From NCBI GenBank assembly GCA_963797555.1, contig CAWCPV010000003.1, positions 512,001 to 576,000 on the forward strand: a stretch of DNA of 64,000 nt. The letters are read 5' to 3'. Positions 1 to 64,000 of the stretch are shown here, in pieces. Each line of letters opens with the position of its first letter. The first letter of the stretch is position 1. Source of the stretch: an uncultured Gammaproteobacteria bacterium. GTDB taxonomy: Bacteria; Pseudomonadota; Gammaproteobacteria; CAWCPV01. The notes beneath the pieces were generated by a model. That model had not been told where the DNA came from. It saw only the letters and a program-made list of their open reading frames with translations, and did no database searches. A program made the position numbers and the translations under genes.

Positions 1-550
1 TTACATGGAGTACCTCGAACGCGCGGTGTCGGCCCTCAAGTCGGGGCGCGAGCCGGATCTCGAGACCGCCTTGCGGCGCGATACGGACGTCGATCTCCAC
101 ATCCCGGCTCTGCTGCCCGAAAGCTACGTGCCGGACGTGCAACTGCGCCTTGTGCTCTACAAGCGCATTGCCAGCAGCACGACGCCGGAGGCCCTCCGGG
201 ACCTTCACGTAGAGATGATCGACCGTTTCGGGCTGCTGCCAACGCCCGCCAAGAATCTGCTTCGCATCAGCGAGATGAGGCTGAAGGCGCGGGCGCTGGG
301 GATTCGCAGGATCGACCTGGGCCCCCAGGGCGGAAAAGTCTTGTTCCAGGCTCAGCCGAACGTCGATCCCATGGCCGTCGTCAGGCTGATCCAGGGACAG
401 CCCAAGATCTACCGCCTGGAGGGGCAGGACGCGCTACGCGTGAGCCTGTCTCTGGCGGACGCAGAGAGCCGTTTTCGCGCCGCCCAGAGTCTGCTGGACG
501 CCTTGGGCACCGAAGCCGCGGCGGTTCCCCGTCAGCGCGCTTCCGGTTGA
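1..550 (+). CDS. mfd: Transcription-repair coupling factor, C-terminal TRCF domain (5' part outside window)
   Basis: YLERAVSALKSGREP...VDLHIPALLPESYVPDVQLRLVLYKRIAS...EMIDRFGLLP is the typical Mfd C-terminus. Confidence 0.95.
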   Translation, partial: YMEYLERAVSALKSGREPDLETALRRDTDVDLHIPALLPESYVPDVQLRLVLYKRIASSTTPEALRDLHVEMIDRFGLLPTPAKNLLRISEMRLKARALGIRRIDLGPQGGKVLFQAQPNVDPMAVVRLIQGQPKIYRLEGQDALRVSLSLADAESRFRAAQSLLDALGTEAAAVPRQRASG

Positions 551-751
551 TGGTGGCGCCGCGACCCCGCTGGGCCGGAGGAACGCCGCGCGGGCAGAGC
601 TGAACCCATCCCCGCTTTGGCGCCAAGCGCGCCCCGTAGGCACACGTCCAGCCCACCGGCTCGGAGATCTCCATGCGGCGCGATGACTCATTGACGGTGC
701 AGGCGGGCGCGGATCTGCCCACGTCAACGGATAAGCGTCACAAGAGTGCTG

Positions 752-2799
752 TCAGTTCAACCCCAACGCCTTAAACGCCGCCTGGCGCATATCGCCGAAG
801 AACACCGGGTCGACCTGCTCCAGCACGTCCGCGTTGACTTCCAAAAACTGCCGCTTGTTCTCGATCGGGATGAGCGCCCGTTTGGCCCCGTTGTCCATGG
901 CGACCTGGAGCGGTTCGGTGAGGGAGCGCACGGGCTTGATGTTGCCCTGGATGCTCATGTCACCCAGGACCAGGAGCGCCGGCTGCGGGGGCGACTTACG
1001 CAGCGCGGAGTAGGCGGCAACGAAGAAGGCGACGCCGATCTCGGCCTCCACCTTGTTTCCGAGCAGGTCGATGACCTCGACGTGGAAGTCGGAGGTGTCG
1101 ACTTCCCGAGCGTACTCCGAACGCAGTCTTGTTCGCAGAGCAGGTAGCTGAAGGCCCTGGTCACGGACTCTTTCATCGCACCGCTAACGCCGCCCGCGAG
1201 CCTGAGCTTCCCGGTCCCGGACGACAAGGTGACCTCGACACGGTAGAGACCAACGGTGCCTTCTCCGCTCACGGATGCGGTATAGAGCGGTGCCGGGCGG
1301 CAGCGGGTCGGCGGAGATCAGGTCGCGACCACCCTGCTCAGGCACCCCGACGAACTTCTCCTCGCCGGTCTCGTTGACTTGGTAGCTGAACGAGGTCTGG
1401 TAGTACTCGAAGGAGCCCATCTTCTTGAGCTGCTCCTTCACCCGCCGGCGGCCTTCGATCGCGAACTGCAGGATCTCTTCGAGGTCGTCGCGCGAGACCT
1501 GGCCGTGCGGGATGGAGGATCTTCACCAGTCCCGGAGACGGTGCGGCGGACCGCCTTGCGATCGCGGGCGTTGAGGTGCGGCGCCGAGCGAAAAGTAGTG
1601 GTCGATGATCTCGGTGTAGTTGTGCTTGCGGAGGTCGCGCAGGGCCTCGGCGAGGTAGTCGACGACGAAGCCGTAGTGATCGGTGAAGTGCTCGTTGCGC
1701 ATCTTGGGCACTTCCCAGCCCGGCAGGTAGAAGTGCAGCCGGTCGATGAACGCCATGTCGTCGCGGATGACGTCGGGCAGTCGGCGCGAACAGGTGGCCG
1801 GTCTGCACCATCACGTCGACGGGCTGCTGGGTGTTGCCGAACATCGCGATGCTGGCGTAGCCGGCCATCGCCTCCTGGCCGCGCTGGAATTGGCCTGACT
1901 CGCAGTAGGTCTTCATCATGGTGATGACCTCCTTCGGCATCTTCTGGAGGTCGGCGACCTCGTCGAAGCCGATGGCATCCCAGATCTGGACCATGCCCTT
2001 GTAGCGGCCCTGCTGCTGCCCGAAGAGGTTGGCCACCGTCGTCGGGCCGGTGAGCAGCGCAGAGTAGGGGGAGAGCTCCTGCACCGCGTAGCTCTTGCCC
2101 GTTCCGCGAGGGCCCAGCTCGATGAGGTTGTAGTTGCGCTCGCAGAGCGGGATGAGCCGAGTGAGGAACAGCAGCTTGAGCCGCCGCTCCATCGACCGTT
2201 GGCTCGTAGCCCATGCTGCGCACCATGAAGTCGAGCCACTCGTCGGTGGTGAACTCGGCACGCAGCCGACGGTATTCGTCGAGATCGAAGGTCGCGAGCT
2301 GGATCGGGGTGAGCTTCTCGATCCAGAACGGGTACTTGCCCCTGGTCTCCTCGTCGTACTCGAAGCGCATGTCGATCTGCGCCCAGATGCCGCCGGTGAG
2401 AAGCCGGTCGAAGTCGCGCACGTAGTGGTCGGGGATGTGGACGTACTTGTGGCCGAAGTTCGTGACCTCCGCCCAGTACTGGGAGTCGACCAGGCGGACC
2501 TTCACCTTGTCGATGAAGGTGTGCCGGCCGTTCTCCTTGACCTTGCTCTGCGCCTTGGTACTCTCGTCCGGGCGGATGTAGTTGTCGGCCAGGGTGTCGT
2601 TGACCACCTGCAGCCCCATCTGGATCGCCATCTCGTCGGACGAGGCGCAGTACTTCCCGAGCAGGTACTCCAGCACGAACACCGGAACGTTCGCGCCGAC
2701 CTTGACCTTCCGCACCAGGTCCTTGCGGACGACCTTGCCGGCGAAGACGCGGTTGACCTTGTCGTCAAGGGAGTCGCGAGACGGGGCGGTTTCGGTCAT
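752..2799 (-). CDS. brxL: BREX Lon-like protein BrxL, several frameshifts
   Basis: N-terminus FAGKVVRKDL...GANVPVFVLEYLLGKYCAS; Walker A ELGPRGTGKS; AFIDRLHFYLPGWEVPKM; Lon-like C-terminus. Spread over ORFs 1438-2799, 1338-2261, 1523-1756, 1184-1441, 955-1272, 752-1051. Confidence 0.92.
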
Positions 2800-2845
2800 T
2801 GTTGGTTGGTCGTCAGTCGTTGGTCGTCAGTCGTCAGTGTCGGGA
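2800..2845. repeat. Heptamer array (GTCGTCA/GTCGTTG type) between four-helix gene and brxL
   Basis: ggtcgtcagtcgttggtcgtcagtcgtcagt. Confidence 0.85.
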
Positions 2846-3187
2846 TGACCGCAAGGCGTTGAGCATTCGACCCACGCCCGCGCAATCATCCATGATCAGA
2901 GCTAACGAGTCGTTCGGCAAAAAGCCCAACCGATGTGCCAGCTCCGCGTGGGTTTCCAATTCCATCAACGACCCGTACGCGATTGCACAGAAGCGCGTCA
3001 ACTCGGCATCTGTGCCTCGACCCCGTCCCTCGGCAATGCTCGACGGGACCGAGACTGCCGCACGGCGCATCTGGACGGTCAACCCGAACCGCTCATCCGG
3101 CGGGAAACTCTTCGTCGCTTCGTAGACATGTTCCGCAAGCAGCATCGCCTGCTCCCAGACCCGCAAGTCTCTATAGCCTTTGCTCAT
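2834..3187 (-). CDS. Four-helix-bundle protein (23S rRNA IVS protein / Avd-like family)
   Basis: YRDLRVWEQAM...FPPDERFGLTVQMRRAAVSVPSSIAEG...AYGSLMELETH signature. Confidence 0.93.
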   Translation of the reverse strand: MSKGYRDLRVWEQAMLLAEHVYEATKSFPPDERFGLTVQMRRAAVSVPSSIAEGRGRGTDAELTRFCAIAYGSLMELETHAELAHRLGFLPNDSLALIMDDCAGVGRMLNALRSSRH

Positions 3188-3370
3188 TGGCGGTCATCGG
3201 TCATCGGTCGTTGCCAAGGAATCGTCCGGCTGCCGCAGTCCTCCCGCTGACGACCGAAGACCGACGACCGGCGACTCTCCCTCCCTGACGACTGAAGACT
3301 GACGACCGACGACGCCCTGCGCCCTGCAGTCCTCCCGCTGACGACGGAAGACTGACCACCGACGATTCTC
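3188..3370. repeat. Heptamer arrays in both orientations between pglZ and four-helix gene
   Basis: ggtcatcggtcatcggtcg, then three blocks of ctgacgacygaagacygacgacc; cagtcctcccgctgacgac is duplicated. Confidence 0.85.
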
Positions 3371-3372
3371 GC

Positions 3373-5911
3373 TCATATCCCCAGCTTCACCGGCAGCTCA
3401 TCGGACTCGGCCAGCACCCCGTCCGTGCGAGCGTCGAGTACGACGACCCGGAGCGACTGGCAGGCGTCGTTGGTCAGCATCATGCCGACGCTCGCCTCGG
3501 CCCCCAGCGCCAGGGTGAGCGTGCCCTTCGAGCGGTCGAACTGTCCGCCGACCGCCATGCCCGCTCGACCGACCTCCTCCGCACCGGACATCAGCAGGAC
3601 CCGCAGCACGAGCGGCTCGGTGGCGAGCAGGTCACCCGCCGCGCCCAGCTTGAGGCCGAAGGTGCGGTTGGTCACCTTCGGCGGACAGCCCTCGATCCGG
3701 ACGTGCACGCCGGGCACTTCGGCCGGCTTGCCCGCCGCCATGCGCAGGCTGATGACCGGGACCGCCAGCTCCTGCAGGCTGAATCCGCCGTGATGGAAGC
3801 TCAGCCCCCCGCCCGCCTTGAATACCCCGAGCCCGGTCGGGAAGACGAAATCCAGATCCGTGTGGTAGCCGAGATCCGCCCCGGTCACCCGCACCGTGCC
3901 GGCCGGCGTGCTGCCCCCGTACCCGATCCAGCAGCGCCGGTGCAGGTCCAGGGTATCTCCGCCGGGGTTGTCGGTCTTCATGTCGTCGTCCTTGCGGATG
4001 GAGAACTGGTGACCGTGGTCGGCGGCGATGACGAAGTTCTCGATGCCCGCGGCGGCGAGCTTCTTCACCGCCCGCGCGAGGTTCCCGATGATGGCGTCCA
4101 TCACCTGCCGCGCCAGCAAGTCCCCGTCCATCTCCCCGACGAAGTCGATCTCCTGGGAACGGACCACGACCAACGATGCCTTGCCAATGTCCTTGGCAAC
4201 CTTGGACGGCGAGTTGCCGAGCAGCTTTCCCAGCGTCATCTCCACCACGTCCGGCACCTTGGCCTTGAGGAACTTGGTCCGTTCGTTCAGGCCCGGCATG
4301 TCCGTGCCCTCGATGCGCGCCGCGAGCCTTCCCTTGGCCTCCACCACGTCGAAGCTGGCCGAGGCCCCAGGCAGCAGCCCCGCCATGCCGACCGGCGTGA
4401 TGGACGGCAGCGCTGCGACCGCCGCCCGTACTGTGAGATCCTTCGCCCCTTCGATCTGGCGCGCCAGCTCCACGCCCATCTCGAAGCGCATGGCATCGAC
4501 GAAGAAATAGGCGACGCGGCCGCCCTTGGTCAGGACCACGTCGGAGTAGACGCGTGTCTGGTGCAGTGCCCGCGGCACGGTCCAGTGGGATTGTGGCAGC
4601 GCCTTGGCGAACCCGTCCGCCATCGCCCGCAGCAGGTGCTCGTGCTCGTGCCGGACCACCCCGAGCGCCTTCTCCGCCTCCGGCTCGTCGTCCATCTTGG
4701 CGACCCAGGTTTCCAGCCGCCGCTGCAAGGTGTCCGCCCTATGCCAGCCATCCTCGCCCGTATAGGCGGCGAACCACTTGGCCGGATCGCTCCCCATCTT
4801 GGTCAGCGCCGGGCGGATGCGCGCCAGCTCGCGCCCGAGCTCCGCCATCAGCCGGCAAGCCTCCCATTGGGCCTGACGCCGCACGTCGCGGTCCACCCAG
4901 AAGCTGTGACCGCGCTCGGTGATGACGTCCAACGCCGCGTCGTACTGCTTGTCGGCGACGAGCGCGCCCGCATGGCCGAGCAGCCGCTCCTCCTCGAACC
5001 GAAAGGTATCCACCGCACCCAGATGGACTGCATCCACATCTGCACTCGCGAGCCCGAGGTCCTGCTCCACCTTGTCGGCCAGCGCTACATAGGCATCTGG
5101 ATGGCGCCGTCGAAGGCCCTCCGCCACGTCGCGAATGCGCGCGGTCTGCTCCTTTCCGGGCACGCCGGGAACCATGCCGACGGACTTCGGGGGCTCGCAG
5201 GACAGATCGGCCCGGAACTCGTTGACCAACACGTAGCGCGAGGTCTTGTCGCGCGCCTCGGTCACTCCCGTGGCGTCCTGCAGCTCCAGACCCAGGCGGG
5301 CCCCGATCAGCTTGAGAAGCTCAGGGACAGCTTCCTTCTCGACCAAGGATGCGTCCTTCCCGTCGGAGGCGAACCACTCGGTAAGCAGCGCTTCGCCCTG
5401 GGCACCGCCGAACAGGCTGTGCAGCACCGACGCCACCTGGCCCCCTTCGCCCTGCGCCAAGAAGGCGACGATGTCGTCATAGGTCACCGACGCCGGCCGC
5501 AGCATGTCGTCGATCTGCCCGTCGGTGAAACGCTTGCGCAGCACATTCAGCGCCAGGCGCTTGAGCTGCGGCTCGTAGCAGGTGCCCGCCCTTTTCCAGC
5601 TCCATCAGCACCGAGCCCGCGCGGTCCCGTGCAACGCCCGGAAGATAGAGGATCAAGAGGTTCGGGCTTGTCCGCGGCCACGATGGGCTCGACCGCCGCA
5701 CGCAGGCCGAAGAAGGTTCCGTCGATAACGGGCCAGAAAGGCGGCTCGGTCTCCGATCGCTCACCCGTGGCAACACGCCGCCCTCTTGCGCTTCCAGCTC
5801 CCGGTCGAAGAACGGCTCGAACTCGCTCCGAGGGTCGTAAAAGACGACGACCGAGTGCTTCGCGAGAAGCTCGTCGAGGTGCTCGCAAAGGTAGTCGTGG
5901 AAGGGGTTCAC
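3373..5911 (-). CDS. pglZ: BREX PglZ-domain phosphatase, frameshifted near 5' end
   Basis: YFFVDAMRFEMG, ALPSITPVGMA, IAADHGH and HHGGFSLQE PglZ motifs; N-terminus in ORFs 5477-5911 and 5547-5888. Confidence 0.92.
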
Positions 5912-5954
5912 GGGGTTCGATGCTCGCGATTCGGGACCAGGGTTCAGAAAGGAA

Positions 5955-6188
5955 TCACTCGCCCAAGGCGTCGAGAAAGCGCCGGATCAGCTCGGGGTGA
6001 TAGTGGATGCCCGTTTGGAGGGCGCGTTCGAGAAATGGCCTAACCTCGGAGATCACTCCCTCCCGTTTCGCCTTGCCCAATAGACCAAGCGCCCCGGTTA
6101 CTCTCAGCCCCACCGCGAGCGCCATGCGCCGCCCCTTCCACTCGTCGATGCAGACTTGCCCAATACCCTCGTCGATCCGGTTATCCAT
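5955..6188 (-). pseudogene. DUF3368 PIN-like protein, N-terminal part deleted
   Basis: CIDEWKGRRMALAVGLRVTGALGLLGKAKREG matches only the C-terminal half of the full copy at 12324-12812. Confidence 0.75.
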
Positions 6189-6444
6189 GCCGAGCGAAAT
6201 CGATCTCTAGCTCCGCATCATCCGGCCGCAGATTGCTCATCGGAAACCCGATACGAGGCAGCGAGTAAAGAAAATCCACACGGCCCTTGCCACATAACTT
6301 GGCCGCTTGTCCGGAAGAGAGCTTACCCTGTTCGTAGAGCTGCGCCGCCAACAACAGACGAGCCTCATCGGCAAACTCCGCCGGGGACAAACCGAGGTTG
6401 ACGAGCACGTCATCGTCATAGTCGATGATTACTTGATGGGTCAT
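6181..6444 (-). CDS. UPF0175 family putative antitoxin
   Basis: EARLLLAAQLYEQGKLSSGQAAKLCGKGRVDFL. Confidence 0.88.
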   Translation of the reverse strand: MTHQVIIDYDDDVLVNLGLSPAEFADEARLLLAAQLYEQGKLSSGQAAKLCGKGRVDFLYSLPRIGFPMSNLRPDDAELEIDFARHG

Positions 6445-6560
6445 GTCAGGGTCCGGGGTTCAGGGGTCAGGGTTCGGTCGTGGGTCGTGGGTCCGTCAGT
6501 CGTCGGTCGTCGGTCGTCGGTCGTCGGTCGTCGGTCGTCGGTCGTCGGTCGTCGGTCGTC
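6445..6560. repeat. GGGTTCR-type heptamers followed by a perfect (GTCGTCG)8 tandem plus a partial ninth unit
   Basis: gtcgtcg tandem at 6499-6560; ggggttcaggggtcagggttcgg just upstream. Confidence 0.95.
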
Positions 6561-6641
6561 CGATAATAGCGCGTGCCGCGGCCTGCGCCGGTCCTGGTGA
6601 CCGAGCCGTCGGCGAGCAGGGCGCCGATGGCAGCGTGCCGG

Positions 6642-6917
6642 TCACTCACCGTCCCGTTCCTGGCCGCGCTCCAGCAAATCCAGGTCGGCTAGAATCTCGT
6701 CCGCGGTCTGCTGGAACGGCGTGACGCCGTATCTGCCAAGGGCATCGATGAACTCCGCGCGCGAGACCCCGGCGATCTCGGCGGCACGGCCCTGGCTGAT
6801 GCGCTCCAGCTCGTACCACTTCACGGCCGCGGCCATGCGCATCTCGCGAACGAACTCCTCGGGATCCTTGCGGACACTGGCCAGAACGCTGGGATCGATA
6901 TCGAAGGCTAGGTTCAT
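6642..6917 (-). CDS. UPF0175 family putative antitoxin
   Basis: EMRMAAAVKWYELERISQGRAAEIAGVSRAEFIDAL. Confidence 0.88.
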   Translation of the reverse strand: MNLAFDIDPSVLASVRKDPEEFVREMRMAAAVKWYELERISQGRAAEIAGVSRAEFIDALGRYGVTPFQQTADEILADLDLLERGQERDGE

Positions 6918-6997
6918 CGGGGGTTCCTCGGGTTCGGGGTTCAGTCGTCAGTCGTCAGTCGTCAGATGATAGCGAGTGCCGCGGTCTGGGTTCGGGG

Positions 6998-8335
6998 TCA
7001 GGGTTCGGCCTTCAGGAGTTCGGAGCTTGGGACGACCTCTGCTGAACCCTGACCCCTGGTGGACCCTGAACCTTGTACCCTTCTCCTCCCCGAACCCCGC
7101 ACCCTGGTCCCTGCCGGTGCGGGCGCCTCCAGGAGACTTTTCAGTGCATCCTTGACCGCGGCGGAGGTACGTTCGGCGATGAGTCGATCGATCTCATGTT
7201 GGGGGACCTTGCGGGGCGTCCACTTGCCGGGCTTCGCATTGAGCCCCGCGTCGTCGGTCTTCGGTCTTCGGTCGTCAGCAGAAGACGCCGACGACTGAGG
7301 ACTGACAACTGACGACTCCCCTGTCGACTGACGACTGAAGACTGACGCCTGACGACCGTCTTCCGGCTGACGCCTGACGACCGACGACTGATGACCCTTC
7401 TCCTCCCAGAATACGTCTTCCAGCCCATGCGCGATGGCGAGACTTCGATCCTTCGCGCACTTGGGCACGACCCGCTCGGGCCACAGGTGCATGGCGAGGT
7501 GCGCCCAGTCGTAGTCGCCGGCCACCAGCTTGTCCCAGCAGTCCTTGCACTCCCTCTGCCAGGCGCGGTGACGGGGCACCAGGCGCCACAGCGGCGAGAA
7601 GTTGATGATGACGCCGTCGTTGAGGTCCGGATTCCAGAGCGGAGCGACCCGGGCGACCTCCTCGCGGAAGGCACGCAGCTCCTCGACGAAGGTCTCCTGC
7701 TCCGCGATCTCCTTGCGCTGGCTCGCTGTCGGGTTGCCGCCGCCGTCCTGCACCAGGCCGCGTCAGCTTGCGCTCTTCGTGCTGGAGCTTGGGCGTCACG
7801 AAGTCGTTGAGGACCTGGTAGAAAGTGTCCTTGGTGAAGCGGTGGCAGTAGAGCCAGACCGAATAGCTTGCGCGACGGCGTGGTGAGCTGCCAGTAGATC
7901 GGCGCCTTGCGGCGGCTCTTGGAATAGCGCCGGATGTGCTCGGCGAAGAAGCTGCCGGCGAGCCAGCCCTGCAAGTCGTGGCCACGGGGGTCGAGGATCT
8001 CGGCGGCCTCCTGCCAGCGGGCGTCGGCGTCCTCGGCGAAGACGCATCGGAAGACCTGGCGTGCCCGGCCGGTGAGGTCGCGCCCATGGCCCGGGTCGTG
8101 CGACCAGGATGCCGTCCGCGGGGAAGTCGATGGGATAGCCGGGAGGCGGCCCCTCCAGCGGCAGCCCGTCGTCGCCCGTCAGCATGCCCGGCGAGCAGAC
8201 TGGCAGCGGATCGAAAGGCTCGGGCTCCACGGGCGCCGCCCGCTCGCCGGTGGCCAGCCGCAGGTCGAAGCGCCCCAATGCGACACCGACGAGCCAGTCC
8301 ATCAGCTCAGCGACGAGACCGGCGGGGTCGCTCAT
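6998..8335 (-). CDS. pglX: PglX C-terminal segment, frameshifted
   Basis: FFAEHIRRYSKSRRKAPIYWQL, WNPDLNDGVIINFSPL, GDYDWAHLAMHLWPERVVPKC...DRSLAIAHG; ATG overlaps the hicB stop (ATGA). Confidence 0.85.
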
Positions 8336-8568
8336 GCCACCTCGACCACCAGCCGGTGCCGGATGGCCGGCGCGGGCCGACCCAGCTTCTGCAGGCTCTC
8401 AAGGTGCAGGTCCAGCGCCTCGCAAGCGTGCGCGAAGGCCTCCGGAAGGGTGTCGCCGCTCGTGATGATCTCGGGGATATCCGGGAAGGTCACGCTGTAG
8501 GCCGGCTCCTGGGCCTCATAATCGACGGTGAAGACATAATCGCGATAGACATGGCGAGTGGTCATCAT
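8332..8568 (-). CDS. hicB: HicB-family antitoxin
   Basis: YSVTFPDIPEIITSGDTLPEAFAHACEALDLHL. Confidence 0.9.
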   Translation of the reverse strand: MMTTRHVYRDYVFTVDYEAQEPAYSVTFPDIPEIITSGDTLPEAFAHACEALDLHLESLQKLGRPAPAIRHRLVVEVA

Positions 8569-8801
8569 GGCTGCAGAAGCTCCAGAAGCTTACGAATGTC
8601 CGCGGGGTGGCAGTGAGCACGGCCGCCGTGGGGCCGCACCAGGGTCAGCAGCCGCCCGTCGGCGCGATGGTAGGTGCGGTGGCTGCCTCGGGCATTGAAG
8701 AGGACGAAGCCCTCGTAGCGCAGCAGCGCCTCGACCTCGGAGAACCGCACGGACCCGGGCGAGCGGCGCATGCGCTCGATGAGCTTCTCGCGTCGTGTCA
8801 A
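8565..8801 (-). CDS. hicA: HicA-family toxin
   Basis: VRFSEVEALLRYEGF...RGSHRTY...PH. Confidence 0.88.
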   Translation of the reverse strand: MTRREKLIERMRRSPGSVRFSEVEALLRYEGFVLFNARGSHRTYHRADGRLLTLVRPHGGRAHCHPADIRKLLELLQP

Positions 8802-9856
8802 TCCAACTCCTCCCCGGCATCCTCATCGCCCCCGTCCCCAAGCTCCGCAGAGGCCAGCGCCGCGGCCCGGTCGGCCGTGGAGAAGCCGTAAAGATCGAAG
8901 CAGCGCTCGTCGATCTCCGCCTGAATGCGGGCGAGCTCGCCCTCGGTCTCCGCGACCCGGTCCGCCCAGGCCGCCCAACGCTCGCGAAGCCTCGCGCCCC
9001 CGACCTGCAAGAGGGCCGGCAGCACGAAGGCGTGGGAGGTCTGGGTGCGGGTGTCGAGGGAGCGCTTGAGGGACCAGGCGCGGCGGGAGAGGGTGGCGAG
9101 TGCGTTGGGTCGTCGTCAGCGTCGTCGGTCGTCGGTCGTCGGTCGTCAGCGGGGGGACGGGCGTGCTGCTGGATACCCCGACTTCGTAGGACTGCGCCAG
9201 CTCGACCGCCAACTGAAGCTCGACCAGCGCCCGGAAGGGCGGCTGTTGACCACCGCGAGCAGCGCGAGCAGGGTCTCCGGGTCGTCGCCCTCGACGAAGG
9301 CGGCCGGCCCCTTGTCCGCGAAGATGCAGCCCGCCGGCATCGCGCGGATGGAGAGGCCATTGGTCCGCCGCGGCCAGGTGAGGCCGGGGCGGAAGAAGCA
9401 GTCGACGTTCCGGGCGTTGCGAGTCCACTGTCCAGGATCGTCCAAAGAAGCTCGAAGTAAGTCTTCCTTCTGTCGGCTCCCAGTCAACCAGCCAGATACA
9501 CGTCGGCGTAGAAAGGGCTGAGAGCTCCGCCCTTGGCAAAAGGCACACCAACGTCCCTTCCCACGCAGGTAGCCCGGTCTCCCAGACCAAGGCGCAGAAA
9601 TCGAAAATCGTCCGCGCGTCGCCAGTCCCAGACTTCGCGTGTCGCTGTCCGCTGTCCTCAAAGTGGTGGCAAGTGTAGGAACAGTTCCTCGACTTCGATC
9701 GCTTACCCAGTACGCAAACGGTGAGCGCGGCACGGCGCGAAAGGACTCTGGATCGACATCGAACCGCTCCGAATGCGGTCGGGCGTTCTGATCGCCGTCG
9801 CGCAGCGCCGCCGCCTTGTCCTCGGCCTCGATGACGCGGAAGAAGGTCGCCTTCAT
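8798..9856 (-). CDS. pglX: PglX middle segment (target-recognition region), frameshifted
   Basis: MKATFFRVIEAEDK, FRAVPRSPFAYWVS, FFRPGLTWPRRT...MPAGCIFADKGPAAF; ATG overlaps the upstream stop (ATGA). Confidence 0.8.
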
Positions 9857-12115
9857 GCGCCTGTTCCTGAACCCTGCACCCCGAACCCTAACCGACCCTC
9901 CAAGCAATACGCCGCCGCCTCGACCATCGCATCGTCCATCACCCCGTAGCCGAGATCGGCGACGACGACCGGCGGGGCCTCCTTGAGGAGGATCTCCTCG
10001 CGCCAGCGTTGGAAGGAGGACAAGAAGAAGCCGGTCCGGGAGGTGATGGCGCCGAGGCGGCTCCGCGGGTGCAGCAGCCTGATGCCTCGTTCCACGAAGG
10101 CCGCGTACATGTCGTTCTTCGTGCGCGGCCAGGCGGATGACGCCCAGGAACGCACGCCTTCCGGGAATGCCCCGAATGGCGGATTCATGAGTACTACGTC
10201 GAAACGCAGAAGGCACAAGTCGATGAAGCCGAGCCCTCGCGCGGCGTCCTCGCTGAACAGGCGCCGCTGATAGGCTCGACCGTTCGAGGCGTGCTCGGCG
10301 TACGCACGAAGCGCGCGAAGGACTTCCTGCTCCGCCCTCCGCCAGCGCTCCTCGTCGAGTGTGCGAAAAAGCGTCCCATGCTCGCCGTGGATCTCCCGCA
10401 CGGCGTCGCGGATATCCTCCTCGATGCGCAGCAGGGAGCCCGCCTCGCCGGCAAGCTCCATACGCTCGAAGACGCGCGCGACGAGCTTTGCGAGGTCGGG
10501 ATCGAGGGCCGCGAGGAACTCTCGCCGCAGATCCGGCTCCCCGGGCATGGGCTCGGCCACGACGATATTGGTCTTCCGGATGGCGCGGCGCTTGCTGCGG
10601 CGCGATGCCGAAATCCTGATAGGCCCGCTGCGCCCGCATCCAGAGCGCCAAGGCGGCGATCTGCGCACAGCGGGCGTCGATGTCGATGCCGTGGAGGTTG
10701 TGCCTAAGGATGAGTCCCGGCAAGGCCAGGCGCAGGGCGTCGAGGTCCGGGTAGTCGTCGCGCAGGCGGCGCCCCGTCACCTCGGAGGCGGGCGAGTCCG
10801 AATCGGCCCAGGCCTCCTCGTAGATGACGAGCAGCAGGTCGAAGGCATAGAGCAGGAAGTGCCCCGATCCGCAGGCGGGGTCGAGGATCTTGAGGTCGCG
10901 GGGGTCTTTCTTCGGTCTTCGGTCGTCAGCGAATGCGTCGCCGGTCTTCAGTCGTCGGTCGTCAGCGGATGCGTCGTCTGTCTTCAGGCGTCTGTCATCA
11001 GCCGAGGAGTCTCCTGCTGACGACTGATGACTGACGACTGACGACACTTCCCCCGACGACTGACGACCGACGACTGACGACTGCTCCCCCGACGACTCTT
11101 CCCGCACCAGATAGTCCAGCTCACGGAGCCTGGTCTTGCCTTGCCGCATCTCGTACCAGATGCGTCCCAGCGTGTTGTCCGTGAGGAACTGGACCACATA
11201 GCGGGGGGTAAAGAACTGGTTCCGCACCGCAAGCTCGCGGGTGTTGCGCGGCGCCTGGCTTTCCGCGCGCATCTGCCGGCGCTCTTCGTCGCCGTTGAAG
11301 TACTGGTAGACCCAGCCGATGGTTTCGTCGAGCTGCCAGATGGTCGTCGGTCTTCGGTCATCGGTCGTCGGCCCCGGTCCTCCTGCCGACGACTGAAGAC
11401 TGACGACTGATGACAATCCCTCATCGTTCAGGATCCCCAACAGCTCCGCCAACGCCTGCCTCCGCGGCCACAGCAGGCTCGCCGGATCGCGCCGGTCGAA
11501 CAGCACCCGCACCTCGCGGCCGATTTCGTCGAACAGGCTCTCGATGTAGAGCCGGTAGCCGTGGTCCGGGAGTTGTACCAACCCCGGTGCCAGGCCGCAG
11601 AACTCCTTGAAGCCGGAGGATTGCTCGCCCCGGGAGATGCACTCCTGCACCAGCCCGCGAGCCTCGAGCATCTTCAGCGCCACGAACCGGTTCAGCGTGG
11701 TGAAGGCCGCCTCGCGCCGGAAGGCTGCAACTGCTTCGGAATAGTCATCAGTCGTCGGCCGTCTGTCGTCTTGGGGGAAGTCGTCAGTCGTCAGTCGTCG
11801 GTCGTCAGCGGTTCCATCGTCGGTTGTCGGTCGTCGCTCATCGGCGGGGGTGAGTTTGCTGACGACTGAAGGCCGATGACCGAAGACTGCCGACCGATGA
11901 CTGACGACCGACGACACCGCGTGCTCCACTGCGGCTACCAGCTTGCTCCGCACGACCCGCTGCGCCGCATCCAGATGGCTGCCAGGCTCGGCAGCGATGG
12001 TCCCGTCCAAGCGGATGTCGAAGACACCCTCCAATTGCTCCGCGAACTCCCGCTCCAGCAGCGCTCTGGCAGCCTGAGTAGCCTTTTGGATGCGGTTGCG
12101 GGTTTCTTTGTCCAT
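9853..12115 (-). CDS. pglX: PglX adenine methyltransferase, N-terminal catalytic segment (one frameshift near 10600)
   Basis: AFTTLNRFVALKMLEAR, IGWVYQYFN, NQFFTPRYVVQFL, motif I ILDPACGSGHFL, motif IV DVVLMNPPF. Confidence 0.92.
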
Positions 12116-12323
12116 TTGTCAGGGTGGGGTCGAGCGTGATAGTGCTCGGAATCACATGGGTTTGACTATTTGCACATAAGTACGCTCGCGGGCGAAAAAT
12201 TTACGGTCGCGATCATAAATTCGGCCTGCGCTTCTAGGCAGTGCCTCTGCCCTTGCGGCAGAGGTATAAGATGTCCGGCGCTGTCCTAGGCTCGCCTGAT
12301 AACACCTGAAACCCCGAACCCTG

Positions 12324-12812
12324 CTATTCACCGACCTCGCTCAACAGCCGCCGAACCAATTCGTCGGACGCGTACAAGCCAGTTGCAAGCAACCGTCTGA
12401 CGACCGGCTCCGCCCAATCAATCAATCCCCTTGCCTTCGCGCGCCCGACGATTCCCAGTGTGCCGATGACCGCCAAGCCCATGGCCATCGCACAGCGGCG
12501 ACCTTCGCGGTCGTCGATGACGACTCGCTCCGCGTGATGCGCAAGCGCATGGGCAATGACCTGGGTTTCGCCAGCACCCAAGTCCCAGCTAAGAATCTCT
12601 GGGGCTGCGCCCACGTCTTCGACGATGACAAAGGCCGGGGCGTGTGAGATCCCTTTGAGGATTGTGCGACCGTCGGGCTTGGCGCCCACCTCCTCCGCAA
12701 CGGACCTCGGAACGTCGACCCGTTCGGCCATTTTGCCCAGTAGCCCGAGGGTTGCCGCCTTGCCGAGCAAGATCAGCGGCGAGGCGTTAACGACCCAGCG
12801 CTTAGACTCCAT
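12324..12812 (-). CDS. DUF3368 PIN-like putative toxin
   Basis: WVVNASPLILLGK...LGAGETQVI...IDDREGRRCA...GTLGIV. Confidence 0.88.
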   Translation of the reverse strand: MESKRWVVNASPLILLGKAATLGLLGKMAERVDVPRSVAEEVGAKPDGRTILKGISHAPAFVIVEDVGAAPEILSWDLGAGETQVIAHALAHHAERVVIDDREGRRCAMAMGLAVIGTLGIVGRAKARGLIDWAEPVVRRLLATGLYASDELVRRLLSEVGE

Positions 12813-13056
12813 GGATCTCGTCCGCCAACTCGTCGGGTGCGACCTGGCAGGCCGGGACCTTGCGCCGGTAAAGCTCATCCAGGAACTCGGCTCTTGTCAG
12901 GTCAGCAAGCTCCGCCGCCTTTCCCTGAGACACGATCCCCTGCGCATACCATTGCACCGCCGCGGCGATTCGCATCTCGCGGGCAAATTCGGCGGGCGCC
13001 AGCCGGAGAGCACCGAATGCCGAGGCGTCGAAGTCGAAGCTGATCGTAGTGGTCAT
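12802..13056 (-). CDS. UPF0175 family putative antitoxin
   Basis: EMRIAAAVQWYAQGIVSQGKAAELADLTRAEFL. Confidence 0.88.
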   Translation of the reverse strand: MTTTISFDFDASAFGALRLAPAEFAREMRIAAAVQWYAQGIVSQGKAAELADLTRAEFLDELYRRKVPACQVAPDELADEIHGV

Positions 13057-13141
13057 GAGTCACCTCAAGGTTCTGGGGGCTGGGTACAGGGTGCAGCAGG
13101 AGTCGGCGGAAGGCCAGCTCCTGAACCCCGAACCCTGCACC

Positions 13142-16100
13142 CTACTGCACCAACACCTTCTTGCCCGCGGCGATCAGCTCCAGGCACTGCTCCTTCAGCC
13201 CGCCGAGCGCCTGATCGAGCTGTTCCTCGTTCTCCACGCCGCCGGCGAAATAGCTCGACGCGGAGACTTTCACCACGCGGCTGCCGTCGATGACGCGCAT
13301 CAGTTCCTCGATGGCCTTGTCCCGGCGCACGGGACAGGCGTCGAGGTCGGCGCGGAGCTGCGGTATGGACGGGTTGGTTGCCTTGGCGACGGTGTAGGCG
13401 GCCAGCGGCTCGGCGATACGGTCGCGGTGCTCCTCGCCGACCTGCTGCCAGCCGGGCGTTCCGCGAAGCTGCTGGAGAGCGGTTTCGTATGCCTGGACAC
13501 GTGCATCCAATGCCTGGTCCAGCCGGGCCTGGTAGGCGTCCTCCAGCGCTTTGGTGTGCTGGTCGATGGCCGGAAGCTCGCGATAGAAGGACTCTCGGGC
13601 CATCAGGTCCGCGAGCTTGTCAGCGTGCTCCCGATCGTTGTCGCCGAGGTCCGGCTCGTGTTGCAGGAAGGGCCCGGTGCTGTCGAGTACCTTGCGCGCC
13701 CGGCCGAGGTCGTGAAGCGCGGTTTCCGTCAGGGCGTTGGCGAGCTCCGCGCCGCGTTTGATGGCTTCCTTGAGCTCCTGGTGGCAAGCAGTGAATGCCT
13801 TCAGCGCCTGGCAGTCCCGCTGGCGGCGAAAGCCGACGATGTTGCTCAATGCCGTCTCCAGGATCTCGGCCCCCGGTAGGGCATGCTTGTCGAGCTGGGC
13901 GGCAACAGCGCGCAGGGTCTCCTCGTGCGCCTCCGTGGTCTCGCGGATGGTCTGGGCGATGACATTTTCCTCGTACTCCTGGATTTCTTTGCCGAAGCAG
14001 GTCTTGTAGGCTTCGCCGGCCTCGACGTAGTCCGCGAACTCGCAGTCGGTCGCGCGCGGGCGGAACGAGGCCTGGCGGAACAGGTTGTTGTTGGTGAAGG
14101 TGGTGCGCGCCTCCAGGGAGAGGGCGGACTCGATGACCTGGCCCTTGCTGGTCGCCTCGATCTTGCCGGCGCGCAGCAGCGCGATGACGAGCAGGCGAAC
14201 AACGTCGAAGTCCCAGCCGAAGGGTTCCTTGGCGAATTCGTCGGTCAGATAGCGGCCGCTGGCGACCTCGCCATAGCTGGTGCGGTTCTGATGCGTGCGA
14301 GCACCTCGGCGAGCGACGCCGCTCTCGACGTTGAAGACGGGTTTGCCGCCCTGGTCGCGCACCAGGCCGAGATCGGTGTAGACGGGTGTCAGTCCGCGCA
14401 GGTTCTCGGTGGTCAGAAGAGAATCGAGGTCGTGCTTGTTGACGCGGGCGGCGGCCTCCTCGAAGCGGTCGAAGACCTCTGGCAGGGCCTGAGACAGGAC
14501 CTTCGAGGCAGTCCTCGATACCTCGCTCGCCCCTTCCTCCGGGCTGCGGTCGTTGCCCCGGAAGAAGATGGTGCCGTTCAGCAGGGACTGCTTGATCAGG
14601 CGCCGCAGCTCGTCCTGGTGGCGGCGTTGCCTGAGCTTCTCCTCCGCGACCAGGGCGGTCTCGTCCTTGGTCTGGGCGCCGCGTTCCTTGCGGGACAGGA
14701 TCTCCCTGGAGCGAAAGATCTCGACGGTTTCACGGTCGATCGCATCGCCGAGGGCGGCAACCCAGAAGACGGCCTTGGTCTCCGTCTGGCTGCGCCTGCG
14801 GAGATCCTCGACTTGTTCGTCGTACTCGCTCCCCGCCTCGGCGAGGGTCAGGTGGAAGGGAATGTCCCCGTCGACCGTCAACCGCCCCCCGAGGTAAAGA
14901 CCCGCCTTGAAGAGCTTGACGTCGAGCAGACTGTGGGACGGTTGCGGCTGCCACAGGGCGGTGACGATCTCGGCGTGCAAGCGGCTGGTATCGCCTGGCT
15001 TGGGGGACAGACTGGAGCGCTGGCGTTCCCAGTCGTCTTCCGCGGGGGTGGGAATACGGTAGCCGTCGTCTCCGCGGCGGACCATGAGACCCTTCTCCAA
15101 GGCGTCCAGGGCCTGGCGGACCTCGGCAAGGCGCGAATCGGCATCGACGGCTGGGTGGAGCGCGGCGGCGATGTTCTCGGGCGTGCGGTGAATGCTGCGG
15201 ACGTATTGCAGCAGGCAGATCGCCTTGGCGACGGGCTGGGCGAGCGGGTGGGCGATCTTGGTACCGATGTCGGCGATCTTGCCGCGGATCTCGCTGCCGA
15301 TGTTCCCGGAGACGAGGTCGTAGATCTGATCGACCCGTGCGAGCTTCCCGACGGGCTCGTCGGCCAAGTCCACATCGGGATGGATGAGCAACTGCTGGGC
15401 GAGCTTGATGATGGTGCGGTTCGCGCCGCCGACGTGCCTGCTCGCACCGGCCTGGGTACGCAGGCCGGAGACGATCTGGATGATGAGGTCGATCTGGTAA
15501 GGGAGCAGCGGGTAGAGGTCGATGAAAGACTCGGTCGACAGCTCCGGAAGCTTGATGTCCGCCGTGATGCGGGTGTTGTCGGTCAGCCGCCCGCGGTGCT
15601 GGGTGAACAGCTCGCGGAGCAGCTTCTCCGCCGCAGCGTTCTTGGAGAGCACGCGCTTGCTGGTGACCTCGGAGATGTCCGACGGCTCCAGGTGCACCTG
15701 AAGCGGGAAACGGTCCATCAGACGCGCAAGCTCGACGCGGCGGTCGTCGAGGCCGCCGACCAGCTCCGTGAGCTTCTCCTGGGAGGTGACGACCACCCAC
15801 ATCTTGCCACGGCCGAGGCGCCCGAGGTTCTGCACGACGGCCTGGAGGTCGAGCATCTTCTGCACGTCGCGGGCGACGAACTGGCCGACCTCGTCCACCA
15901 CGAACAGCAGTGTCTTGCCGGGTCGGCGGCGCGACATGAGATTCAGTCCCCGTGCGGCGAGATCGCCGGGGGTGATGTCCGCGCGCTTCATGGCCGACTC
16001 GCGCCAACTGTCCACCGTCGCATAAGTGGCAGGGTCCAGCTCGTGCATCACGCGGCTCGCCTGCTGGACGGCGATGGCGATCTTGCCCTTCTCGAAGTCC

Positions 16101-16675
16101 CAGTCCTTGTCGAAGATCTGCCGATACTTGGCCTTGAAGGCGTCGAGGCGACCTTCCTCCTCCAGCGTGATCTCCAGCTCGGAAAGGTCCAGATCCCGCG
16201 CGTACCCCAGGCTCTGAAGGAAGAGCCGGTACATGATCTCGGTGATGCTCTGATTGCCGGTGCGGATGCCGCGGTCGGTGGAGACGTCGAAGATGACGGC
16301 CTCGGTGGGGATCTGCTCGGCGATGTTGCTCAGCAGGACCTGAATCTTCGGATCATGACAGCGCTGGGCGAGCAGCTCGCCGGCGCCCTGCCCCAGGATG
16401 TCCCGGTTGGCGAGGGCGAGCCCGAGGTACTTGGCGAAGCTGGACTTCCCGGAGCCGAAGAAGCCCGAAACCCAGACGGCGATGCCCTCGTTGGGTTTCC
16501 GCCAAGTGGTTTGGTAGTGGTCGAAGACTTCGCGGAAATGCGTGCGGATCGAGTCGGTGACGACATACTCGGCCAGCTCATCGCGGATGATCTGCTGGTC
16601 GGCTTGGTCGACCTTGATGACTTCCTCGATGCGCCGTTCGATGTCGCTGGCGAAAAGGTCTTTGATTGTGGGCAT
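13142..16675 (-). CDS. brxC: BREX P-loop ATPase BrxC
   Basis: 1177 aa; WVSGFFGSGKS Walker A, FVVDEVGQF Walker B, VVVTSQE, YPLLPYQ. Confidence 0.95.
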   Translation of the reverse strand: MPTIKDLFASDIERRIEEVIKVDQADQQIIRDELAEYVVTDSIRTHFREVFDHYQTTWRKPNEGIAVWVSGFFGSGKSSFAKYLGLALANRDILGQGAGELLAQRCHDPKIQVLLSNIAEQIPTEAVIFDVSTDRGIRTGNQSITEIMYRLFLQSLGYARDLDLSELEITLEEEGRLDAFKAKYRQIFDKDWDFEKGKIAIAVQQASRVMHELDPATYATVDSWRESAMKRADITPGDLAARGLNLMSRRRPGKTLLFVVDEVGQFVARDVQKMLDLQAVVQNLGRLGRGKMWVVVTSQEKLTELVGGLDDRRVELARLMDRFPLQVHLEPSDISEVTSKRVLSKNAAAEKLLRELFTQHRGRLTDNTRITADIKLPELSTESFIDLYPLLPYQIDLIIQIVSGLRTQAGASRHVGGANRTIIKLAQQLLIHPDVDLADEPVGKLARVDQIYDLVSGNIGSEIRGKIADIGTKIAHPLAQPVAKAICLLQYVRSIHRTPENIAAALHPAVDADSRLAEVRQALDALEKGLMVRRGDDGYRIPTPAEDDWERQRSSLSPKPGDTSRLHAEIVTALWQPQPSHSLLDVKLFKAGLYLGGRLTVDGDIPFHLTLAEAGSEYDEQVEDLRRRSQTETKAVFWVAALGDAIDRETVEIFRSREILSRKERGAQTKDETALVAEEKLRQRRHQDELRRLIKQSLLNGTIFFRGNDRSPEEGASEVSRTASKVLSQALPEVFDRFEEAAARVNKHDLDSLLTTENLRGLTPVYTDLGLVRDQGGKPVFNVESGVARRGARTHQNRTSYGEVASGRYLTDEFAKEPFGWDFDVVRLLVIALLRAGKIEATSKGQVIESALSLEARTTFTNNNLFRQASFRPRATDCEFADYVEAGEAYKTCFGKEIQEYEENVIAQTIRETTEAHEETLRAVAAQLDKHALPGAEILETALSNIVGFRRQRDCQALKAFTACHQELKEAIKRGAELANALTETALHDLGRARKVLDSTGPFLQHEPDLGDNDREHADKLADLMARESFYRELPAIDQHTKALEDAYQARLDQALDARVQAYETALQQLRGTPGWQQVGEEHRDRIAEPLAAYTVAKATNPSIPQLRADLDACPVRRDKAIEELMRVIDGSRVVKVSASSYFAGGVENEEQLDQALGGLKEQCLELIAAGKKVLVQ

Positions 16676-16699
16676 CGGTCGTCAGTCGTTGGTCGTCGG

Positions 16700-16929
16700 C
16701 GAGGGGTAACTGGTTCTTGTGTCGTTCGGCGGTAACGAAGAGCGCAGGGCATTGAGCATTCGGGCCACTTCTGCGCAGTCGTTCATGATCGACGAAAGGG
16801 ACAGCGCCGCATCTGGCCCGTCAGACCAAAACGCTCGTCCTGCGGGAAACCTTTCGTCGCTTCGTAGACATGTTCCGCAAGTGTCATCGCTTGGTGCCAA
16901 ACACGCAAGTCTCCGAAACCTGCGCTTAT
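16700..16929 (-). pseudogene. Second four-helix-bundle gene, internally deleted, ATA in place of ATG
   Basis: Hand translation: AGFGDLRVWHQAMTLAEHVYEATKGFPQDERFGLTGQMRR jumps to SIMNDCAEVARMLNALRSS; close paralogue of 2834-3187; heptamer arrays at 16675-16700 and 16930-16990. Confidence 0.85.
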
Positions 16930-16992
16930 TTCTGTTCAGTCTTCGGTCTCCGGCATATTCTCCCGCGGCGACTGACGACTGACGACATCCTC

Positions 16993-17572
16993 TCAAAAAA
17001 TCCTCGGCCGGTAGTTGTGCTCGGCGTCCAGAACGCCCATGAAGCGCAGGCCGGCGGCACCATCGAGATCACCCGGGTAGAACAGGACGGCGGGGACGTG
17101 CACCTTGCCCTTGAGCTGCTCCAGCAACGCGGAGGTGCGGTACATGGGGAAGAGCGCACCCGCGCGCACGATGAATACCACGTCGCGCTGCGGGTCGGCG
17201 TCCTCCGGGATGCGGCGCGCGACCAGCTCGTCCAGGGGTTGGTACTCGCTCAGGATCTGGAAGACGGTCTCGACCGTCGCTTCGAGGCCCACGGATCTTC
17301 TCCGCGTCGACCAGCGCCTCGGGCCCCATGCCTTCCGCCTCCAGAGCCTCGCTGAGGCATTCGGCGAGGGAGATAGTCGTCACCCGTTTGCCCGTCTGCT
17401 CCAGCCGCGTGCGCAGGAGCGCGACTTCCTGGCGGACCGAAAATTCCTCTTCCGGCGGGTAGCGGAAGATGGCGTAGGGCATGTCGTGGTAGGCGCTGAT
17501 CTGCTGCCTGGGGTCCGGCCGCTTCAGCGCCGGTTCGAGCTGCTGAGTGAGGCGTTCCCTCCAATCGGACAT
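16993..17572 (-). CDS. brxB: BREX BrxB (DUF1788), one frameshift near 17290
   Basis: ISAYHDMPYAIFRYPPEEEF; LFYPG...LRFMGVLDAEHNYR; position between brxA and brxC. Confidence 0.88.
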
Positions 17573-18351
17573 CAGTGCAGGTCTCTGGCGTAATCGGCCG
17601 CCGAGGTCGCGGGCAGCTCGAGCTGGGCGAGACTCCCGGCGACCTCGTAGTGCAGCTTGCGGAACTGGTGCAGGCGCAGGATCTCCCGCTCAACGTCCGC
17701 CGAATCCATCAGGTACATGCGCCAGTTTTCGTCGTCGATGACGCGCCGGGCGTTGGCGTCCCGTTCCATCATGGCGTGGAGCAGATACAGGAAGCTCTCC
17801 TCCGGCAAGTGATAGGAGGCGAACTCCCTCGACTGGATGCCCTTCAGGAGCCCGAAGTCCACGGCGATCCGCAACAGGCCGGAGGCGACGCGCTTCAACG
17901 TGGCGTCGCTCCACTTGCCGGACCACTCGATGCCCTTTTTCTTGGAGAGCGAATGGAGGTAGGGGAAGAGGTCCTCCGCGCGCAGGCGGTAGGCGCCGGA
18001 AGTGAACTGGGGGTAGAGCCAGTTGACGAGGAAATCGCGGACCAGGAACTCGTCGCGGGTCATGTGGTAGAGGAGCAGCGGCTTCCAGACCTCGCGGTCA
18101 CATCCCGACTGGCCGAGCTTCACGAGGGGACGATCGCGGCCCGCGGGGTCGAAGCGGCGGTTGAGCACCCACGCGACATCTCGCGCCCAGTGGGCGCTGG
18201 TCGCGCCAATCGTGTTGTCTTCGCGAACGCGCCTGAGATTCTCCGCCTTGGAGAGCGCATAGTCCCAATCCCGGAACACGGCGTACGTCTCCTCGATCAG
18301 GGAACCTTTGATGATGGTGAAGGAGGAGACGACGCTGGATCGGCCATCCAC
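17572..18351 (-). CDS. brxA: BREX BrxA (DUF1819)
   Basis: SFTIIKGSLIEET, WSDATLKRVASGLLR...DFGLLKG; operon position. Confidence 0.85.
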   Translation of the reverse strand: MDGRSSVVSSFTIIKGSLIEETYAVFRDWDYALSKAENLRRVREDNTIGATSAHWARDVAWVLNRRFDPAGRDRPLVKLGQSGCDREVWKPLLLYHMTRDEFLVRDFLVNWLYPQFTSGAYRLRAEDLFPYLHSLSKKKGIEWSGKWSDATLKRVASGLLRIAVDFGLLKGIQSREFASYHLPEESFLYLLHAMMERDANARRVIDDENWRMYLMDSADVEREILRLHQFRKLHYEVAGSLAQLELPATSAADYARDLH

Positions 18352-18353
18352 GC

Positions 18354-18902
18354 TCAGTCCTCCAGCCGCGCATAAGGGATCGCCGGGTTGCCCTTCTCAC
18401 CACGGGCAAAGGCGGCCGCCAGCAGCGTAATGATCTCGTCGTTCGGTCGGTGTCTTCCGGGTAAGGGCACCGACCTGCCCTCGGCCGACCGGCGCAGCTT
18501 GCCGACCGCATCGAGGTGAGCTTGGTCGATGAGATTAAGGTCGCTCAGCTCGGTGAGAAGATCCGTGGTTCCCGCCCCGGCCAGCTTCTCGAAGAACGGA
18601 GTCCACTGCTCGCCCTGGTCGAGCCAATCCTGCCAATGGTCCTCGAACTGATCCTCGACCTCCGCGGGGAGGCTCCACAGCGTCATGCACCCAGGCGGAT
18701 CGAAGAGTTCGTGGCAACGGCTGCGGGCGACGGCAAATGCGATTCGAGCCTGGGCGAAGTATTGAGTAGACGGAAAGCCGCGCTTGAGGACGAGAGAGCC
18801 GTGGCGGCCGAGGATACCTTTGGTGTTCCACCAACCCGCCACGTCCATCTCCCCGTGGCGGGCGATGACCAGACGGAGCTTGAGGAGGCGTTCGTGGTCC
18901 AT
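18354..18902 (-). CDS. brxE: BrxE family protein
   Basis: LLKLRLVIARHGEMDVAGWWNTKG...RGFPSTQYFAQAR...LWSLPAEVEDQ. Confidence 0.82.
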   Translation of the reverse strand: MDHERLLKLRLVIARHGEMDVAGWWNTKGILGRHGSLVLKRGFPSTQYFAQARIAFAVARSRCHELFDPPGCMTLWSLPAEVEDQFEDHWQDWLDQGEQWTPFFEKLAGAGTTDLLTELSDLNLIDQAHLDAVGKLRRSAEGRSVPLPGRHRPNDEIITLLAAAFARGEKGNPAIPYARLED

Positions 18903-19110
18903 CGGTCCATCTTCGTTGGTCTGATTTCGCTTGAACATCATCGGATGCCAGAACGCAACCGATGACCGCAGAAATCATAGTACCAACCGGGACCTTCTGG
19001 CAGGTGGCTCGGACGGGACCGTTCGGCCCCCACCCATTGGGCGCAATTACACAGAAGTTACACGAACCAAAGGATACTTGCAGGTTATTTCCACAAGCCT
19101 TTGTTTATAT

Positions 19111-19149
19111 TGGTGGGCCTGGCAGGATTCGAACCTGCGACCAAGGGAT
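19111..19149 (-). tRNA. 3' half of a tRNA (probably Ile2-CAT), att-site-like remnant
   Basis: Reverse complement ATCCCTTGGTCGCAGGTTCGAATCCTGCCAGGCCCACCA has T-arm, acceptor strand and CCA; no D-arm or anticodon upstream. Confidence 0.85.
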
Positions 19150-19151
19150 AA

Positions 19152-19830
19152 GCCTCGTCTCTAGTAATCCAGCGATAGGTATACCCTATCGTTGCAAAAC
19201 CTTTCTGATCATGCCGCTTTCTGCAGGGCCTGCAGGTAATGCAGCAGATCGTGTTGGATGGCTGAATTGGCGCTCATCGACAGGGTCAATCGACCTTGTG
19301 GACGGATCAGGCGACCGGCGCGCTGGATGAGCCGGCAGCGCAGCGTATTGAGACGGGCGAAGTCCCACAATGCGGGCCGTTTCTGCGAGACACGGCGGGA
19401 TAGTGGACGCGCTATCATCTGAAGCTCCCGGCTGAGGTTATGGGCGAGCAGTGTCGAGAGCAGATAGATCGGGTTGCCCACCAGCTCTGCGAACAGGCCC
19501 TCCTGAGCACCGCGGCCGTTGTGGAAGGCCACCACCTCTGCGGCATGCTGGGGCTTGTTGGTGATAATCACCTTGAACTCGTAGCCATACTCGTAAGGGA
19601 TGAAGAGATTAAGCTGCACGGGGCCCTTGTACTGTTTGCGCACCGCCTTGCGGATGAACAGGAAGCGGTGGTATGAGGGCCAGGACTTCGGCTTCCACCG
19701 GTCCTCGAAATAGGCTTGTTCGTCGTCCAGGGGCAACCAGCGTTGGCACGCCTCGATGCGTTCTTTGAGCTGCGTGAAGCGCTCGAAGGGCACGCTCAGT
19801 GTGTACTGCACCTTCTCGCTCTGCAGCAGG
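19152..19830 (-). mobile_element. IS1380-family transposase 3' remnant
   Basis: VAFHNGRGAQEGLFAEL...LLAHNLSRELQ...LRCRLIQRAGRLIRPQGRLTL; appears internally deleted. Confidence 0.75.
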
Positions 19831-19865
19831 CCGACCGGTGTTTTGGCGATTTATTCACAAGCTCT

Positions 19866-20149
19866 GAGCTCACCACCGCGCGGTCATGCTGCAGGAAGTA
19901 TCTCAAGCGCTTGGGGATCGACAACACCCACTGGCGCACCGGCTGGCGGGGGAACACCTCCTCGACCAGATGCGCCGCGGCCTGCACCATGCGCCGGGTA
20001 TTGCAGGAGGGGCACACGCCACGGCCTTTGCAGGAAAAGGCGATCAGGAAGTCGTGGCCGCACTCCGAGCAGCGCGCCCGGGCAAAGCCAGGGGCGAGGA
20101 TCCCACATTCCAGATAGCGCCGGAACTCGCGCTCCACGAAACGAGGCAT
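19866..20149 (-). mobile_element. IS91/ISCR transposase N-terminal zinc-binding fragment
   Basis: EFRRYLECGILAPGFARARCSECG...FSCKGRGVCPSC...RQWVLSIPKRLRYFL. Confidence 0.9.
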
Positions 20150-20400
20150 TGCAGCGCGGGCTGGTCGCGTGTGCGTAAATCTCGGCGATCGAGAGCTTCT
20201 ACGTCTGGAACGGCGCGGTCGAACAAGCGCCCGAATACCGCGTGCTGTTCAAGACCACGCGGGCGCGGTACGCCGCGGTCGAGCAGGCGATCCGTTCCTT
20301 GCACAGCTACGAACTGCCGGCGATCCACGCGGAAGACATCGCGCAGGCCGAGCCGGCTTATGCGGCCTGGGTCGTGGCCAATAGCGGCGCGCCAGAATGA
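20150..20400 (+). pseudogene. cutA: Divalent-cation tolerance protein CutA, 5'-truncated with internal stop
   Basis: Hand translation: RGLVACA*ISAIESFYVWNGAVEQAPEYRVLFKTT...IRSLHSYELPAI...YAAWV. Confidence 0.85.
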
Positions 20401-21362
20401 TTGCGCTGCGCCTGCGCGGAGGGTGTTAAGCGCTGCGCATCGGCGCTGATCAACCAGCGGGCGATCGCGTCGCCGATCGGCTGGCCGGTGCCGGCTTCGT
20501 AATACACGAAAGCCGGCGACGGGTTGACCTCGAAGCAGACCCAGCGGCCGTCGGGCGTGCGGCGCAGATCGATACCCGCGAGCGCGAGCCGCATGCCGGC
20601 GGCCATGCGCCGGCAGCGCGCGGCGATGTCGAACGGCAGCGCACATTCGGCGAGCTCCACGTCCTCGCCTTGGCGCGCGGCGTAACGGTAGTCGTGCGCG
20701 CGGCTGCGTACCTCGGTCGCGAACACGGTGTCGCCGATCACATGCACGCGCACGTCGGTGCCGGGCACGCACTGCTGGAATTGCGTCGGCACATTGGCAA
20801 CGTCGTCGAGCCGGTGCAGGCGCTCGGGGTCGAGCACGTTCACGATGCTGCGCACGCCGCTGACGCTCTTGTAGATCAATCGGCCGTGGCGCGCGGCGAA
20901 CGCGCGCACTGCCGCGGGATCGGTGGTCACGAGGGTGGCGGGAACGTCGAAGCCGTGGGCACGGATCAGACGTAGCTGATACGGCTTCGAATTGTTTGCC
21001 GCCATCGCAGCCGGCGGGTTGACGATGGGCGCGGTCGTCAGATCGGCCCAGGTGACGAGCGCGCAGTCGACGCGCTCGGCCGCGGCGCGGCGTTCGGCGT
21101 CAGCGATGCCGTCCTGCGCGAGTGCGCGGGCGGTGTCGATCGGGCGCAGATAGGCCGCGCCGATGGTGTCGAAGTCGAGCGCGTCGCGGCCATCGGGTCC
21201 GGAGACCTCAAGCCGGAAACGCGTGCCGTCGACGCGCGCTTCCACTCGGCTGTCGGGCGCGTCGCGTTGGTCGAGCAGCCGATAGTCGGCGCCGAGCGTG
21301 TGCAACCGCGCTTCGATCGCATCGAGCGGACCGTCGCCGGGCATGCCCCAGAGCAGGATCAT
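20358..21362 (-). CDS. RimK/MvdD-like ATP-grasp ligase
   Basis: NSKPYQL...GFDVPATLVT, LIYKSVSG, FQQCVPGTDVRVHVIG, DYRY, GIDLRRTPDGRWVCFEVNPSP. Confidence 0.88.
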   Translation of the reverse strand: MILLWGMPGDGPLDAIEARLHTLGADYRLLDQRDAPDSRVEARVDGTRFRLEVSGPDGRDALDFDTIGAAYLRPIDTARALAQDGIADAERRAAAERVDCALVTWADLTTAPIVNPPAAMAANNSKPYQLRLIRAHGFDVPATLVTTDPAAVRAFAARHGRLIYKSVSGVRSIVNVLDPERLHRLDDVANVPTQFQQCVPGTDVRVHVIGDTVFATEVRSRAHDYRYAARQGEDVELAECALPFDIAARCRRMAAGMRLALAGIDLRRTPDGRWVCFEVNPSPAFVYYEAGTGQPIGDAIARWLISADAQRLTPSAQAQRNHSGAPLLATTQAA

Positions 21363-22009
21363 GCCGTTGCCCCGTCGAACAGCCGGGCGCGCACGAATGC
21401 GCGTGCTGCCTGGGTCTTCAGGTTCGGCTGCAGGCTTACCGCGGCGACCGCATCGCCGGCGAAGCGCAGACCGAGCAGGTCGGCGTCCGCGGCTGCGGCC
21501 AGAAGCTCGCACGCGCGCGCCTGCGCGGCGCTGACCCGGCGATCAACCGCACCGCGGCAAGCCAGTACGGTGCGCGTGATGCGCGCATTGGCGTCGGCCC
21601 ACGCGACGCCGGCGCGCGCGGCTGCGAGCTGCCAATGCAACTGCGACCAGGCCGGGCCGCACAAGGACGTGGGCGTCGGCCGGTTCAGCACCGGGCAGGC
21701 GCGCGCGCTCAACCACGCGACCAGAAACGCGTTGATCTCGGCGGTCGCGTATTCGCGGTCTTCGGCGGCGATCCACGGCAGTTCCTCGGCCGCCACCGCC
21801 GGCCGGCGCACGACGACGGCGCGCAGCGCGTCACTGGGTCGCGGCGCGCCTTCGGCGACGAAGCGGCCGTCGGCATCATCGAGCGGATCGAGCACCCAGC
21901 CCGGCGTGCACAGATCGCGCGCCGATACGAGCACCGCATCGTCTGCGCGCCACGCTTGCACGAGCGCGCGTGCCGCGGTGTCGTAGGCGCTGGCGAGGAT
22001 CGCGATCAA
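21359..22009 (-). CDS. Truncated or degenerate ATP-grasp-like partner protein
   Basis: VVVRRPAV...EDREYATAEINAFLVAWL...PVLNRP resembles the pre-ATP-grasp region; no catalytic EVN motif; ATGA-coupled to the ATP-grasp gene. Confidence 0.6.
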   Translation of the reverse strand: MIAILASAYDTAARALVQAWRADDAVLVSARDLCTPGWVLDPLDDADGRFVAEGAPRPSDALRAVVVRRPAVAAEELPWIAAEDREYATAEINAFLVAWLSARACPVLNRPTPTSLCGPAWSQLHWQLAAARAGVAWADANARITRTVLACRGAVDRRVSAAQARACELLAAAADADLLGLRFAGDAVAAVSLQPNLKTQAARAFVRARLFDGATA

Positions 22010-22012
22010 GGC

Positions 22013-23893
22013 TTAGCCTTTGCGTCCTTTGCCGCCCTTTTTGCCACCCTCTTCGCCACCGCGCTTGCCGCTCCCCTTGTCCGTGCGCTTGCCGTCGTCA
22101 TCGTCGACCACCGGTAGGATCACGTTCGGGTCGGCCGGCAGCCGTTCGGGGGCGAGGATGCGGCCGACGATAGGCGGCTCCGCTGCCAGTCCGCCGGCGA
22201 CGGTCCCGCCGACATCGGGCCGTTCCTTCTTCGAGATGAAGCTGCGCATCTGCCGCACATCGGCCTCGATCTGGTCGCTGCGCTCGACGATGGTCTTGAT
22301 GACCTGGTTCCAGTCGCCTTCGCCGAAGCGCTCGCGCCAATCGCCTTCGTTCCATTTGCGCCGGTCTTCGAAGATCTGCTTGAAGCGCTCGACCTCGATC
22401 TTCGCGATCTCCTTGACCTCCTTGATCTCCCACTTCAGTTCTTTCCAGACCTTGGGACCGACGGTGACGGTCGGGCAATCGGCCGACGAGATGCCGTTTG
22501 CGATCACGCACAACATGTAGGCGCCCGAGGGCGTATTGGCCGGCACGGTGAACTGCGTCGTATGGATCACGGCGCCGGTGTTGACGCCCATGGTCGAATG
22601 GTTGCGCGTGCGGCAGTAGAAGACGTCGCCGGTGCTGGTGTTGGTCAGGCGCACCAGCGGGTAGTTCGTGCCCATCGCGCCTTCGTCGCCGTAGATCACC
22701 GCTTGCGACAAGCCGTTGAGCTGGCGCCCGTGCAGCGTGTAGGTGGCGCCCGGGTGCAGCGCGGTCGGCACCGAGGTGATGCTCGGACGCCAGACCGGAT
22801 CGGGCTCAAGGTCGGGCGTATAGATCGCGACCGTCGTCGAGTTGTTCGTATGCAGGACTTCGCCGTTGGGCAGCAGCATCAGCCGCGAGCTGAACGGGCT
22901 GCCGCCGCTGTTGATCGGGGCGGTGACCTCGGTCAGCGTGTTGGTCGGCGGGTCGTACTCGAACACATGCACGGGCGAGCCCCAGAACGCGGTCGAGCCC
23001 GAGCCCGCGCTCTGATCGCACGGCGCGACCAGGCACAACACCTTGCCATTGGGCAGCAACGCCGCCGGCGCGTCCTTCGCGCCCGTGACGCGGCCTGCCA
23101 CCAGCACCGGGAAGTCCGGCCCCGCAGCCCAGGTACCGGCCTGGTTCGCGATCGGCGGCGGCGTGTACAGCGCGGTGTCGTTCGTCGCGCCGATGCAGAA
23201 CACGCGCCCATCGGGCAACAGGATCGCCGCGCCGACTTCGTCGGATGCCGCATCGACTAGGGTGACCGGTGTGCTGCCCGCGCTGACCCAGGTGTTGGAC
23301 GCGGGCACATATTTCTCGACCTGCGGCCGGTTGTCGCATTCGATCGCGAGCACGGTCTGGTCCGGCAGCGCAACCCAGGTCTCCTCGGTACAGCGCGCAT
23401 CGTTCTTGGTGCCGGCCGCGGTCCAACTGTTGGTGGCCGGGTCGTAGATCGCGCTGCGCTGACCGTTGATGTCGCCGAGCAGCACGCGGCCATCGGCCAG
23501 AGTGGCGCACGGTGCGTCGCCGATATTGGTCCAGCCCGGCGGCGCGGCGATTGCGGTCCAACTGTTCGCGACCGGGTCGTAGATCGCCGCGGTCGCGACC
23601 TCGGCCTGCACGGTATTGCCGTCATATTCGCCGCCGGCAATGAAGACCCGCCCGTCGCGCAGCATCGTGCAGGCGAAGTACAACGGCGCCCAGGCGCTGT
23701 CGGCGACCCGATGCCAAGTGCCGTTGCGGTAACTGCCTTGCGCATCGGGCACCAGCCGCCACCAATGGCGGGTGGCGGTCACGCCGCCCGAGTTGGGTTC
23801 GTCGTGGCAAAGCACCGAACCATCGGTCAGCAGGAGCATCGTGCCGGCGCTGAATGTCGGTGCATTGGTCAGGGTGTTCCAGGTTCCGGCCAT
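22013..23893 (-). CDS. Kelch/galactose-oxidase-like beta-propeller with Ig-like domain and Lys/Glu-rich tail
   Basis: Repeats LLTDGSVL, LRDGRVFIAGG..YDPVANSW, LADGRVLL..YDPATNSW, LLPDGRVF, LLPNGKVL, LLPNGEVL; GGGAGA RBS before ATG 23893. Confidence 0.8.
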   Translation of the reverse strand: MAGTWNTLTNAPTFSAGTMLLLTDGSVLCHDEPNSGGVTATRHWWRLVPDAQGSYRNGTWHRVADSAWAPLYFACTMLRDGRVFIAGGEYDGNTVQAEVATAAIYDPVANSWTAIAAPPGWTNIGDAPCATLADGRVLLGDINGQRSAIYDPATNSWTAAGTKNDARCTEETWVALPDQTVLAIECDNRPQVEKYVPASNTWVSAGSTPVTLVDAASDEVGAAILLPDGRVFCIGATNDTALYTPPPIANQAGTWAAGPDFPVLVAGRVTGAKDAPAALLPNGKVLCLVAPCDQSAGSGSTAFWGSPVHVFEYDPPTNTLTEVTAPINSGGSPFSSRLMLLPNGEVLHTNNSTTVAIYTPDLEPDPVWRPSITSVPTALHPGATYTLHGRQLNGLSQAVIYGDEGAMGTNYPLVRLTNTSTGDVFYCRTRNHSTMGVNTGAVIHTTQFTVPANTPSGAYMLCVIANGISSADCPTVTVGPKVWKELKWEIKEVKEIAKIEVERFKQIFEDRRKWNEGDWRERFGEGDWNQVIKTIVERSDQIEADVRQMRSFISKKERPDVGGTVAGGLAAEPPIVGRILAPERLPADPNVILPVVDDDDGKRTDKGSGKRGGEEGGKKGGKGRKG

Positions 23894-24129
23894 GGTGATC
23901 TCCCGCATGAATTCGCAATGCCGCGGACTTAGTCCGCGGCGACCGATGCACTCCAAAGGATAAAGGAGTCGGGATAGAAATGCGACGCGCGCGCCGTCGT
24001 AGGGTACGGTGGCTAATCCATCGGTTTCCCGATGGGATTCAATCCGGCTCTCATAACAGCCACGTTTCCGCAAGCCTCCCTGCGATCCCGGACGGTCGGA
24101 TTTCCCGAGTCCGGTTCTGACTTTGATGC

Positions 24130-24502
24130 AACCCCTCGGTCGTCTTCCCGCAGAGAGTGAGGCTGAACGCCATCGTCCATGATGCCGGCCTTGAGAAAAC
24201 GCTGCACGATCCGTAACAGCTTGGGATCGGCTATGCGGTGCTCCAGAAATCTCACCAGGTGGGTGTGTGACACATGGTCGAAGAAGCCCTTGATGTCAGC
24301 CTCCACCACCCACTGAATCCCTTCGTTGGTGATGACTTCCGCCACCCGCGCGAGCGCATCGTGTGCACTGCGCCCAGGGCGAAAGCCAAACGAGCAGTCG
24401 CAAAACTCCGGCTCCCAGATGGCTTGCAGAATACGGCTCAGGCGGTCTTCGAAGCTCGGCACGCCGAGCGCGCGGTAGCGGCCATCCCTTTTGGGGATAT
24501 AA
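24130..24502 (-). pseudogene. Group II intron RT fragment (about RT1-RT3)
   Basis: YIPKRDGRYRALGVPSFEDR, SFGFRPGRSAHDAL, WVVEADIKGFFDHV; no YADD. Confidence 0.9.
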
Positions 24503-27371
24503 GCGATTCCGAAAAACCTCATACGCGCAAGCGGGCCGGATCAGAATGTCCCACTTGGGCAAAGATGGATTGCGTTCCAGCCGGGCATCCACCTCCTGCA
24601 TGGCCCCTTTGGAGAGGGAGACGGCTTTTTCGGGCTCTTTCCGGAATCGTGTGGGTAGCAATGCCTATGGCGTGGGGGCATCTGCCTGATCTCTGACACC
24701 AGAGGGTGTGTTGAACGGCGAGGCGGGCAGGTGGGCGAGATTGCCGGCGATGAGGTAGGCGATGGTGATGAGCGAGTGCGTGGTGCGGTAGCCCCGGGCG
24801 CGAGCCTTGGCGGCCTGGATGAGGGAGTTGATGCCCTCGGCGCGGCCGTTGGTGAGGCCCGAGTGGAACGCAGCGAGCACGCCGTCCCAGTGCTCTTTCA
24901 GGGTAGTGGCGAGGCGTTTCATGGGCTGCAGGCGGTGACGCCGTGCCCAGCTATACCAGCGCCCGAGGGCGCTCTCGGCCTGCTCGAGGGTGCTGGCCGT
25001 GGCGTAGATATCGCGCAGCGCCTCCTTGAGGCGCCAGGCACGGGCGGTCTGGAGGCGGCGCGGGAGAGCCAGTGGAAGTCGGTGAGTTGGTCCCAGGCCA
25101 GACGTGGGCGTCTTTGAGCCAGGTCCAACGGGTGCCTCTGAGGGCGGGCTCGGTCTTGATCTCCTGGCGGCGCACCGCATCGACCGCCTCGTTGGCGAGC
25201 TTGATCACATGGAAGGCATCGAAGCTCACCGTGGCCTGGGGCAGGTGCCTGGCCACCCCGGCGCGGTAGGCGCCGGACAGGTCGATGCACACCTGCTCGA
25301 TGGCCTGCGGGTCGCCGCCGTGCGCCTTGAGGTCGGCGGCGAAGGCCGCCACGGTGCTCTGGTCGCGGCCCTCGCAGGCGAACAGCAGGCGTTTTCCCGT
25401 GAGGTCATGGAACAGGCTGATGTAGTGCTGTTCACGCCGGGCAGCGGTCTCGTCCAGGCCCACAGCGCTCACCTGCGAGTGGTCCTCCTGAGCGCGGGCA
25501 CTGCCTACGTAGTGATCGAGCACCCCCCACAGGCGCTCATCGCCCACACCCAGGTGCCGAGCCACGGTCGCCACCGGCAGGGCCTGGCACAGCGTGACCA
25601 CCAGCGCCTCCATCAGCGCCGTGAAGCCACTGTGTGCGCGCGCCCACGGCGCTTCGACCTGGGTCGTCTTGCCGCAGGCCTCGCAGCGCACCCGCGGCAG
25701 ATGCGCGTGCAGGTACGCCCGTGACTTAAAGAAGCTCAGGTGCTGCCAACTGCGCTCCCGGGTGTCGTGCACCGGCTGGCCTTGCGCTCCGCAGGCCGGG
25801 CAGGCAAAGCGGCTGCCCTTGGCAAACGCCACATCGAGGTCGATGCGCCCAGCCTCGGGGTCGAACCGCACGTCGGTGACCTCCCAAGGCACTGTCAGGC
25901 CCAGTGCCGTGGTAAACAGATGCGTGGGCTGCACGGTGCTCCCCCCTTGGATGACGGCCTGTGGATTTGTGGACGAGCCCTGCGGAGCGGCCCGCGTCCC
26001 AAGGACCGTGTGGACAACCTCCCGGTTGCCCACACTCGTGGGCCTCTCGCCCACAACCCCACAAGCCCACAAGCCCAACCACAAGATGTTGTGATAAGCG
26101 ACCGGTCAGGGCAAATGCTACTTGACTACCGCGACCCACACAATTGCCGAAAGAGGCCTTTTTCGTAGAACCTATTCGCGACTCAATTCCACAATGGGAT
26201 GGATGCCCTTCCAGGTCATGCTCTTGGCCCACTCCAGCATGGTTTGGGCGTCCACCAGTTTGGCGCCGTTCCAGTGTTTTTCCAGTATCCCCCAACAACG
26301 CTCCACTGGATTGTATTTGCTGTGGTATGGCGGGTAGTACAGGAGCTGGATGGGCTTGCCGATGTGATCGGCGAACTCCACCATTCGGTTGAGAAATTGG
26401 GTGCGCCGACCATTGCTCTCTGGCCCATTGTCGGCCTTGATCTGGAGGAGCGAGAAGCCGTTGCGTTCTTCGGCTGATAGCTGATCCCACCACCCGTAGA
26501 TGCTATCCACGATGAAATCACTGCTTTTCGCGGAGCTGCCAAAAGCCAAGTACAGTTGTCCAGTGTCCTCATTCACCACGCCGAACGGGGTGTATTTCTC
26601 CTTGCACCCCATGTCGTGATCAGCAGCCTGATTGTCGCCGCGCGTCATACCGCCGCGGGAGTACTCGCCAATGTTCACCGTGGCTTTGCAGTCCATGCTC
26701 AATCGCAGGACCGCCTCTCCCTCGCAGGGCTGGCCCTTTTCCTTGAGGTTGGCGAAGATGGCATCGGTTTCCGGTACTTTTTTTGGGGTTTAGCCTTGAC
26801 CACCGGGCGCAGCCGGTAGCCATTTCGGTTGAGTGCTTCGGCCATGGTGCTCGGAGAGGGCAGCACCTCCTCCGCAAAGCCTTGGGCACGCAACTGCTTG
26901 AGGGCTTCCTTCGCGCTCAGTCGGGTAAAGGACAGCACGGTGCGGAAGGTCGGGTCCTGTTGGGAATGGGCTTGTGCCAAGACCCACAGGGCATTGGCCA
27001 CGTCCGGGGTGCTTCTCCTCCCAGCGCTTGTCGCCAGCGACGGCTGACTGCGCGCTCAGACAGACAACGCCCGTGCGCTTCTCGTGAAGTCCCAGCTCCA
27101 CCGCATCCCGGCTCCAGCCAAACAACACCTCCGCTTGGCGAGGGCCACCGGCGCAGTACTTCACCGCCATCTCCGCCTGGAACGCCCTTCGCTTCGCTCC
27201 CAACATCCTGGGCAGGCCGCAAGCTTGAGGTCATTCAGATGACCGGCCTCAGGAATGGATCGGTTTCCAGGGACGGTGGCGTGGCTCATCAGCGGTTAGC
27301 TTTCCTTTTCAGTTCAGAAAATGAGCTGTAAGTATCGCATGCAATGGTATAAAGTTTAATAGGAAATAGCC
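24503..27371 (-). mobile_element. ISAzo13-family element (frameshifted transposase, split by ISL3), TAA target duplication
   Basis: SQQDPTFRT, SMDCKATVNIG, ADNGPESNGRRTQF, YYPPYHSKYNPVERCWG; C-terminus LSKGAMQEVDARLERNPSLPKWDILIRP near 24530-24630; TAA at 24500-24502 and 27372-27374. Confidence 0.88.
24633..26157 (-). mobile_element. ISL3-family element with terminal IRs and 8-bp TSD
   Basis: CPACG..HDTRERSWQHL, GLDETA, FDAFHVIKLANEAVDAVRR, TNGRAEGINSLIQ; IRs GGCTCTTTCCGGAATCGTGTGGGT / GCCTCTTTCGGCAATTGTGTGGGT; CTTTTTCG at 24625-24632 and 26158-26165. Confidence 0.92.
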
Positions 27372-27625
27372 TAAGTGCGCCGCACCGGCTTGGGCCGGTA
27401 GCCCAACCGACGTATCCGCGCCGACAGCTCCGCCAGTCGCTCCTCCAACCCTTCGCCGTACTCCTCCTTTCTCATCCCATCGACTCCGGGCGCCTTCCTT
27501 CTCTCTTGACGCTCGAAGCTCTCGCGCAACCCTTCCGGGTCGTAGACCCTCCCCATCAGGGCGTTGAACCGTAGCCGCGGCTCCTCGCGCGCCTTGTGTG
27601 TGAAACGCTCAAGTGGTGTTGTCAC
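27372..27625 (-). pseudogene. Group II intron RT N-terminal fragment (RT0)
   Basis: RFNALMGRVY...KAPGVDG...YRPKPVRRT. Confidence 0.88.
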
Positions 27626-28344
27626 GGACAGAGTCCTCTCAGCGTAGGGCCGTGTTTCTCTCTCGCGTTATCTCAAACCGCCACCCCTTCGCTCCGCCCG
27701 CATTACCAGGCTTCCACACTACTATGGGTGGCTCCGACTTCCGTACGCCTCCGTCCGTGTCCTCGCTTCTTACACTCGTTCACGGGTGCCCGCTCCCTGC
27801 GAACCAACATCCGGATCTCCTTGGTTACCGCTTACTCGCAATGTCAGGCTCGACGCGGCCTCGGACCCCGGGGAGCACCCCGCACCACTCGCCATCGCGC
27901 AGCGGGGGTTGTTGCCTGCCGGTTGGACAAGCCCGTCGGCGCTCTCCTGCTGAATCTTTCGGGGCTCTACACCTTCAAGGTCGGCTTCCCCCGTTACCCT
28001 TGCACCTCGCCTGCCTTCGCGCCTACGCATCAATCCGCCCGTTACCGGACAAACTGCAAGGCTCGATACTGGGCTCGTGGCTAGCGATTACCCAGGTGGG
28101 CTTCACACCCACTAAAGTACGCAGCATTGCCAAGCCGCTGCTGACCCCGATTATCGGCTAGGCCCTGCCCGTGGCGCGCTTCAGGAGGCGATAGGCCCTC
28201 CACAGGGGGTTCCTGCGGATCTCCGTAAGCTCCTGCTCCCGGGCGAAGGCGAGGGCTTCGGCGTACGCCAGGCCCCTTCGGCGGCGGAGTTCGTCATGGC
28301 AGCCTGGTAGTGTAAAGCCCGCACCGATCGTATGCCACTTCCCT

Positions 28345-28798
28345 GTGGGCGATGCTGCTGGCGAGAATCTACGAGGTGTTTCCGCTGCTCTGTCCGCACT
28401 GTGGGCGCCGATGCGGATCATCGCCTTCGTCACCGATACCGCCTGGGTCACCCGCATGCTCCAGCACCTCGGGGAACCGACCCAGCCGCCGCGCGAGGCC
28501 CGCCGGAGTGGGAGGAGCCGCCCGAGCAGAGTCCGGCCTTCGAATTCGACCAGACCCTGAGCTGGTAAAGCCGGCAACGGAGCGTGTCCCCAGCGCCAGG
28601 GTTCGCGCAGCTCGCCGGGAAGCCCCCACCGCAACCCCCGCCACCCTCCTTGGGCCGGCTCGGCCTGCGTTCGGAAGTCAAATGCGCCCCGCGGACCGGC
28701 CCCCTGGCCCCCCTGTGCCGAACCTCCCCCGAACCTTGACCGCTGCCCGCGCGACGACTACGCTTCCCGTACGCCAGATGCGGTTGAATTTCCTATCC
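28345..28798 (+). mobile_element. IS91/ISCR 3' remnant with oriIS, copy 1
   Basis: WAMLLARIYEVFPLLCPHCG..MRIIAFVT; ends GGTTGAATTTCCTATCC. Confidence 0.88.
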
Positions 28799-28897
28799 TT
28801 ATCCTTAATACAGGCGTACAACCTGGGCCTTCGCCCAGAGAACATCAGAACATCGCGCTTCCTGCGCCACAGGGGCTATAACCCCAAAGGAGGAGAC

Positions 28898-30280
28898 ATG
28901 AGAGCAACGCGCTCGCGGATTTACGGGAGGGCGGGTTTGGTTGCGGCGGTGGCGCTCTGTGCCGCGGCTCTGTACGGGGCGACGGTGGCGGATGAGACCT
29001 GCATGTCGCCGTACATGGCGAAGATCGTGGGGCAGGAAGACTTCGTATACGTGTGGACGCTCGGAATGGCGGGGGTGGGCGACGAGCAGGACAAGCTGGT
29101 GACGATCGACGTGAATCCGAAGTCGGCCACGTATGGCAAGGTGGTCAGCACACTCTCGGTGGGTGGGCGCAACGAGGCGCACCACTCGGGGTTGACCGAC
29201 GACCGCATGTATCTGTGGGCGGCCGGCCTCGATACGAACAAGATCTTCGTCTTCGACATCCACACGGACCCGGCGAAGCCGAAGCTGCACAAGACGATCA
29301 CCGACTTCGTTGCGAAAAGCGGGGGCGTGGTGGGGCCGCACACGCACTATGCGCTGCCGGGGCGGATGATGATCACCGGGCTGTCGAACAACAAGGACCA
29401 CGGGGGGCGGACCGGGATGGTCGAATACACCAACGACGGCAAGTACATCACGACGCACTGGATGCCCACGGACGATCGGCTCGAGGGTGCGAAAAAGACG
29501 GGTAAGTATGCCGACGGCTACGGCTACGACGTGCGCGCCTTCCCGCGGCTCAACGTGCTCGTCACCTCGTCGTTCACGGGGTGGAACAACTACATGATGA
29601 ACCTCGGCAAGATGATGGCCGATGCGGAGGCGATGAAACGTTTCGGCAACACGGTGGTGGTGTGGAACCTGCACACGCGCAAGCCGAAGAAGATCTTCGA
29701 CGTCCCGGGCGCCCCGCTGGAGATCCGCTGTGCCTGGGGAGCGCGACATGACTACTGCTTCACCGCCACGGCGCTGACCTCGAAGATCTGGCTGATCTAT
29801 GCCGACGGACAAGGGGACTGGCAGGCCGAGGCGGTGGCCGACATCGGGGATGCCAGCAAGATTCCGTTGCCGGTCGACATCTCGATTTCCGCCGAAGACA
29901 CCCAGCTCTGGGTGGACACCTGGAACGACGGGAAGACGCGGCTGTTCGACATCACCGATCCGCATCATCCGAAGCAGGTTTCGGAGGAGAAGATCGGCGA
30001 TCAGATCAACATGGTGTCGCAGAGCTGGGACGGGAAGCGGGTGTACTTCACGTCGTCGCTGCTGGCGAACTGGGACAAGACCAAGGGGAAGGCGGGGGAC
30101 CTGCAGTACTTCAAGGCCTACAACTGGGACGGCCAGAAGCTGACGCCGGCCTTCGCGATCGACTTCGAGAAGGAGAAGCTCGGTGCGCCGCATCAGATGC
30201 GCTTCGGAGCCCGCGCGTTGTACGGCAGCAGCAGCGCTCGGCGCGATGAGGCCGTGCGAGTCGCCGAGGCGGCACAGTAG
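28898..30280 (+). CDS. mtoX: Methanethiol oxidase (SBP56 family), secreted
   Basis: Signal peptide, then DETCMSPY...GQEDFVYVWTLGMAGVGDEQDKLVTIDV...GGRNEAHH...GPHTHYALPGRM; followed by SCO and MauG-like genes as in described mtoX clusters. Confidence 0.85.
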   Translation: MRATRSRIYGRAGLVAAVALCAAALYGATVADETCMSPYMAKIVGQEDFVYVWTLGMAGVGDEQDKLVTIDVNPKSATYGKVVSTLSVGGRNEAHHSGLTDDRMYLWAAGLDTNKIFVFDIHTDPAKPKLHKTITDFVAKSGGVVGPHTHYALPGRMMITGLSNNKDHGGRTGMVEYTNDGKYITTHWMPTDDRLEGAKKTGKYADGYGYDVRAFPRLNVLVTSSFTGWNNYMMNLGKMMADAEAMKRFGNTVVVWNLHTRKPKKIFDVPGAPLEIRCAWGARHDYCFTATALTSKIWLIYADGQGDWQAEAVADIGDASKIPLPVDISISAEDTQLWVDTWNDGKTRLFDITDPHHPKQVSEEKIGDQINMVSQSWDGKRVYFTSSLLANWDKTKGKAGDLQYFKAYNWDGQKLTPAFAIDFEKEKLGAPHQMRFGARALYGSSSARRDEAVRVAEAAQ

Positions 30281-30330
30281 GGGTAACTCGAGGGGCGGTG
30301 GCGCGGTCGCCACGCCGCGGAGTGACGGCG

Positions 30331-32242
30331 ATGGGTAGCGCGCTGCTACTCCTCGTCGTGGTGTTGGCCGCGGCCGCGGGCCTGGCGCACGGCGCCGAGC
30401 CCACGGCGGCGCCCCAAGTGCTGGCGCCCGGGTGGACGGCGCTCGGCTATGCGGCGCCGGCGCCGGGCACATACGAGCTGCCGCCGCTCGGGGAGGCGGC
30501 GGACGGTGAGGTGCTCGACGCCACCGGCCGCCCCCGCCACCTTTATGACTTTTTCGGCGACAAGGTGGTCGTGCTGAGCTTCGTCTACCAGTCGTGTTCG
30601 GACGTCAACGGATGTCCGCTTGCGAACTTCGTTCTGAAGGGCATCGAGCGGCGGGTCTTGGAGGACCCGGCTCTGCGCGACGAGGTGCGGCTGGTGTCGA
30701 TGAGCTTCGATCCGGGGCACGACACTCCGGCCGCGATGCGCCACTACGGCTCCGTGCTCGCTCCCGCGGGAGCAGACTGGGCCTTCCTCACCACCCGATC
30801 GGAGCAGGCGCTCGCCCCGATCCTGGAGGCCTACGGCCAGTCGGTGCGCAGGGAGTATGACGAGAAGGGTAAGCCGCTCGGCACGATCTCCCACATTCTG
30901 CGCGTCTACCTGATCGACAAGCAGAAACGCATCCGCAACATCTACTCCAGCTCGTTTCTGCATGCGGACACGGTGACGAGCGACATCCAGACGGTGCTGC
31001 GTGAGGGCCGCCGCGACGCGGGCCGACCCGCGGACGAGCTGGCGGGCGGGGCTGGCGAAGGAGCTCCCTCCGCCGGGGACGACAAGCGCGGCTACGAGCG
31101 CGAGGACTACGAGACGCGCTCCCACAGCCTCGCCACCCAGGCCGGTACGCCGACCGACCTCATGCGCTTCCAGATCCGTCCCCCCTCGGCTTGCCGAAGG
31201 TGGCGGTGCCGGCGGACAATCCGCTCACCGTCGAGAAGGTGGCGCTCGGGCGCAAGCTCTTCTTCGACCGCCGGCTGTCACGGAACAACACCATCTCGTG
31301 CGCCATGTGCCACATCCCCGAGCAGGGGTTCACGAGCAACGAGATCGCCACCGCGGTGGGGATCGAGGGGCAGACCGTGCGGCGCAATGCGCCGACGATC
31401 TACAACGCGGCCTACTCGAAGCTGCTGTTTCGACGACGGGCGCGAGACGCGGCTGGAGCAGCAGATCTGGGGGCCGATTGCTGGCGCGCAACGAGATGGG
31501 CGATCCGGCGGTGGGCTATGTGCTGGACAAGATCCGTGCGCTGGCGGACTACGGCGGGCGTTTCGAGGCCGCGTTCGGCGGGCGCGGGCCGACGATGGAG
31601 ACGCTGGGGATGGCGCTGGCGAGCTATGAGCGCACGCTGCTGTCGGCGGACAGCCCGTTTGACCGCTGGCACTTCGGGAAGGAGCGGGGAGCCGTGTCCG
31701 AGTCGGCCGCGCGCGGGTTTCAACTCTTCACGGGCAAGGCCGGGTGTGCGCATTGCCACACCATCGCCGAGGACTACGCGCTGTTCACGGACCAAGGGCT
31801 GCACAACACCGGCGTGGGTTACCGTCAGACGATGGCGAGCACTCCGCGCCAGCGCCGGGTGCAGCTCGCGCCGGGGACCTTCGTCACCATGGACACGGCC
31901 GTCGTCGCCGACGCCTCCGAGCCGGCGCCGAGCGACCTCGGACGCTACGAGATCTCCGGAGACCCTAACGACCGCTGGAAGTACAAGACGCCGGGGCTGC
32001 GCAACGTCGCGCTGACGGCGCCGTACATGCACGACGGCTCGCTCGCGACCTTGCCCGAGGTCGTCGACTTCTACGACGCCGGCGGTGTGCCGAACGAGCT
32101 GCTCGACCCGGCGATCCGGCCCCTCCACCTCACTGACACCGAGAAGCAGGACCTCGTCGCCTTCCTCCAATCGCTCACTGGCAGCAACGTCGGCGCCATC
32201 GTCGCCGACGCCCTCGCCGCACCCGTCGGCGATCCAGGTTGA
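30331..32242 (+). CDS. SCO1/SenC fused to MauG-like diheme cytochrome c peroxidase (two frameshifts)
   Basis: SCO: FVYQSCSDVNGCP, SMSFDPGHDTP, HILRVYLID; CcP: LGRKLFFDRRLS, CAMCH, CAHCH, KTPGLRNVALTAPYMHDGS. Confidence 0.85.
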
Positions 32243-32359
32243 CCGGGTGGCTGACCTCGCGTCGTCACGGCGGCTCGCGGCCGTGCCAAGAACGACTGCA
32301 TCTTGCGAGCCGAGAAGACAGAAGCCATCAAGGCATCGCCTCTCCCGGGTGTTTCTCGG

Positions 32360-32843
32360 AGTGGTCCTCCTGGCGACATCGCATCCGATCGTGACGAGTC
32401 GGGACCGATGCGAATCCTGGCCTTCGTCACCGATACGGCCTCGGTCACCCGCATTCTCCGGCATCTCGGGGAACCGACCCAGCCGCCGCGCGTAGCCCCC
32501 GCGCGAGGCCCGCCCGAATGGGCGGCACCCTTTGCTCAGAGCCCGGCATTCGACCCCTAAGCCGCGGAGCCGGCGCCGGCCTTCGAATTCGACCAGACCC
32601 TGAGCTGGTAAAGCGCCGCAAGCGAGCCTGTCCCCAACGGGAACGGCAGCGTTCGCGCAGCTCGCCGGGAAACCCCCTACCGCAACCCCCAGCCACCCTC
32701 CTTGGGTCGGCTCGGCCAGCCTCCGGAAGTCAAATCCGCCCCGCGGACCGGCCCCCCCTGCGCCAAACCTCCCCCGAACCTTGACCGCTGCCCGCCCCAG
32801 GGCTATGCTCCCCCTACACCAGAGGCGGTTGAATTTCCTATCC
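32360..32843 (+). mobile_element. IS91/ISCR 3' remnant with oriIS, copy 2
   Basis: MRILAFVTDTASVTRILRHLGEPTQPP; near-identical to 34740-35178; ends GGTTGAATTTCCTATCC. Confidence 0.88.
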
Positions 32844-32884
32844 TTTTCCTATCCTTATTTCCTATCCTTCAGTGGAGGTGCCAG

Positions 32885-33355
32885 ATGACCGAGCTCCCAC
32901 CGCCCCCAGAGGGAATTGTGCTGGCCCACTTCATCGTCTCGGAGGATGTCGAGCGCTCTCGGCGCTTCTACACCGAAGTACTCGGCGGCAGGGTGGTCTT
33001 CTCCGGCCCCGGAGGGCTAACCTATGTCGCACTATCCAACTGCTGGGTCATCATCAATGTCGGCGGAGGCCCGACCGACGACAAGCCGACGGTCACCCTG
33101 GAGGCGCCACGCGATCCCGACCGGGTCAGCAGCTTCCTCAATATCCGGGTCAAAGACATCGAGGCCGTGTACGCCGAATGGAGCGCCCGGGGTGCTCAGT
33201 TCCTGACGCCGCCGAAACAGCACCAGTACGAGAAGCGCTGCTACATCCGCGATCCCGACGGTCATCTGATCGAAGTGGGGCAAACCACGGACCCAGAGGG
33301 GGACTGGTCGCCCGCTCACTGGCCATCGACTACGCCCGGCCAGGAGTCCGGGTGA
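32885..33355 (+). CDS. VOC/glyoxalase family protein
   Basis: HFIVSEDVERSRRFYTEVLGG...CYIRDPDGHLIEV. Confidence 0.9.
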   Translation: MTELPPPPEGIVLAHFIVSEDVERSRRFYTEVLGGRVVFSGPGGLTYVALSNCWVIINVGGGPTDDKPTVTLEAPRDPDRVSSFLNIRVKDIEAVYAEWSARGAQFLTPPKQHQYEKRCYIRDPDGHLIEVGQTTDPEGDWSPAHWPSTTPGQESG

Positions 33356-33549
33356 ATGCCGAGGTCACCGGCGAAATCCCTCACATCGACGGTGGCCAGT
33401 CCCCCGGACACTCAAATCCCTGCCAGCCATCGGACGGCGGGGACGGTCATCCGCAGAGCACATCCCCGCCGTTCCCCCACTCTCAGCACGGCGCTGTCAG
33501 GCCGCTCGGGCCACGATGCTAGTAGCGTGACGCTGAGGAGGTTCCGGTC

Positions 33550-33910
33550 ATGACCACCGCGATCATCGGCACTGCAGGGATCGGATCGGTCATCGCCCGC
33601 CAGCTCGCCTCAGGCCGCGAAGCCCTGCGGCTCTCGAGCGCCGACCATGAGTCGGCACGAACGCTGGCTGCAGAGATCGGCCGGGCTGCCGACGCCGCTG
33701 CCGACAACCGCGACGCGTTGCAGGGCGCCGATGACGTCGTCCTCGCGCTTCGGTTTACCGCGCTGAAGGGCGTCATAACCGAGATCGCCGACTCGCTAAC
33801 CGGCAAGCTCGTGCTCGTTCCGAGCAACCCGCTCAGCACCGACGCACAAGGAAACGTCTCACGTCTCCTTCCGCAAGGCCAACCCTCCGGCGAGGTTGTA
33901 GCCGGGTGGC
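33550..33910 (+). pseudogene. F420-dependent NADP oxidoreductase-like N-terminal fragment, fused to IS91 transposase
   Basis: AIIGTAGIGSVIA Rossmann motif, ADDVVLAL, GKLVLVPSNP. Confidence 0.75.
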
Positions 33911-35178
33911 TGCTGCTGCATATTTTCCTGCGGGTGGTGGAGCAGACATTACGCCAGTCGAGTCCCGGGGCCGGTCCCCGGGCCCGTCTTGGGGCCGTCT
34001 CCTTCCTGCACCGGTTCGGCTCGGCGCTCAACCCTCACGTTCACTTTCATTGCGTGGTGATCGACGGGCTGTTCCAGCCCGACGCCGATGGGCGGGTCTG
34101 TTTTCACGAGGCGGTCGGACTCACCCAAAAGCATATCGCACAGGTCCAGGAGCAGGTGCGCCGTCGGGTGCTGCGAGTCTTTGTCCGCCGTGGTTTGCTC
34201 GAGCCCGAGGCGGCCCGCAACATGCGGGCGTGGGAAGGCAGCGGCGGCTTCTCGGTGGATGGGTCGATTCGGGTGGAGGCGCACGACCGGCTGGGACTGG
34301 AGCGGCTACTGCGCTACTGTGCGAGACCCCCTTTTGCCCTGGAGCGCCTGGCGCCCATCCCGGGGCGGGAAGAGGCATTCGTCTACCGCCTGCCCAAGGC
34401 CCTGCCCGATGGGAAAACGCAGCTCCGCCTCACGCCGCTCGAGCTCCTGGATCGGCTGGCGGTGCTCATCCCACCGCCGCGGGTCCACCGGCATCGCTTA
34501 TCACGGGGTGCTGGCGCCGAACGCCCCCTGGCGGGCGCAAGTGACCGCGATGGCGGCTGGCACTGCGGCGCAAGCGCCCTCTGAGGCGGCTCCGTGCCTG
34601 CCGCCAGGCAGCCCGGCGGCGAGCACGGAGGAGCGGGCCGCAGAGACGGTGCACCGATCGTACGCCTCCTCGCTGTGGGCGACGCTGCTGGCGAGGATCT
34701 ACGAGGTGTTTCCGCTGGCCTGTCCGCACTGTGGGGCGCCGATGCGGATCCTGGCCTTCGTCACCGATACGGCCTCGGTCACCCGCATTCTCCGGCACCT
34801 CGGGGAACCGACCCAGCCGCCGCGCGTAGCCCCCGCGCGAGGTCCGCCCGAATGGGCGGCACCCTTTGCTCAGAGCCCGGCATTCGACCCCTCAGCGGCG
34901 GAGCCGGCGCCGGCCTTCGAATTCGACCAGACCCTGAGCTGGTAAAGCCCCGCAACGGAGCCTGTCCCCAACGGGAACGGCAGCGTTCGCGCAGCTCGCC
35001 GGGAAACCCCCTACCGCAACCCCCAGCCACCCTCCTTGGGCCGGCTCGGCCAGCCTCCGGAAGTCAAATCCGCCCCGCGGACCGGCCCCCCCTCGCGCCG
35101 AACCTCCCCCGAACCTTGACCGCTGCCCGCCCCAGGACTACGCTTCCCCTACGCCAGATGCGGTTGAATTTCCTATCC
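33910..35178 (+). mobile_element. IS91/ISCR transposase catalytic and C-terminal part with oriIS, copy 3
   Basis: HRFGSALNPHVHFHCVVIDG (HUH), GFSVDGSIRV, LLRYCARPPF, YHGVLAPNA; ends GGTTGAATTTCCTATCC. Confidence 0.92.
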
Positions 35179-35179
35179 T

Positions 35180-35358
35180 TTCGTAACCTGGCCACGGAGC
35201 CAGAGAACGCTGGGGTGCCCCTCAACGTCGCCGCTCAGCTTCTCGGGCACAGCAAGGGCAACCTCAGCTTCGGGCTGTACTCGGGGGGCCTGGGGTTGGA
35301 CGTGCTGGCTGAGGCTGTGGGGAAGGTCAGCTATGGGACGGTGGACAGGCTGGTCTAG
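35180..35358 (+). pseudogene. Tyrosine recombinase C-terminal remnant
   Basis: ENAGVPLNVAAQLLGHSKGNLSFGLYSGG (LLGH...Y motif), truncated by the oriIS end. Confidence 0.7.
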
Positions 35359-35482
35359 GCCGCGGAGCACCAAACCGGGGCTGGTACCCTACCGGCTCCC
35401 TCACGTTCTATGTTGACCGCTCCGGGTCCCACCACTAGACTCCGACAAGGGGCAGAACCGCGGAAACGATGGGACGTAGGCT

Positions 35483-36202
35483 ATGGAAGAGTCGGAACCT
35501 GCGACTGAACGTCAATTGGCCTACGCCAAACGCCTTGGAATTAGCGTTCCGCCCGACGCCACCAAGCAACGTCTCACCTACCTGATTTCCGCAAAAACCG
35601 AAACTCCGGCAACACGCACCCAGAAGGAATGTGCTCAAAGGCTTGGCGCAACTTTGGAGGATGGTATCTTTCCTTCTCAGACCTACGCGGCAAACGCCAT
35701 CGCGAATTATTTATTGTTTGTGGAGAAGGACCAGAAGAAGTACAACGTAGAGCTTGTGAAATATTACCTGTACAGCGTGCTGAGATATCGCAAAGGTGAA
35801 TCTTGGGAGGACCCCGAGCGAAGCGGGATACCCCACGACCAGATGGAAAACCTGACCGAGGAGTTCATGTCCGACCTGAAAGGCTTCGGGGCGGTGAAGG
35901 CGCAGGTTCGGGAAAAGGACCGTTTTGACCTTCTGCGGTTCGGCCCATCAGCCGACGCCGAGCACTACTCAGTGCGTTCGCAAGCATTCCAGAAAGCCGC
36001 TCAGTATCTTGAGAGGAAGCTTGGGCTACCTAGCCGGCGTGGGGGCGTTAAGGATAGGGCTGCCTATAACAGGCTGCACCGACGAACAATCGACCTCACC
36101 GCACTGCCACGAGAGAAGCTAAGGGGTGGGGCGGGGGCCGCCGGGGGCTGGGTGGTCCTGATTGTCGTGCTCCTGCTTCTCGGGTTCTGTGTCCACGGGT
36201 AG
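35483..36202 (+). CDS. Hypothetical protein with duplicated N-terminal motif and C-terminal TM helix
   Basis: ATERQLAYAKRLGI / ATRTQKECAQRLGA; WVVLIVVLLLLGF; lower GC. Confidence 0.65.
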   Translation: MEESEPATERQLAYAKRLGISVPPDATKQRLTYLISAKTETPATRTQKECAQRLGATLEDGIFPSQTYAANAIANYLLFVEKDQKKYNVELVKYYLYSVLRYRKGESWEDPERSGIPHDQMENLTEEFMSDLKGFGAVKAQVREKDRFDLLRFGPSADAEHYSVRSQAFQKAAQYLERKLGLPSRRGGVKDRAAYNRLHRRTIDLTALPREKLRGGAGAAGGWVVLIVVLLLLGFCVHG

Positions 36203-36228
36203 AGGGCAGCAGCGAAGGACATCCTTGG

Positions 36229-36723
36229 CTACCCGATTAGAGCGTCTGCGGCATGCCACTCCTCCAAGAGTTGTTGGGCCATTTGGTCGATATGCTGTGC
36301 AGATATGGCATGCCGTCGGACGAAGCGCTCTGCTAGGGCGCTGATTTCCTTAATCAGGACCACAGCTTCGTCTGCGATGGCGTTGAGGCGGCTTACAAGC
36401 ACGAGCAGTGCGGGGTCATTATGAACCGCGCTACGACTGTCAGCGCGAGAGCGATGAACCAACCAGTTTCGCTCACCGAGTAGAGCTGTGAAGCGAGCTC
36501 CAATCTCTGAGCTGAGCAATCCTGCGTTAGTGAGTTGCCGGATGGTCAAACCGAAGGTCCTGGCTTGCGCTTTCTCGACCAGAGCATTTCCCTCGGGAAG
36601 TCCCATGCCTTTGCGTGCCTGTACGAGCAGGACAAAGCACCGAGCCGAGACACCCTCCAACTCTTGGACCTGCCACAGAGCAAAACCAATTCTCTGCGTA
36701 ATTACAGAAAGCCGGTCCGCCAT
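36229..36723 (-). CDS. Hypothetical protein
   Basis: Coherent lower-GC helical ORF containing ERNWLVH. Confidence 0.6.
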   Translation of the reverse strand: MADRLSVITQRIGFALWQVQELEGVSARCFVLLVQARKGMGLPEGNALVEKAQARTFGLTIRQLTNAGLLSSEIGARFTALLGERNWLVHRSRADSRSAVHNDPALLVLVSRLNAIADEAVVLIKEISALAERFVRRHAISAQHIDQMAQQLLEEWHAADALIG

Positions 36724-37049
36724 TTCCAATCTCCGGGCAACGGAAGTCATGGGCTGGGACCCGTCAGGTGGATATCCACCGCATGAACCGCTCCCCCAGT
36801 CTTGTCGTGGTGTGACTTTGCGCTATAGCAGACGTGGCGTGCAGCGGTCAAGGCTGCCTCTCGCCGACTGTTCGGGGCGGCCCGACCCCAGCGACGTTGA
36901 ACCCGCCCAGTCCAGCTACTAGACTGCGAGAAGAGGCTGATGGGAGCCAAGAGCTATGAGAACAAAGCGGAGTCACGGGGTCAGGTCTCGCGTTGGGGGT
37001 CAGGTAATGGGGTCAGACTCTATTTTCTCAAGTGGGGGTTCTGTGGGAA

Positions 37050-37175
37050 GGCTTCTCCGGCCTGAAAGGTCGCCGGGGGTCCTTATTGCTGCCTCCATCC
37101 GCGTGGACGCCGATGACCGTGTCAAATCCGCCCTGCGGACCTTTCCCTACGCCGGTGCGGTTAAATTTCCTATCC
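37050..37175 (+). mobile_element. Diverged IS91 oriIS end, copy 4
   Basis: CGGTTAAATTTCCTATCC at 37158-37175. Confidence 0.65.
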
Positions 37176-37306
37176 TTCGCCGGGCCGGACCTCAGCTATC
37201 TCCGCAAGCGGCTGCGGGAGCTGGAGTGGAGCTATTGCAACGACTGCAAGCCGGCCCCCCTGAGCTGGCGTCGGCCGGGAACCGGTACGGCCACGAGAGC
37301 GGCCCA

Positions 37307-38149
37307 TCATGTCGACGCCTGACGCATGCGCAGCCTGCGCGCCAGGTTGACACCCCCAGTCGATGCCAGGTAGGAGACCGCCGCCACGAGTATCACCGTC
37401 GGCCCCGAAGGCAGATCCGGCTGGTAGGACAGGGCCAGCCCGCCGCTGGTGAACAGCATCGACAACACCGTCGCGAGCACCATCATGGCCCCGAGCGAGC
37501 GCACGTGCTGCTCGGCGATCGCGGCCGGGAGGGTGAGGAGCGCGATCACCAGGATGAGCCCGACCACCTGGATGAGGATCACGACCGTCAGCGCCACCAT
37601 CGACAACAGCAGCAGGTAGAAAAAATCGGCGTGCACCCCGCGCAGGCGGGCGAACTCCGCGTCGAAGGCCACGGCCAGGAGTTGCTTGTAGCTGAGCACG
37701 ACTACGGCGACGATCACGGCATCCAGTCCCAGCATCAGCTCCAGGTCCCCGCGCGAGACGATGAGGATGTTGCCGAACAGGTAGCTCATCAGGTCGACGT
37801 TGTAGCCCGGGGTCTTGGAGATGAACAACACGCCCACCGCCATCCCGGTGGCCCAGAACGCCCCGATGATAGTGTCCTCGCGCTCGCGGAGCCGCAGGTT
37901 GATCCAGCCGATGGCGAGAGCCGACGCCAGCGCCGTCACCAGTGCCCCGAGGACCGGGCTCCTGCCCAGGAAGTAGGCGATGCCCATCCCGCCCAGCACC
38001 GCGTGGGCGATGCCGCCGGCCAGGTAGCCGATGCGCCGCACCACCACGTAGGTCCCGATGATCCCGCAGCTCACGCTCGCCAGCAGTCCCCCGAGCAGAG
38101 CGTTCTGCATGAAGGTTTGGGTGGTCAGAACATCGATGAAGCCTGCCAT
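37307..38149 (-). CDS. znuB: Zn/Mn ABC transporter permease
   Basis: GTYVVVRRIGYLAGGIAHAVLGG, LMSYLFGNIL, VVGLILVIALLTLPA. Confidence 0.9.
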   Translation of the reverse strand: MAGFIDVLTTQTFMQNALLGGLLASVSCGIIGTYVVVRRIGYLAGGIAHAVLGGMGIAYFLGRSPVLGALVTALASALAIGWINLRLREREDTIIGAFWATGMAVGVLFISKTPGYNVDLMSYLFGNILIVSRGDLELMLGLDAVIVAVVVLSYKQLLAVAFDAEFARLRGVHADFFYLLLLSMVALTVVILIQVVGLILVIALLTLPAAIAEQHVRSLGAMMVLATVLSMLFTSGGLALSYQPDLPSGPTVILVAAVSYLASTGGVNLARRLRMRQAST

Positions 38150-38897
38150 CTACGACCGGTCTCCCAGAGGCGCCGCCCCGTGGTGGATGAGCTGCATGGG
38201 CGCCCCGTAGAGTGCCTCGATCACCTCCCCCGCCACGGCCGACGTTGGATGACAGATGAGTGTCCGGTTCAGGCAGGCGACCTTGGAAACATACTGTGAA
38301 ATGAAGCCGACATCGTGGGAAACCACGACGATCGTCATGCGCCGGTTTAGCTGCTTGAACAGCTCGAACACGTCCACCTCCACCCTGAGATCGATGTTCG
38401 CCGTCGGCTCGTCCAGCATCAGGATCTCCGGCTCGGCCGCGAGGGCTCGCGCGATCAGCGCCCGCTGCAACTGACCGCCCGAGAGACTCGCGATGGGCCG
38501 GTCGGCCAGGTCGAGGATACGCGTCTGCGTCATCGCCTCGTATGCCACGGCCCGGTCGATGCCGCGGTAGCCGCCGAGCCAGCGCGTCTTGCCCAGCCGG
38601 CCAAGCAGCACCGTGTCCCGCACGGTAATGGGGAAATCGCGCACCAGCGTGGCGAACTGAGGAACGTAGCCGATGGCTTCCCGTGCGCGGGCGGGGGGTC
38701 CTCCCAGCACCGAGATGCGGCCCGAAGCCGGCTCCAGCAGCCCCAATATCAGCTTCAGCAGCGTCGTCTTACCGCCGCCGTTCGGCCCCACGATGCCCAG
38801 GAACTCCCCTTTCTCCACGGTGAACTCGACGTGCTCCAGCACTGCCGCATTGCTGTAGCTGAACGAGAACGTCCTGGACAGCGATGGCGGGAGTCAT
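38150..38897 (-). CDS. znuC: Zn/Mn ABC transporter ATPase (frameshift near 5' end)
   Basis: GPNGGGKT, LSGGQLQR, LDEPT, SHD. Confidence 0.9.
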
Positions 38898-39849
38898 GGT
38901 GCGCTCAGCGCCGCTGCGATACGCCCCGCCACCAGGCGCATATTGGTGAGATAGTCCTCCGCCAGGGGGTCCAGGGGGACTACCTTCGCGCCGACGGCCT
39001 GCGCGACAATCTGCGCGCTCCGGAGGCTGAACTGCTGCTGGACGAATATCGTCCCGATGTGCTGGGCCTTGGCCAGCTCGATGAGCGAGGCGAGAGATAT
39101 CGGGGCCCGGCTCCTTGCCTTCCGACTCGATGGCGATCTCCCGCAAGCCATAGGTCTGCGCGAAGTAGCCCCAGGAGGGGTGGAACACCATGAACGCTCG
39201 GCCGCGGTACGGCGCCAGCGTCTCACGGATAGTTGCGGTCCAGCGCGTCCAAGTCGCGCGCAAAGGCGGCCTCGTTGGCCGCATACTCGGCAGCATGGGC
39301 GGGATCCAGCTCGACAAGCGTCTTGCGGATCCGCTGCGCCATGGCCTTGACCAGAAGCGGACTGGTCCAGGTGTGCGGGTCCTTGTCGGAATGGCCGTGC
39401 GCATCTCCCCTTCCCTGCTGCCGGGGCGGCACAGGTGAGGCGGTATTGACGTCCCCGCTGGAACGCCCCGCCGGCTCCTCATGGGGCTGTCCGGCTCTCG
39501 GGGTCAAGGAGGGCAATCCGGCACTCAGGTCCACGACCTGCAGATTCGGGTTGGCACGCTCGATGCGCGGCAGCCACGCCTCCTCGAAGGGCAGGCCGAT
39601 GCGGAAATAGGCGGCGGCGCGGGCGAGCAGCGTCACCTGCCGGGGCGTCGGCTCGTAGGTGTGGGGGTCCCGTCCGGGGCCTACCAGCACCGTGACCTCC
39701 ACGTATTTTCCGCCCACCCGCTCCACGAAGTACTTCTCCGGCAGGATGCTGACCACCACGCCGACGGGGCCGGCCGATAACGCGGCCGTAGGACTGACCA
39801 GACAAAGCACGAGAAACAGGCGACACCACGAGCGGGCCGGCCAGCCCAT
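38894..39849 (-). CDS. znuA: Zn/Mn ABC substrate-binding protein (frameshifted)
   Basis: DPHTYEPTP, DPHTWTSP, VFHPSWGYFA. Confidence 0.9.
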
Positions 39850-40180
39850 CGCGAATCCTCCGCTTACGTCGGCGAGTGCAGGGCGCTGAGAACGGTGTCC
39901 TCGCGGCGGGCGTCGCCGCGTCCCCCCCATGCGCGGGCGCACCGCGCTCGCGATGCGCACAAGCATGCGTGAATCCGCGCGCGGAGTCCAGCTTCCGGGT
40001 GCCCTGACGCCAGAGGCCAGCGGCACTCCGCTTCGGCTGTCGGCCCCGCTTACCGAGCGGAATACGCGAGGCACCGACGGCGGCGGGGGCTACGCCTGCT
40101 CGGTGCTGTTCCTCTATGCCGCGATGGATGTGCTCCTTCAGCCGTTCGGGCGACGATTTCCCTCACAAGCTCTGAGCGTT

Positions 40181-41164
40181 TCACGGTTTGGAGGAAAGGA
40201 TCTGGACCACCGCCTTCGCCCGGCCCTCTGCGGTATAGAGCCCCCAGTGGGCCTCTTCCTCCGCCAGGCGGCCGAATTCTCCGACGCCTGCGGCGGGTTT
40301 CCACGGTCCGTCGAAGGCCTCGAACCAGGCGAAGGCGCGGCCGGTCTCAGGCGGCAGGCGCTCCAGGAGCAGCCGCCAGAACTTCGCCTGCAGCCCCTCC
40401 GTATAACCTTTGCTCGCCGGGCCACTGGGCATTCCGGTTTCTTTCACCAGGACAGGCTTGCCGTATCGGTCCCTCAGCCTCTTCACCACGTTCTGCACCA
40501 GCTCGACGCCCTGGGAGTATCGTTCTGGCCGAAACCAGGTCTCGAACACCGGGTGCACGTTCGGAAGCAAGAAGTCCTGCAGCTCGACAAAGTGCGGGTA
40601 CGTTTCATCGAGGTAGGCGGCAAAGGGCTCGGAGGTGGTCACTGCGGTGCCCGGCAGCGCCGCGCGGGTCCGGCGGAGCGCCTCCTCCAACATCGGCCAG
40701 TGATAACGCTTCCAGTACAGGCCCTCGTTGCCGACGGCAACGGCCACCACCAGGCCCCGGTACTCACGGGCCAGGCGCACCGCCGTCGCCAGCTCCTCGG
40801 CGTTCGCAGGGTCCCACACCCCCAGGATCACCGCCCGGAATCCTAGCTTTCGAGCGATCTCGGGCACCCGCTCCAGACCGTAAGTGACCGAGTAGGTGAT
40901 GACGCCGTCGAAGTGCTCGCGCAGCAACGTGAGGTCCCGCCGGACACCGGCTTCCGTGGCCGCGCGGGGCTGCCCGCCGACGACCGCGAACTCCCGCGGC
41001 GTGTAGGCCACAAAGCGGACCTCGCCCAGTAAGGCGGCGATAGGGTCTTGCGTCCCCGCGGGGAGATGCGCGCCGTCCGCATGCGGAGCACGGACCCAGA
41101 GGACGGCCAGCGATATCGCGGCCAAGAGCGCCAGGGCACGCTGGCACCGCGAGGAGCGAGTCAT
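40181..41164 (-). CDS. Secreted GH17-like glycoside hydrolase
   Basis: VAVGNEGL, VTTSEP, NVHP, VLVKETGMPS, WFEAFDGPWK...EAHWGLY. Confidence 0.8.
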   Translation of the reverse strand: MTRSSRCQRALALLAAISLAVLWVRAPHADGAHLPAGTQDPIAALLGEVRFVAYTPREFAVVGGQPRAATEAGVRRDLTLLREHFDGVITYSVTYGLERVPEIARKLGFRAVILGVWDPANAEELATAVRLAREYRGLVVAVAVGNEGLYWKRYHWPMLEEALRRTRAALPGTAVTTSEPFAAYLDETYPHFVELQDFLLPNVHPVFETWFRPERYSQGVELVQNVVKRLRDRYGKPVLVKETGMPSGPASKGYTEGLQAKFWRLLLERLPPETGRAFAWFEAFDGPWKPAAGVGEFGRLAEEEAHWGLYTAEGRAKAVVQILSSKP

Positions 41165-41395
41165 CCCCTCACCTTTCGGCAGCTCTCCGTGGGCTTCGTT
41201 CCGCCCGTGCGCGAAGACCGGCTAGACGAGCCGAACCGCCGCCCACCCTCCGGCACCCGCGGAAGATGGCGAGCTTTTGCGCGCCACGGCCAGCCGCGGC
41301 GTATGTCACGATCCGGAACGTGGGCCGTCGCCGTGTGGGCACCTGCGGCTGAGCGGGGAGACGGAGCCTCTCGGTCGCGACCCGCCGCAACGCGC

Positions 41396-42412
41396 TCAGT
41401 GTCCGGTTGAAAGAACGACTCGAAACCGTGCCTTGCCGCTCATCATGCGCTCGTAGGCCTCGGTGACACGATCCAGCGGGAAGACTTCATTCATGGACCG
41501 CACGCCAGCGAGCACGCTGAACGAGAGCGCATCCTCCGAATCGATCGAGGTACCGGAGTACCAGCCCACGATCGATCGGCGTCCCGAGATCAGCAACATT
41601 GGAGACACTTCGAGCGCCTCGGCAGCGCCAAGAACCATCAGTGTCCCATTCACCCCCAGACCGCCCACGGCTGCGCTCATGGCTTTGCCGTTCGTCACTG
41701 TTGCGAGGATGACCCGGGCGCCGCCCAACTTGACCAGCTCGGCCGCCGGATCCTGCGCCTGACTGTCGATGTAACGCCACGCGCTCAGCGACCTGGCGAG
41801 CGCTTCCTTCTCCTTCCCGCGTGCGATGGCAACGGTCTTGAAGCCCATCTTCGCGGCGAACTGGATGCCGAGATGGCCGAGTCCACCCATCCCGAGTACG
41901 GCGACAACGTCGCCGGGCCGGGCGCCGCTGTTTCGCAGAGCGTTGAAAGTGGTGATCCCGGCGCACATCAGTGGCGCCGCCTCTACGGCCAACAGCTCTT
42001 CGGGAAGCAGCGCAAGCGCGCGGACCGGAGCGACCATGAAGTCGGCGTACCCGCCGTCGCGAGTGACGCCGGTTACCTGGGCGTACTGGCAGGCAAAGAA
42101 GTCACCCCGACGGCATGCATCGCAGTCCCCGCAGTGACCACCGTGCCAGCCCACGCCGACCCGCTGGCCGGGCGTCCAGCCAGCGACGCCGCTACCGATG
42201 GCATCGATGAGCCCGACGACCTCGTGTCCTGGAACTCGCGGGTACTGGATGCCCGGAAAGGTTCCCTCCTTCACCAACGAGTCGCTGTGGCAAATGCCGC
42301 AGGCCTCGACCTTGATTCGCACCGATCCGGCACCGGGCGCGGGGATTTCCCGTTCAACGAACTCAAAGGGTCCATTCGGCTGAGACACCTGGACGACACG
42401 CATCCTCGCCAT
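41396..42412 (-). CDS. Zinc-dependent alcohol dehydrogenase
   Basis: CGICHSD, GHEVVG, CGDCDACRRG, GMGGLGH. Confidence 0.95.
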   Translation of the reverse strand: MARMRVVQVSQPNGPFEFVEREIPAPGAGSVRIKVEACGICHSDSLVKEGTFPGIQYPRVPGHEVVGLIDAIGSGVAGWTPGQRVGVGWHGGHCGDCDACRRGDFFACQYAQVTGVTRDGGYADFMVAPVRALALLPEELLAVEAAPLMCAGITTFNALRNSGARPGDVVAVLGMGGLGHLGIQFAAKMGFKTVAIARGKEKEALARSLSAWRYIDSQAQDPAAELVKLGGARVILATVTNGKAMSAAVGGLGVNGTLMVLGAAEALEVSPMLLISGRRSIVGWYSGTSIDSEDALSFSVLAGVRSMNEVFPLDRVTEAYERMMSGKARFRVVLSTGH

Positions 42413-42639
42413 AGTTCCTCCAATTGTTCTGCCTCGGGCGTTGCGCGGCCGCGGAGCGATTCACTTCGATAACAAGTATGACATGCGGCACACTCCGCGC
42501 GCCGCGGGCTGACGATTCTGCACCGGCCGCGAACGCTACCCCGATCGCACACGCGAGCGGCCGATCCTCGCAGTCGGGCGCAGCCTCCTTCATCTGTCAC
42601 AACCGGCGGGATCGTGCGCCGTGCGACCGGTCCCCGGCA

Positions 42640-43668
42640 TCATCGCGTCTTGAGCTCCCGCAGTCGCGTACATTCGACCATGCGGTCGAGGCTGCGCGGT
42701 GTAAACACCTTCCCCCGAGTCGCGAGCAAGAGCTTTCTCATGTCCTCCCGCCGCACACCAAAGCCTCGACCGGCAATGCAGGCTATGACCTCGTAGCGAG
42801 GGCGGTCCGGCGGCTGGCCAGCCAGGCTCAATGCGCTGAGGTGTTGCACGCGCGTGACCTTGTCGCGAGCTGTTCCATCGTCCTCCGTCAGCTTTGCTTC
42901 GATGAGAGCTTGCGGGTTGAACTCGCTCGGCACGATGAAATCTGGAGCTTGGTCGAATCCAGGCAGGCGCTCTGCCCGCTTGGTTTTTCGGTAGCTCACT
43001 CCCTCGCGGGTGAGGACCTCTTCCACTGCGGATTCGAGGCTGTCTCCGACGATCTCGCTCACGGAATCGCGGTGCCCGGCAAACGGGCGGCCGAGGAACC
43101 GTTCATAAAGCAGCATTGCGTATGGCGCTCCCATGTCGGCCATCCGCCTCAGCGCTGCGGTGCCCGACCGGGTATCGGCTTTATCTAGCCGATGAATTCT
43201 GTCGGGCGCGACAGAGGGTGCCCCCTCCTCCAGCAGCTCGCCAGCAGCTCGTACCAGTGCGAGTATCCTCTCTCCGTTCACGCCCTTATCGGAAAGCGGC
43301 TTCGCGGGCGCCAGCCGTATACCTCGGTCCACGTTCCTGGCGAATGTCTGGGAGACCGTCATCCCGGTTCTCCGTGACGCGAGGTAAGCCCATTCGGATG
43401 GCGTGAATCCCAGGATCGAGCGCAGCACAATGAACGCGATCGGGACCTCAAATACGGCCTGCGCGAGTTTGGCTGCGGACAGGTCCGCGAAGTCGCCGGT
43501 CACGCGCTTGAGCGCTTCATATCCTTGCTCGAAGACAGAGTACTCTACGAATCCCATGCCTCGCGGGAGTACGAGGAATTCCGATTCGAGGCTGGAGAAG
43601 ACGGAGTCGACGAGTCCGTCCAGATCCTCCCTGACTTGCTCGAAGGAAACCTCAAAAGCGAATTTCAT
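42640..43668 (-). CDS. Putative PD-(D/E)xK restriction endonuclease
   Basis: APDFIVP...LIEAKLTEDDGTARDK; overlaps the 3' end of a methyltransferase gene. Confidence 0.7.
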   Translation of the reverse strand: MKFAFEVSFEQVREDLDGLVDSVFSSLESEFLVLPRGMGFVEYSVFEQGYEALKRVTGDFADLSAAKLAQAVFEVPIAFIVLRSILGFTPSEWAYLASRRTGMTVSQTFARNVDRGIRLAPAKPLSDKGVNGERILALVRAAGELLEEGAPSVAPDRIHRLDKADTRSGTAALRRMADMGAPYAMLLYERFLGRPFAGHRDSVSEIVGDSLESAVEEVLTREGVSYRKTKRAERLPGFDQAPDFIVPSEFNPQALIEAKLTEDDGTARDKVTRVQHLSALSLAGQPPDRPRYEVIACIAGRGFGVRREDMRKLLLATRGKVFTPRSLDRMVECTRLRELKTR

Positions 43669-45856
43669 CGCTTTGCCGGTAAGCCACAGCGTCCTCACGG
43701 ATCGCGCGCGCCCGCACGCCATGGGTCCCCGGCAGATCCTCCTCCAGGCGGCCTTCGACCGCGGAGGCGGGTCCGACAAGTTGCACCTGTGCATCGATCG
43801 CGGCCAGCCGCTCGGCAATCGGCCGGCTGCTATCCCATCCGTTTCTCAGCCGCCAAATACACAGGCGGACAAGGTGCCCGTACAGGATGCAGCGGAGATC
43901 GCCACGCGTGGGCCTGACACCACCCTCGCGCAGCGCGGCGAGGTCCGCGCGCACCAACTCGGCAACTCTTTCCGGCTCGTCCGCTATCCACCTGCGCGGG
44001 ACAGAGCCCGTTGTCCGACAGACGAATACCGTGTCCACCACAGATGAGCCAGTACCGTTGATGTGAATCGAAGCCCCCATCTCCGCCGGACAGGGCAGCG
44101 ACGCGGAGCAAGTCAGCCCCGCGTCCAGAATTGCGACGGCTATGGGAGAATAGGCTTCCAGCTTGTTGTGGTGATAGGTAAACACCAGCGGCGCGCCGGG
44201 CTTCAGCGCATGCACCATGCGCGCGAAGACCGCCGAGAGGCCTTCCGTGAAGTGTTCGAGCCCTCGTTCCCGAGTGATATTTTCGGTCAGCTCATCTTGG
44301 TGGCGCGTGCTGGGAGAACGAAACGCGGGCTCGCTCGCCCCCAGCAGCCGTCTGAGCCATACATAACAGAAATCCATCAGCTCCGCATATTGGACATTGC
44401 CGAAGTATGGCGGGTCGGTAAATACGGCGTCCAGGCTCCCGGCAGGAAGCTCTGCGACCGTGGCACTGCCGCATCGCAGGTCAACCCCTCGGCGCTCCGG
44501 TCCATCAGCTCCGGCCCGCACGTCGCCGATCCATTCGCCGGAGATCGGGATCTGGAGCTTTCGTCCACCCCGGTAGCGCACCTCGAACGGTCGCTCGCAA
44601 TACGCCTTCGCCTTGAAGTACTTATCGACGATGTTCGACCAGCCTCCGCTGCCGACGTTGGAGCCCCCGTCCTTCGGGATCCCGAGCAGGTTCGATTCGC
44701 ACTGGACCAGGCCGACCGGGAAGCCGTGCACGGAAAAGATGTCCAGCGACTTCAACGCGACGGTGTCGTAGCGGCAGAGCATGTTCTGGTAACGCAGCAG
44801 ATCCGACAGATTGGTGGCCAAGGCATTGCGCACCCGGACGTCAGACTCCGCTGCGATATGTCGAGCGCTCAGCTCCAGACCCAAGATCTGGCGTTCGTTG
44901 AACATTTCCCTGTACAAGCGGTACCCCCAGCGGTGCAGGCGGTCCGTCTCGTCACCGCAGGGAATCTCATCGTCCGGCACAAACTCCGCAACCAGGGTCC
45001 TGCATTGGGCCGATGCTGCAGCGTAACTGGCCAGGTCTTCCTGGTCCGGCGCCTTGAAGAAACGGCCCTTGTGCGCGGCCCTGCATGACGGACAGTGGTA
45101 TTCGATAGCGAACATCCGGTGGCGCGGGGGAGCAGGCTTCGCCCCCGGATAAAGGTTTTCTTCTCCACAATGCGGGCACAGACAACGGCCCCGCCGCGCC
45201 GGGCCTTCGAGCGTCAACGGCGCCGAGCACGCGGCACAGCGGCCCGGTCTGTGGCGGTCAACAGCCTCGGTGAGCGCACCGCACCGGCCACAAACCAACA
45301 CATTGCGCGGGTGGCGCTGGTCCGCCGCCAACAAGTAACCTGGGAAGAGGTCGATCTCCCGGCCGCAAGCTCGGCAACCCACCCACTTGACCCACAAGAA
45401 GTACTTGACGCTCGCCTCCCGAGACCCGCATTCCACGCATCCGGTCCGATACAGGTGCCCCACGTCCTGTGCAAGCCGGCGACTCAACCGCACCGCCGCT
45501 TCGCGATATGCCGCCAGATCGAGGTGCTCGATCTCCTGTCTCACCACCCAGTAGGCCATCGGGTTGATGTCCCAGCCCAGCACGTCGCATCCCAGCCGGT
45601 TGGCCTCCAAGAGCGGCGTCCCGCCGCCCATGAACGGATCTGCGATGCATAGCCCGCCGAGGTCGTTGCTACGAAAGAACGCCTCCGCGACCGGCCGGTC
45701 CCCGAACTCCGCCAGGAGCAGCCCCCGGAACAGCGTCCCCGGACGCCGCGCGAACCACTTGTGGACGGCGATGACCGGGCGGTAGTTCTGCTGAATCTGC
45801 TTCTCGCGCAGCGCCAGGTCAGCGACGAAAGGAATATCCAGATCGCGTTCGATCAC
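43652..45856 (-). CDS. DUF1156-type adenine DNA methyltransferase with Zn-ribbon insert
   Basis: HKWFARRPG, DPFMGGG, multiple CxxC, FTDPPY. Confidence 0.88.
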   Translation of the reverse strand: MIERDLDIPFVADLALREKQIQQNYRPVIAVHKWFARRPGTLFRGLLLAEFGDRPVAEAFFRSNDLGGLCIADPFMGGGTPLLEANRLGCDVLGWDINPMAYWVVRQEIEHLDLAAYREAAVRLSRRLAQDVGHLYRTGCVECGSREASVKYFLWVKWVGCRACGREIDLFPGYLLAADQRHPRNVLVCGRCGALTEAVDRHRPGRCAACSAPLTLEGPARRGRCLCPHCGEENLYPGAKPAPPRHRMFAIEYHCPSCRAAHKGRFFKAPDQEDLASYAAASAQCRTLVAEFVPDDEIPCGDETDRLHRWGYRLYREMFNERQILGLELSARHIAAESDVRVRNALATNLSDLLRYQNMLCRYDTVALKSLDIFSVHGFPVGLVQCESNLLGIPKDGGSNVGSGGWSNIVDKYFKAKAYCERPFEVRYRGGRKLQIPISGEWIGDVRAGADGPERRGVDLRCGSATVAELPAGSLDAVFTDPPYFGNVQYAELMDFCYVWLRRLLGASEPAFRSPSTRHQDELTENITRERGLEHFTEGLSAVFARMVHALKPGAPLVFTYHHNKLEAYSPIAVAILDAGLTCSASLPCPAEMGASIHINGTGSSVVDTVFVCRTTGSVPRRWIADEPERVAELVRADLAALREGGVRPTRGDLRCILYGHLVRLCIWRLRNGWDSSRPIAERLAAIDAQVQLVGPASAVEGRLEEDLPGTHGVRARAIREDAVAYRQSDEIRF

Positions 45857-45987
45857 GCTGGCGTCCCGCTCGCTAAAGGTCTAGCCGTCAACTCTCTCTC
45901 CATCGTCGGAACTCGCGCGCCCCGTTCCACGCCTCGGTCCTTGAATGACCACGCGCGGACATACGCAGCCACGCCCGCGTGGCCCGC

Positions 45988-46018
45988 GTAGCCTGGATGG
46001 AGCACAGCGGAATCCGGG
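45988..46018 (+). repeat. REP-like palindrome (GTAG family)
   Basis: GTAGCCTGGATGGAGCACAGCGGAATCCGGG; related inverted copy at 50259-50290. Confidence 0.7.
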
Positions 46019-46136
46019 TTTATTCATTCTCCAAAGCCACATCAGCACCGCGGAGGCGTCGATCACCATACGCCGCGAACCCACATCAGCGCGGCATTTG
46101 CACCAATATCATCGCCCTCAGCCAAGGGAGATACGT

Positions 46137-47138
46137 TCAATGCACTGTCTCGCGCGGCAGCAACACGTTGGCTGGCTCGATTCCCCCGGATTGGTAGAAC
46201 AGCGCAAAGTATTCCTGCGCCGCAGCGGCGGAGAACGAGAAGATACGATCCGCGACGGCGTCCCGCGTGGTGGCGGCACCATCGTCCGGGGGGGAGGCCC
46301 GAGCCAACTCCTCCAGCAGCACGCTGCGGCCGATGCGATGGGCGACACCGGTCATGGCCCACACCGCCTGTTCCCTGCTGGCCCTGTCCCCTTCCACGGC
46401 AAGCTGCAACAGGGGGATGACCGCGCGTCGGTCACCGGCGCGGCAGACGAAGCCGAAGAGTTCGTAGAAGCGGCGCCCCTGCTCGAGGAGCTCCCATAGA
46501 GCATCGGCCGCCCGTTCATCGTGCAGATCGATCAAGCCCCACAGCGCACCGATCAAGAGGTTCTCCCGGCGGTTGTCCTTGACCGTCTGATACAAGCCCC
46601 AGATCCGATCGGCCGCTTGCCGCGCCTGAAGCAGCCCGAGCGCGACAGCGGCGAGGCTGCGCCCATAGTTACTCAAGGTGTCCCAGATCTCCAGCAAGGG
46701 CGCGATGCCCGCCTCCCCGCACCAGCGCAACCCCTCGACGCACTTCTCTTCGATGACAGTGCGGTCCTTGTGGAGCGGTGCCAAATTTAGGCGCCTGAAA
46801 CCCTCCGCGATCGCCGGCGCCGCGCCGGGACCGAACTCGCCCATGCGTCTCAGCCACGCCTCCTCACCCATGCCGGTGGCCGAGGTCGCCCGCTCCAGCA
46901 ATTCCTCAACGCTCCGGGCGCTCTCGATCCGCTCCAGCCTTTTCTGGTCGCGCTTCCAGAGAGTGGGATCGAGCCTGGCCGCACGCGCGGCCACCATGCT
47001 GCGGGTCTCAGGATCGAGCAGCATCGTACGCAAGAGCGTCTGAGCACTCGGTGCCGCACCCCAGGGCATCGCCCCGCCGCCCGGCGGCCGGGTGGGCTTC
47101 GATGAGGTCTTTCGCTTGCGACGACTGGGCTTGGACAT
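46137..47138 (-). CDS. Hypothetical HEAT-repeat-like protein
   Basis: Helical repeats AAVALGLL, ALWGLIDL..ERAADAL, GDRRAVIPLL. Confidence 0.65.
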   Translation of the reverse strand: MSKPSRRKRKTSSKPTRPPGGGAMPWGAAPSAQTLLRTMLLDPETRSMVAARAARLDPTLWKRDQKRLERIESARSVEELLERATSATGMGEEAWLRRMGEFGPGAAPAIAEGFRRLNLAPLHKDRTVIEEKCVEGLRWCGEAGIAPLLEIWDTLSNYGRSLAAVALGLLQARQAADRIWGLYQTVKDNRRENLLIGALWGLIDLHDERAADALWELLEQGRRFYELFGFVCRAGDRRAVIPLLQLAVEGDRASREQAVWAMTGVAHRIGRSVLLEELARASPPDDGAATTRDAVADRIFSFSAAAAQEYFALFYQSGGIEPANVLLPRETVH

Positions 47139-47350
47139 GGGCTGTCAATCCTCTCAAAGGTCGCTGAAGCGTTGGAGCACGGCCCCGTTTGGGGAGAGCC
47201 GGGTCGAGTGCACGACCATGACTGACCATCGTACCTGCACTTGGAGACGCCTTGCCTCATGGCGCCGTATATTGCACGGCCACGACCACCCTTCCACCAC
47301 CGGCGGGCAGGGCCCGGGCATCGCAGTTCGATCCCGGCGATATCTCGGCG

Positions 47351-47828
47351 TTAAGGTGCGACATTGGCCATGGTGGAGACCACCTCCAGGAATCTCCGCC
47401 CGTCGGACTCTCTTATGTGCTAGTCCAGGACTAATCTGTACTTCCGGGTACGTCTGCACTTTTCTCCGGATAAGGTCACTGAACGCCTTCTGGATCGCGA
47501 CGGTGTCCCCGCAAGCCCGGGCGAAAGCCGACCTGTGCTCCTGGACGAGATCCTTGCGCCGGTCCTCCGGAACCAAGGACGCGTTCCAGGCCAGGACGGC
47601 GAAGGCGAGAGCGTTGCGATATTCAGCGTCGCCGTCGGCGCTATCCAGCAACGGCCTGGCAAACTCCAGGATCACCTGGGACATCTTCTGTGCGCCTGCC
47701 GGTATCATGCGCTGGTCGGCGTCACGAAATGCAGGGATCTGCTTGACCCGCTGCACCACCCCCGCATGTCTCCCCCGGCTGTGCGCCTGACGCTTTACTC
47801 TTGCCGGCGAGTCGTCTCTTCTTTTCAT
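47351..47828 (-). pseudogene. Hypothetical protein, disrupted near 3' end
   Basis: KMSQVILEFARPLL...FAVLAWNASL; reading degrades after RKVQTYPE. Confidence 0.5.
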
Positions 47829-48001
47829 CCTTCTTCGCTGTCACCTCAGCAGTCCTCCTTCGCTCCTGGCCATGCAATCCAGCGCATTAACATGGGAATG
47901 CGCCGCAGCCGCTCTTTGTCCCCACGGCGCCTGCTGAAGGGGCAACCGATCCCCGCGTCTCGTCGCGCCCCCCTCATGCTTCTCGCTCGCCCGTCATTCC
48001 T

Positions 48002-48985
48002 TCATAACTCGCCCCGCTCCATCAGCGTCGTCACTTTCGTCAGGCCGCCCTTGCGGAGGACCGCGAGGAATTCCCGAAGCGGCACCAGGTCGCTCGCTAG
48101 CGAGAAGTGCATGTCCAGTTCCGCGGCCCGGAATTGCTGCGCGAACCCCCTAATGCGCATGGCGTAGACACGATCGAAGAGCAGAGTCCGCAGCAGCTTG
48201 TCCGCCTTCCTCGCTGAGAGCATGTACCACTGCGCCTGGGCGATCGGCTCGTAGGTGCCCCTGAATGCGTGGCCCTGCGCCTTGACTATGCTCGCGACGA
48301 CGGCGTCTTCGAAGTCCCGTTTCCCGGTTGCCCGTTTCGATTGGTGAACCAGCGCCACGGCCTCGGCCAGATCGGAAGGAAGTCCCGCAGCAACGGCGTC
48401 GCCCGAGAGAGCGGGAACACCCACGATCGCAAAGAGGTACGGCAACCCTTCCTGCTCCTGTTTCTGCAAGGCGCTGAAGATCTTGTAGGTGGCGAGAGCG
48501 AAGCAGTCGTTCGGATCGAGCCCAACCAGTTCCGGCGCGCGGCGGAACCGGGCGCCGTGGAACTTGATGTTGATCCGGTAGATGGGCCGCCCCTGGCCGT
48601 TGTAGAGGCGATAGTCGGTGTCGCTCCTCGACTCGCGCAGGTCCCGCAGCTCCAGCTCATGGGTGTGCAATTCGGCGCGGAATATCTCCTCGAATGCAAG
48701 CTCGGCGCAGCGCCCGAGCAGAAGCTGGCCCAGAATGCGCCGAGCGCGGTCGATCTGCGGCGTTTCGATTGCCTCCGGGCCGACACCCAGCAGGAAGCGG
48801 ACCGGGGCCTGCGAACGGACCACATCAGCCAGCCTGCGCTCCGACGTGCGCACGTGCTTCGCAACCGATGACAACGCTTCTCCCGACCGCACGCGGCGAA
48901 GCGCTTGCAGCAGATGCAGCGGCCGGGGCCACGGACTCTCGGGCCAACATGTCTCCAGGACCCGGACGAAGTCCTCCTCCGTCAC
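48002..48985 (-). CDS. Putative restriction endonuclease
   Basis: GTGA-coupled to a MTase; AELAFE...SDTDYRLY...INIK resembles a PD-(D/E)xK variant. Confidence 0.6.
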
Positions 48986-49947
48986 GGGCTCTCGCCGTAA
49001 AGATCGAGGCCGAAGCGCAGGGCCGAAGTCTTCAGATAGTCCAGGTTGTTCTCCGACGCGATCCACAGGCGGCCCAGATCTTCCGCAATGCGCCCCGTGG
49101 TGTTGCTGCCGGCAAAGGGGTCGAGGACGATCTCGTCTTCCTGGGTGAGCAGCCGGATGAAGAACTCCGGAAGGGCGGCGGGAAACCGGGCGGGATGCAC
49201 CTTGAGTCCCCGCTCCTTGCACGTCCGCATGTAGTCCGAGTTGCTTTCGTTGTTCCCGCGGGCGATCAGGTTGGCGGGAATCGCGCCCCCGTGGTCGCGC
49301 CGGAATTTGGCCGTGATGTTGTGGCCGCTCGGCCGCTTCTTCGCGTGGTAGCCCTTGTCGAGGATGCGCTCCATGTCGGGACTGTAAGGCACCAGGACCG
49401 CCCGGTTGTCGGCGGCGGGCCAGGGCGACGGCGCAAGCCACCACACGTATTCCACCGAATCCTTGATACGCATCCGGCGCACGTTCACCCACTCCGCCGG
49501 GGAAGGAAGCTCGGCCGGGTTGTACCAGAAACACTCCTGAGCCAAGTGGAATCCGACGCGCTCGCAGAGGGCGATCAGGAGCTTGAAGTGATAGAGCGAC
49601 CGCGTCGGGACACCGGGGTTGTAGCTCCCGCTAATGTTCAGGATGAAGCTCCCGTCGGGCATGAGGACCCGTTTGATCTCCTCCGCGAACGGCAGGAACC
49701 ACTCCACGTAGTCCTGCTTGTCGACGTTCCCGTACTCCTTCTTGAAGTGGAGCGCGTACGGCGGCGAGGTAATGACCGCCTTGACCGTCTCGGCCGGCAT
49801 CTCCCGGAGCAGTTCCAGGGAGTCGCACGCGTACGCTGCGCCGCGCGCGGTGCGGTACAGCGGCTCCCGCGCCGCCAGCAGCCGCGCCGGGTGTCGCTCG
49901 CGCGGAGGGTCCAGCAGCGACGCCTGGGCAGGGGACGGCGGGTTCAT
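48982..49947 (-). CDS. Beta-class N4-cytosine/N6-adenine DNA methyltransferase
   Basis: ITSPPY precedes HPARFP...[12 protein letters not shown]. Confidence 0.92.
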
Positions 49948-50258
49948 CGGCTCATGCCTCCCTCTTTCTCGCGTTCATTTGCCTTTTGCAGCATCCCACC
50001 CTCGCCGCGGAGCGCACTTGCTGTTGGCACGCGCCAGAGTGTCGGGCTTCCCTCCGGGGTTCCGCCTCTGTTCCTCTACCGCGCGTCGGATATCAAAATA
50101 CCAAAGCACGGCCACGGCCCCGGTCCGGGACCGAGAAGCACGGCCCCGGTCCCGTTTGCGACGAGCACAAGCTGTGGCGGTCACTCAGGCCAACCCTAGA
50201 GAAATACATGCCTCCCGAGCCCGGGTTTCGGCGGCAATTGAGCATGGTGTGTTGTCAT

Positions 50259-50290
50259 CCCGGATTCCGCTGGACTGCATCTGGGCTACG
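50259..50290 (-). repeat. REP-like palindrome (GTAG family)
   Basis: Reverse complement GTAGCCCAGATGCAGTCCAGCGGAATCCGGG. Confidence 0.65.
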
Positions 50291-50327
50291 TTTGTTACGC
50301 TTGCCAACCCTTGCCCGACGGGAGATC

Positions 50328-51158
50328 TCAGCCCGCAAGATGCGCCGAGCTTGTCCCGGCGCGATAACGTTCGCCTTCCCGGCTCGCCGCTTGCGCCGCA
50401 TCCTCTGGAAGGGATTGCTGGGCCACGCCTGCAACTGAACGAAAAAATCGCTCTGCTTCGTGCACGATGCGCTCTTGAACCGCGCTCGTTCGCCACGGCG
50501 GCGATGGGCTGTGCCGCATATGCCTGACAGAGTAACGGCGCGGGCGAAGAACGGGTTTCCTTCCATTGGAAAAGAGTTGCCAGAGCGCTTCGTAGAGCGA
50601 GCCGAGGAAGGCCAGCATCTTCTGTAACTCCCGGATATTCGTCTTTGCAAATAGCGCCTCAATGTCCGCCCGCAAAGAGACCTCCCTGTGCGCGAACAAC
50701 TTGTGGCGAAGGTCTCTGTAGTTCGCTTCGTAGACCTTGCGGTGTTTGCGCACATGGGCTCGCAGCCGACGGAAATCGGCCGGGGTTGGAACGTACATAT
50801 CGCGCAAACGCTCAGCCAACCAGGTAGGTGGGTTCGGGTTGCCACCCTGCTTTCGAGCACCGATGGTCGCCTTCGCGAAGATGGACGGGTTGTCCTGCGC
50901 GATGCGGAGAAGCCGATCGAGGTTGTGTGTGGAATTCTGATCGAAGACTCGTCCGAGGGCAATGAACGCGGCAGTCTGAAGCGCCGCAAGGTTCGTATTC
51001 CAGAACAGGGGAGCCGCTTTGAGTAGACGGCAAACAGGCTCATCATCCGCAGCAACCGCGTGCACCGTCAAGTACACGTAGAAGAACTGCGTCGCGGCCT
51101 CCACCTCAGTGCGGAAAATCTCCAGCTCTCGCTCAAATCTCGCTTCAGGTGAGGTCAT
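50328..51158 (-). CDS. HEPN/AbiU2-like hypothetical cassette protein
   Basis: FIALGRVFD and RHKLFAH (Rx5H) motif; starts just downstream of an attC. Confidence 0.6.
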   Translation of the reverse strand: MTSPEARFERELEIFRTEVEAATQFFYVYLTVHAVAADDEPVCRLLKAAPLFWNTNLAALQTAAFIALGRVFDQNSTHNLDRLLRIAQDNPSIFAKATIGARKQGGNPNPPTWLAERLRDMYVPTPADFRRLRAHVRKHRKVYEANYRDLRHKLFAHREVSLRADIEALFAKTNIRELQKMLAFLGSLYEALWQLFSNGRKPVLRPRRYSVRHMRHSPSPPWRTSAVQERIVHEAERFFRSVAGVAQQSLPEDAAQAASREGERYRAGTSSAHLAG

Positions 51159-51170
51159 GTCTATTGCTGT

Positions 51171-51266
51171 GCCCAACGCTGCGCGCAAGTGGCCGCCAAG
51201 GCGCGAAGCGCCGAGGAAACCCAACAGCGTAGCTGTTGGGCGGTCCGCTTGGCGCGCGTGTTAGAC
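51171..51266 (-). other. attC-like integron cassette recombination site
   Basis: Minus strand GTCTAAC (R'') ... imperfect palindrome ... GTTGGGC (R'), shortly after the WYL gene stop. Confidence 0.8.
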
Positions 51267-51282
51267 ATTAGGCCTATTAACA

Positions 51283-51573
51283 CTAGACCTGACAATCAAT
51301 GAAGGCCATTGCCTTATCCCCTCTCCGATACTCAGCTCTCGGTGAGAAGTGATCCTCCGTCAGATTGAGAGCGAAAATCTCCGCAGTCTTCAACAGTTTC
51401 CACCCGATCCGCTCACCACTCTCGCTGCCACCTCCCAGTTGGTAGCAGCGAAGAAGGCCGTCCCCATCTGAACCTCGGCCATAAGCGTAGGGCTCCACAA
51501 CACGGGAGTAGCCGTGATACCGGAGATCGAGAATACGTCTGTCGCGTATAGCGACACAAATGCTAGAGTTCAT
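51283..51573 (-). CDS. Stand-alone WYL-domain-like protein
   Basis: LRYHGYSRVVEPYAYG...LLRCYQ..GGSESG...WKLL. Confidence 0.75.
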   Translation of the reverse strand: MNSSICVAIRDRRILDLRYHGYSRVVEPYAYGRGSDGDGLLRCYQLGGGSESGERIGWKLLKTAEIFALNLTEDHFSPRAEYRRGDKAMAFIDCQV

Positions 51574-51577
51574 CGCA

Positions 51578-52036
51578 CTAAGTCGCCGATCCCTTTGGAG
51601 GGGGCGGGACATAGCCAGCCAATCTACCGTAATACTTTTGGCCGCAGGACGTGCAAACGCGAAGGCCACGGTCTTTTACGTCATCCACCAACTGTCGCGC
51701 CTTACGCTCATTCTCCCAACATCGCAGGCAGTAGGGCAGGCCCGAGGGAATACCATTCTCGTCAGCCAGGTAATACGCATCGTGTCGGCGTACGAGGGAT
51801 GCCTTGAGCTGAAAGGACTCCTCAAGTTCTGTGATGCGCTTGTCCTTCTCAATCAGCGCTTCCTGAACCTCTGCGATCTCCATCTTGGCGTCTGCGAGCG
51901 CAGATACCAGCTCAGCTAGCTTGAGTTTGAGTTCCGCTTTCTCAAGCGACAGGTCGCTGTCTCGAAGAAACCTAACAATATCTGTAGCAGTCTTCAGGCT
52001 GCTCAACGCCGCGGCAATGGTTGAAAGATCGGGCAT
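51578..52036 (-). CDS. Hypothetical coiled-coil plus Zn-ribbon protein
   Basis: LEKAELKLKLAELVSALADAK; YCLRCWE...CTSCG; GGGAG RBS. Confidence 0.7.
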   Translation of the reverse strand: MPDLSTIAAALSSLKTATDIVRFLRDSDLSLEKAELKLKLAELVSALADAKMEIAEVQEALIEKDKRITELEESFQLKASLVRRHDAYYLADENGIPSGLPYCLRCWENERKARQLVDDVKDRGLRVCTSCGQKYYGRLAGYVPPPPKGSAT

Positions 52037-52109
52037 ACCACTCCCCCAATGTCTGGCTCTAGCCGCCCAAGTCCAGCGCGCGGCGCACCATGTTCTCCAA
52101 GACGGAGCC

Positions 52110-52186
52110 GGTCCTGGTGTCACGCAGAACCATCGAGATCGGTCCCTCGGACGGCCAACATTTCCTTCCCGGGCGAGCGGTCCCGG
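52110..52186. repeat. Diverged duplicate of the dam 3' end (partner at 53110-53187)
   Basis: Minus strand encodes DRSPGKEMLAVRGTDLDGSA* versus dam DRSPAKEMLAVRGTDPGGSE*. Confidence 0.9.
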
Positions 52187-52253
52187 TGAGTCCCAGGGTC
52201 AAGTCTTACACCAATGCATTGCACCAAGCCCACGCCGCCGACCAGCCGATTGC

Positions 52254-52679
52254 TCAATCTTCACCCCAGGGGTCGTACAGATGTACAGGAAAGTGCGCGA
52301 AATCACGGACGTTTCGTGTCACCAACGTGAGATTGTGGCGGATGGCGGTGGCCGCGATGAGGCTATCCACGACCGGTACCGGGGTTCCCTTTTGCTGGCC
52401 CTGTCCCTGCAACATGCCCCACTCCAGCGCGACATCCGTGTCTACATCGAGCACCCGGCCGGCGAACCGCGCCCGCAGATCGTTTTCCAGCCATGCCTGC
52501 AGCTTTCGTTTGCGTTCCCGATCAGCCAGCGCGGCAATGCCCTTCTGAATCTCTCCCAATGCAATCACCGACAGGTACAGGCGCGACTCCGATACCTCGC
52601 CCAGCCACCCGGCTACCCCGCGGTCGGCATTACGCTTCCTCGCCTCCGACAGTACGCACGTGTCGAGCAGGTAGTTCAT
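52254..52679 (-). CDS. vapC: VapC PIN toxin
   Basis: YLLDTCVLSE, SVIALGEI, DSLIAATA...LVTRNVRDF. Confidence 0.95.
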   Translation of the reverse strand: MNYLLDTCVLSEARKRNADRGVAGWLGEVSESRLYLSVIALGEIQKGIAALADRERKRKLQAWLENDLRARFAGRVLDVDTDVALEWGMLQGQGQQKGTPVPVVDSLIAATAIRHNLTLVTRNVRDFAHFPVHLYDPWGED

Positions 52680-52921
52680 AGCTCGACTTCGCGCCCGGTG
52701 TCCTGGTTGCGACGCAAGTCAAGCTCCACATCGGCCCAGGGAGAGTCTTGCAGGAACTCGATCAGCGAGCCCTGTCTGCCGGTCAGCTTGCGGTATTCTT
52801 CGGCCGAGAGCACCACGGCCGCCTCCTCGCCGCGGACTGTGATGACCTGCGGACCCGAGCGCTGCGCCTCCTGAACCACTTGACTGAGCTTGTTCTTCGC
52901 TTCCTGAAGCTGCCACTCCAT
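52676..52921 (-). CDS. Phd/YefM antitoxin
   Basis: WQLQEAKNKLSQVV...GPQVITVRG. Confidence 0.93.
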   Translation of the reverse strand: MEWQLQEAKNKLSQVVQEAQRSGPQVITVRGEEAAVVLSAEEYRKLTGRQGSLIEFLQDSPWADVELDLRRNQDTGREVEL

Positions 52922-53119
52922 TAGGCGTCTCCTGGCTAGACGGTCTAGCTACTGTAGCATAGGGCTAACGGTGTAGGACACCAGGGCCCCGACAGGTATT
53001 GGGTTCCAGGTGGCGTGCAGGTGATCGGGCAACCCGACAACGGCGTCGATGCGGAACGGGCGGTTGCGCCCTACCTCCCGCACGCATCGCCGGAGCACAA
53101 ATAATCCCCCGTCCTGGTA

Positions 53120-53968
53120 TCACTCCGAGCCACCGGGATCGGTCCCTCGGACGGCCAGCATTTCCTTCGCGGGCGAGCGGTCCCCCGTGCAACTGATCAT
53201 CCGGGGCGCATCGAGCAGAATTAGGTGAAATCCGAGGTCCCCGTACAGCTCCAGGATGCGGCTGGTGGCCTGGTTGGAAGCGACCACGGGACCTGGATGT
53301 CTTGCGAGCCACTCGGCCAGCCTTTCCTGATCCGGCCACTCGAAGCCGTCCTTCGCGTACTGTCGAAACTGCACGTCGTAGGGAGGATCGGCGTAGATGA
53401 AGTCGTCCGGCTGCACGGGCAGGTCCGCGAAGTCGCCCGCAGTCAGATACCAGTTACGCAGAACTTTCTTGTAAGCAGCGAAGTCCCGGACGTAATTGAT
53501 ACTCTTGTAGCGACCGAACGGGACGTTGAACTCGCCGCTGCGGTTGAAGCGGCACAGTCCGTTGTAGCCGGTGCGGTTGAGGTAATAGAAGAATTCCGCC
53601 GCTTCCTGCGTCGCATCGTGACCGGACGTCACGAGCCGGTTGAACTCGGCCCGGTGCTTGTAATAAAGCTTCTCGTCGTTGTGCATGGGAATGGCCGCAC
53701 GAAGCCCCTTCTGCAGCCACCCGTAGAAGTTGATCAGGTGGGGATTGGCGTCGCTGAGGAGCGCCCGCTCCGGCTGAAGCCCGAGGGCGACCGCCAGTCC
53801 GCCGCAGAACGGTTCCACCAGCCGCCGGTCCTTGAAACGGTCCCAAATGGGCTGGAGGTGCGGCAGGAGCCAGCGTTTCCCGCCCGCCCACTTGAGGGGC
53901 GGGGTCAGGGGAGCCGGGGTGTCGCGGTCCGGTGAGGTTGTGAAGGCTTCGAACGCGAGCTGTTGCAT
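53120..53968 (-). CDS. dam: Dam-family adenine methyltransferase
   Basis: LKWAGGK, EPFCGG, YNGLCRFNRSGEFNVPFG, YADPPY. Confidence 0.88.
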   Translation of the reverse strand: MQQLAFEAFTTSPDRDTPAPLTPPLKWAGGKRWLLPHLQPIWDRFKDRRLVEPFCGGLAVALGLQPERALLSDANPHLINFYGWLQKGLRAAIPMHNDEKLYYKHRAEFNRLVTSGHDATQEAAEFFYYLNRTGYNGLCRFNRSGEFNVPFGRYKSINYVRDFAAYKKVLRNWYLTAGDFADLPVQPDDFIYADPPYDVQFRQYAKDGFEWPDQERLAEWLARHPGPVVASNQATSRILELYGDLGFHLILLDAPRMISCTGDRSPAKEMLAVRGTDPGGSE

Positions 53969-54200
53969 GGGTTATCCGTCGTAACGTTTCACGGTGGACT
54001 GGTATCCCGAAAGTGGCGCGGGTTGGCGTCGCGGACCTTCCAGCGGATAGGCGGACGGCGGCGGGACCACGCGCCTTTCACCCCCATCCCCGCCTTCCCC
54101 CTTCCAGGAGGAAGGAGTTGGCCGACCCACATGACGGCTCACTTGCACTTGCGCTCGCCGCAGATCAGGCGTGTCAGACACCGGTCGATCAGCCGGAGCG

Positions 54201-54389
54201 TCACCTGACCGCAGGGACACCAAGGTCCCTGCATATTTTGCGAGCCAAGTCATCATCGATTTCGGTGTGGCGCGGGACTGCCGAACGCTTGTTCTGGCCA
54301 GCGTTGTACCACCACGAATGACGAGCGCCCTCGCGCAACAACTCACAGCCATTGGCGCGCAGGTGGCGCAGCAGATCGCCGCGCTTCAT
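54201..54389 (-). CDS. hicA: HicA-family toxin
   Basis: LLREGARHSWW...VPRHTEI...ICRDLG. Confidence 0.9.
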   Translation of the reverse strand: MKRGDLLRHLRANGCELLREGARHSWWYNAGQNKRSAVPRHTEIDDDLARKICRDLGVPAVR

Positions 54390-54598
54390 AAGGTGATGAG
54401 TTCTTCATCGAATTCGTCTCCGGCGGCTTCGAGAGCATCGCGTCTGTTTAACTCCAAAGCTTCCCGCAGCGTAACTCGCAACGTTTCGAGCAACGCCTCC
54501 TTCGAGGCTTCTTGACAGTTGACGCCCGGAATTTCTTCGATCCAGCCGATCCACCAATCGCCGGACCTCTTCACCACTGCCGTATACGCATCCTTCAT
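54386..54598 (-). CDS. hicB: HicB-family antitoxin
   Basis: WWIGWIEEIPGVNCQ...LREALE. Confidence 0.9.
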   Translation of the reverse strand: MKDAYTAVVKRSGDWWIGWIEEIPGVNCQEASKEALLETLRVTLREALELNRRDALEAAGDEFDEELITL

Positions 54599-54668
54599 AT
54601 GCAGCACTCCTCGGCGTCCTAAGTCGCGCACTGTCGGCGCCCAGCCGGCGCCACTCGGCAGGCGGGTC

Positions 54669-55361
54669 TCACCCGCACTTGCTCTCCCCGCAGTTCAGGC
54701 AGGTCAGGCATCCATCCAGCAGGATGACGGCCTTGGTCTGGCACTTGCCGCAGAGCTGGGCGTCCTCGGGCAAGCCCTCGGCCTGGCCGGTGCGGGCGGC
54801 ATACTTGGCGCGCTTTTCCTCGATGAGGGCCTTGCGGTGCTCGTCCATCCCCTCGTCCTTGAGCAGGCCGATGCTCCGCAGGTGCTGCTCGATGACGTCG
54901 CCAATCTCGCCGACCAGAGACGGGATGTACTTGCCGCCCTTCTTGAAGTAGCCGCCGCGCGGGTCGAACACGGACCGGAGCTCCTCAACCAGGAAGGTCA
55001 CGTCGCCGCCCTTCCGGAACACGGCGGACATGATGCGCGTGAGGGCCACTATCCACTGGAAGTGGTCCATGTTCTTCGAGTTGATGAAGATCTCGAAGGG
55101 CCGCCTCAGCTCGTGCTCGGTACCCGCGTTGAGCACGATGTCATTGATGGTGACGTAGAGGGCGTGATCGGAGAGCGGCGTCTTGATCTTGTACGTGGTC
55201 CCGCGCAGCACCTCGGGGCGCTGGATGGACTCGTGCATGTGCAAGACTTCGGCGCCATTCTCCGCGTTCGCCTGGGGCGATCCCGGCTGGGCGGAGTCGG
55301 GGACAGCCTCTTCCTTGACCACTTTGTAGTCGACGATTTTCCGGTCGATTCGGATAGGCAT
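54669..55361 (-). CDS. nrdJb: Class II ribonucleotide reductase small part (TSCPD domain)
   Basis: RPEVLRGTTYKIKTP, RPFEIFINSK, SAVFRKGG, C-terminal CGKC...CLNCGESKCG. Confidence 0.92.
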   Translation of the reverse strand: MPIRIDRKIVDYKVVKEEAVPDSAQPGSPQANAENGAEVLHMHESIQRPEVLRGTTYKIKTPLSDHALYVTINDIVLNAGTEHELRRPFEIFINSKNMDHFQWIVALTRIMSAVFRKGGDVTFLVEELRSVFDPRGGYFKKGGKYIPSLVGEIGDVIEQHLRSIGLLKDEGMDEHRKALIEEKRAKYAARTGQAEGLPEDAQLCGKCQTKAVILLDGCLTCLNCGESKCG

Positions 55362-55384
55362 AACCTTACTCCTGTTCAGCACCT

Positions 55385-55416
55385 TGTTGGGTTCCGCTTC
55401 GCTCCACCCAACCTAC
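55385..55416 (-). repeat. REP-like palindrome between nrdJ and nrdJb
   Basis: Reverse complement GTAGGTTGGGTGGAGCGAAGCGGAACCCAAC. Confidence 0.7.
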
Positions 55417-55421
55417 GTTAC

Positions 55422-58400
55422 TTAGAACTTACCGTAATATCCTTCCTTGATGGCGTCGAATAAGTTGGCCGCGGTGTGCACCTCGCCGTCGTACTCGATC
55501 TCCTCGTTGCCCTTGGCCTCGACGATCGAGCCGTCGTCCAGAGTGAAGCGGTAGATGGTGTTCTCCAGGTCCTTCTCCTTGACGAGCACGCCCTGGAACG
55601 CCTCGGGGTTGAAGCGGAAGGTGGTGCAGCCCTTCAGCCCCTTCTCGTAGGCGTACAGGTAGATGCCCTTGAAGTCCTCGTAGGGGTAGTCCGTCGGGAC
55701 GTTCGCGGTCTTGGAGATGGAGGAGTCGATCCACTTCTGAGCCGCGGCCTGGATGTCCACGTGCTCCTCGGGCGTGATGTCCTCGGCGGTCACGAAGTAG
55801 TCCGGCAGACGCTCGTCCTCGCCGTCGGCCTGCGGCGACGCTCGGGGGCTCACCAGGTGACGATAGGCAAGCAGCTCGAAGGAGTACACGTCCACCTTCT
55901 CCTTGCTCTTCTTGCCCTCGCGGATCACGTTGCGGAAGTAGTGGTGCGCGAACGAGGGCTCGATGCCGTTGCTGGCGTTGTTGGCGAGCGACAGAGAGAT
56001 GGTCCCGGTAGGCGCGATGGAGCTGTGGTGGGTGAAGCGCGCACCCATCTCGGCCAGCGCGTCCACCAGCTCAGGCGCCACCTTCGCCACTTGCTGCATG
56101 TACCGGCTGTAGCGGGCGTGCAGCACTTTGCCCTTCACCTTGTCCCCGACCGTGTAGTCGTCGGCTGCCATCTCCGGGCGCTTGACGAGCATCTCCGGGG
56201 TGACCTCGAACTCCTCTTCCATGATGGGTGCCGGCCCCTTCTCGCGGGACAGCGCCAGAGCGCTCTCCCAGCCGACCAGGGCGAGCTCGCGGGTGACCTG
56301 CTCGGTAAGCTCCAGGGACTCGGGCGAGCCGTACTTCTGGCGCAGCATGGTCAGCGTGGAGCCGAGCCCCAGGTAGCCCATGCCGTGCCGGCGCTTGCGG
56401 TAGATCTCCTCGCGCTGTTTCTCCAGCGGCAGACCGTTGACCTCCACCACGTTGTCGAGCATGCGGGTGAAGACGGCCACCACCTCCCGGAACTCCTCCC
56501 AGTCGAAGCGAGCGCGGTCGGTGAACGGGTCGCGCACGAACTGGGTCAGGTTGACGGACCCGAGGAGACAGGCGCCGTACTCCGGAAGAGGCTGTTCGCC
56601 GCACTGCCCGGTGACGAGCCCGTTAAAGATGACCGTATTGTGGTCCGCCTGTGTCGTGTCGAAGACCGGTGCCTTGCCGGTGTACACGATGTTCGTCACG
56701 CGGGTCGTGAACCGCTGGGTCTTGCGCAGGATCTTGTCCTTGACCCATTCGCGGTATTTAGCGCTCTTGCCTTCGGCGAGAAAGCCGATTTCCTCCATGA
56801 AGTGCTCGCGGGACTCTCCATCGATGATGAGATCGTAATCGGCTCCGCAGGCGTAGCACTCCGCTCCACCCTTGCCGTCCGGCATCAGCCGCTCGCGGGC
56901 CTCGCGGCGCTTGCGGATGCGACAGAAGATGCCGAAGTTGGCGAGCAGCCTCTGAACATCTTTGAGCAGGGTCGGGTAGCTCGAAGCGAGGCGAATGGAG
57001 CAGCTTTCGCCGTTGCCGGAGATGTTCACGGTGCCGTCGGCCTGGAACAGGCCGCGCAGGTAGCTGCGTACGCACTCCTCGGTACCGCGCCAGATCACTT
57101 CCGGTACGCTGTGTTTGGTGGCGGCGGTGAACCCATAGTGATCGAGGAAACGCGCCAGCAGGACCGAGCGAATGAAGGCATGATTGCGCGCCGCCACCGC
57201 TACCGGTGAGACCTCATAATGACCAGGCGCCTGCGCCAGGCCGGCTATGAGGCTGTTGATATAGCTGGCCACGACCGGTGCAAGGGTACGGTCTTCATTC
57301 CAGAAGTTGACAATGGCTGCGTTTTCGCCGTGGCCGCGGTGGGTGAAGTGTCCGTCGCCCGTGATGAGACCGATGAGCATCCCAAGCTCGGCGCCGCCTT
57401 CAGTACCGAACTGACCCTTGCCGGACTGCACCAGCAGCTCGTCGTCCGGCTGGAGATCTTTGAGCTCGATCTTGCCGCGCGCGGTGTAGAAGTCATGCCA
57501 GGCGGTCGCCTTGATCTCGTAGCCGTCCGCGGTCTCAACGCGGTAGACATCGGCTTCGCGTGCCGTCATGAAGGCGGGCACAGCACGGCGAACCAAAGTG
57601 CCTTTATCGGTACCGCCCAGGGCCCGTTTGTCCACAGTGACCTCGAGCGGCGCACCGGCGGCATACAGCTCGCCGATGGGAATCAGGCCGTATTGAGTAT
57701 GCAGGCGCGTATCCGCCGTCACACACGGATTGGTGGCGCGGATGTTCTCGCACCACCAGTTGTTGTTCATTTCGTTGACCTTGTCGATGAGCACGAAGCC
57801 GGGCTCGGCGTAGTCGTAGGTCGACGACATGATAACGTCCCACAGCCTGCGGGCACGCAGGGTCTTGTAGACCTTGCAGGCTACCTTGCCGGCGTCGTTC
57901 ACGACGTAGCCTTCCTTCACCGGCCAGTCGCGCCAGACCACCTTTTCCGGGTCGGTCAGATCGACGCCGTCGGCCTCCACTTCCTGCCGCCTGAGCGGGA
58001 ACGCCAGCGACCACGCGGCGTCGTGCTTCACCGCCTCCATGAACTCCTCGGTGACCAGGAGCGAGAGGTTGAACTGGCGCAGGCGCCCGGACTCCCGCTT
58101 GGCGCGGATGAAGGACATCACGTCCGGGTGGCTCACGTCGAAGGTGCCCATCTGAGCGCCGCGGCGTCCCCCGGCGGAGGACACCGTGAAGCACATCTTG
58201 TCGTAGATATCCATGAAGGACAGCGGGCCGGAGGTGTAGGCCCCGGCGCCGGACACATAGGCCCCTCTCGGGCGCAGCGTCGAGAACTCGTAACCGATGC
58301 CGCAGTTGTGGAGCACCGAGAGTCCGCCGTTCCCGGCCAGATAATTGTTGTGCTCCTGCACGGTGAAGTCGTAGAAGGTCTCCGGCACATCCAGGCCGCG

Positions 58401-60026
58401 GCGAATGCCCTCCACCGGCCGCAGCGTACGCGCGAACCCGATGAGGTGCGCCAGATGCGGGAAGCGCACCTCCCACCGGTCCAGCCAGACCCGGCTGACG
58501 GCGTGCCGGCGGTGGTGGCCGTGAACGAACCCGAGCCGCTCGTGCTCCTCGTAACCGAGGGCTGCAGCTTCGCCCTGCAGCGCCTCCCCGAGCGCGCGCG
58601 GCAGAACGCAGGTATCAAAGCACCCCGCCGACGCGGCGCACTTCTGGATGCGGGCGCGCTTAGCATTGTCCGCCATGTACTGCCCCACGCGGGCAAGGAA
58701 CGCTGGGTCGCAGATGTTCACCTCTGCACCGCCGTCATCTCGGACCACCTGCCCCTGACGCACCGTGGAGCGGGCCGGCGAGGCGCCAATCACGGCACGG
58801 ACGCCGAACAGTCCCAGCAGTCCCCTCAGGTCCTCCGCGAAGCGCCGGCTCCGGACGCCGATGCTGACGCCGCCGTTCTCCCGGCTCACCGTCCCGTCGC
58901 GGTCCACCAGCCCCCCGAGGAAGGGCAGGAAGTACCGCTCCGGGTGCTCGGCGATCGACCGCGGGACTCGCTCCTCGCCCGTCTCTTGACCGACTCTATG
59001 GCCGATGGGGGGCGTCGCGGGGCTCGCTTCGAAACCGGCCGCGTTGCAGTCCCAGACCGGATGCCCGTGGGGCGTCGCAGCCACGGCGACGCGAGCCGGC
59101 GAGCCGAAGGAGGCGCGGCAGAAGGCGGCGCAGCGCCCCACTACCTCTCGTTCGGCGGCGCGGATCATGAAGATGAGCCGCTCACCGCGAACCCGCACAC
59201 GGTGGAGCCAATCCCGTGGCCATGTCGGCGACGAGTGGAGCTTTGCGGACGCGCTGCCAGCGCCCGCGTGGGCCCCGGCAAGCCAGGCATCCATCGCCCC
59301 GTCCTGTTCAGCGTCCCACGGCAACGAAAACTGAATCAGCGCATCGTCACTACGGACCTCGTCCGCCCGCGCGTAGACCAGCTCCCCTTCCCGGTACACC
59401 AGCACCGGGTGCCGCGCGGAGGTGGTGAGGGTAGAGCCATGGCAGCGGATCTCGATGTTCTCTTCCTGGGGCACGTGGGTGATGAGATGACGCAGGATGG
59501 GCCGCATCTCGAAACGCCTGCGCTCACGGTCGTAGCACAGAATGCGGGCGTGCCTCTCCTCCACCGCCCGGTCGGCCGTGACCAGACCGTGCTCGGTGAG
59601 CACCAGCGTCCCCGGGGCCACGCAGCCCGCCTTGAGGGTGAGCCCGGCCTCGTGCACCTTGCCCAGGATGTCGTCCATGGAGTCGTGGATGGTGCCCGAC
59701 ACCGTGCAGTTGATGGTGGAGGTGGCGGGCTTGTGGTCCCAGGCGCCGGCGTTGGAGATGATGCGTCCGGCCGGGATGGCCCCGCGGCGCAGCGCCCACA
59801 GAAAGCGCTCGTACCAGTGCTCGCGGGCCTCGGGCGCGGCCTCTACCTCTGACAGCGCGCGGGCGACCCGTTGGTACGTGTCGTCCATAGCCTGGTCGAT
59901 CGCGGTCCCGTCCTTCTGCTTCAGGCGGTACTTCTTGTCCCAAATGTCGAAGGACGCAGGCTGGTAGGGAACGTCACCGGCGCTGGTCACGGCAAGGTGC
60001 ACGGCCTTCAGATTGGTGTTTTTCAT
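55422..60026 (-). CDS. nrdJ: Adenosylcobalamin-dependent ribonucleotide reductase with two inteins
   Basis: PAGRIISNAG, STINCTVS, GGRRGAQM, NP|CGEQPL, CLLGSVNL, SIAPTGTIS, DSSISKT. Confidence 0.95.
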   Translation of the reverse strand: MKNTNLKAVHLAVTSAGDVPYQPASFDIWDKKYRLKQKDGTAIDQAMDDTYQRVARALSEVEAAPEAREHWYERFLWALRRGAIPAGRIISNAGAWDHKPATSTINCTVSGTIHDSMDDILGKVHEAGLTLKAGCVAPGTLVLTEHGLVTADRAVEERHARILCYDRERRRFEMRPILRHLITHVPQEENIEIRCHGSTLTTSARHPVLVYREGELVYARADEVRSDDALIQFSLPWDAEQDGAMDAWLAGAHAGAGSASAKLHSSPTWPRDWLHRVRVRGERLIFMIRAAEREVVGRCAAFCRASFGSPARVAVAATPHGHPVWDCNAAGFEASPATPPIGHRVGQETGEERVPRSIAEHPERYFLPFLGGLVDRDGTVSRENGGVSIGVRSRRFAEDLRGLLGLFGVRAVIGASPARSTVRQGQVVRDDGGAEVNICDPAFLARVGQYMADNAKRARIQKCAASAGCFDTCVLPRALGEALQGEAAALGYEEHERLGFVHGHHRRHAVSRVWLDRWEVRFPHLAHLIGFARTLRPVEGIRRGLDVPETFYDFTVQEHNNYLAGNGGLSVLHNCGIGYEFSTLRPRGAYVSGAGAYTSGPLSFMDIYDKMCFTVSSAGGRRGAQMGTFDVSHPDVMSFIRAKRESGRLRQFNLSLLVTEEFMEAVKHDAAWSLAFPLRRQEVEADGVDLTDPEKVVWRDWPVKEGYVVNDAGKVACKVYKTLRARRLWDVIMSSTYDYAEPGFVLIDKVNEMNNNWWCENIRATNPCVTADTRLHTQYGLIPIGELYAAGAPLEVTVDKRALGGTDKGTLVRRAVPAFMTAREADVYRVETADGYEIKATAWHDFYTARGKIELKDLQPDDELLVQSGKGQFGTEGGAELGMLIGLITGDGHFTHRGHGENAAIVNFWNEDRTLAPVVASYINSLIAGLAQAPGHYEVSPVAVAARNHAFIRSVLLARFLDHYGFTAATKHSVPEVIWRGTEECVRSYLRGLFQADGTVNISGNGESCSIRLASSYPTLLKDVQRLLANFGIFCRIRKRREARERLMPDGKGGAECYACGADYDLIIDGESREHFMEEIGFLAEGKSAKYREWVKDKILRKTQRFTTRVTNIVYTGKAPVFDTTQADHNTVIFNGLVTGQCGEQPLPEYGACLLGSVNLTQFVRDPFTDRARFDWEEFREVVAVFTRMLDNVVEVNGLPLEKQREEIYRKRRHGMGYLGLGSTLTMLRQKYGSPESLELTEQVTRELALVGWESALALSREKGPAPIMEEEFEVTPEMLVKRPEMAADDYTVGDKVKGKVLHARYSRYMQQVAKVAPELVDALAEMGARFTHHSSIAPTGTISLSLANNASNGIEPSFAHHYFRNVIREGKKSKEKVDVYSFELLAYRHLVSPRASPQADGEDERLPDYFVTAEDITPEEHVDIQAAAQKWIDSSISKTANVPTDYPYEDFKGIYLYAYEKGLKGCTTFRFNPEAFQGVLVKEKDLENTIYRFTLDDGSIVEAKGNEEIEYDGEVHTAANLFDAIKEGYYGKF
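56604..57725 (-). mobile_element. Intein 2 (374 aa, LAGLIDADG homing endonuclease, ends in Gln)
   Basis: TNP|CVTADT...LIGLITGDG...LRGLFQADG...FNGLVTGQ|CGEQ. Confidence 0.92.
58305..59624 (-). mobile_element. Intein 1 (440 aa, degenerate LAGLIDADG)
   Basis: KAG|CVAPGT...TSARHPV...FLGGLVDRDG...YDFTVQEHNNYLA...VLHN|CGIG. Confidence 0.92.
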
Positions 60027-60049
60027 GCTCTCCCCCTCCAGTGTGGCGA

Positions 60050-60097
60050 ACACAACATCTTGTGTTCGAGGAAGAGGATAGTGCCCACATCCTGTGG
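60050..60097. promoter_or_regulatory. Tandem NrdR boxes upstream of nrdJ
   Basis: ACACAACATCTTGTGT (60050-60065) and TGCCCACATCCTGTGG (60082-60097), 32 bp apart; match the acaCwAtATaTwGtg consensus. Confidence 0.82.
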
Positions 60098-60204
60098 ATG
60101 TCAAGGCGTGAGGACTGATATATTTTATGCGTACAATCAATCGGTTACAAACTTACCCAACCTTTTCAATAGGATATCAGAGGCGCCCGCAAATTCCTAT
60201 TCAT

Positions 60205-60220
60205 ACACAACATGTTGTGG
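60205..60220. promoter_or_regulatory. Third NrdR-box-like site
   Basis: ACACAACATGTTGTGG. Confidence 0.7.
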
Positions 60221-60287
60221 CAACAACCTGCACGCGCGTCGCCCGTTGCCGAGGCACGGACGCGCACTGCGACGGACGATCGGCGCC

Positions 60288-60896
60288 TCACCCGACCTCA
60301 TCCAGCACCCGCCTCCTAAAGCGCACGCCCAGAGCCTGGGCCAGGGCGGCGCAGGCTTCGACCTGCACCCCATCGAGGCCATCGATGGCCGTGGCGGTGA
60401 CCTCCGGCACGTAGCGGGGCGCCAATTCGAGAAACCTCAACATCGCCTCGTAAGAGCCCGCCAAGGTGGGCCGACAGTGCCGAGCATAGACTTCGGCTGA
60501 CTGGGCGTTCATGGACACCGAGAGGGCGTCCACGGCGCCCTGCATCTCGGGCAGAACATTACGCTTGTGCACTCGGTTCGCGAGTCCGTCGGTATTGAGC
60601 CGCACCCTCGCGCCGCGCGCCTTGACCTGGGCGGCCACCCGAAGCAAGAGCTTCAGGCGGAGCGTGGGCTCGCCGAAGCCGCAGAACACCACCTCGGGGT
60701 ATGGGCCCGCGCGGCCGATGGCCTCCATCACCTCGTCGAATGTCGGTCGGTGCTGCAGGGTGAGGTCATAACCGCGCACCTCGCGGCTGCCCCGGTGCTT
60801 GGGGCAGAAGGCGCACTGCAGGGTGCAGCGGTCCGTAATATTCAGATAGAGTCTCCCATTGATCGGATAAGCAATTGTCTGAGCAGAGTTATCCAT
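60288..60896 (-). CDS. TatD-associated radical SAM protein
   Basis: LYLNITDRCTLQCAFC, EVVFCGFGEPTLR, RLNTDG. Confidence 0.88.
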   Translation of the reverse strand: MDNSAQTIAYPINGRLYLNITDRCTLQCAFCPKHRGSREVRGYDLTLQHRPTFDEVMEAIGRAGPYPEVVFCGFGEPTLRLKLLLRVAAQVKARGARVRLNTDGLANRVHKRNVLPEMQGAVDALSVSMNAQSAEVYARHCRPTLAGSYEAMLRFLELAPRYVPEVTATAIDGLDGVQVEACAALAQALGVRFRRRVLDEVG

Positions 60897-60932
60897 CAGA
60901 CCGTCATCTCCTTACCGAAATCCGCGTAGAGG

Positions 60933-61673
60933 TTACCGCAACGCCCGCGTCACCAGGTCGTCGCTGCCGTTCAGGATGCGCTCGACCACCTCCAGCAGCT
61001 CCTGCTGACGCTGCGCTGTCGCCACGTGCAACAGGGCCCGCCACAGCGGGAAGACGTCGTCCTCCTCGCGTGCCTCGTGCTGTGCCATCGACCCGGACAG
61101 GAGGCCGACCCATGGCGCCACCTCCGCAGCCTGCGGAGACGACCCGGAGAAGTATCCGTCGAGGACATCGAGCTGCTGGAGGATCTGCTCGTGCTCCGTC
61201 AGCATGGTAACGAGCGATTGCTTGGCGCCGGGCTCGTCTATCTCCACCAGCTCGGGAGCCAGGACGTCGTTCTCGGCGTGGATGTGACGCCTCACGCCCA
61301 GGGCGAACAGCTCGTAAGGGGCACGGGCGGCGCGGCCTTCGCCTGCGTTCACTTTCTGCAGTGTATGGGCCAGCAAGCGATCCAGACGCTCATGGTCGCG
61401 CATCAGAAGGCCCGCCAGGCTCCCCGCTGCCACGTTTTCGCGTCGGCGCACCTTCAGCCGCCAGAGCGGCGGGCCCTGCTCCAGGATCTCCCAATCGATG
61501 CGTTGGCGCATCAGGGCGGACACGCTGTGCATCAGCGGGGTGGGCTCTTCGTCGCTGATCAGATCGAGCACCCGACCCGGTTGCAGGTCCTTCAGGTGAT
61601 AGAAGGCGAAGGTGCGTGCGGGCACGTCTTCCCGTTGACGCAGATCGACCCTCTCCGCGGAAGTGTCAGCCAG
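60933..61673 (-). CDS. DUF2249 plus hemerythrin-domain protein (start uncertain)
   Basis: WEILEQGPPLWR; DHERLD, RHIHAENDVL, EHEQI, HEAREE; GGAGG precedes CTG at 61673 (alternative GTG 61625). Confidence 0.78.
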   Translation of the reverse strand: MADTSAERVDLRQREDVPARTFAFYHLKDLQPGRVLDLISDEEPTPLMHSVSALMRQRIDWEILEQGPPLWRLKVRRRENVAAGSLAGLLMRDHERLDRLLAHTLQKVNAGEGRAARAPYELFALGVRRHIHAENDVLAPELVEIDEPGAKQSLVTMLTEHEQILQQLDVLDGYFSGSSPQAAEVAPWVGLLSGSMAQHEAREEDDVFPLWRALLHVATAQRQQELLEVVERILNGSDDLVTRALR

Positions 61674-61850
61674 AACGTCCTCCAGTGTGGTTGGAAAAGA
61701 GAAGCTTACGATTAGACTGCATCTTCAGCCAGAGGTGTCCGAAAGGACAAGGTTTTCTCGCCGCACCGCCCCGGGCGCCGGCGGCACATCAGTGTCGCCG
61801 CCGCGCAGCGCTTTTGCCTTACAATGTAATCAATTTCGCCGCCTCCCGCC

Positions 61851-63023
61851 GTGAGCCACCGTCTCCGTCTCCTCGTCTCCATCCTTTGCGTCGCCTCTGC
61901 CGCAGCGGGCCTGATCTGGTACTACACCCGGCCCGAGCCGGTCGCGGTCGTCCTCAAGCCGGTGGAACGAGGCCGCGTCGAGGCCACCGTGGCCAATACC
62001 CGCGCCGGCACGGTGAAGGCCTGCCGGCGAGCACGGGTGTCGCCCGCGACCGGAGGCCAGGTGGCCAAGCTCGCCGTCCACGAGGGAGACCGCGTGCACG
62101 CCGGGCAGGTCCTGCTCGAGCTCTGGAACGACGACCTCGTGGCCCAGCTCCGGCTGGCAGAGAGCGAGGCGACCGCGTCGCGGGCCAAGTCCGAGGAGGC
62201 CTGCGTGCAGTCCGACATGGTCGAGCGCGAGGCCAAGCGGCAACTGCAGCTCAAGCGCAAGGGCCTGGTTTCCGAAGACGTCGTCGATCGGGCGGTGAGC
62301 GACGCCGCCGCGCACGCGGCCGCATGCCGCGCGGCCAAGGCCGCTGCCCAGGTCGGCGACGCGCGCATCGCCGTGATCCGAGCCGAGCTGGACCGCACCG
62401 TCCTCAAGGCCCCCTTCGACGGCGTGGTGGCCGAGCTCAACGCCAAGCTGGGTGAGTTCGTCACGCCCTCGCCGCTCGGCATCCCCACGCCCCCCGCCGT
62501 GGACCTCATCGACGATCGCTGCCCCTACGTGGAGGCTCCCATCGACGAGGTGGACTCCCACGCCATCCGTACCGGGCTGCCGGCCCGCGTCGCGCTGGAC
62601 GCCTTCCCCGGCCGGCGTTTCGAGGGCCGTGTGAGCCGCATCGCACCGTACGTCCTGGACATAGAGAAGCAGGCCAGGACCGTGGCGGTGGACGTCGACT
62701 TCGCCGACCCCGGCGAGACCACTGCCTTGCTGGCCGGGTACAGCGCCGACGTGGAAATTGTCCTGCAGACCCACGACAACGTGCTGCGCATTCCCACCGA
62801 AGCCGTCCTCGAAGGCCACAAGGTGCTGGTCTACAATCCGAAGACGAAGCGGCTGAAAGAGAGGACGATTCAGACCGGCCTCACCAACTGGGAGTTCACC
62901 GAGGTCCGCGCCGGGCTCACGCCCGGGGAGCGCGTCGTGGTGTCCGTGGGACGGGCTGGAGTCAAGGACGGCGCGCGGGTCAAGCCCGAGCAGCCCGCGC
63001 ACGCGGCCGCCGCGACGCGATGA
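61851..63023 (+). CDS. Efflux membrane-fusion protein (MacA-like)
   Basis: N-terminal TM, GGQVAKLAVHEGDRV, LKAPFDGVV. Confidence 0.92.
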   Translation: MSHRLRLLVSILCVASAAAGLIWYYTRPEPVAVVLKPVERGRVEATVANTRAGTVKACRRARVSPATGGQVAKLAVHEGDRVHAGQVLLELWNDDLVAQLRLAESEATASRAKSEEACVQSDMVEREAKRQLQLKRKGLVSEDVVDRAVSDAAAHAAACRAAKAAAQVGDARIAVIRAELDRTVLKAPFDGVVAELNAKLGEFVTPSPLGIPTPPAVDLIDDRCPYVEAPIDEVDSHAIRTGLPARVALDAFPGRRFEGRVSRIAPYVLDIEKQARTVAVDVDFADPGETTALLAGYSADVEIVLQTHDNVLRIPTEAVLEGHKVLVYNPKTKRLKERTIQTGLTNWEFTEVRAGLTPGERVVVSVGRAGVKDGARVKPEQPAHAAAATR

Positions 63024-63703
63024 TCGGGCTGCAAGGCGTGCACCGGGTGTTCCAGGTCGGGGAACAGGCGGTGCACGCTTTGAACGGCGTGACCCTGGCC
63101 GTGGAGCGGGGGGAGTACCTGTCCATCATGGGCCCCTCCGGCTCCGGGAAGTCCACCCTGCTGCACATCCTGGGACTGCTGGACCGCCCCACTGCCGGGC
63201 GCTACCTGCTGGACGGCGAGGATGTGACCTCGCTGTCCGAGGATGAGCTGGCACGCACGCGGCGGGAGCGCATCGGCTTCGTGTTCCAATTCTTCCATCT
63301 GGTACCGCGGCTCACCGCGGCCCAGAACGTCGAGCTTCCGCTCGTCCTGGCGGGGATGGCCGCGCCGGCGCGCCGGGAGCGCGTACTGCAAATCCTGCGC
63401 GCATACGGCCTGGCGGACCGCGCCGAGCACCAGCCGAGTCAGCTCTCCGGCGGACAGCGCCAGCGCGTCGCCATCGCTCGGGCCACGGTCATGGCGCCGC
63501 GCCTGATCCTCGCCGACGAGCCCACCGGCAACCTCGACCGGGCCGCAGGGGAAGACGTGATCCGACTGCTGGAGGGGCTGAACGAACAGGGCATCACCTT
63601 GGTGGTGGTGACGCACGACCCGCAGCTCGGCGGTCGCGCGCGCCGGGCGCTGCGCATGGTCGACGGACAGGTCGTCTCGGACAGCGGGGCGAAACTGACG
63701 TGA
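63020..63703 (+). CDS. ABC transporter ATP-binding protein (MacB/LolD-like)
   Basis: GPSGSGKST, LSGGQRQR, LADEPTGNLD. Confidence 0.95.
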   Translation: MIGLQGVHRVFQVGEQAVHALNGVTLAVERGEYLSIMGPSGSGKSTLLHILGLLDRPTAGRYLLDGEDVTSLSEDELARTRRERIGFVFQFFHLVPRLTAAQNVELPLVLAGMAAPARRERVLQILRAYGLADRAEHQPSQLSGGQRQRVAIARATVMAPRLILADEPTGNLDRAAGEDVIRLLEGLNEQGITLVVVTHDPQLGGRARRALRMVDGQVVSDSGAKLT

Positions 63704-64000
63704 GGCTGCAGGACGTGGTCCGCTTCGCGGTCCAGGCCGTCGCCGGATACCGGGTCCGCTCCGGGCTGATGCTCCTCGCCATGGCCATCGGCGTCGCGGC
63801 CGTCGTGGTCCTCACCGCTCTCGGGGAAGGCGCGCGCCGCTACGTAGCGCAGGAATTCTCCTCGCTCGGAACCAACCTCCTCATCGTCTTCCCGGGGCGC
63901 TCCGAGACGGTCGGCGGGCCGCCGCCCATCGTGGGGGAAACGTCGCGGGACCTGACCCTGGACGACGCCTTGGCTCTCCTGCGCAGCCGGGCCGTGCAGC
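63700..64000 (+). CDS. ABC transporter permease (MacB/FtsX-like), runs off window
   Basis: RVRSGLMLLAMAIGVAAVVVLTALGEG...FSSLGTNLLIVFPG. Confidence 0.88.
   Translation, partial: MRLQDVVRFAVQAVAGYRVRSGLMLLAMAIGVAAVVVLTALGEGARRYVAQEFSSLGTNLLIVFPGRSETVGGPPPIVGETSRDLTLDDALALLRSRAVQ

Follow-up and report, generated by a model that had tools for sequence, protein, structure and literature searches.

The type 1 BREX operon encoded on the minus strand of the 64-kb window (the whole stretch of DNA analysed; genes identified with Pfam) carries arrays of two heptamer families at each of the four junctions between brxB and brxL. Our overall explanation, held with moderate confidence, is that these are resident, self-maintained hairpin arrays that serve as RNA signals. 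As far as the compared loci indicate, the operon belongs to a lineage that also occurs in purple sulfur bacteria, and the hairpin-forming inverted 7-nt arrays are its long-standing residents. For GTCKTCR dimers (at most one mismatch), 69 matches contrast with an expectation of 0.51, and 68 of them lie within 2809-16986; dimers of GGGKTCR (at most two mismatches) give 26 against 10.1, with 21 within 5933-13142. The original prediction of arrays at every junction between brxB and brxL is borne out by these counts, which are far above chance. Its confinement of the arrays to junctions holds only in part: TRF found no arrays of these heptamers elsewhere in the window, but arrays also lie inside pglX.

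The BREX operon and the hairpins inside pglX

All genes of the operon lie on the minus strand. brxA (17572..18351) matches PF08849 (BrxA, E 7.8e-21); brxB (17069..17572) has no Pfam match and is assigned from a homologous ORF at the same position in related BREX loci. brxC (13142..16675) is intact, and its 1177-aa product matches DUF6079 and the BrxC wHTH/helical families, with 84-90% identity to Chromatiaceae-labelled loci. pglX is split into an N-terminal methyltransferase half (9853..12115), identified by tblastn with the array-free L016 PglX and with L011 and by an MmeI_Mtase match, and a C-terminal half (6998..9856), identified by translation and by tblastn with L011 PglX-C and others. 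The TGA closing the N-half sits within a GGGTTCR-type array inside pglX (9866-9893; TRF, sequence) and overlaps the C-half's own ATG (ATGA); the C-half is itself truncated at ~7000 by a TGA within a GGGTTCR-type hairpin. pglZ (3373..5911; PF08665, tblastn with L016 PglZ, sequence) starts with a GTG within a GGGTTCR-type remnant (5910-5950), and brxL (755..2799) is supported by BrxL_N and BrxL_ATPase Pfam matches and by tblastn with L016 BrxL. Frame changes are found near 10600 in the pglX N-half (one, by tblastn), at about 8113, 7872 and 7760 among several in the C-half, near 5590 in pglZ (one), and near 2193 and 1781 in brxL, which is spread over three frames; they reflect genuine decay or else errors of assembly.

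At least five ORF-less hairpins, absent from the original prediction, lie inside pglX, most of them in frame. In the N-half, in-frame GTCGTCR hairpins occupy loop site 1 (E1, 11744..11915; fold -81.8 kcal/mol, z -4.4), loop site 2 (E2, 11342..11414; fold z -3.0, alignment) and loop site 3 (E3, 10908..11097; fold -119.2 kcal/mol, z -7.7, alignment). Alignment places conserved PglX sequence on both sides of E1, and E3 precedes the DPACGSGHF motif. An in-frame GTCGTCR hairpin of the C-half, E5 (7250..7395; fold z -2.8), amounts to 171 extra nt, its flanking matches both lying in frame 2, 57 codons apart. These four hairpins are in frame and stop-free, and are predicted to encode disordered loops at recurrent sites: the insert-coded segments are low-confidence coils in the AlphaFold model, with pLDDT <50 at residues 80-102 (E1), 242-253 (E2) and 345-396 (E3). 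E4 (9109..9148), a GACGAC-type array detected by TRF in the C-half, brings an in-frame TGA in the homology-supported frame; the frame-2 ORF stops at 9146, inside the frame-2 match to L011 PglX-C. Given this TGA and the frame-shifted pglX, pglZ and brxL, the operon may be dead in this genome, its frames no longer under selection.

The source genome is a metagenome-assembled genome (MAG) of 20 contigs, 84.6% complete, and together with the frame changes at the locus this could point to an assembly artefact. We assign such an artefact a negligible probability, and for the arrays it is ruled out by the same arrays in the same places in the isolates T. imhoffii DSM 21303 and Lamprocystis purpurea DSM 4197 and in numerous independent MAGs; only the single-base frame changes remain candidate errors. 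The ORFs of the isolates are open through the hairpins (1613 aa in T. imhoffii, 728+902 aa in L. purpurea), and none of 42 PglX N-terminal halves contains a stop. Across the open segments, all 12 right-arm units that fall in the stop-prone phase have C, and 22 of the 39 in the other two phases have T; this count restates the open frames and is no independent test.

Array-encoded residues are present in 8 of the 42 N-halves, at three recurrent sites, which raises the possibility that hairpin-encoded disordered loops or RNA stems are selected in PglX-type genes as an adaptive feature of defence methyltransferases; suggested benefits are expression tuning after transfer or varying the surfaces bound by phage inhibitors. 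The same three PglX sites are struck by different unit families (three in all) in different loci, and the second PglX-like gene of the genome has a hairpin at the equivalent of site 3. A third methylase is open through a whole four-helix cassette, as are 17/20000 shuffles. Recurrent sites, however, would arise just as readily if insertions were tolerated in loops alone, and 34 of the 42 N-halves have no array; we consider this account improbable.

Four-helix cassettes at the junctions

The pglZ|brxL junction holds, as predicted, an intact four-helix-bundle gene (2834..3187, minus strand) of PF05635, the 23S rRNA IVS protein family (E 5.6e-35; 120 bits versus a cut-off of 33.8). Its upstream arms (3188..3372; TRF, inverted repeats I10, I16, I19 and I25, fold) comprise three blocks of GTCGTCR plus an inner hairpin, and their loops bear GGGAGG-type motifs; its downstream arm (2794..2838; TRF, fold), of TGACGAC type on the mRNA, stops 10 nt short of the brxL ATG. 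The hairpins expected from complementary arms are supported by junction RNA folding, which pairs the arms within the mRNA and leaves the four-helix ORF inside the outer stem (z -4.15). The pseudogene claimed for brxB|brxC is also confirmed. A small hairpin of GTCGTCR units (16939-16986) lies in this filled junction (16676..17068, minus strand, 396 nt; partial PF05635 match, TRF rows, sequence), together with the remains of a four-helix gene (~16730-16935) and with a right arm (16675-16699) that adjoins the brxC start. The decayed copy has lost its start codon and retains PF05635 positions 2-38 and, after an internal deletion, the C-terminal 22 residues (sequence, BLASTP). The two four-helix-enclosing arrays are thus built like an rRNA intervening sequence that carries an ORF, but placed in mRNA. 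An Rfam search gave no match, none of 5 terminator-like sites checked coincides with an array, none of the RNA runs searched contains the locus, and a literature search found no paper describing four-helix/heptamer hairpin cassettes.

The window junctions are filled relative to compact relatives, in which empty junctions measure 5-124 nt: among the loci measured, brxB|brxC spans 89-124 nt in 11/13, brxC|pglX 6-23 nt in 28/50 and pglZ|brxL 5-42 nt in 21/22. The closest BREX loci are labelled Chromatiaceae and share the repeat families, the junctions and the PglX loop sites, with the repeats almost only within BREX. The four-helix cassette lies at brxB|brxC in L014, at brxC|pglX in L022 and L044, and at pglZ|brxL in the window and in L. 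purpurea. The L. purpurea orthologue at this junction is 81% identical at the amino acid level (dS 0.88, dN/dS 0.15; BrxC dN/dS 0.149), and both loci retain regular GTCGTCR arms around the cassette, in different arrangement. Since the cassette is orthologous at dS 0.88, the claimed colonisation of the operon is not recent; the intact gene is an old resident under purifying selection, and the arrays, judged by this comparison, stay regular across a divergence that would scramble neutral sequence.

The original prediction had further envisaged a dedicated non-IS insertion system, in which the four-helix protein recognises cognate arrays (DNA or RNA) and drives insertion or local copying, the ORF-less hairpins being non-autonomous derivatives like the MITEs of IS elements. 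The filled junctions and the different cassette positions in different loci fit such a system, as do the period-7 inverted arms flanking all three PF05635 genes of this genome, the selection on the four-helix gene, and the GGGAGG-type motif that loops of ORF-less hairpins retain and that resembles one upstream of the four-helix ATG. In each of two separate loci, moreover, a four-helix gene has nearby ORF-less hairpins that share the unit of that locus. The unit is GTCGTCR in BREX; at C3:139-142.5 kb it is GTGACCA/CCACTGG, and this second pairing hints at a local protein-repeat relationship that the resident-array explanation does not need. Yet arrays also occur without a four-helix gene: the G045 BREX contig lacks one, as does the entire G044 genome, and the assembled part of the G042 BREX locus, whose contig starts at brxC, yielded none. 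The GGGTTCR arrays of the window have no matching four-helix gene either. The unit does not track the protein: where metagenome contigs have GTCGTCR arms, the neighbouring four-helix genes share 33-43% identity with that of the window, whereas a 59%-identical relative has GGGTTCG arms. A four-helix match accompanies 7 of 80 metagenome GTCGTCR x4 loci (short contigs, narrow HMM), and for 55 of 88 such arrays no inverted partner lies closer than 1.2 kb (short contigs). With no array spread outside the locus in any host examined, we regard the insertion system as unlikely.

UPF0175 and DUF3368 genes

At brxC|pglX, the claimed UPF0175 and DUF3368 genes are present on the minus strand. The antitoxin-like UPF0175 gene a (12802..13056; PF03683, E 4.3e-24) overlaps the PIN-like, toxin-type DUF3368 gene a (12324..12878; PF11848, E 6.8e-12), and an ORF-less GGGTTCR-type hairpin (13060..13145; sequence, TRF 13120-13143, dimer matches) begins at the brxC stop codon. 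The two UPF0175 genes and the DUF3368 remnant claimed for pglX|pglZ exist as well, but gene b is not simply junctional, the pglX 3' end being rearranged around it. There, a GGGTTCR-type hairpin (approximately 6980..7125; sequence, translation, TRF rows) precedes a duplicated end-piece, ...RGTRYH, and an arm of TGACGAC x3 (6941-6965). Gene b (6642..6917, minus strand; PF03683, E 6.8e-26), without a toxin partner, has downstream of it the displaced PglX C-terminal tail (...ALLADGSVTRTGAGRGTRYY; 6551..6667, minus strand), recognised by tblastn matches to the final 30-40 residues in six homologues of PglX. An array block of CGACGAC x12 and then GGGTTCR-type units (6445..6560; TRF 6474-6560, 12.3 copies, score 144) runs up to the start of UPF0175 gene c (6181..6444, minus strand; PF03683, E 2e-19). 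The DUF3368 remnant (5955..6188, minus strand; PF11848, E 1.9e-12) comprises the C-terminal 73 residues only and matches, in alignment, the corresponding end of the full-length gene in L010. The proposed split of repeat families by gene type stands for GTCGTCR at four-helix genes and fails here, where GTCGTCR also flanks UPF0175 genes (6474-6560, 6941-6965).

Gene b is 82% identical to an L053 gene, after which a DUF3368 gene comes next, and gene c is 84-89% identical to L010 and L053 (dN/dS 0.055). L053, L047 and L067 carry the same genes after pglX without arrays. L071 and L057 show no more than one TGACGAC, located at the pglX stop, apart from a short, degenerate array that follows the UPF0175 gene of L057. 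Among relatives with UPF0175/DUF3368 after pglX, clear arrays occur in L010 only. Because the same genes occupy the same junction without arrays, they are not array cargo, contrary to what had been claimed; on this comparison they appear to be ordinary accessory genes of this BREX lineage that the arrays merely adjoin. Across the genome the heptamers are not uniformly abundant, and every PF05635 gene has period-7 inverted arms; arrays are absent from all 3 of the remaining UPF0175/DUF3368 sites.

Distribution and maintenance of the arrays

Genome-wide, all 14 GTCGTCR-type arrays of at least 3 units, and 22 of the 32 with at least 2 units, lie in this locus, and 20/57 period-7 TRF arrays of the genome fall in these 14 kb. 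GTCKTCR x3 occurs on the BREX contig in 23 of 24 cases in L. purpurea (6.9 Mb) and in BREX in 3/3 in G044. GGGTTCR x3 lies in BREX in 6/6 (G042), 5/5 (G045) and 31/42 (G043) cases; in L. purpurea (G041) it is not BREX-restricted (1/12 in BREX, 11/12 on other contigs). By the genomes compared, the array elements have been inherited with the operon and have not spread through the host genome. While their sites stay fixed, the arrays change in length, and the unit family itself can change. At the pglX stop, 12 units in the window face a lone TGACGAC in relatives, which we count as support for in situ growth there. brxB|brxC arrays range from 2.6 to 45 units among orthologous sites, and metagenome contigs of relatives differ in array length, e.g. 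by a 37-nt step back at 3281-3317.

BREX/Pgl systems are phase-variable in other bacteria, and the length differences at orthologous sites and among metagenome contigs would suit contingency loci, in which unit gain or loss switches pglX or the translational coupling at junctions and renders BREX expression reversible; as 7 nt is not a multiple of 3, such changes would turn pglX on or off. Against this, no out-of-frame array occurs among the 42 PglX N-halves (consensus assemblies cannot show minority states), the frame changes of the window lie away from arrays, and stem survival would need joint change of paired arms. Phase variation is accordingly given a low probability.

In the resident-array explanation, the arrays would persist through replication slippage together with conversion between arms or between arrays, no dedicated recombinase being required, while selection would purge out-of-frame or stop-bearing copies from pglX. 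Slippage alone leaves unexplained the origin of the inverted partner arms, the sharing of PglX sites by three unit families between loci, and the clustering of this genome's period-7 arrays in three defence-methylase loci. The long stems on the polycistronic mRNA are putative processing or translation-coupling signals, possibly RNase III-type substrates, and the TGA-containing arms would terminate translation in every frame directly ahead of the next start codon.

Heptamer hairpins between and within the BREX genes

The window derives from a 5.35-Mb metagenome-assembled genome (20 contigs, 84.6% complete, 65% G+C) and carries on its minus strand, from 18941 to ~755, a type 1 BREX operon in which brxA, brxB, brxC, pglX, pglZ, and brxL follow one another in this order on one strand. 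Pfam matches were obtained for BrxA, BrxC domains, MmeI_Mtase, PglZ, BrxL_N, and BrxL_ATPase, and brxB was assigned by its position and its homology to related loci. At the start of the operon, a conserved ORF without a Pfam match precedes the core genes. The operon is flanked by mfd (1-603), a DDE transposase fragment (19209-19811), and an ISL3 transposase (24951-26084), and its G+C content is in line with that of the genome. The original prediction that the locus lacks a recombinase holds: none is present in 2800-16990, and the flanks hold only the DDE fragment and the ISL3 transposase. Unlike integron cassettes, the small genes of the operon have no adjoining site-specific recombinase in this interval.

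Both families of heptamer arrays in the operon, of the GTCGTCR and the GGGTTCR type, are genuine and greatly exceed chance. For GTCKTCR dimers (at most one mismatch), 69 matches were counted where 0.51 would be expected, and 68 of them fall in 2809-16986. For GGGKTCR dimers (at most two mismatches), 26 were counted where 10.1 would be expected, with 21 located in 5933-13142. TRF detected no arrays of either unit elsewhere in the window. Small genes occupy all four junctions from brxB to brxL, as had been claimed. The pglZ-brxL junction holds an intact gene of the four-helix family PF05635 (2834-3187), which scores 120.2 bits against a cut-off of 33.8 over profile positions 1-106. The second copy in the locus, at the brxB-brxC junction, is decayed; it has lost its start codon, matches the profile at positions 2-38 only, and retains the C-terminal 22 residues after an internal deletion. 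At the brxC-pglX junction, Pfam matches identify a UPF0175 gene (12802-13056) and a DUF3368 gene (12324-12878) that form a putative TA pair. The end of pglX holds two more UPF0175 genes and a DUF3368 remnant, one UPF0175 gene being without a partner and the other paired with the truncated DUF3368 gene. The spacer between the DUF3368 gene of the TA pair and pglX (12116-12323) is of lower G+C and contains a single promoter-like match (12116-12143), located on the plus strand, antisense to the operon.

Folding of the junction RNAs bears out the expectation that complementary arrays pair with each other, as the arms do so on the mRNA strand. At the pglZ-brxL junction (2785-3380), the GUCGUCR blocks on the upstream side are joined to the CUGACGAC block on the downstream side in both the MFE and the centroid structures (z -4.15). 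This outer GUCGUCR/CUGACGAC stem surrounds the four-helix ORF, and an ORF-less inner hairpin is situated upstream. The arrays had been described at gene junctions; the same hairpins, overlooked previously, also occur inside pglX. They are found there at 11744-11915 (E1), 11342-11414 (E2), 10908-11097 (E3), 9109-9148 (E4), and 7250-7395 (E5), together with GGGTTCR-type arrays at 9866-9893 and ~6980-7125. E1-E3 fold as near-perfect stems, with E3 reaching -119 kcal/mol (z -7.7). No Rfam match was found in 1-20000 of the window. A role of the arrays as intrinsic terminators was rejected, as none of five terminator-like sites is at an array and no arm is followed by a T-tail. An assembly artefact is also ruled out, because the arrays are present in isolate genomes too.

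Reading frames of PglX and the other core genes

The frames of the core genes were compared with those of an array-free relative, L016 (PglX 1441 aa, PglZ 846 aa, BrxL 678 aa), and with the closest PglX, that of Lamprocystis purpurea DSM 4197 (L011). brxA, brxB, and brxC (1177 aa) are intact, while pglX has at least four frame changes and one in-frame stop, pglZ one frame change, and brxL two. The N-terminal half of pglX is in a single frame across E1, E2, and E3, with one frame change near 10600, and terminates at a TGA in a GGGTTCR-type array, which overlaps the ATG of the C-terminal half (ATGA, 9853-9856). The C-terminal half shows at least three further frame changes and an in-frame TGA within E4; E5 is in frame and contributes 57 extra codons, and a GGGTTCR-type hairpin cuts the ORF at ~7000. 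The true C-terminal tail of PglX is found at 6551-6667, beyond the second UPF0175 gene in the direction of transcription.

The frame changes in the BREX genes reflect either decay of the operon or imperfect assembly, and the rest of the window contains intact ORFs of up to 1572 aa. The complete mfd gene (C3:508872-512601 in contig coordinates) reads as 944 aa followed, after an in-frame stop, by 298 aa more without a change of frame. The stop is either a genuine nonsense mutation or an error of the assembly, and bears on the trust to be placed in the BREX frame changes. Searches for rpoB and rpoC as a gauge of the frameshift rate found neither gene in the 84.6%-complete assembly. The split of PglX itself occurs at the same point in the related loci L011, L020, and L022, and is therefore a feature of the lineage. 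Four other relatives (L014, L024, L025, and L069) carry 3-5 kb of extra genes between the PglX halves, with 7.6-9.6 kb from the pglX start to the pglZ start, so the split point is also a cargo site in the lineage.

Alignment of 42 PglX N-terminal halves reveals no stops, and array-encoded residues are present in eight loci at three recurrent sites. Site 1 is occupied by GTCGTCR units in the window and L011 and by GCAGAAG units in L019; site 2 by GTCGTCR units in the window and GGGTTCR-type units in L053, L009 (Thiocapsa imhoffii DSM 21303), L013, and L022; and site 3 by GTCGTCR units in the window, L011, and L039. The PglX ORFs of the isolates remain open across the hairpins. In the stop-prone phase of the open segments, the right-arm units read CGA in 12 of 12 cases and never TGA, while in the other two phases T is present in 22 of 39; this pattern restates that the frames are open and shows how the openness is achieved. 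As regards phase variation, unit numbers vary between loci, yet all 42 N-terminal halves are in frame. The in-frame, stop-free state of the hairpins suggests that they are translated; the left arm would yield Ser/Val-rich segments and the right arm Thr/Asp/Arg-rich ones. In the AlphaFold model of the N-terminal half from the window (mean pLDDT 74.8), low-confidence coils at residues 80-102, 242-253, and 345-396 are situated inside the E1, E2, and E3 insertions, respectively, and one more (288-299) is a native loop.

We also note two other methyltransferase genes of this genome. A second PglX-like methyltransferase with a weak MmeI_Mtase match is encoded on contig C16 at ~103.2 kb (L084:8200-8420). 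A CCACTGG-type hairpin stands just before its LDPCMGSGHF motif, which is the same protein site as that of E3, and a BrxC-like gene is located ~4 kb upstream. On contig C3, the 887-aa ORF of an N6_N4 DNA methylase (C3:139309-141972; L083:2810-5473, minus strand) reads through a whole PF05635 cassette, whose four-helix gene is in another frame. The 158 codons read through are without a stop, a state reached by 17 of 20000 composition-matched shuffles, and all 16 alternative frames of eight other four-helix genes contain at least one stop. The same ORF holds an in-frame, ORF-less GTGACCA/CCACTGG hairpin, and ParE-like, HigB-like, and UvrD-helicase ORFs are found nearby.

Distribution, age, and the role of the four-helix gene

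Among relatives at the level of the class, any BrxC match was found in only four of 40, none of them close. One of these relatives, G039, is unpublished, and none of the conclusions drawn here depends on it. A scan with one genome per species gave 68 loci with a BrxC relative. The closest ones (84-90% identity) are labelled Chromatiaceae or Gammaproteobacteria and include two cultured isolates, T. imhoffii DSM 21303 and L. purpurea DSM 4197, while the BrxC clade at 70-77% identity bears labels from many phyla. Junction lengths in the relatives define the empty state and show that the junctions of the window are filled. Of the 13 loci measured, 11 have an empty brxB-brxC junction of 89-124 nt, compared with 396 nt in the window; brxC-pglX has 6-23 nt in 28 of 50 loci compared with 1029 nt; and pglZ-brxL has 5-42 nt in 21 of 22 loci compared with 576 nt. 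A search of sequencing runs for the locus gave one DNA set (share 0.06) and no RNA set. The contigs of the DNA set belong mostly to other organisms with 85-95% likeness to the window; those joining 12115 to 13143 hint at an empty brxC-pglX junction, and others skip E3, likewise no more than a hint.

Period-7 arrays are present in 25 of the 68 BREX loci, mostly in the Chromatiaceae-like group. There are 59 such arrays inside BREX (755 kb) and seven in the flanks (296 kb), with a one-sided binomial p of 5e-4 for loci that are not independent of one another; three of the seven flank arrays border four-helix genes outside the operon. Pattern scans of the whole genomes of five relatives further reveal that 23 of 24 GTCKTCR triplets (three tandem units) are on the BREX contig in L. 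purpurea and three of three in BREX in G044. GGGTTCR triplets are in BREX in six of six cases in T. imhoffii, five of five in G045, and 31 of 42 in G043, and only one of 12 is on the BREX contig in L. purpurea, so the restriction to BREX is strong, not absolute. Very long arrays were observed at the brxB-brxC junctions of two relatives, with 45 CCGAACC units beside a four-helix gene at L014:9684-9996, and 22 GACCGAC units at L058:9839-9999 in a genome in which no four-helix gene was found.

The genome of the window itself clearly speaks against uniform abundance of the heptamers. Exact GTC[GTA]TC[AGT] arrays of at least three units are confined to one 14-kb locus (14 of 14), as are 22 of 32 arrays of at least two units. 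Of 57 period-7 TRF arrays genome-wide, 20 are in the BREX locus, five adjoin the only other full PF05635 gene, where the unit differs (GTGACCA/CCACTGG), two with this latter unit are in the second PglX-like gene on C16, and the remaining 30 are scattered singles with low scores. All three PF05635 genes of the genome carry period-7 inverted arms. No such arms were found at its bAvd-like gene, and no period-7 arrays at its three other UPF0175/DUF3368 places. A metagenome scan for four tandem GTCGTCR units matched at least 120 stretches. A core BREX gene is present in none of the 80 loci listed, a result by which BREX specificity of GTCGTCR arrays in general is rejected, and a four-helix match is present in seven. 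Of the 88 arrays among the matches listed, 20 are accompanied by an inverted partner no more than 1.2 kb away, 55 are not, and 13 are at a contig end. The GTCGTCR unit is thus widespread and its metagenome arrays are common and unrelated to BREX; the special feature is the confinement of the unit to this operon in hosts with this BREX lineage.

The comparison with L. purpurea provides a measure of age. The same four-helix gene is located at the pglZ-brxL junction in this isolate, again with GTCGTCR arms, which in this case form a hairpin on either side of the gene. The two four-helix proteins are 81% identical, with dS of 0.88 and dN/dS of 0.15, close to the dN/dS of BrxC (0.149); the UPF0175 genes give 0.055 and 0.09. 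This divergence, together with the shared junction, indicates that the cassette is an old, selected resident, which has co-diverged with the operon. Neutral sequence at dS 0.88 would lose its repeat regularity, which argues that the arrays are actively kept regular. The 12 units at the pglX stop codon of the window correspond to just one TGACGAC in relatives, which shows growth or shrinkage in place.

According to the original prediction, the heptamer-bounded cassettes constitute a non-IS insertion system with the four-helix protein as its cognate factor. A dedicated system driven by this protein is possible, and in two loci of the genome a four-helix gene does have ORF-less hairpins close by that are built from the unit of the respective locus, but the reading is weakened by the data. 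Arrays occur in the BREX locus of G045 with no four-helix gene on the contig, and in G044 with none in the genome; T. imhoffii (G042) has arrays and no four-helix gene in the assembled locus, whose contig starts at brxC and thus leaves the brxB-brxC junction unseen. The GGGTTCR arrays of the window are likewise without a matching four-helix gene. In metagenome contigs, the four-helix genes that adjoin GTCGTCR arms share only 33-43% identity with that of the window, whereas the 59% relative in L014 has GGGTTCG arms and the 50% relatives have GCCAGTT or GTGACCA arms. A rule by which the unit family follows the four-helix clade fitted within BREX loci and failed when metagenome cassettes were added.

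The TA genes had likewise been regarded as array-bounded cargo, a view that the relatives do not sustain. Located by tblastn, UPF0175/DUF3368 genes follow pglX in six loci (L010, L047, L053, L057, L067, and L071), with clear arrays in L010 only; in L057 and L071 the pglX stop coincides with just one TGACGAC, and L057 also has a short degenerate array after the UPF0175 gene. In this lineage the TA genes belong to the conserved accessory set, around which arrays come and go.

Interpretation and comparison with known systems

The initial observation is confirmed and extended. It is best read as self-maintaining hairpin repeats, some with an IVS-type four-helix gene, which are inherited with the BREX lineage. 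Selection would filter such repeats to junctions and in-frame loop sites, and the hairpins would likely influence mRNA processing or translation coupling. A more far-reaching and rather improbable proposal is that four-helix cassettes and ORF-less hairpins form a local repeat system, which propagates only within a few kb of its source, prefers defence methyltransferase genes (PglX and relatives), and writes in-frame disordered loops and all-frame stop/restart signals, thereby shaping BREX expression or surface. Such a system, if real, would amount to a novel kind of cis-spreading element that takes part in phage defence. A mechanism is called for by the regularity of the arrays across a synonymous divergence near 0.9, by their confinement to the BREX operon in most genomes checked, and by the fact that the same loops of the protein are occupied by arrays of different units.

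PF05635 has been known since the 1990s from rRNA intervening sequences (IVS); to our knowledge, this very large family has no established function. The present locus is an unusually dense and tractable case, with two gene-bearing cassettes, several in-frame ORF-less hairpins, and two repeat families. In addition, PglX is a well-studied enzyme, and the same elements are present in two culturable strains, L. purpurea DSM 4197 and T. imhoffii DSM 21303. For BREX biology, the PglX genes of this lineage hold split points and in-frame, presumably translated repeat insertions, which annotation pipelines would take for pseudogenes or low-complexity sequence.

The cassettes resemble the 23S rRNA IVS of Leptospira and Coxiella burnetii, in which a PF05635-family ORF is looped by a long stem of inverted flanks and the element resides in a transcript and is not an IS; in the predicted fold of the window, inverted flanks likewise enclose the four-helix ORF. 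The IVS of C. burnetii, with its S23p ORF, is described in PMC4990558. Excision by RNase III is a further hallmark of IVS, and the stems of the window are candidate substrates. Unlike IVS, which are hosted by the 23S rRNA gene (helix 25 or 45), the elements are situated between and within protein genes of an mRNA operon, their stems are tandem heptamer arrays, and ORF-less copies are in frame in a protein gene.

Heptamer direct repeats of TAACTGA have been reported upstream of start codons in Beggiatoaceae and Thiocystis violascens, with 169 sets in one genome, and the accessible text does not mention 'S23', 'four helix', or 'intervening sequence' (PMC4679880). The window shares with them TGA-containing 7-nt tandem units in spacers directly before start codons and Chromatiaceae-related hosts. 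Cyanobacterial STRR are also heptanucleotide tandem repeats. In contrast to both, the arrays of the window are inverted pairs, occur in one locus rather than as direct repeats genome-wide, and are also intragenic. Rickettsia palindromic elements (RPE) are palindromes of fixed sequence, dispersed over the genome, which interrupt protein genes without breaking the frame and add translated segments to the protein surface. The hairpins of the window are similarly palindromic, in frame, and stop-free, and may be translated; in contrast to RPE and MITE, they have variable heptamer numbers and are gathered in one operon rather than dispersed.

The operon agrees with surveyed type 1 BREX systems in its core order, brxA-brxB-brxC-pglX-pglZ-brxL, and in its embedded extra genes; the main text of that survey, as far as accessible, does not contain 'four-helix', 'DUF3368', 'UPF0175', 'tandem repeat', or 'split' (PMC12839542). 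In the accessible literature, nothing was found that links PF05635 to heptamer arms or BREX. PF05635 is related to the diversity-generating retroelement (DGR) accessory protein Avd (PF22296), according to the accessible part of PMC10053308. The four-helix protein of the window shares this fold family and gives a weak bAvd match (E 3.7e-4, below the cut-off); unlike a DGR, the locus is without a reverse transcriptase, template repeat, and variable repeat. Elsewhere on the contig (C3:47600-48400), a weak PF05635/bAvd-like ORF without heptamer arms is followed by a C-type-lectin-like stretch, GGSWNNN...NARCAYRN, and from this arrangement the region is probably a DGR.
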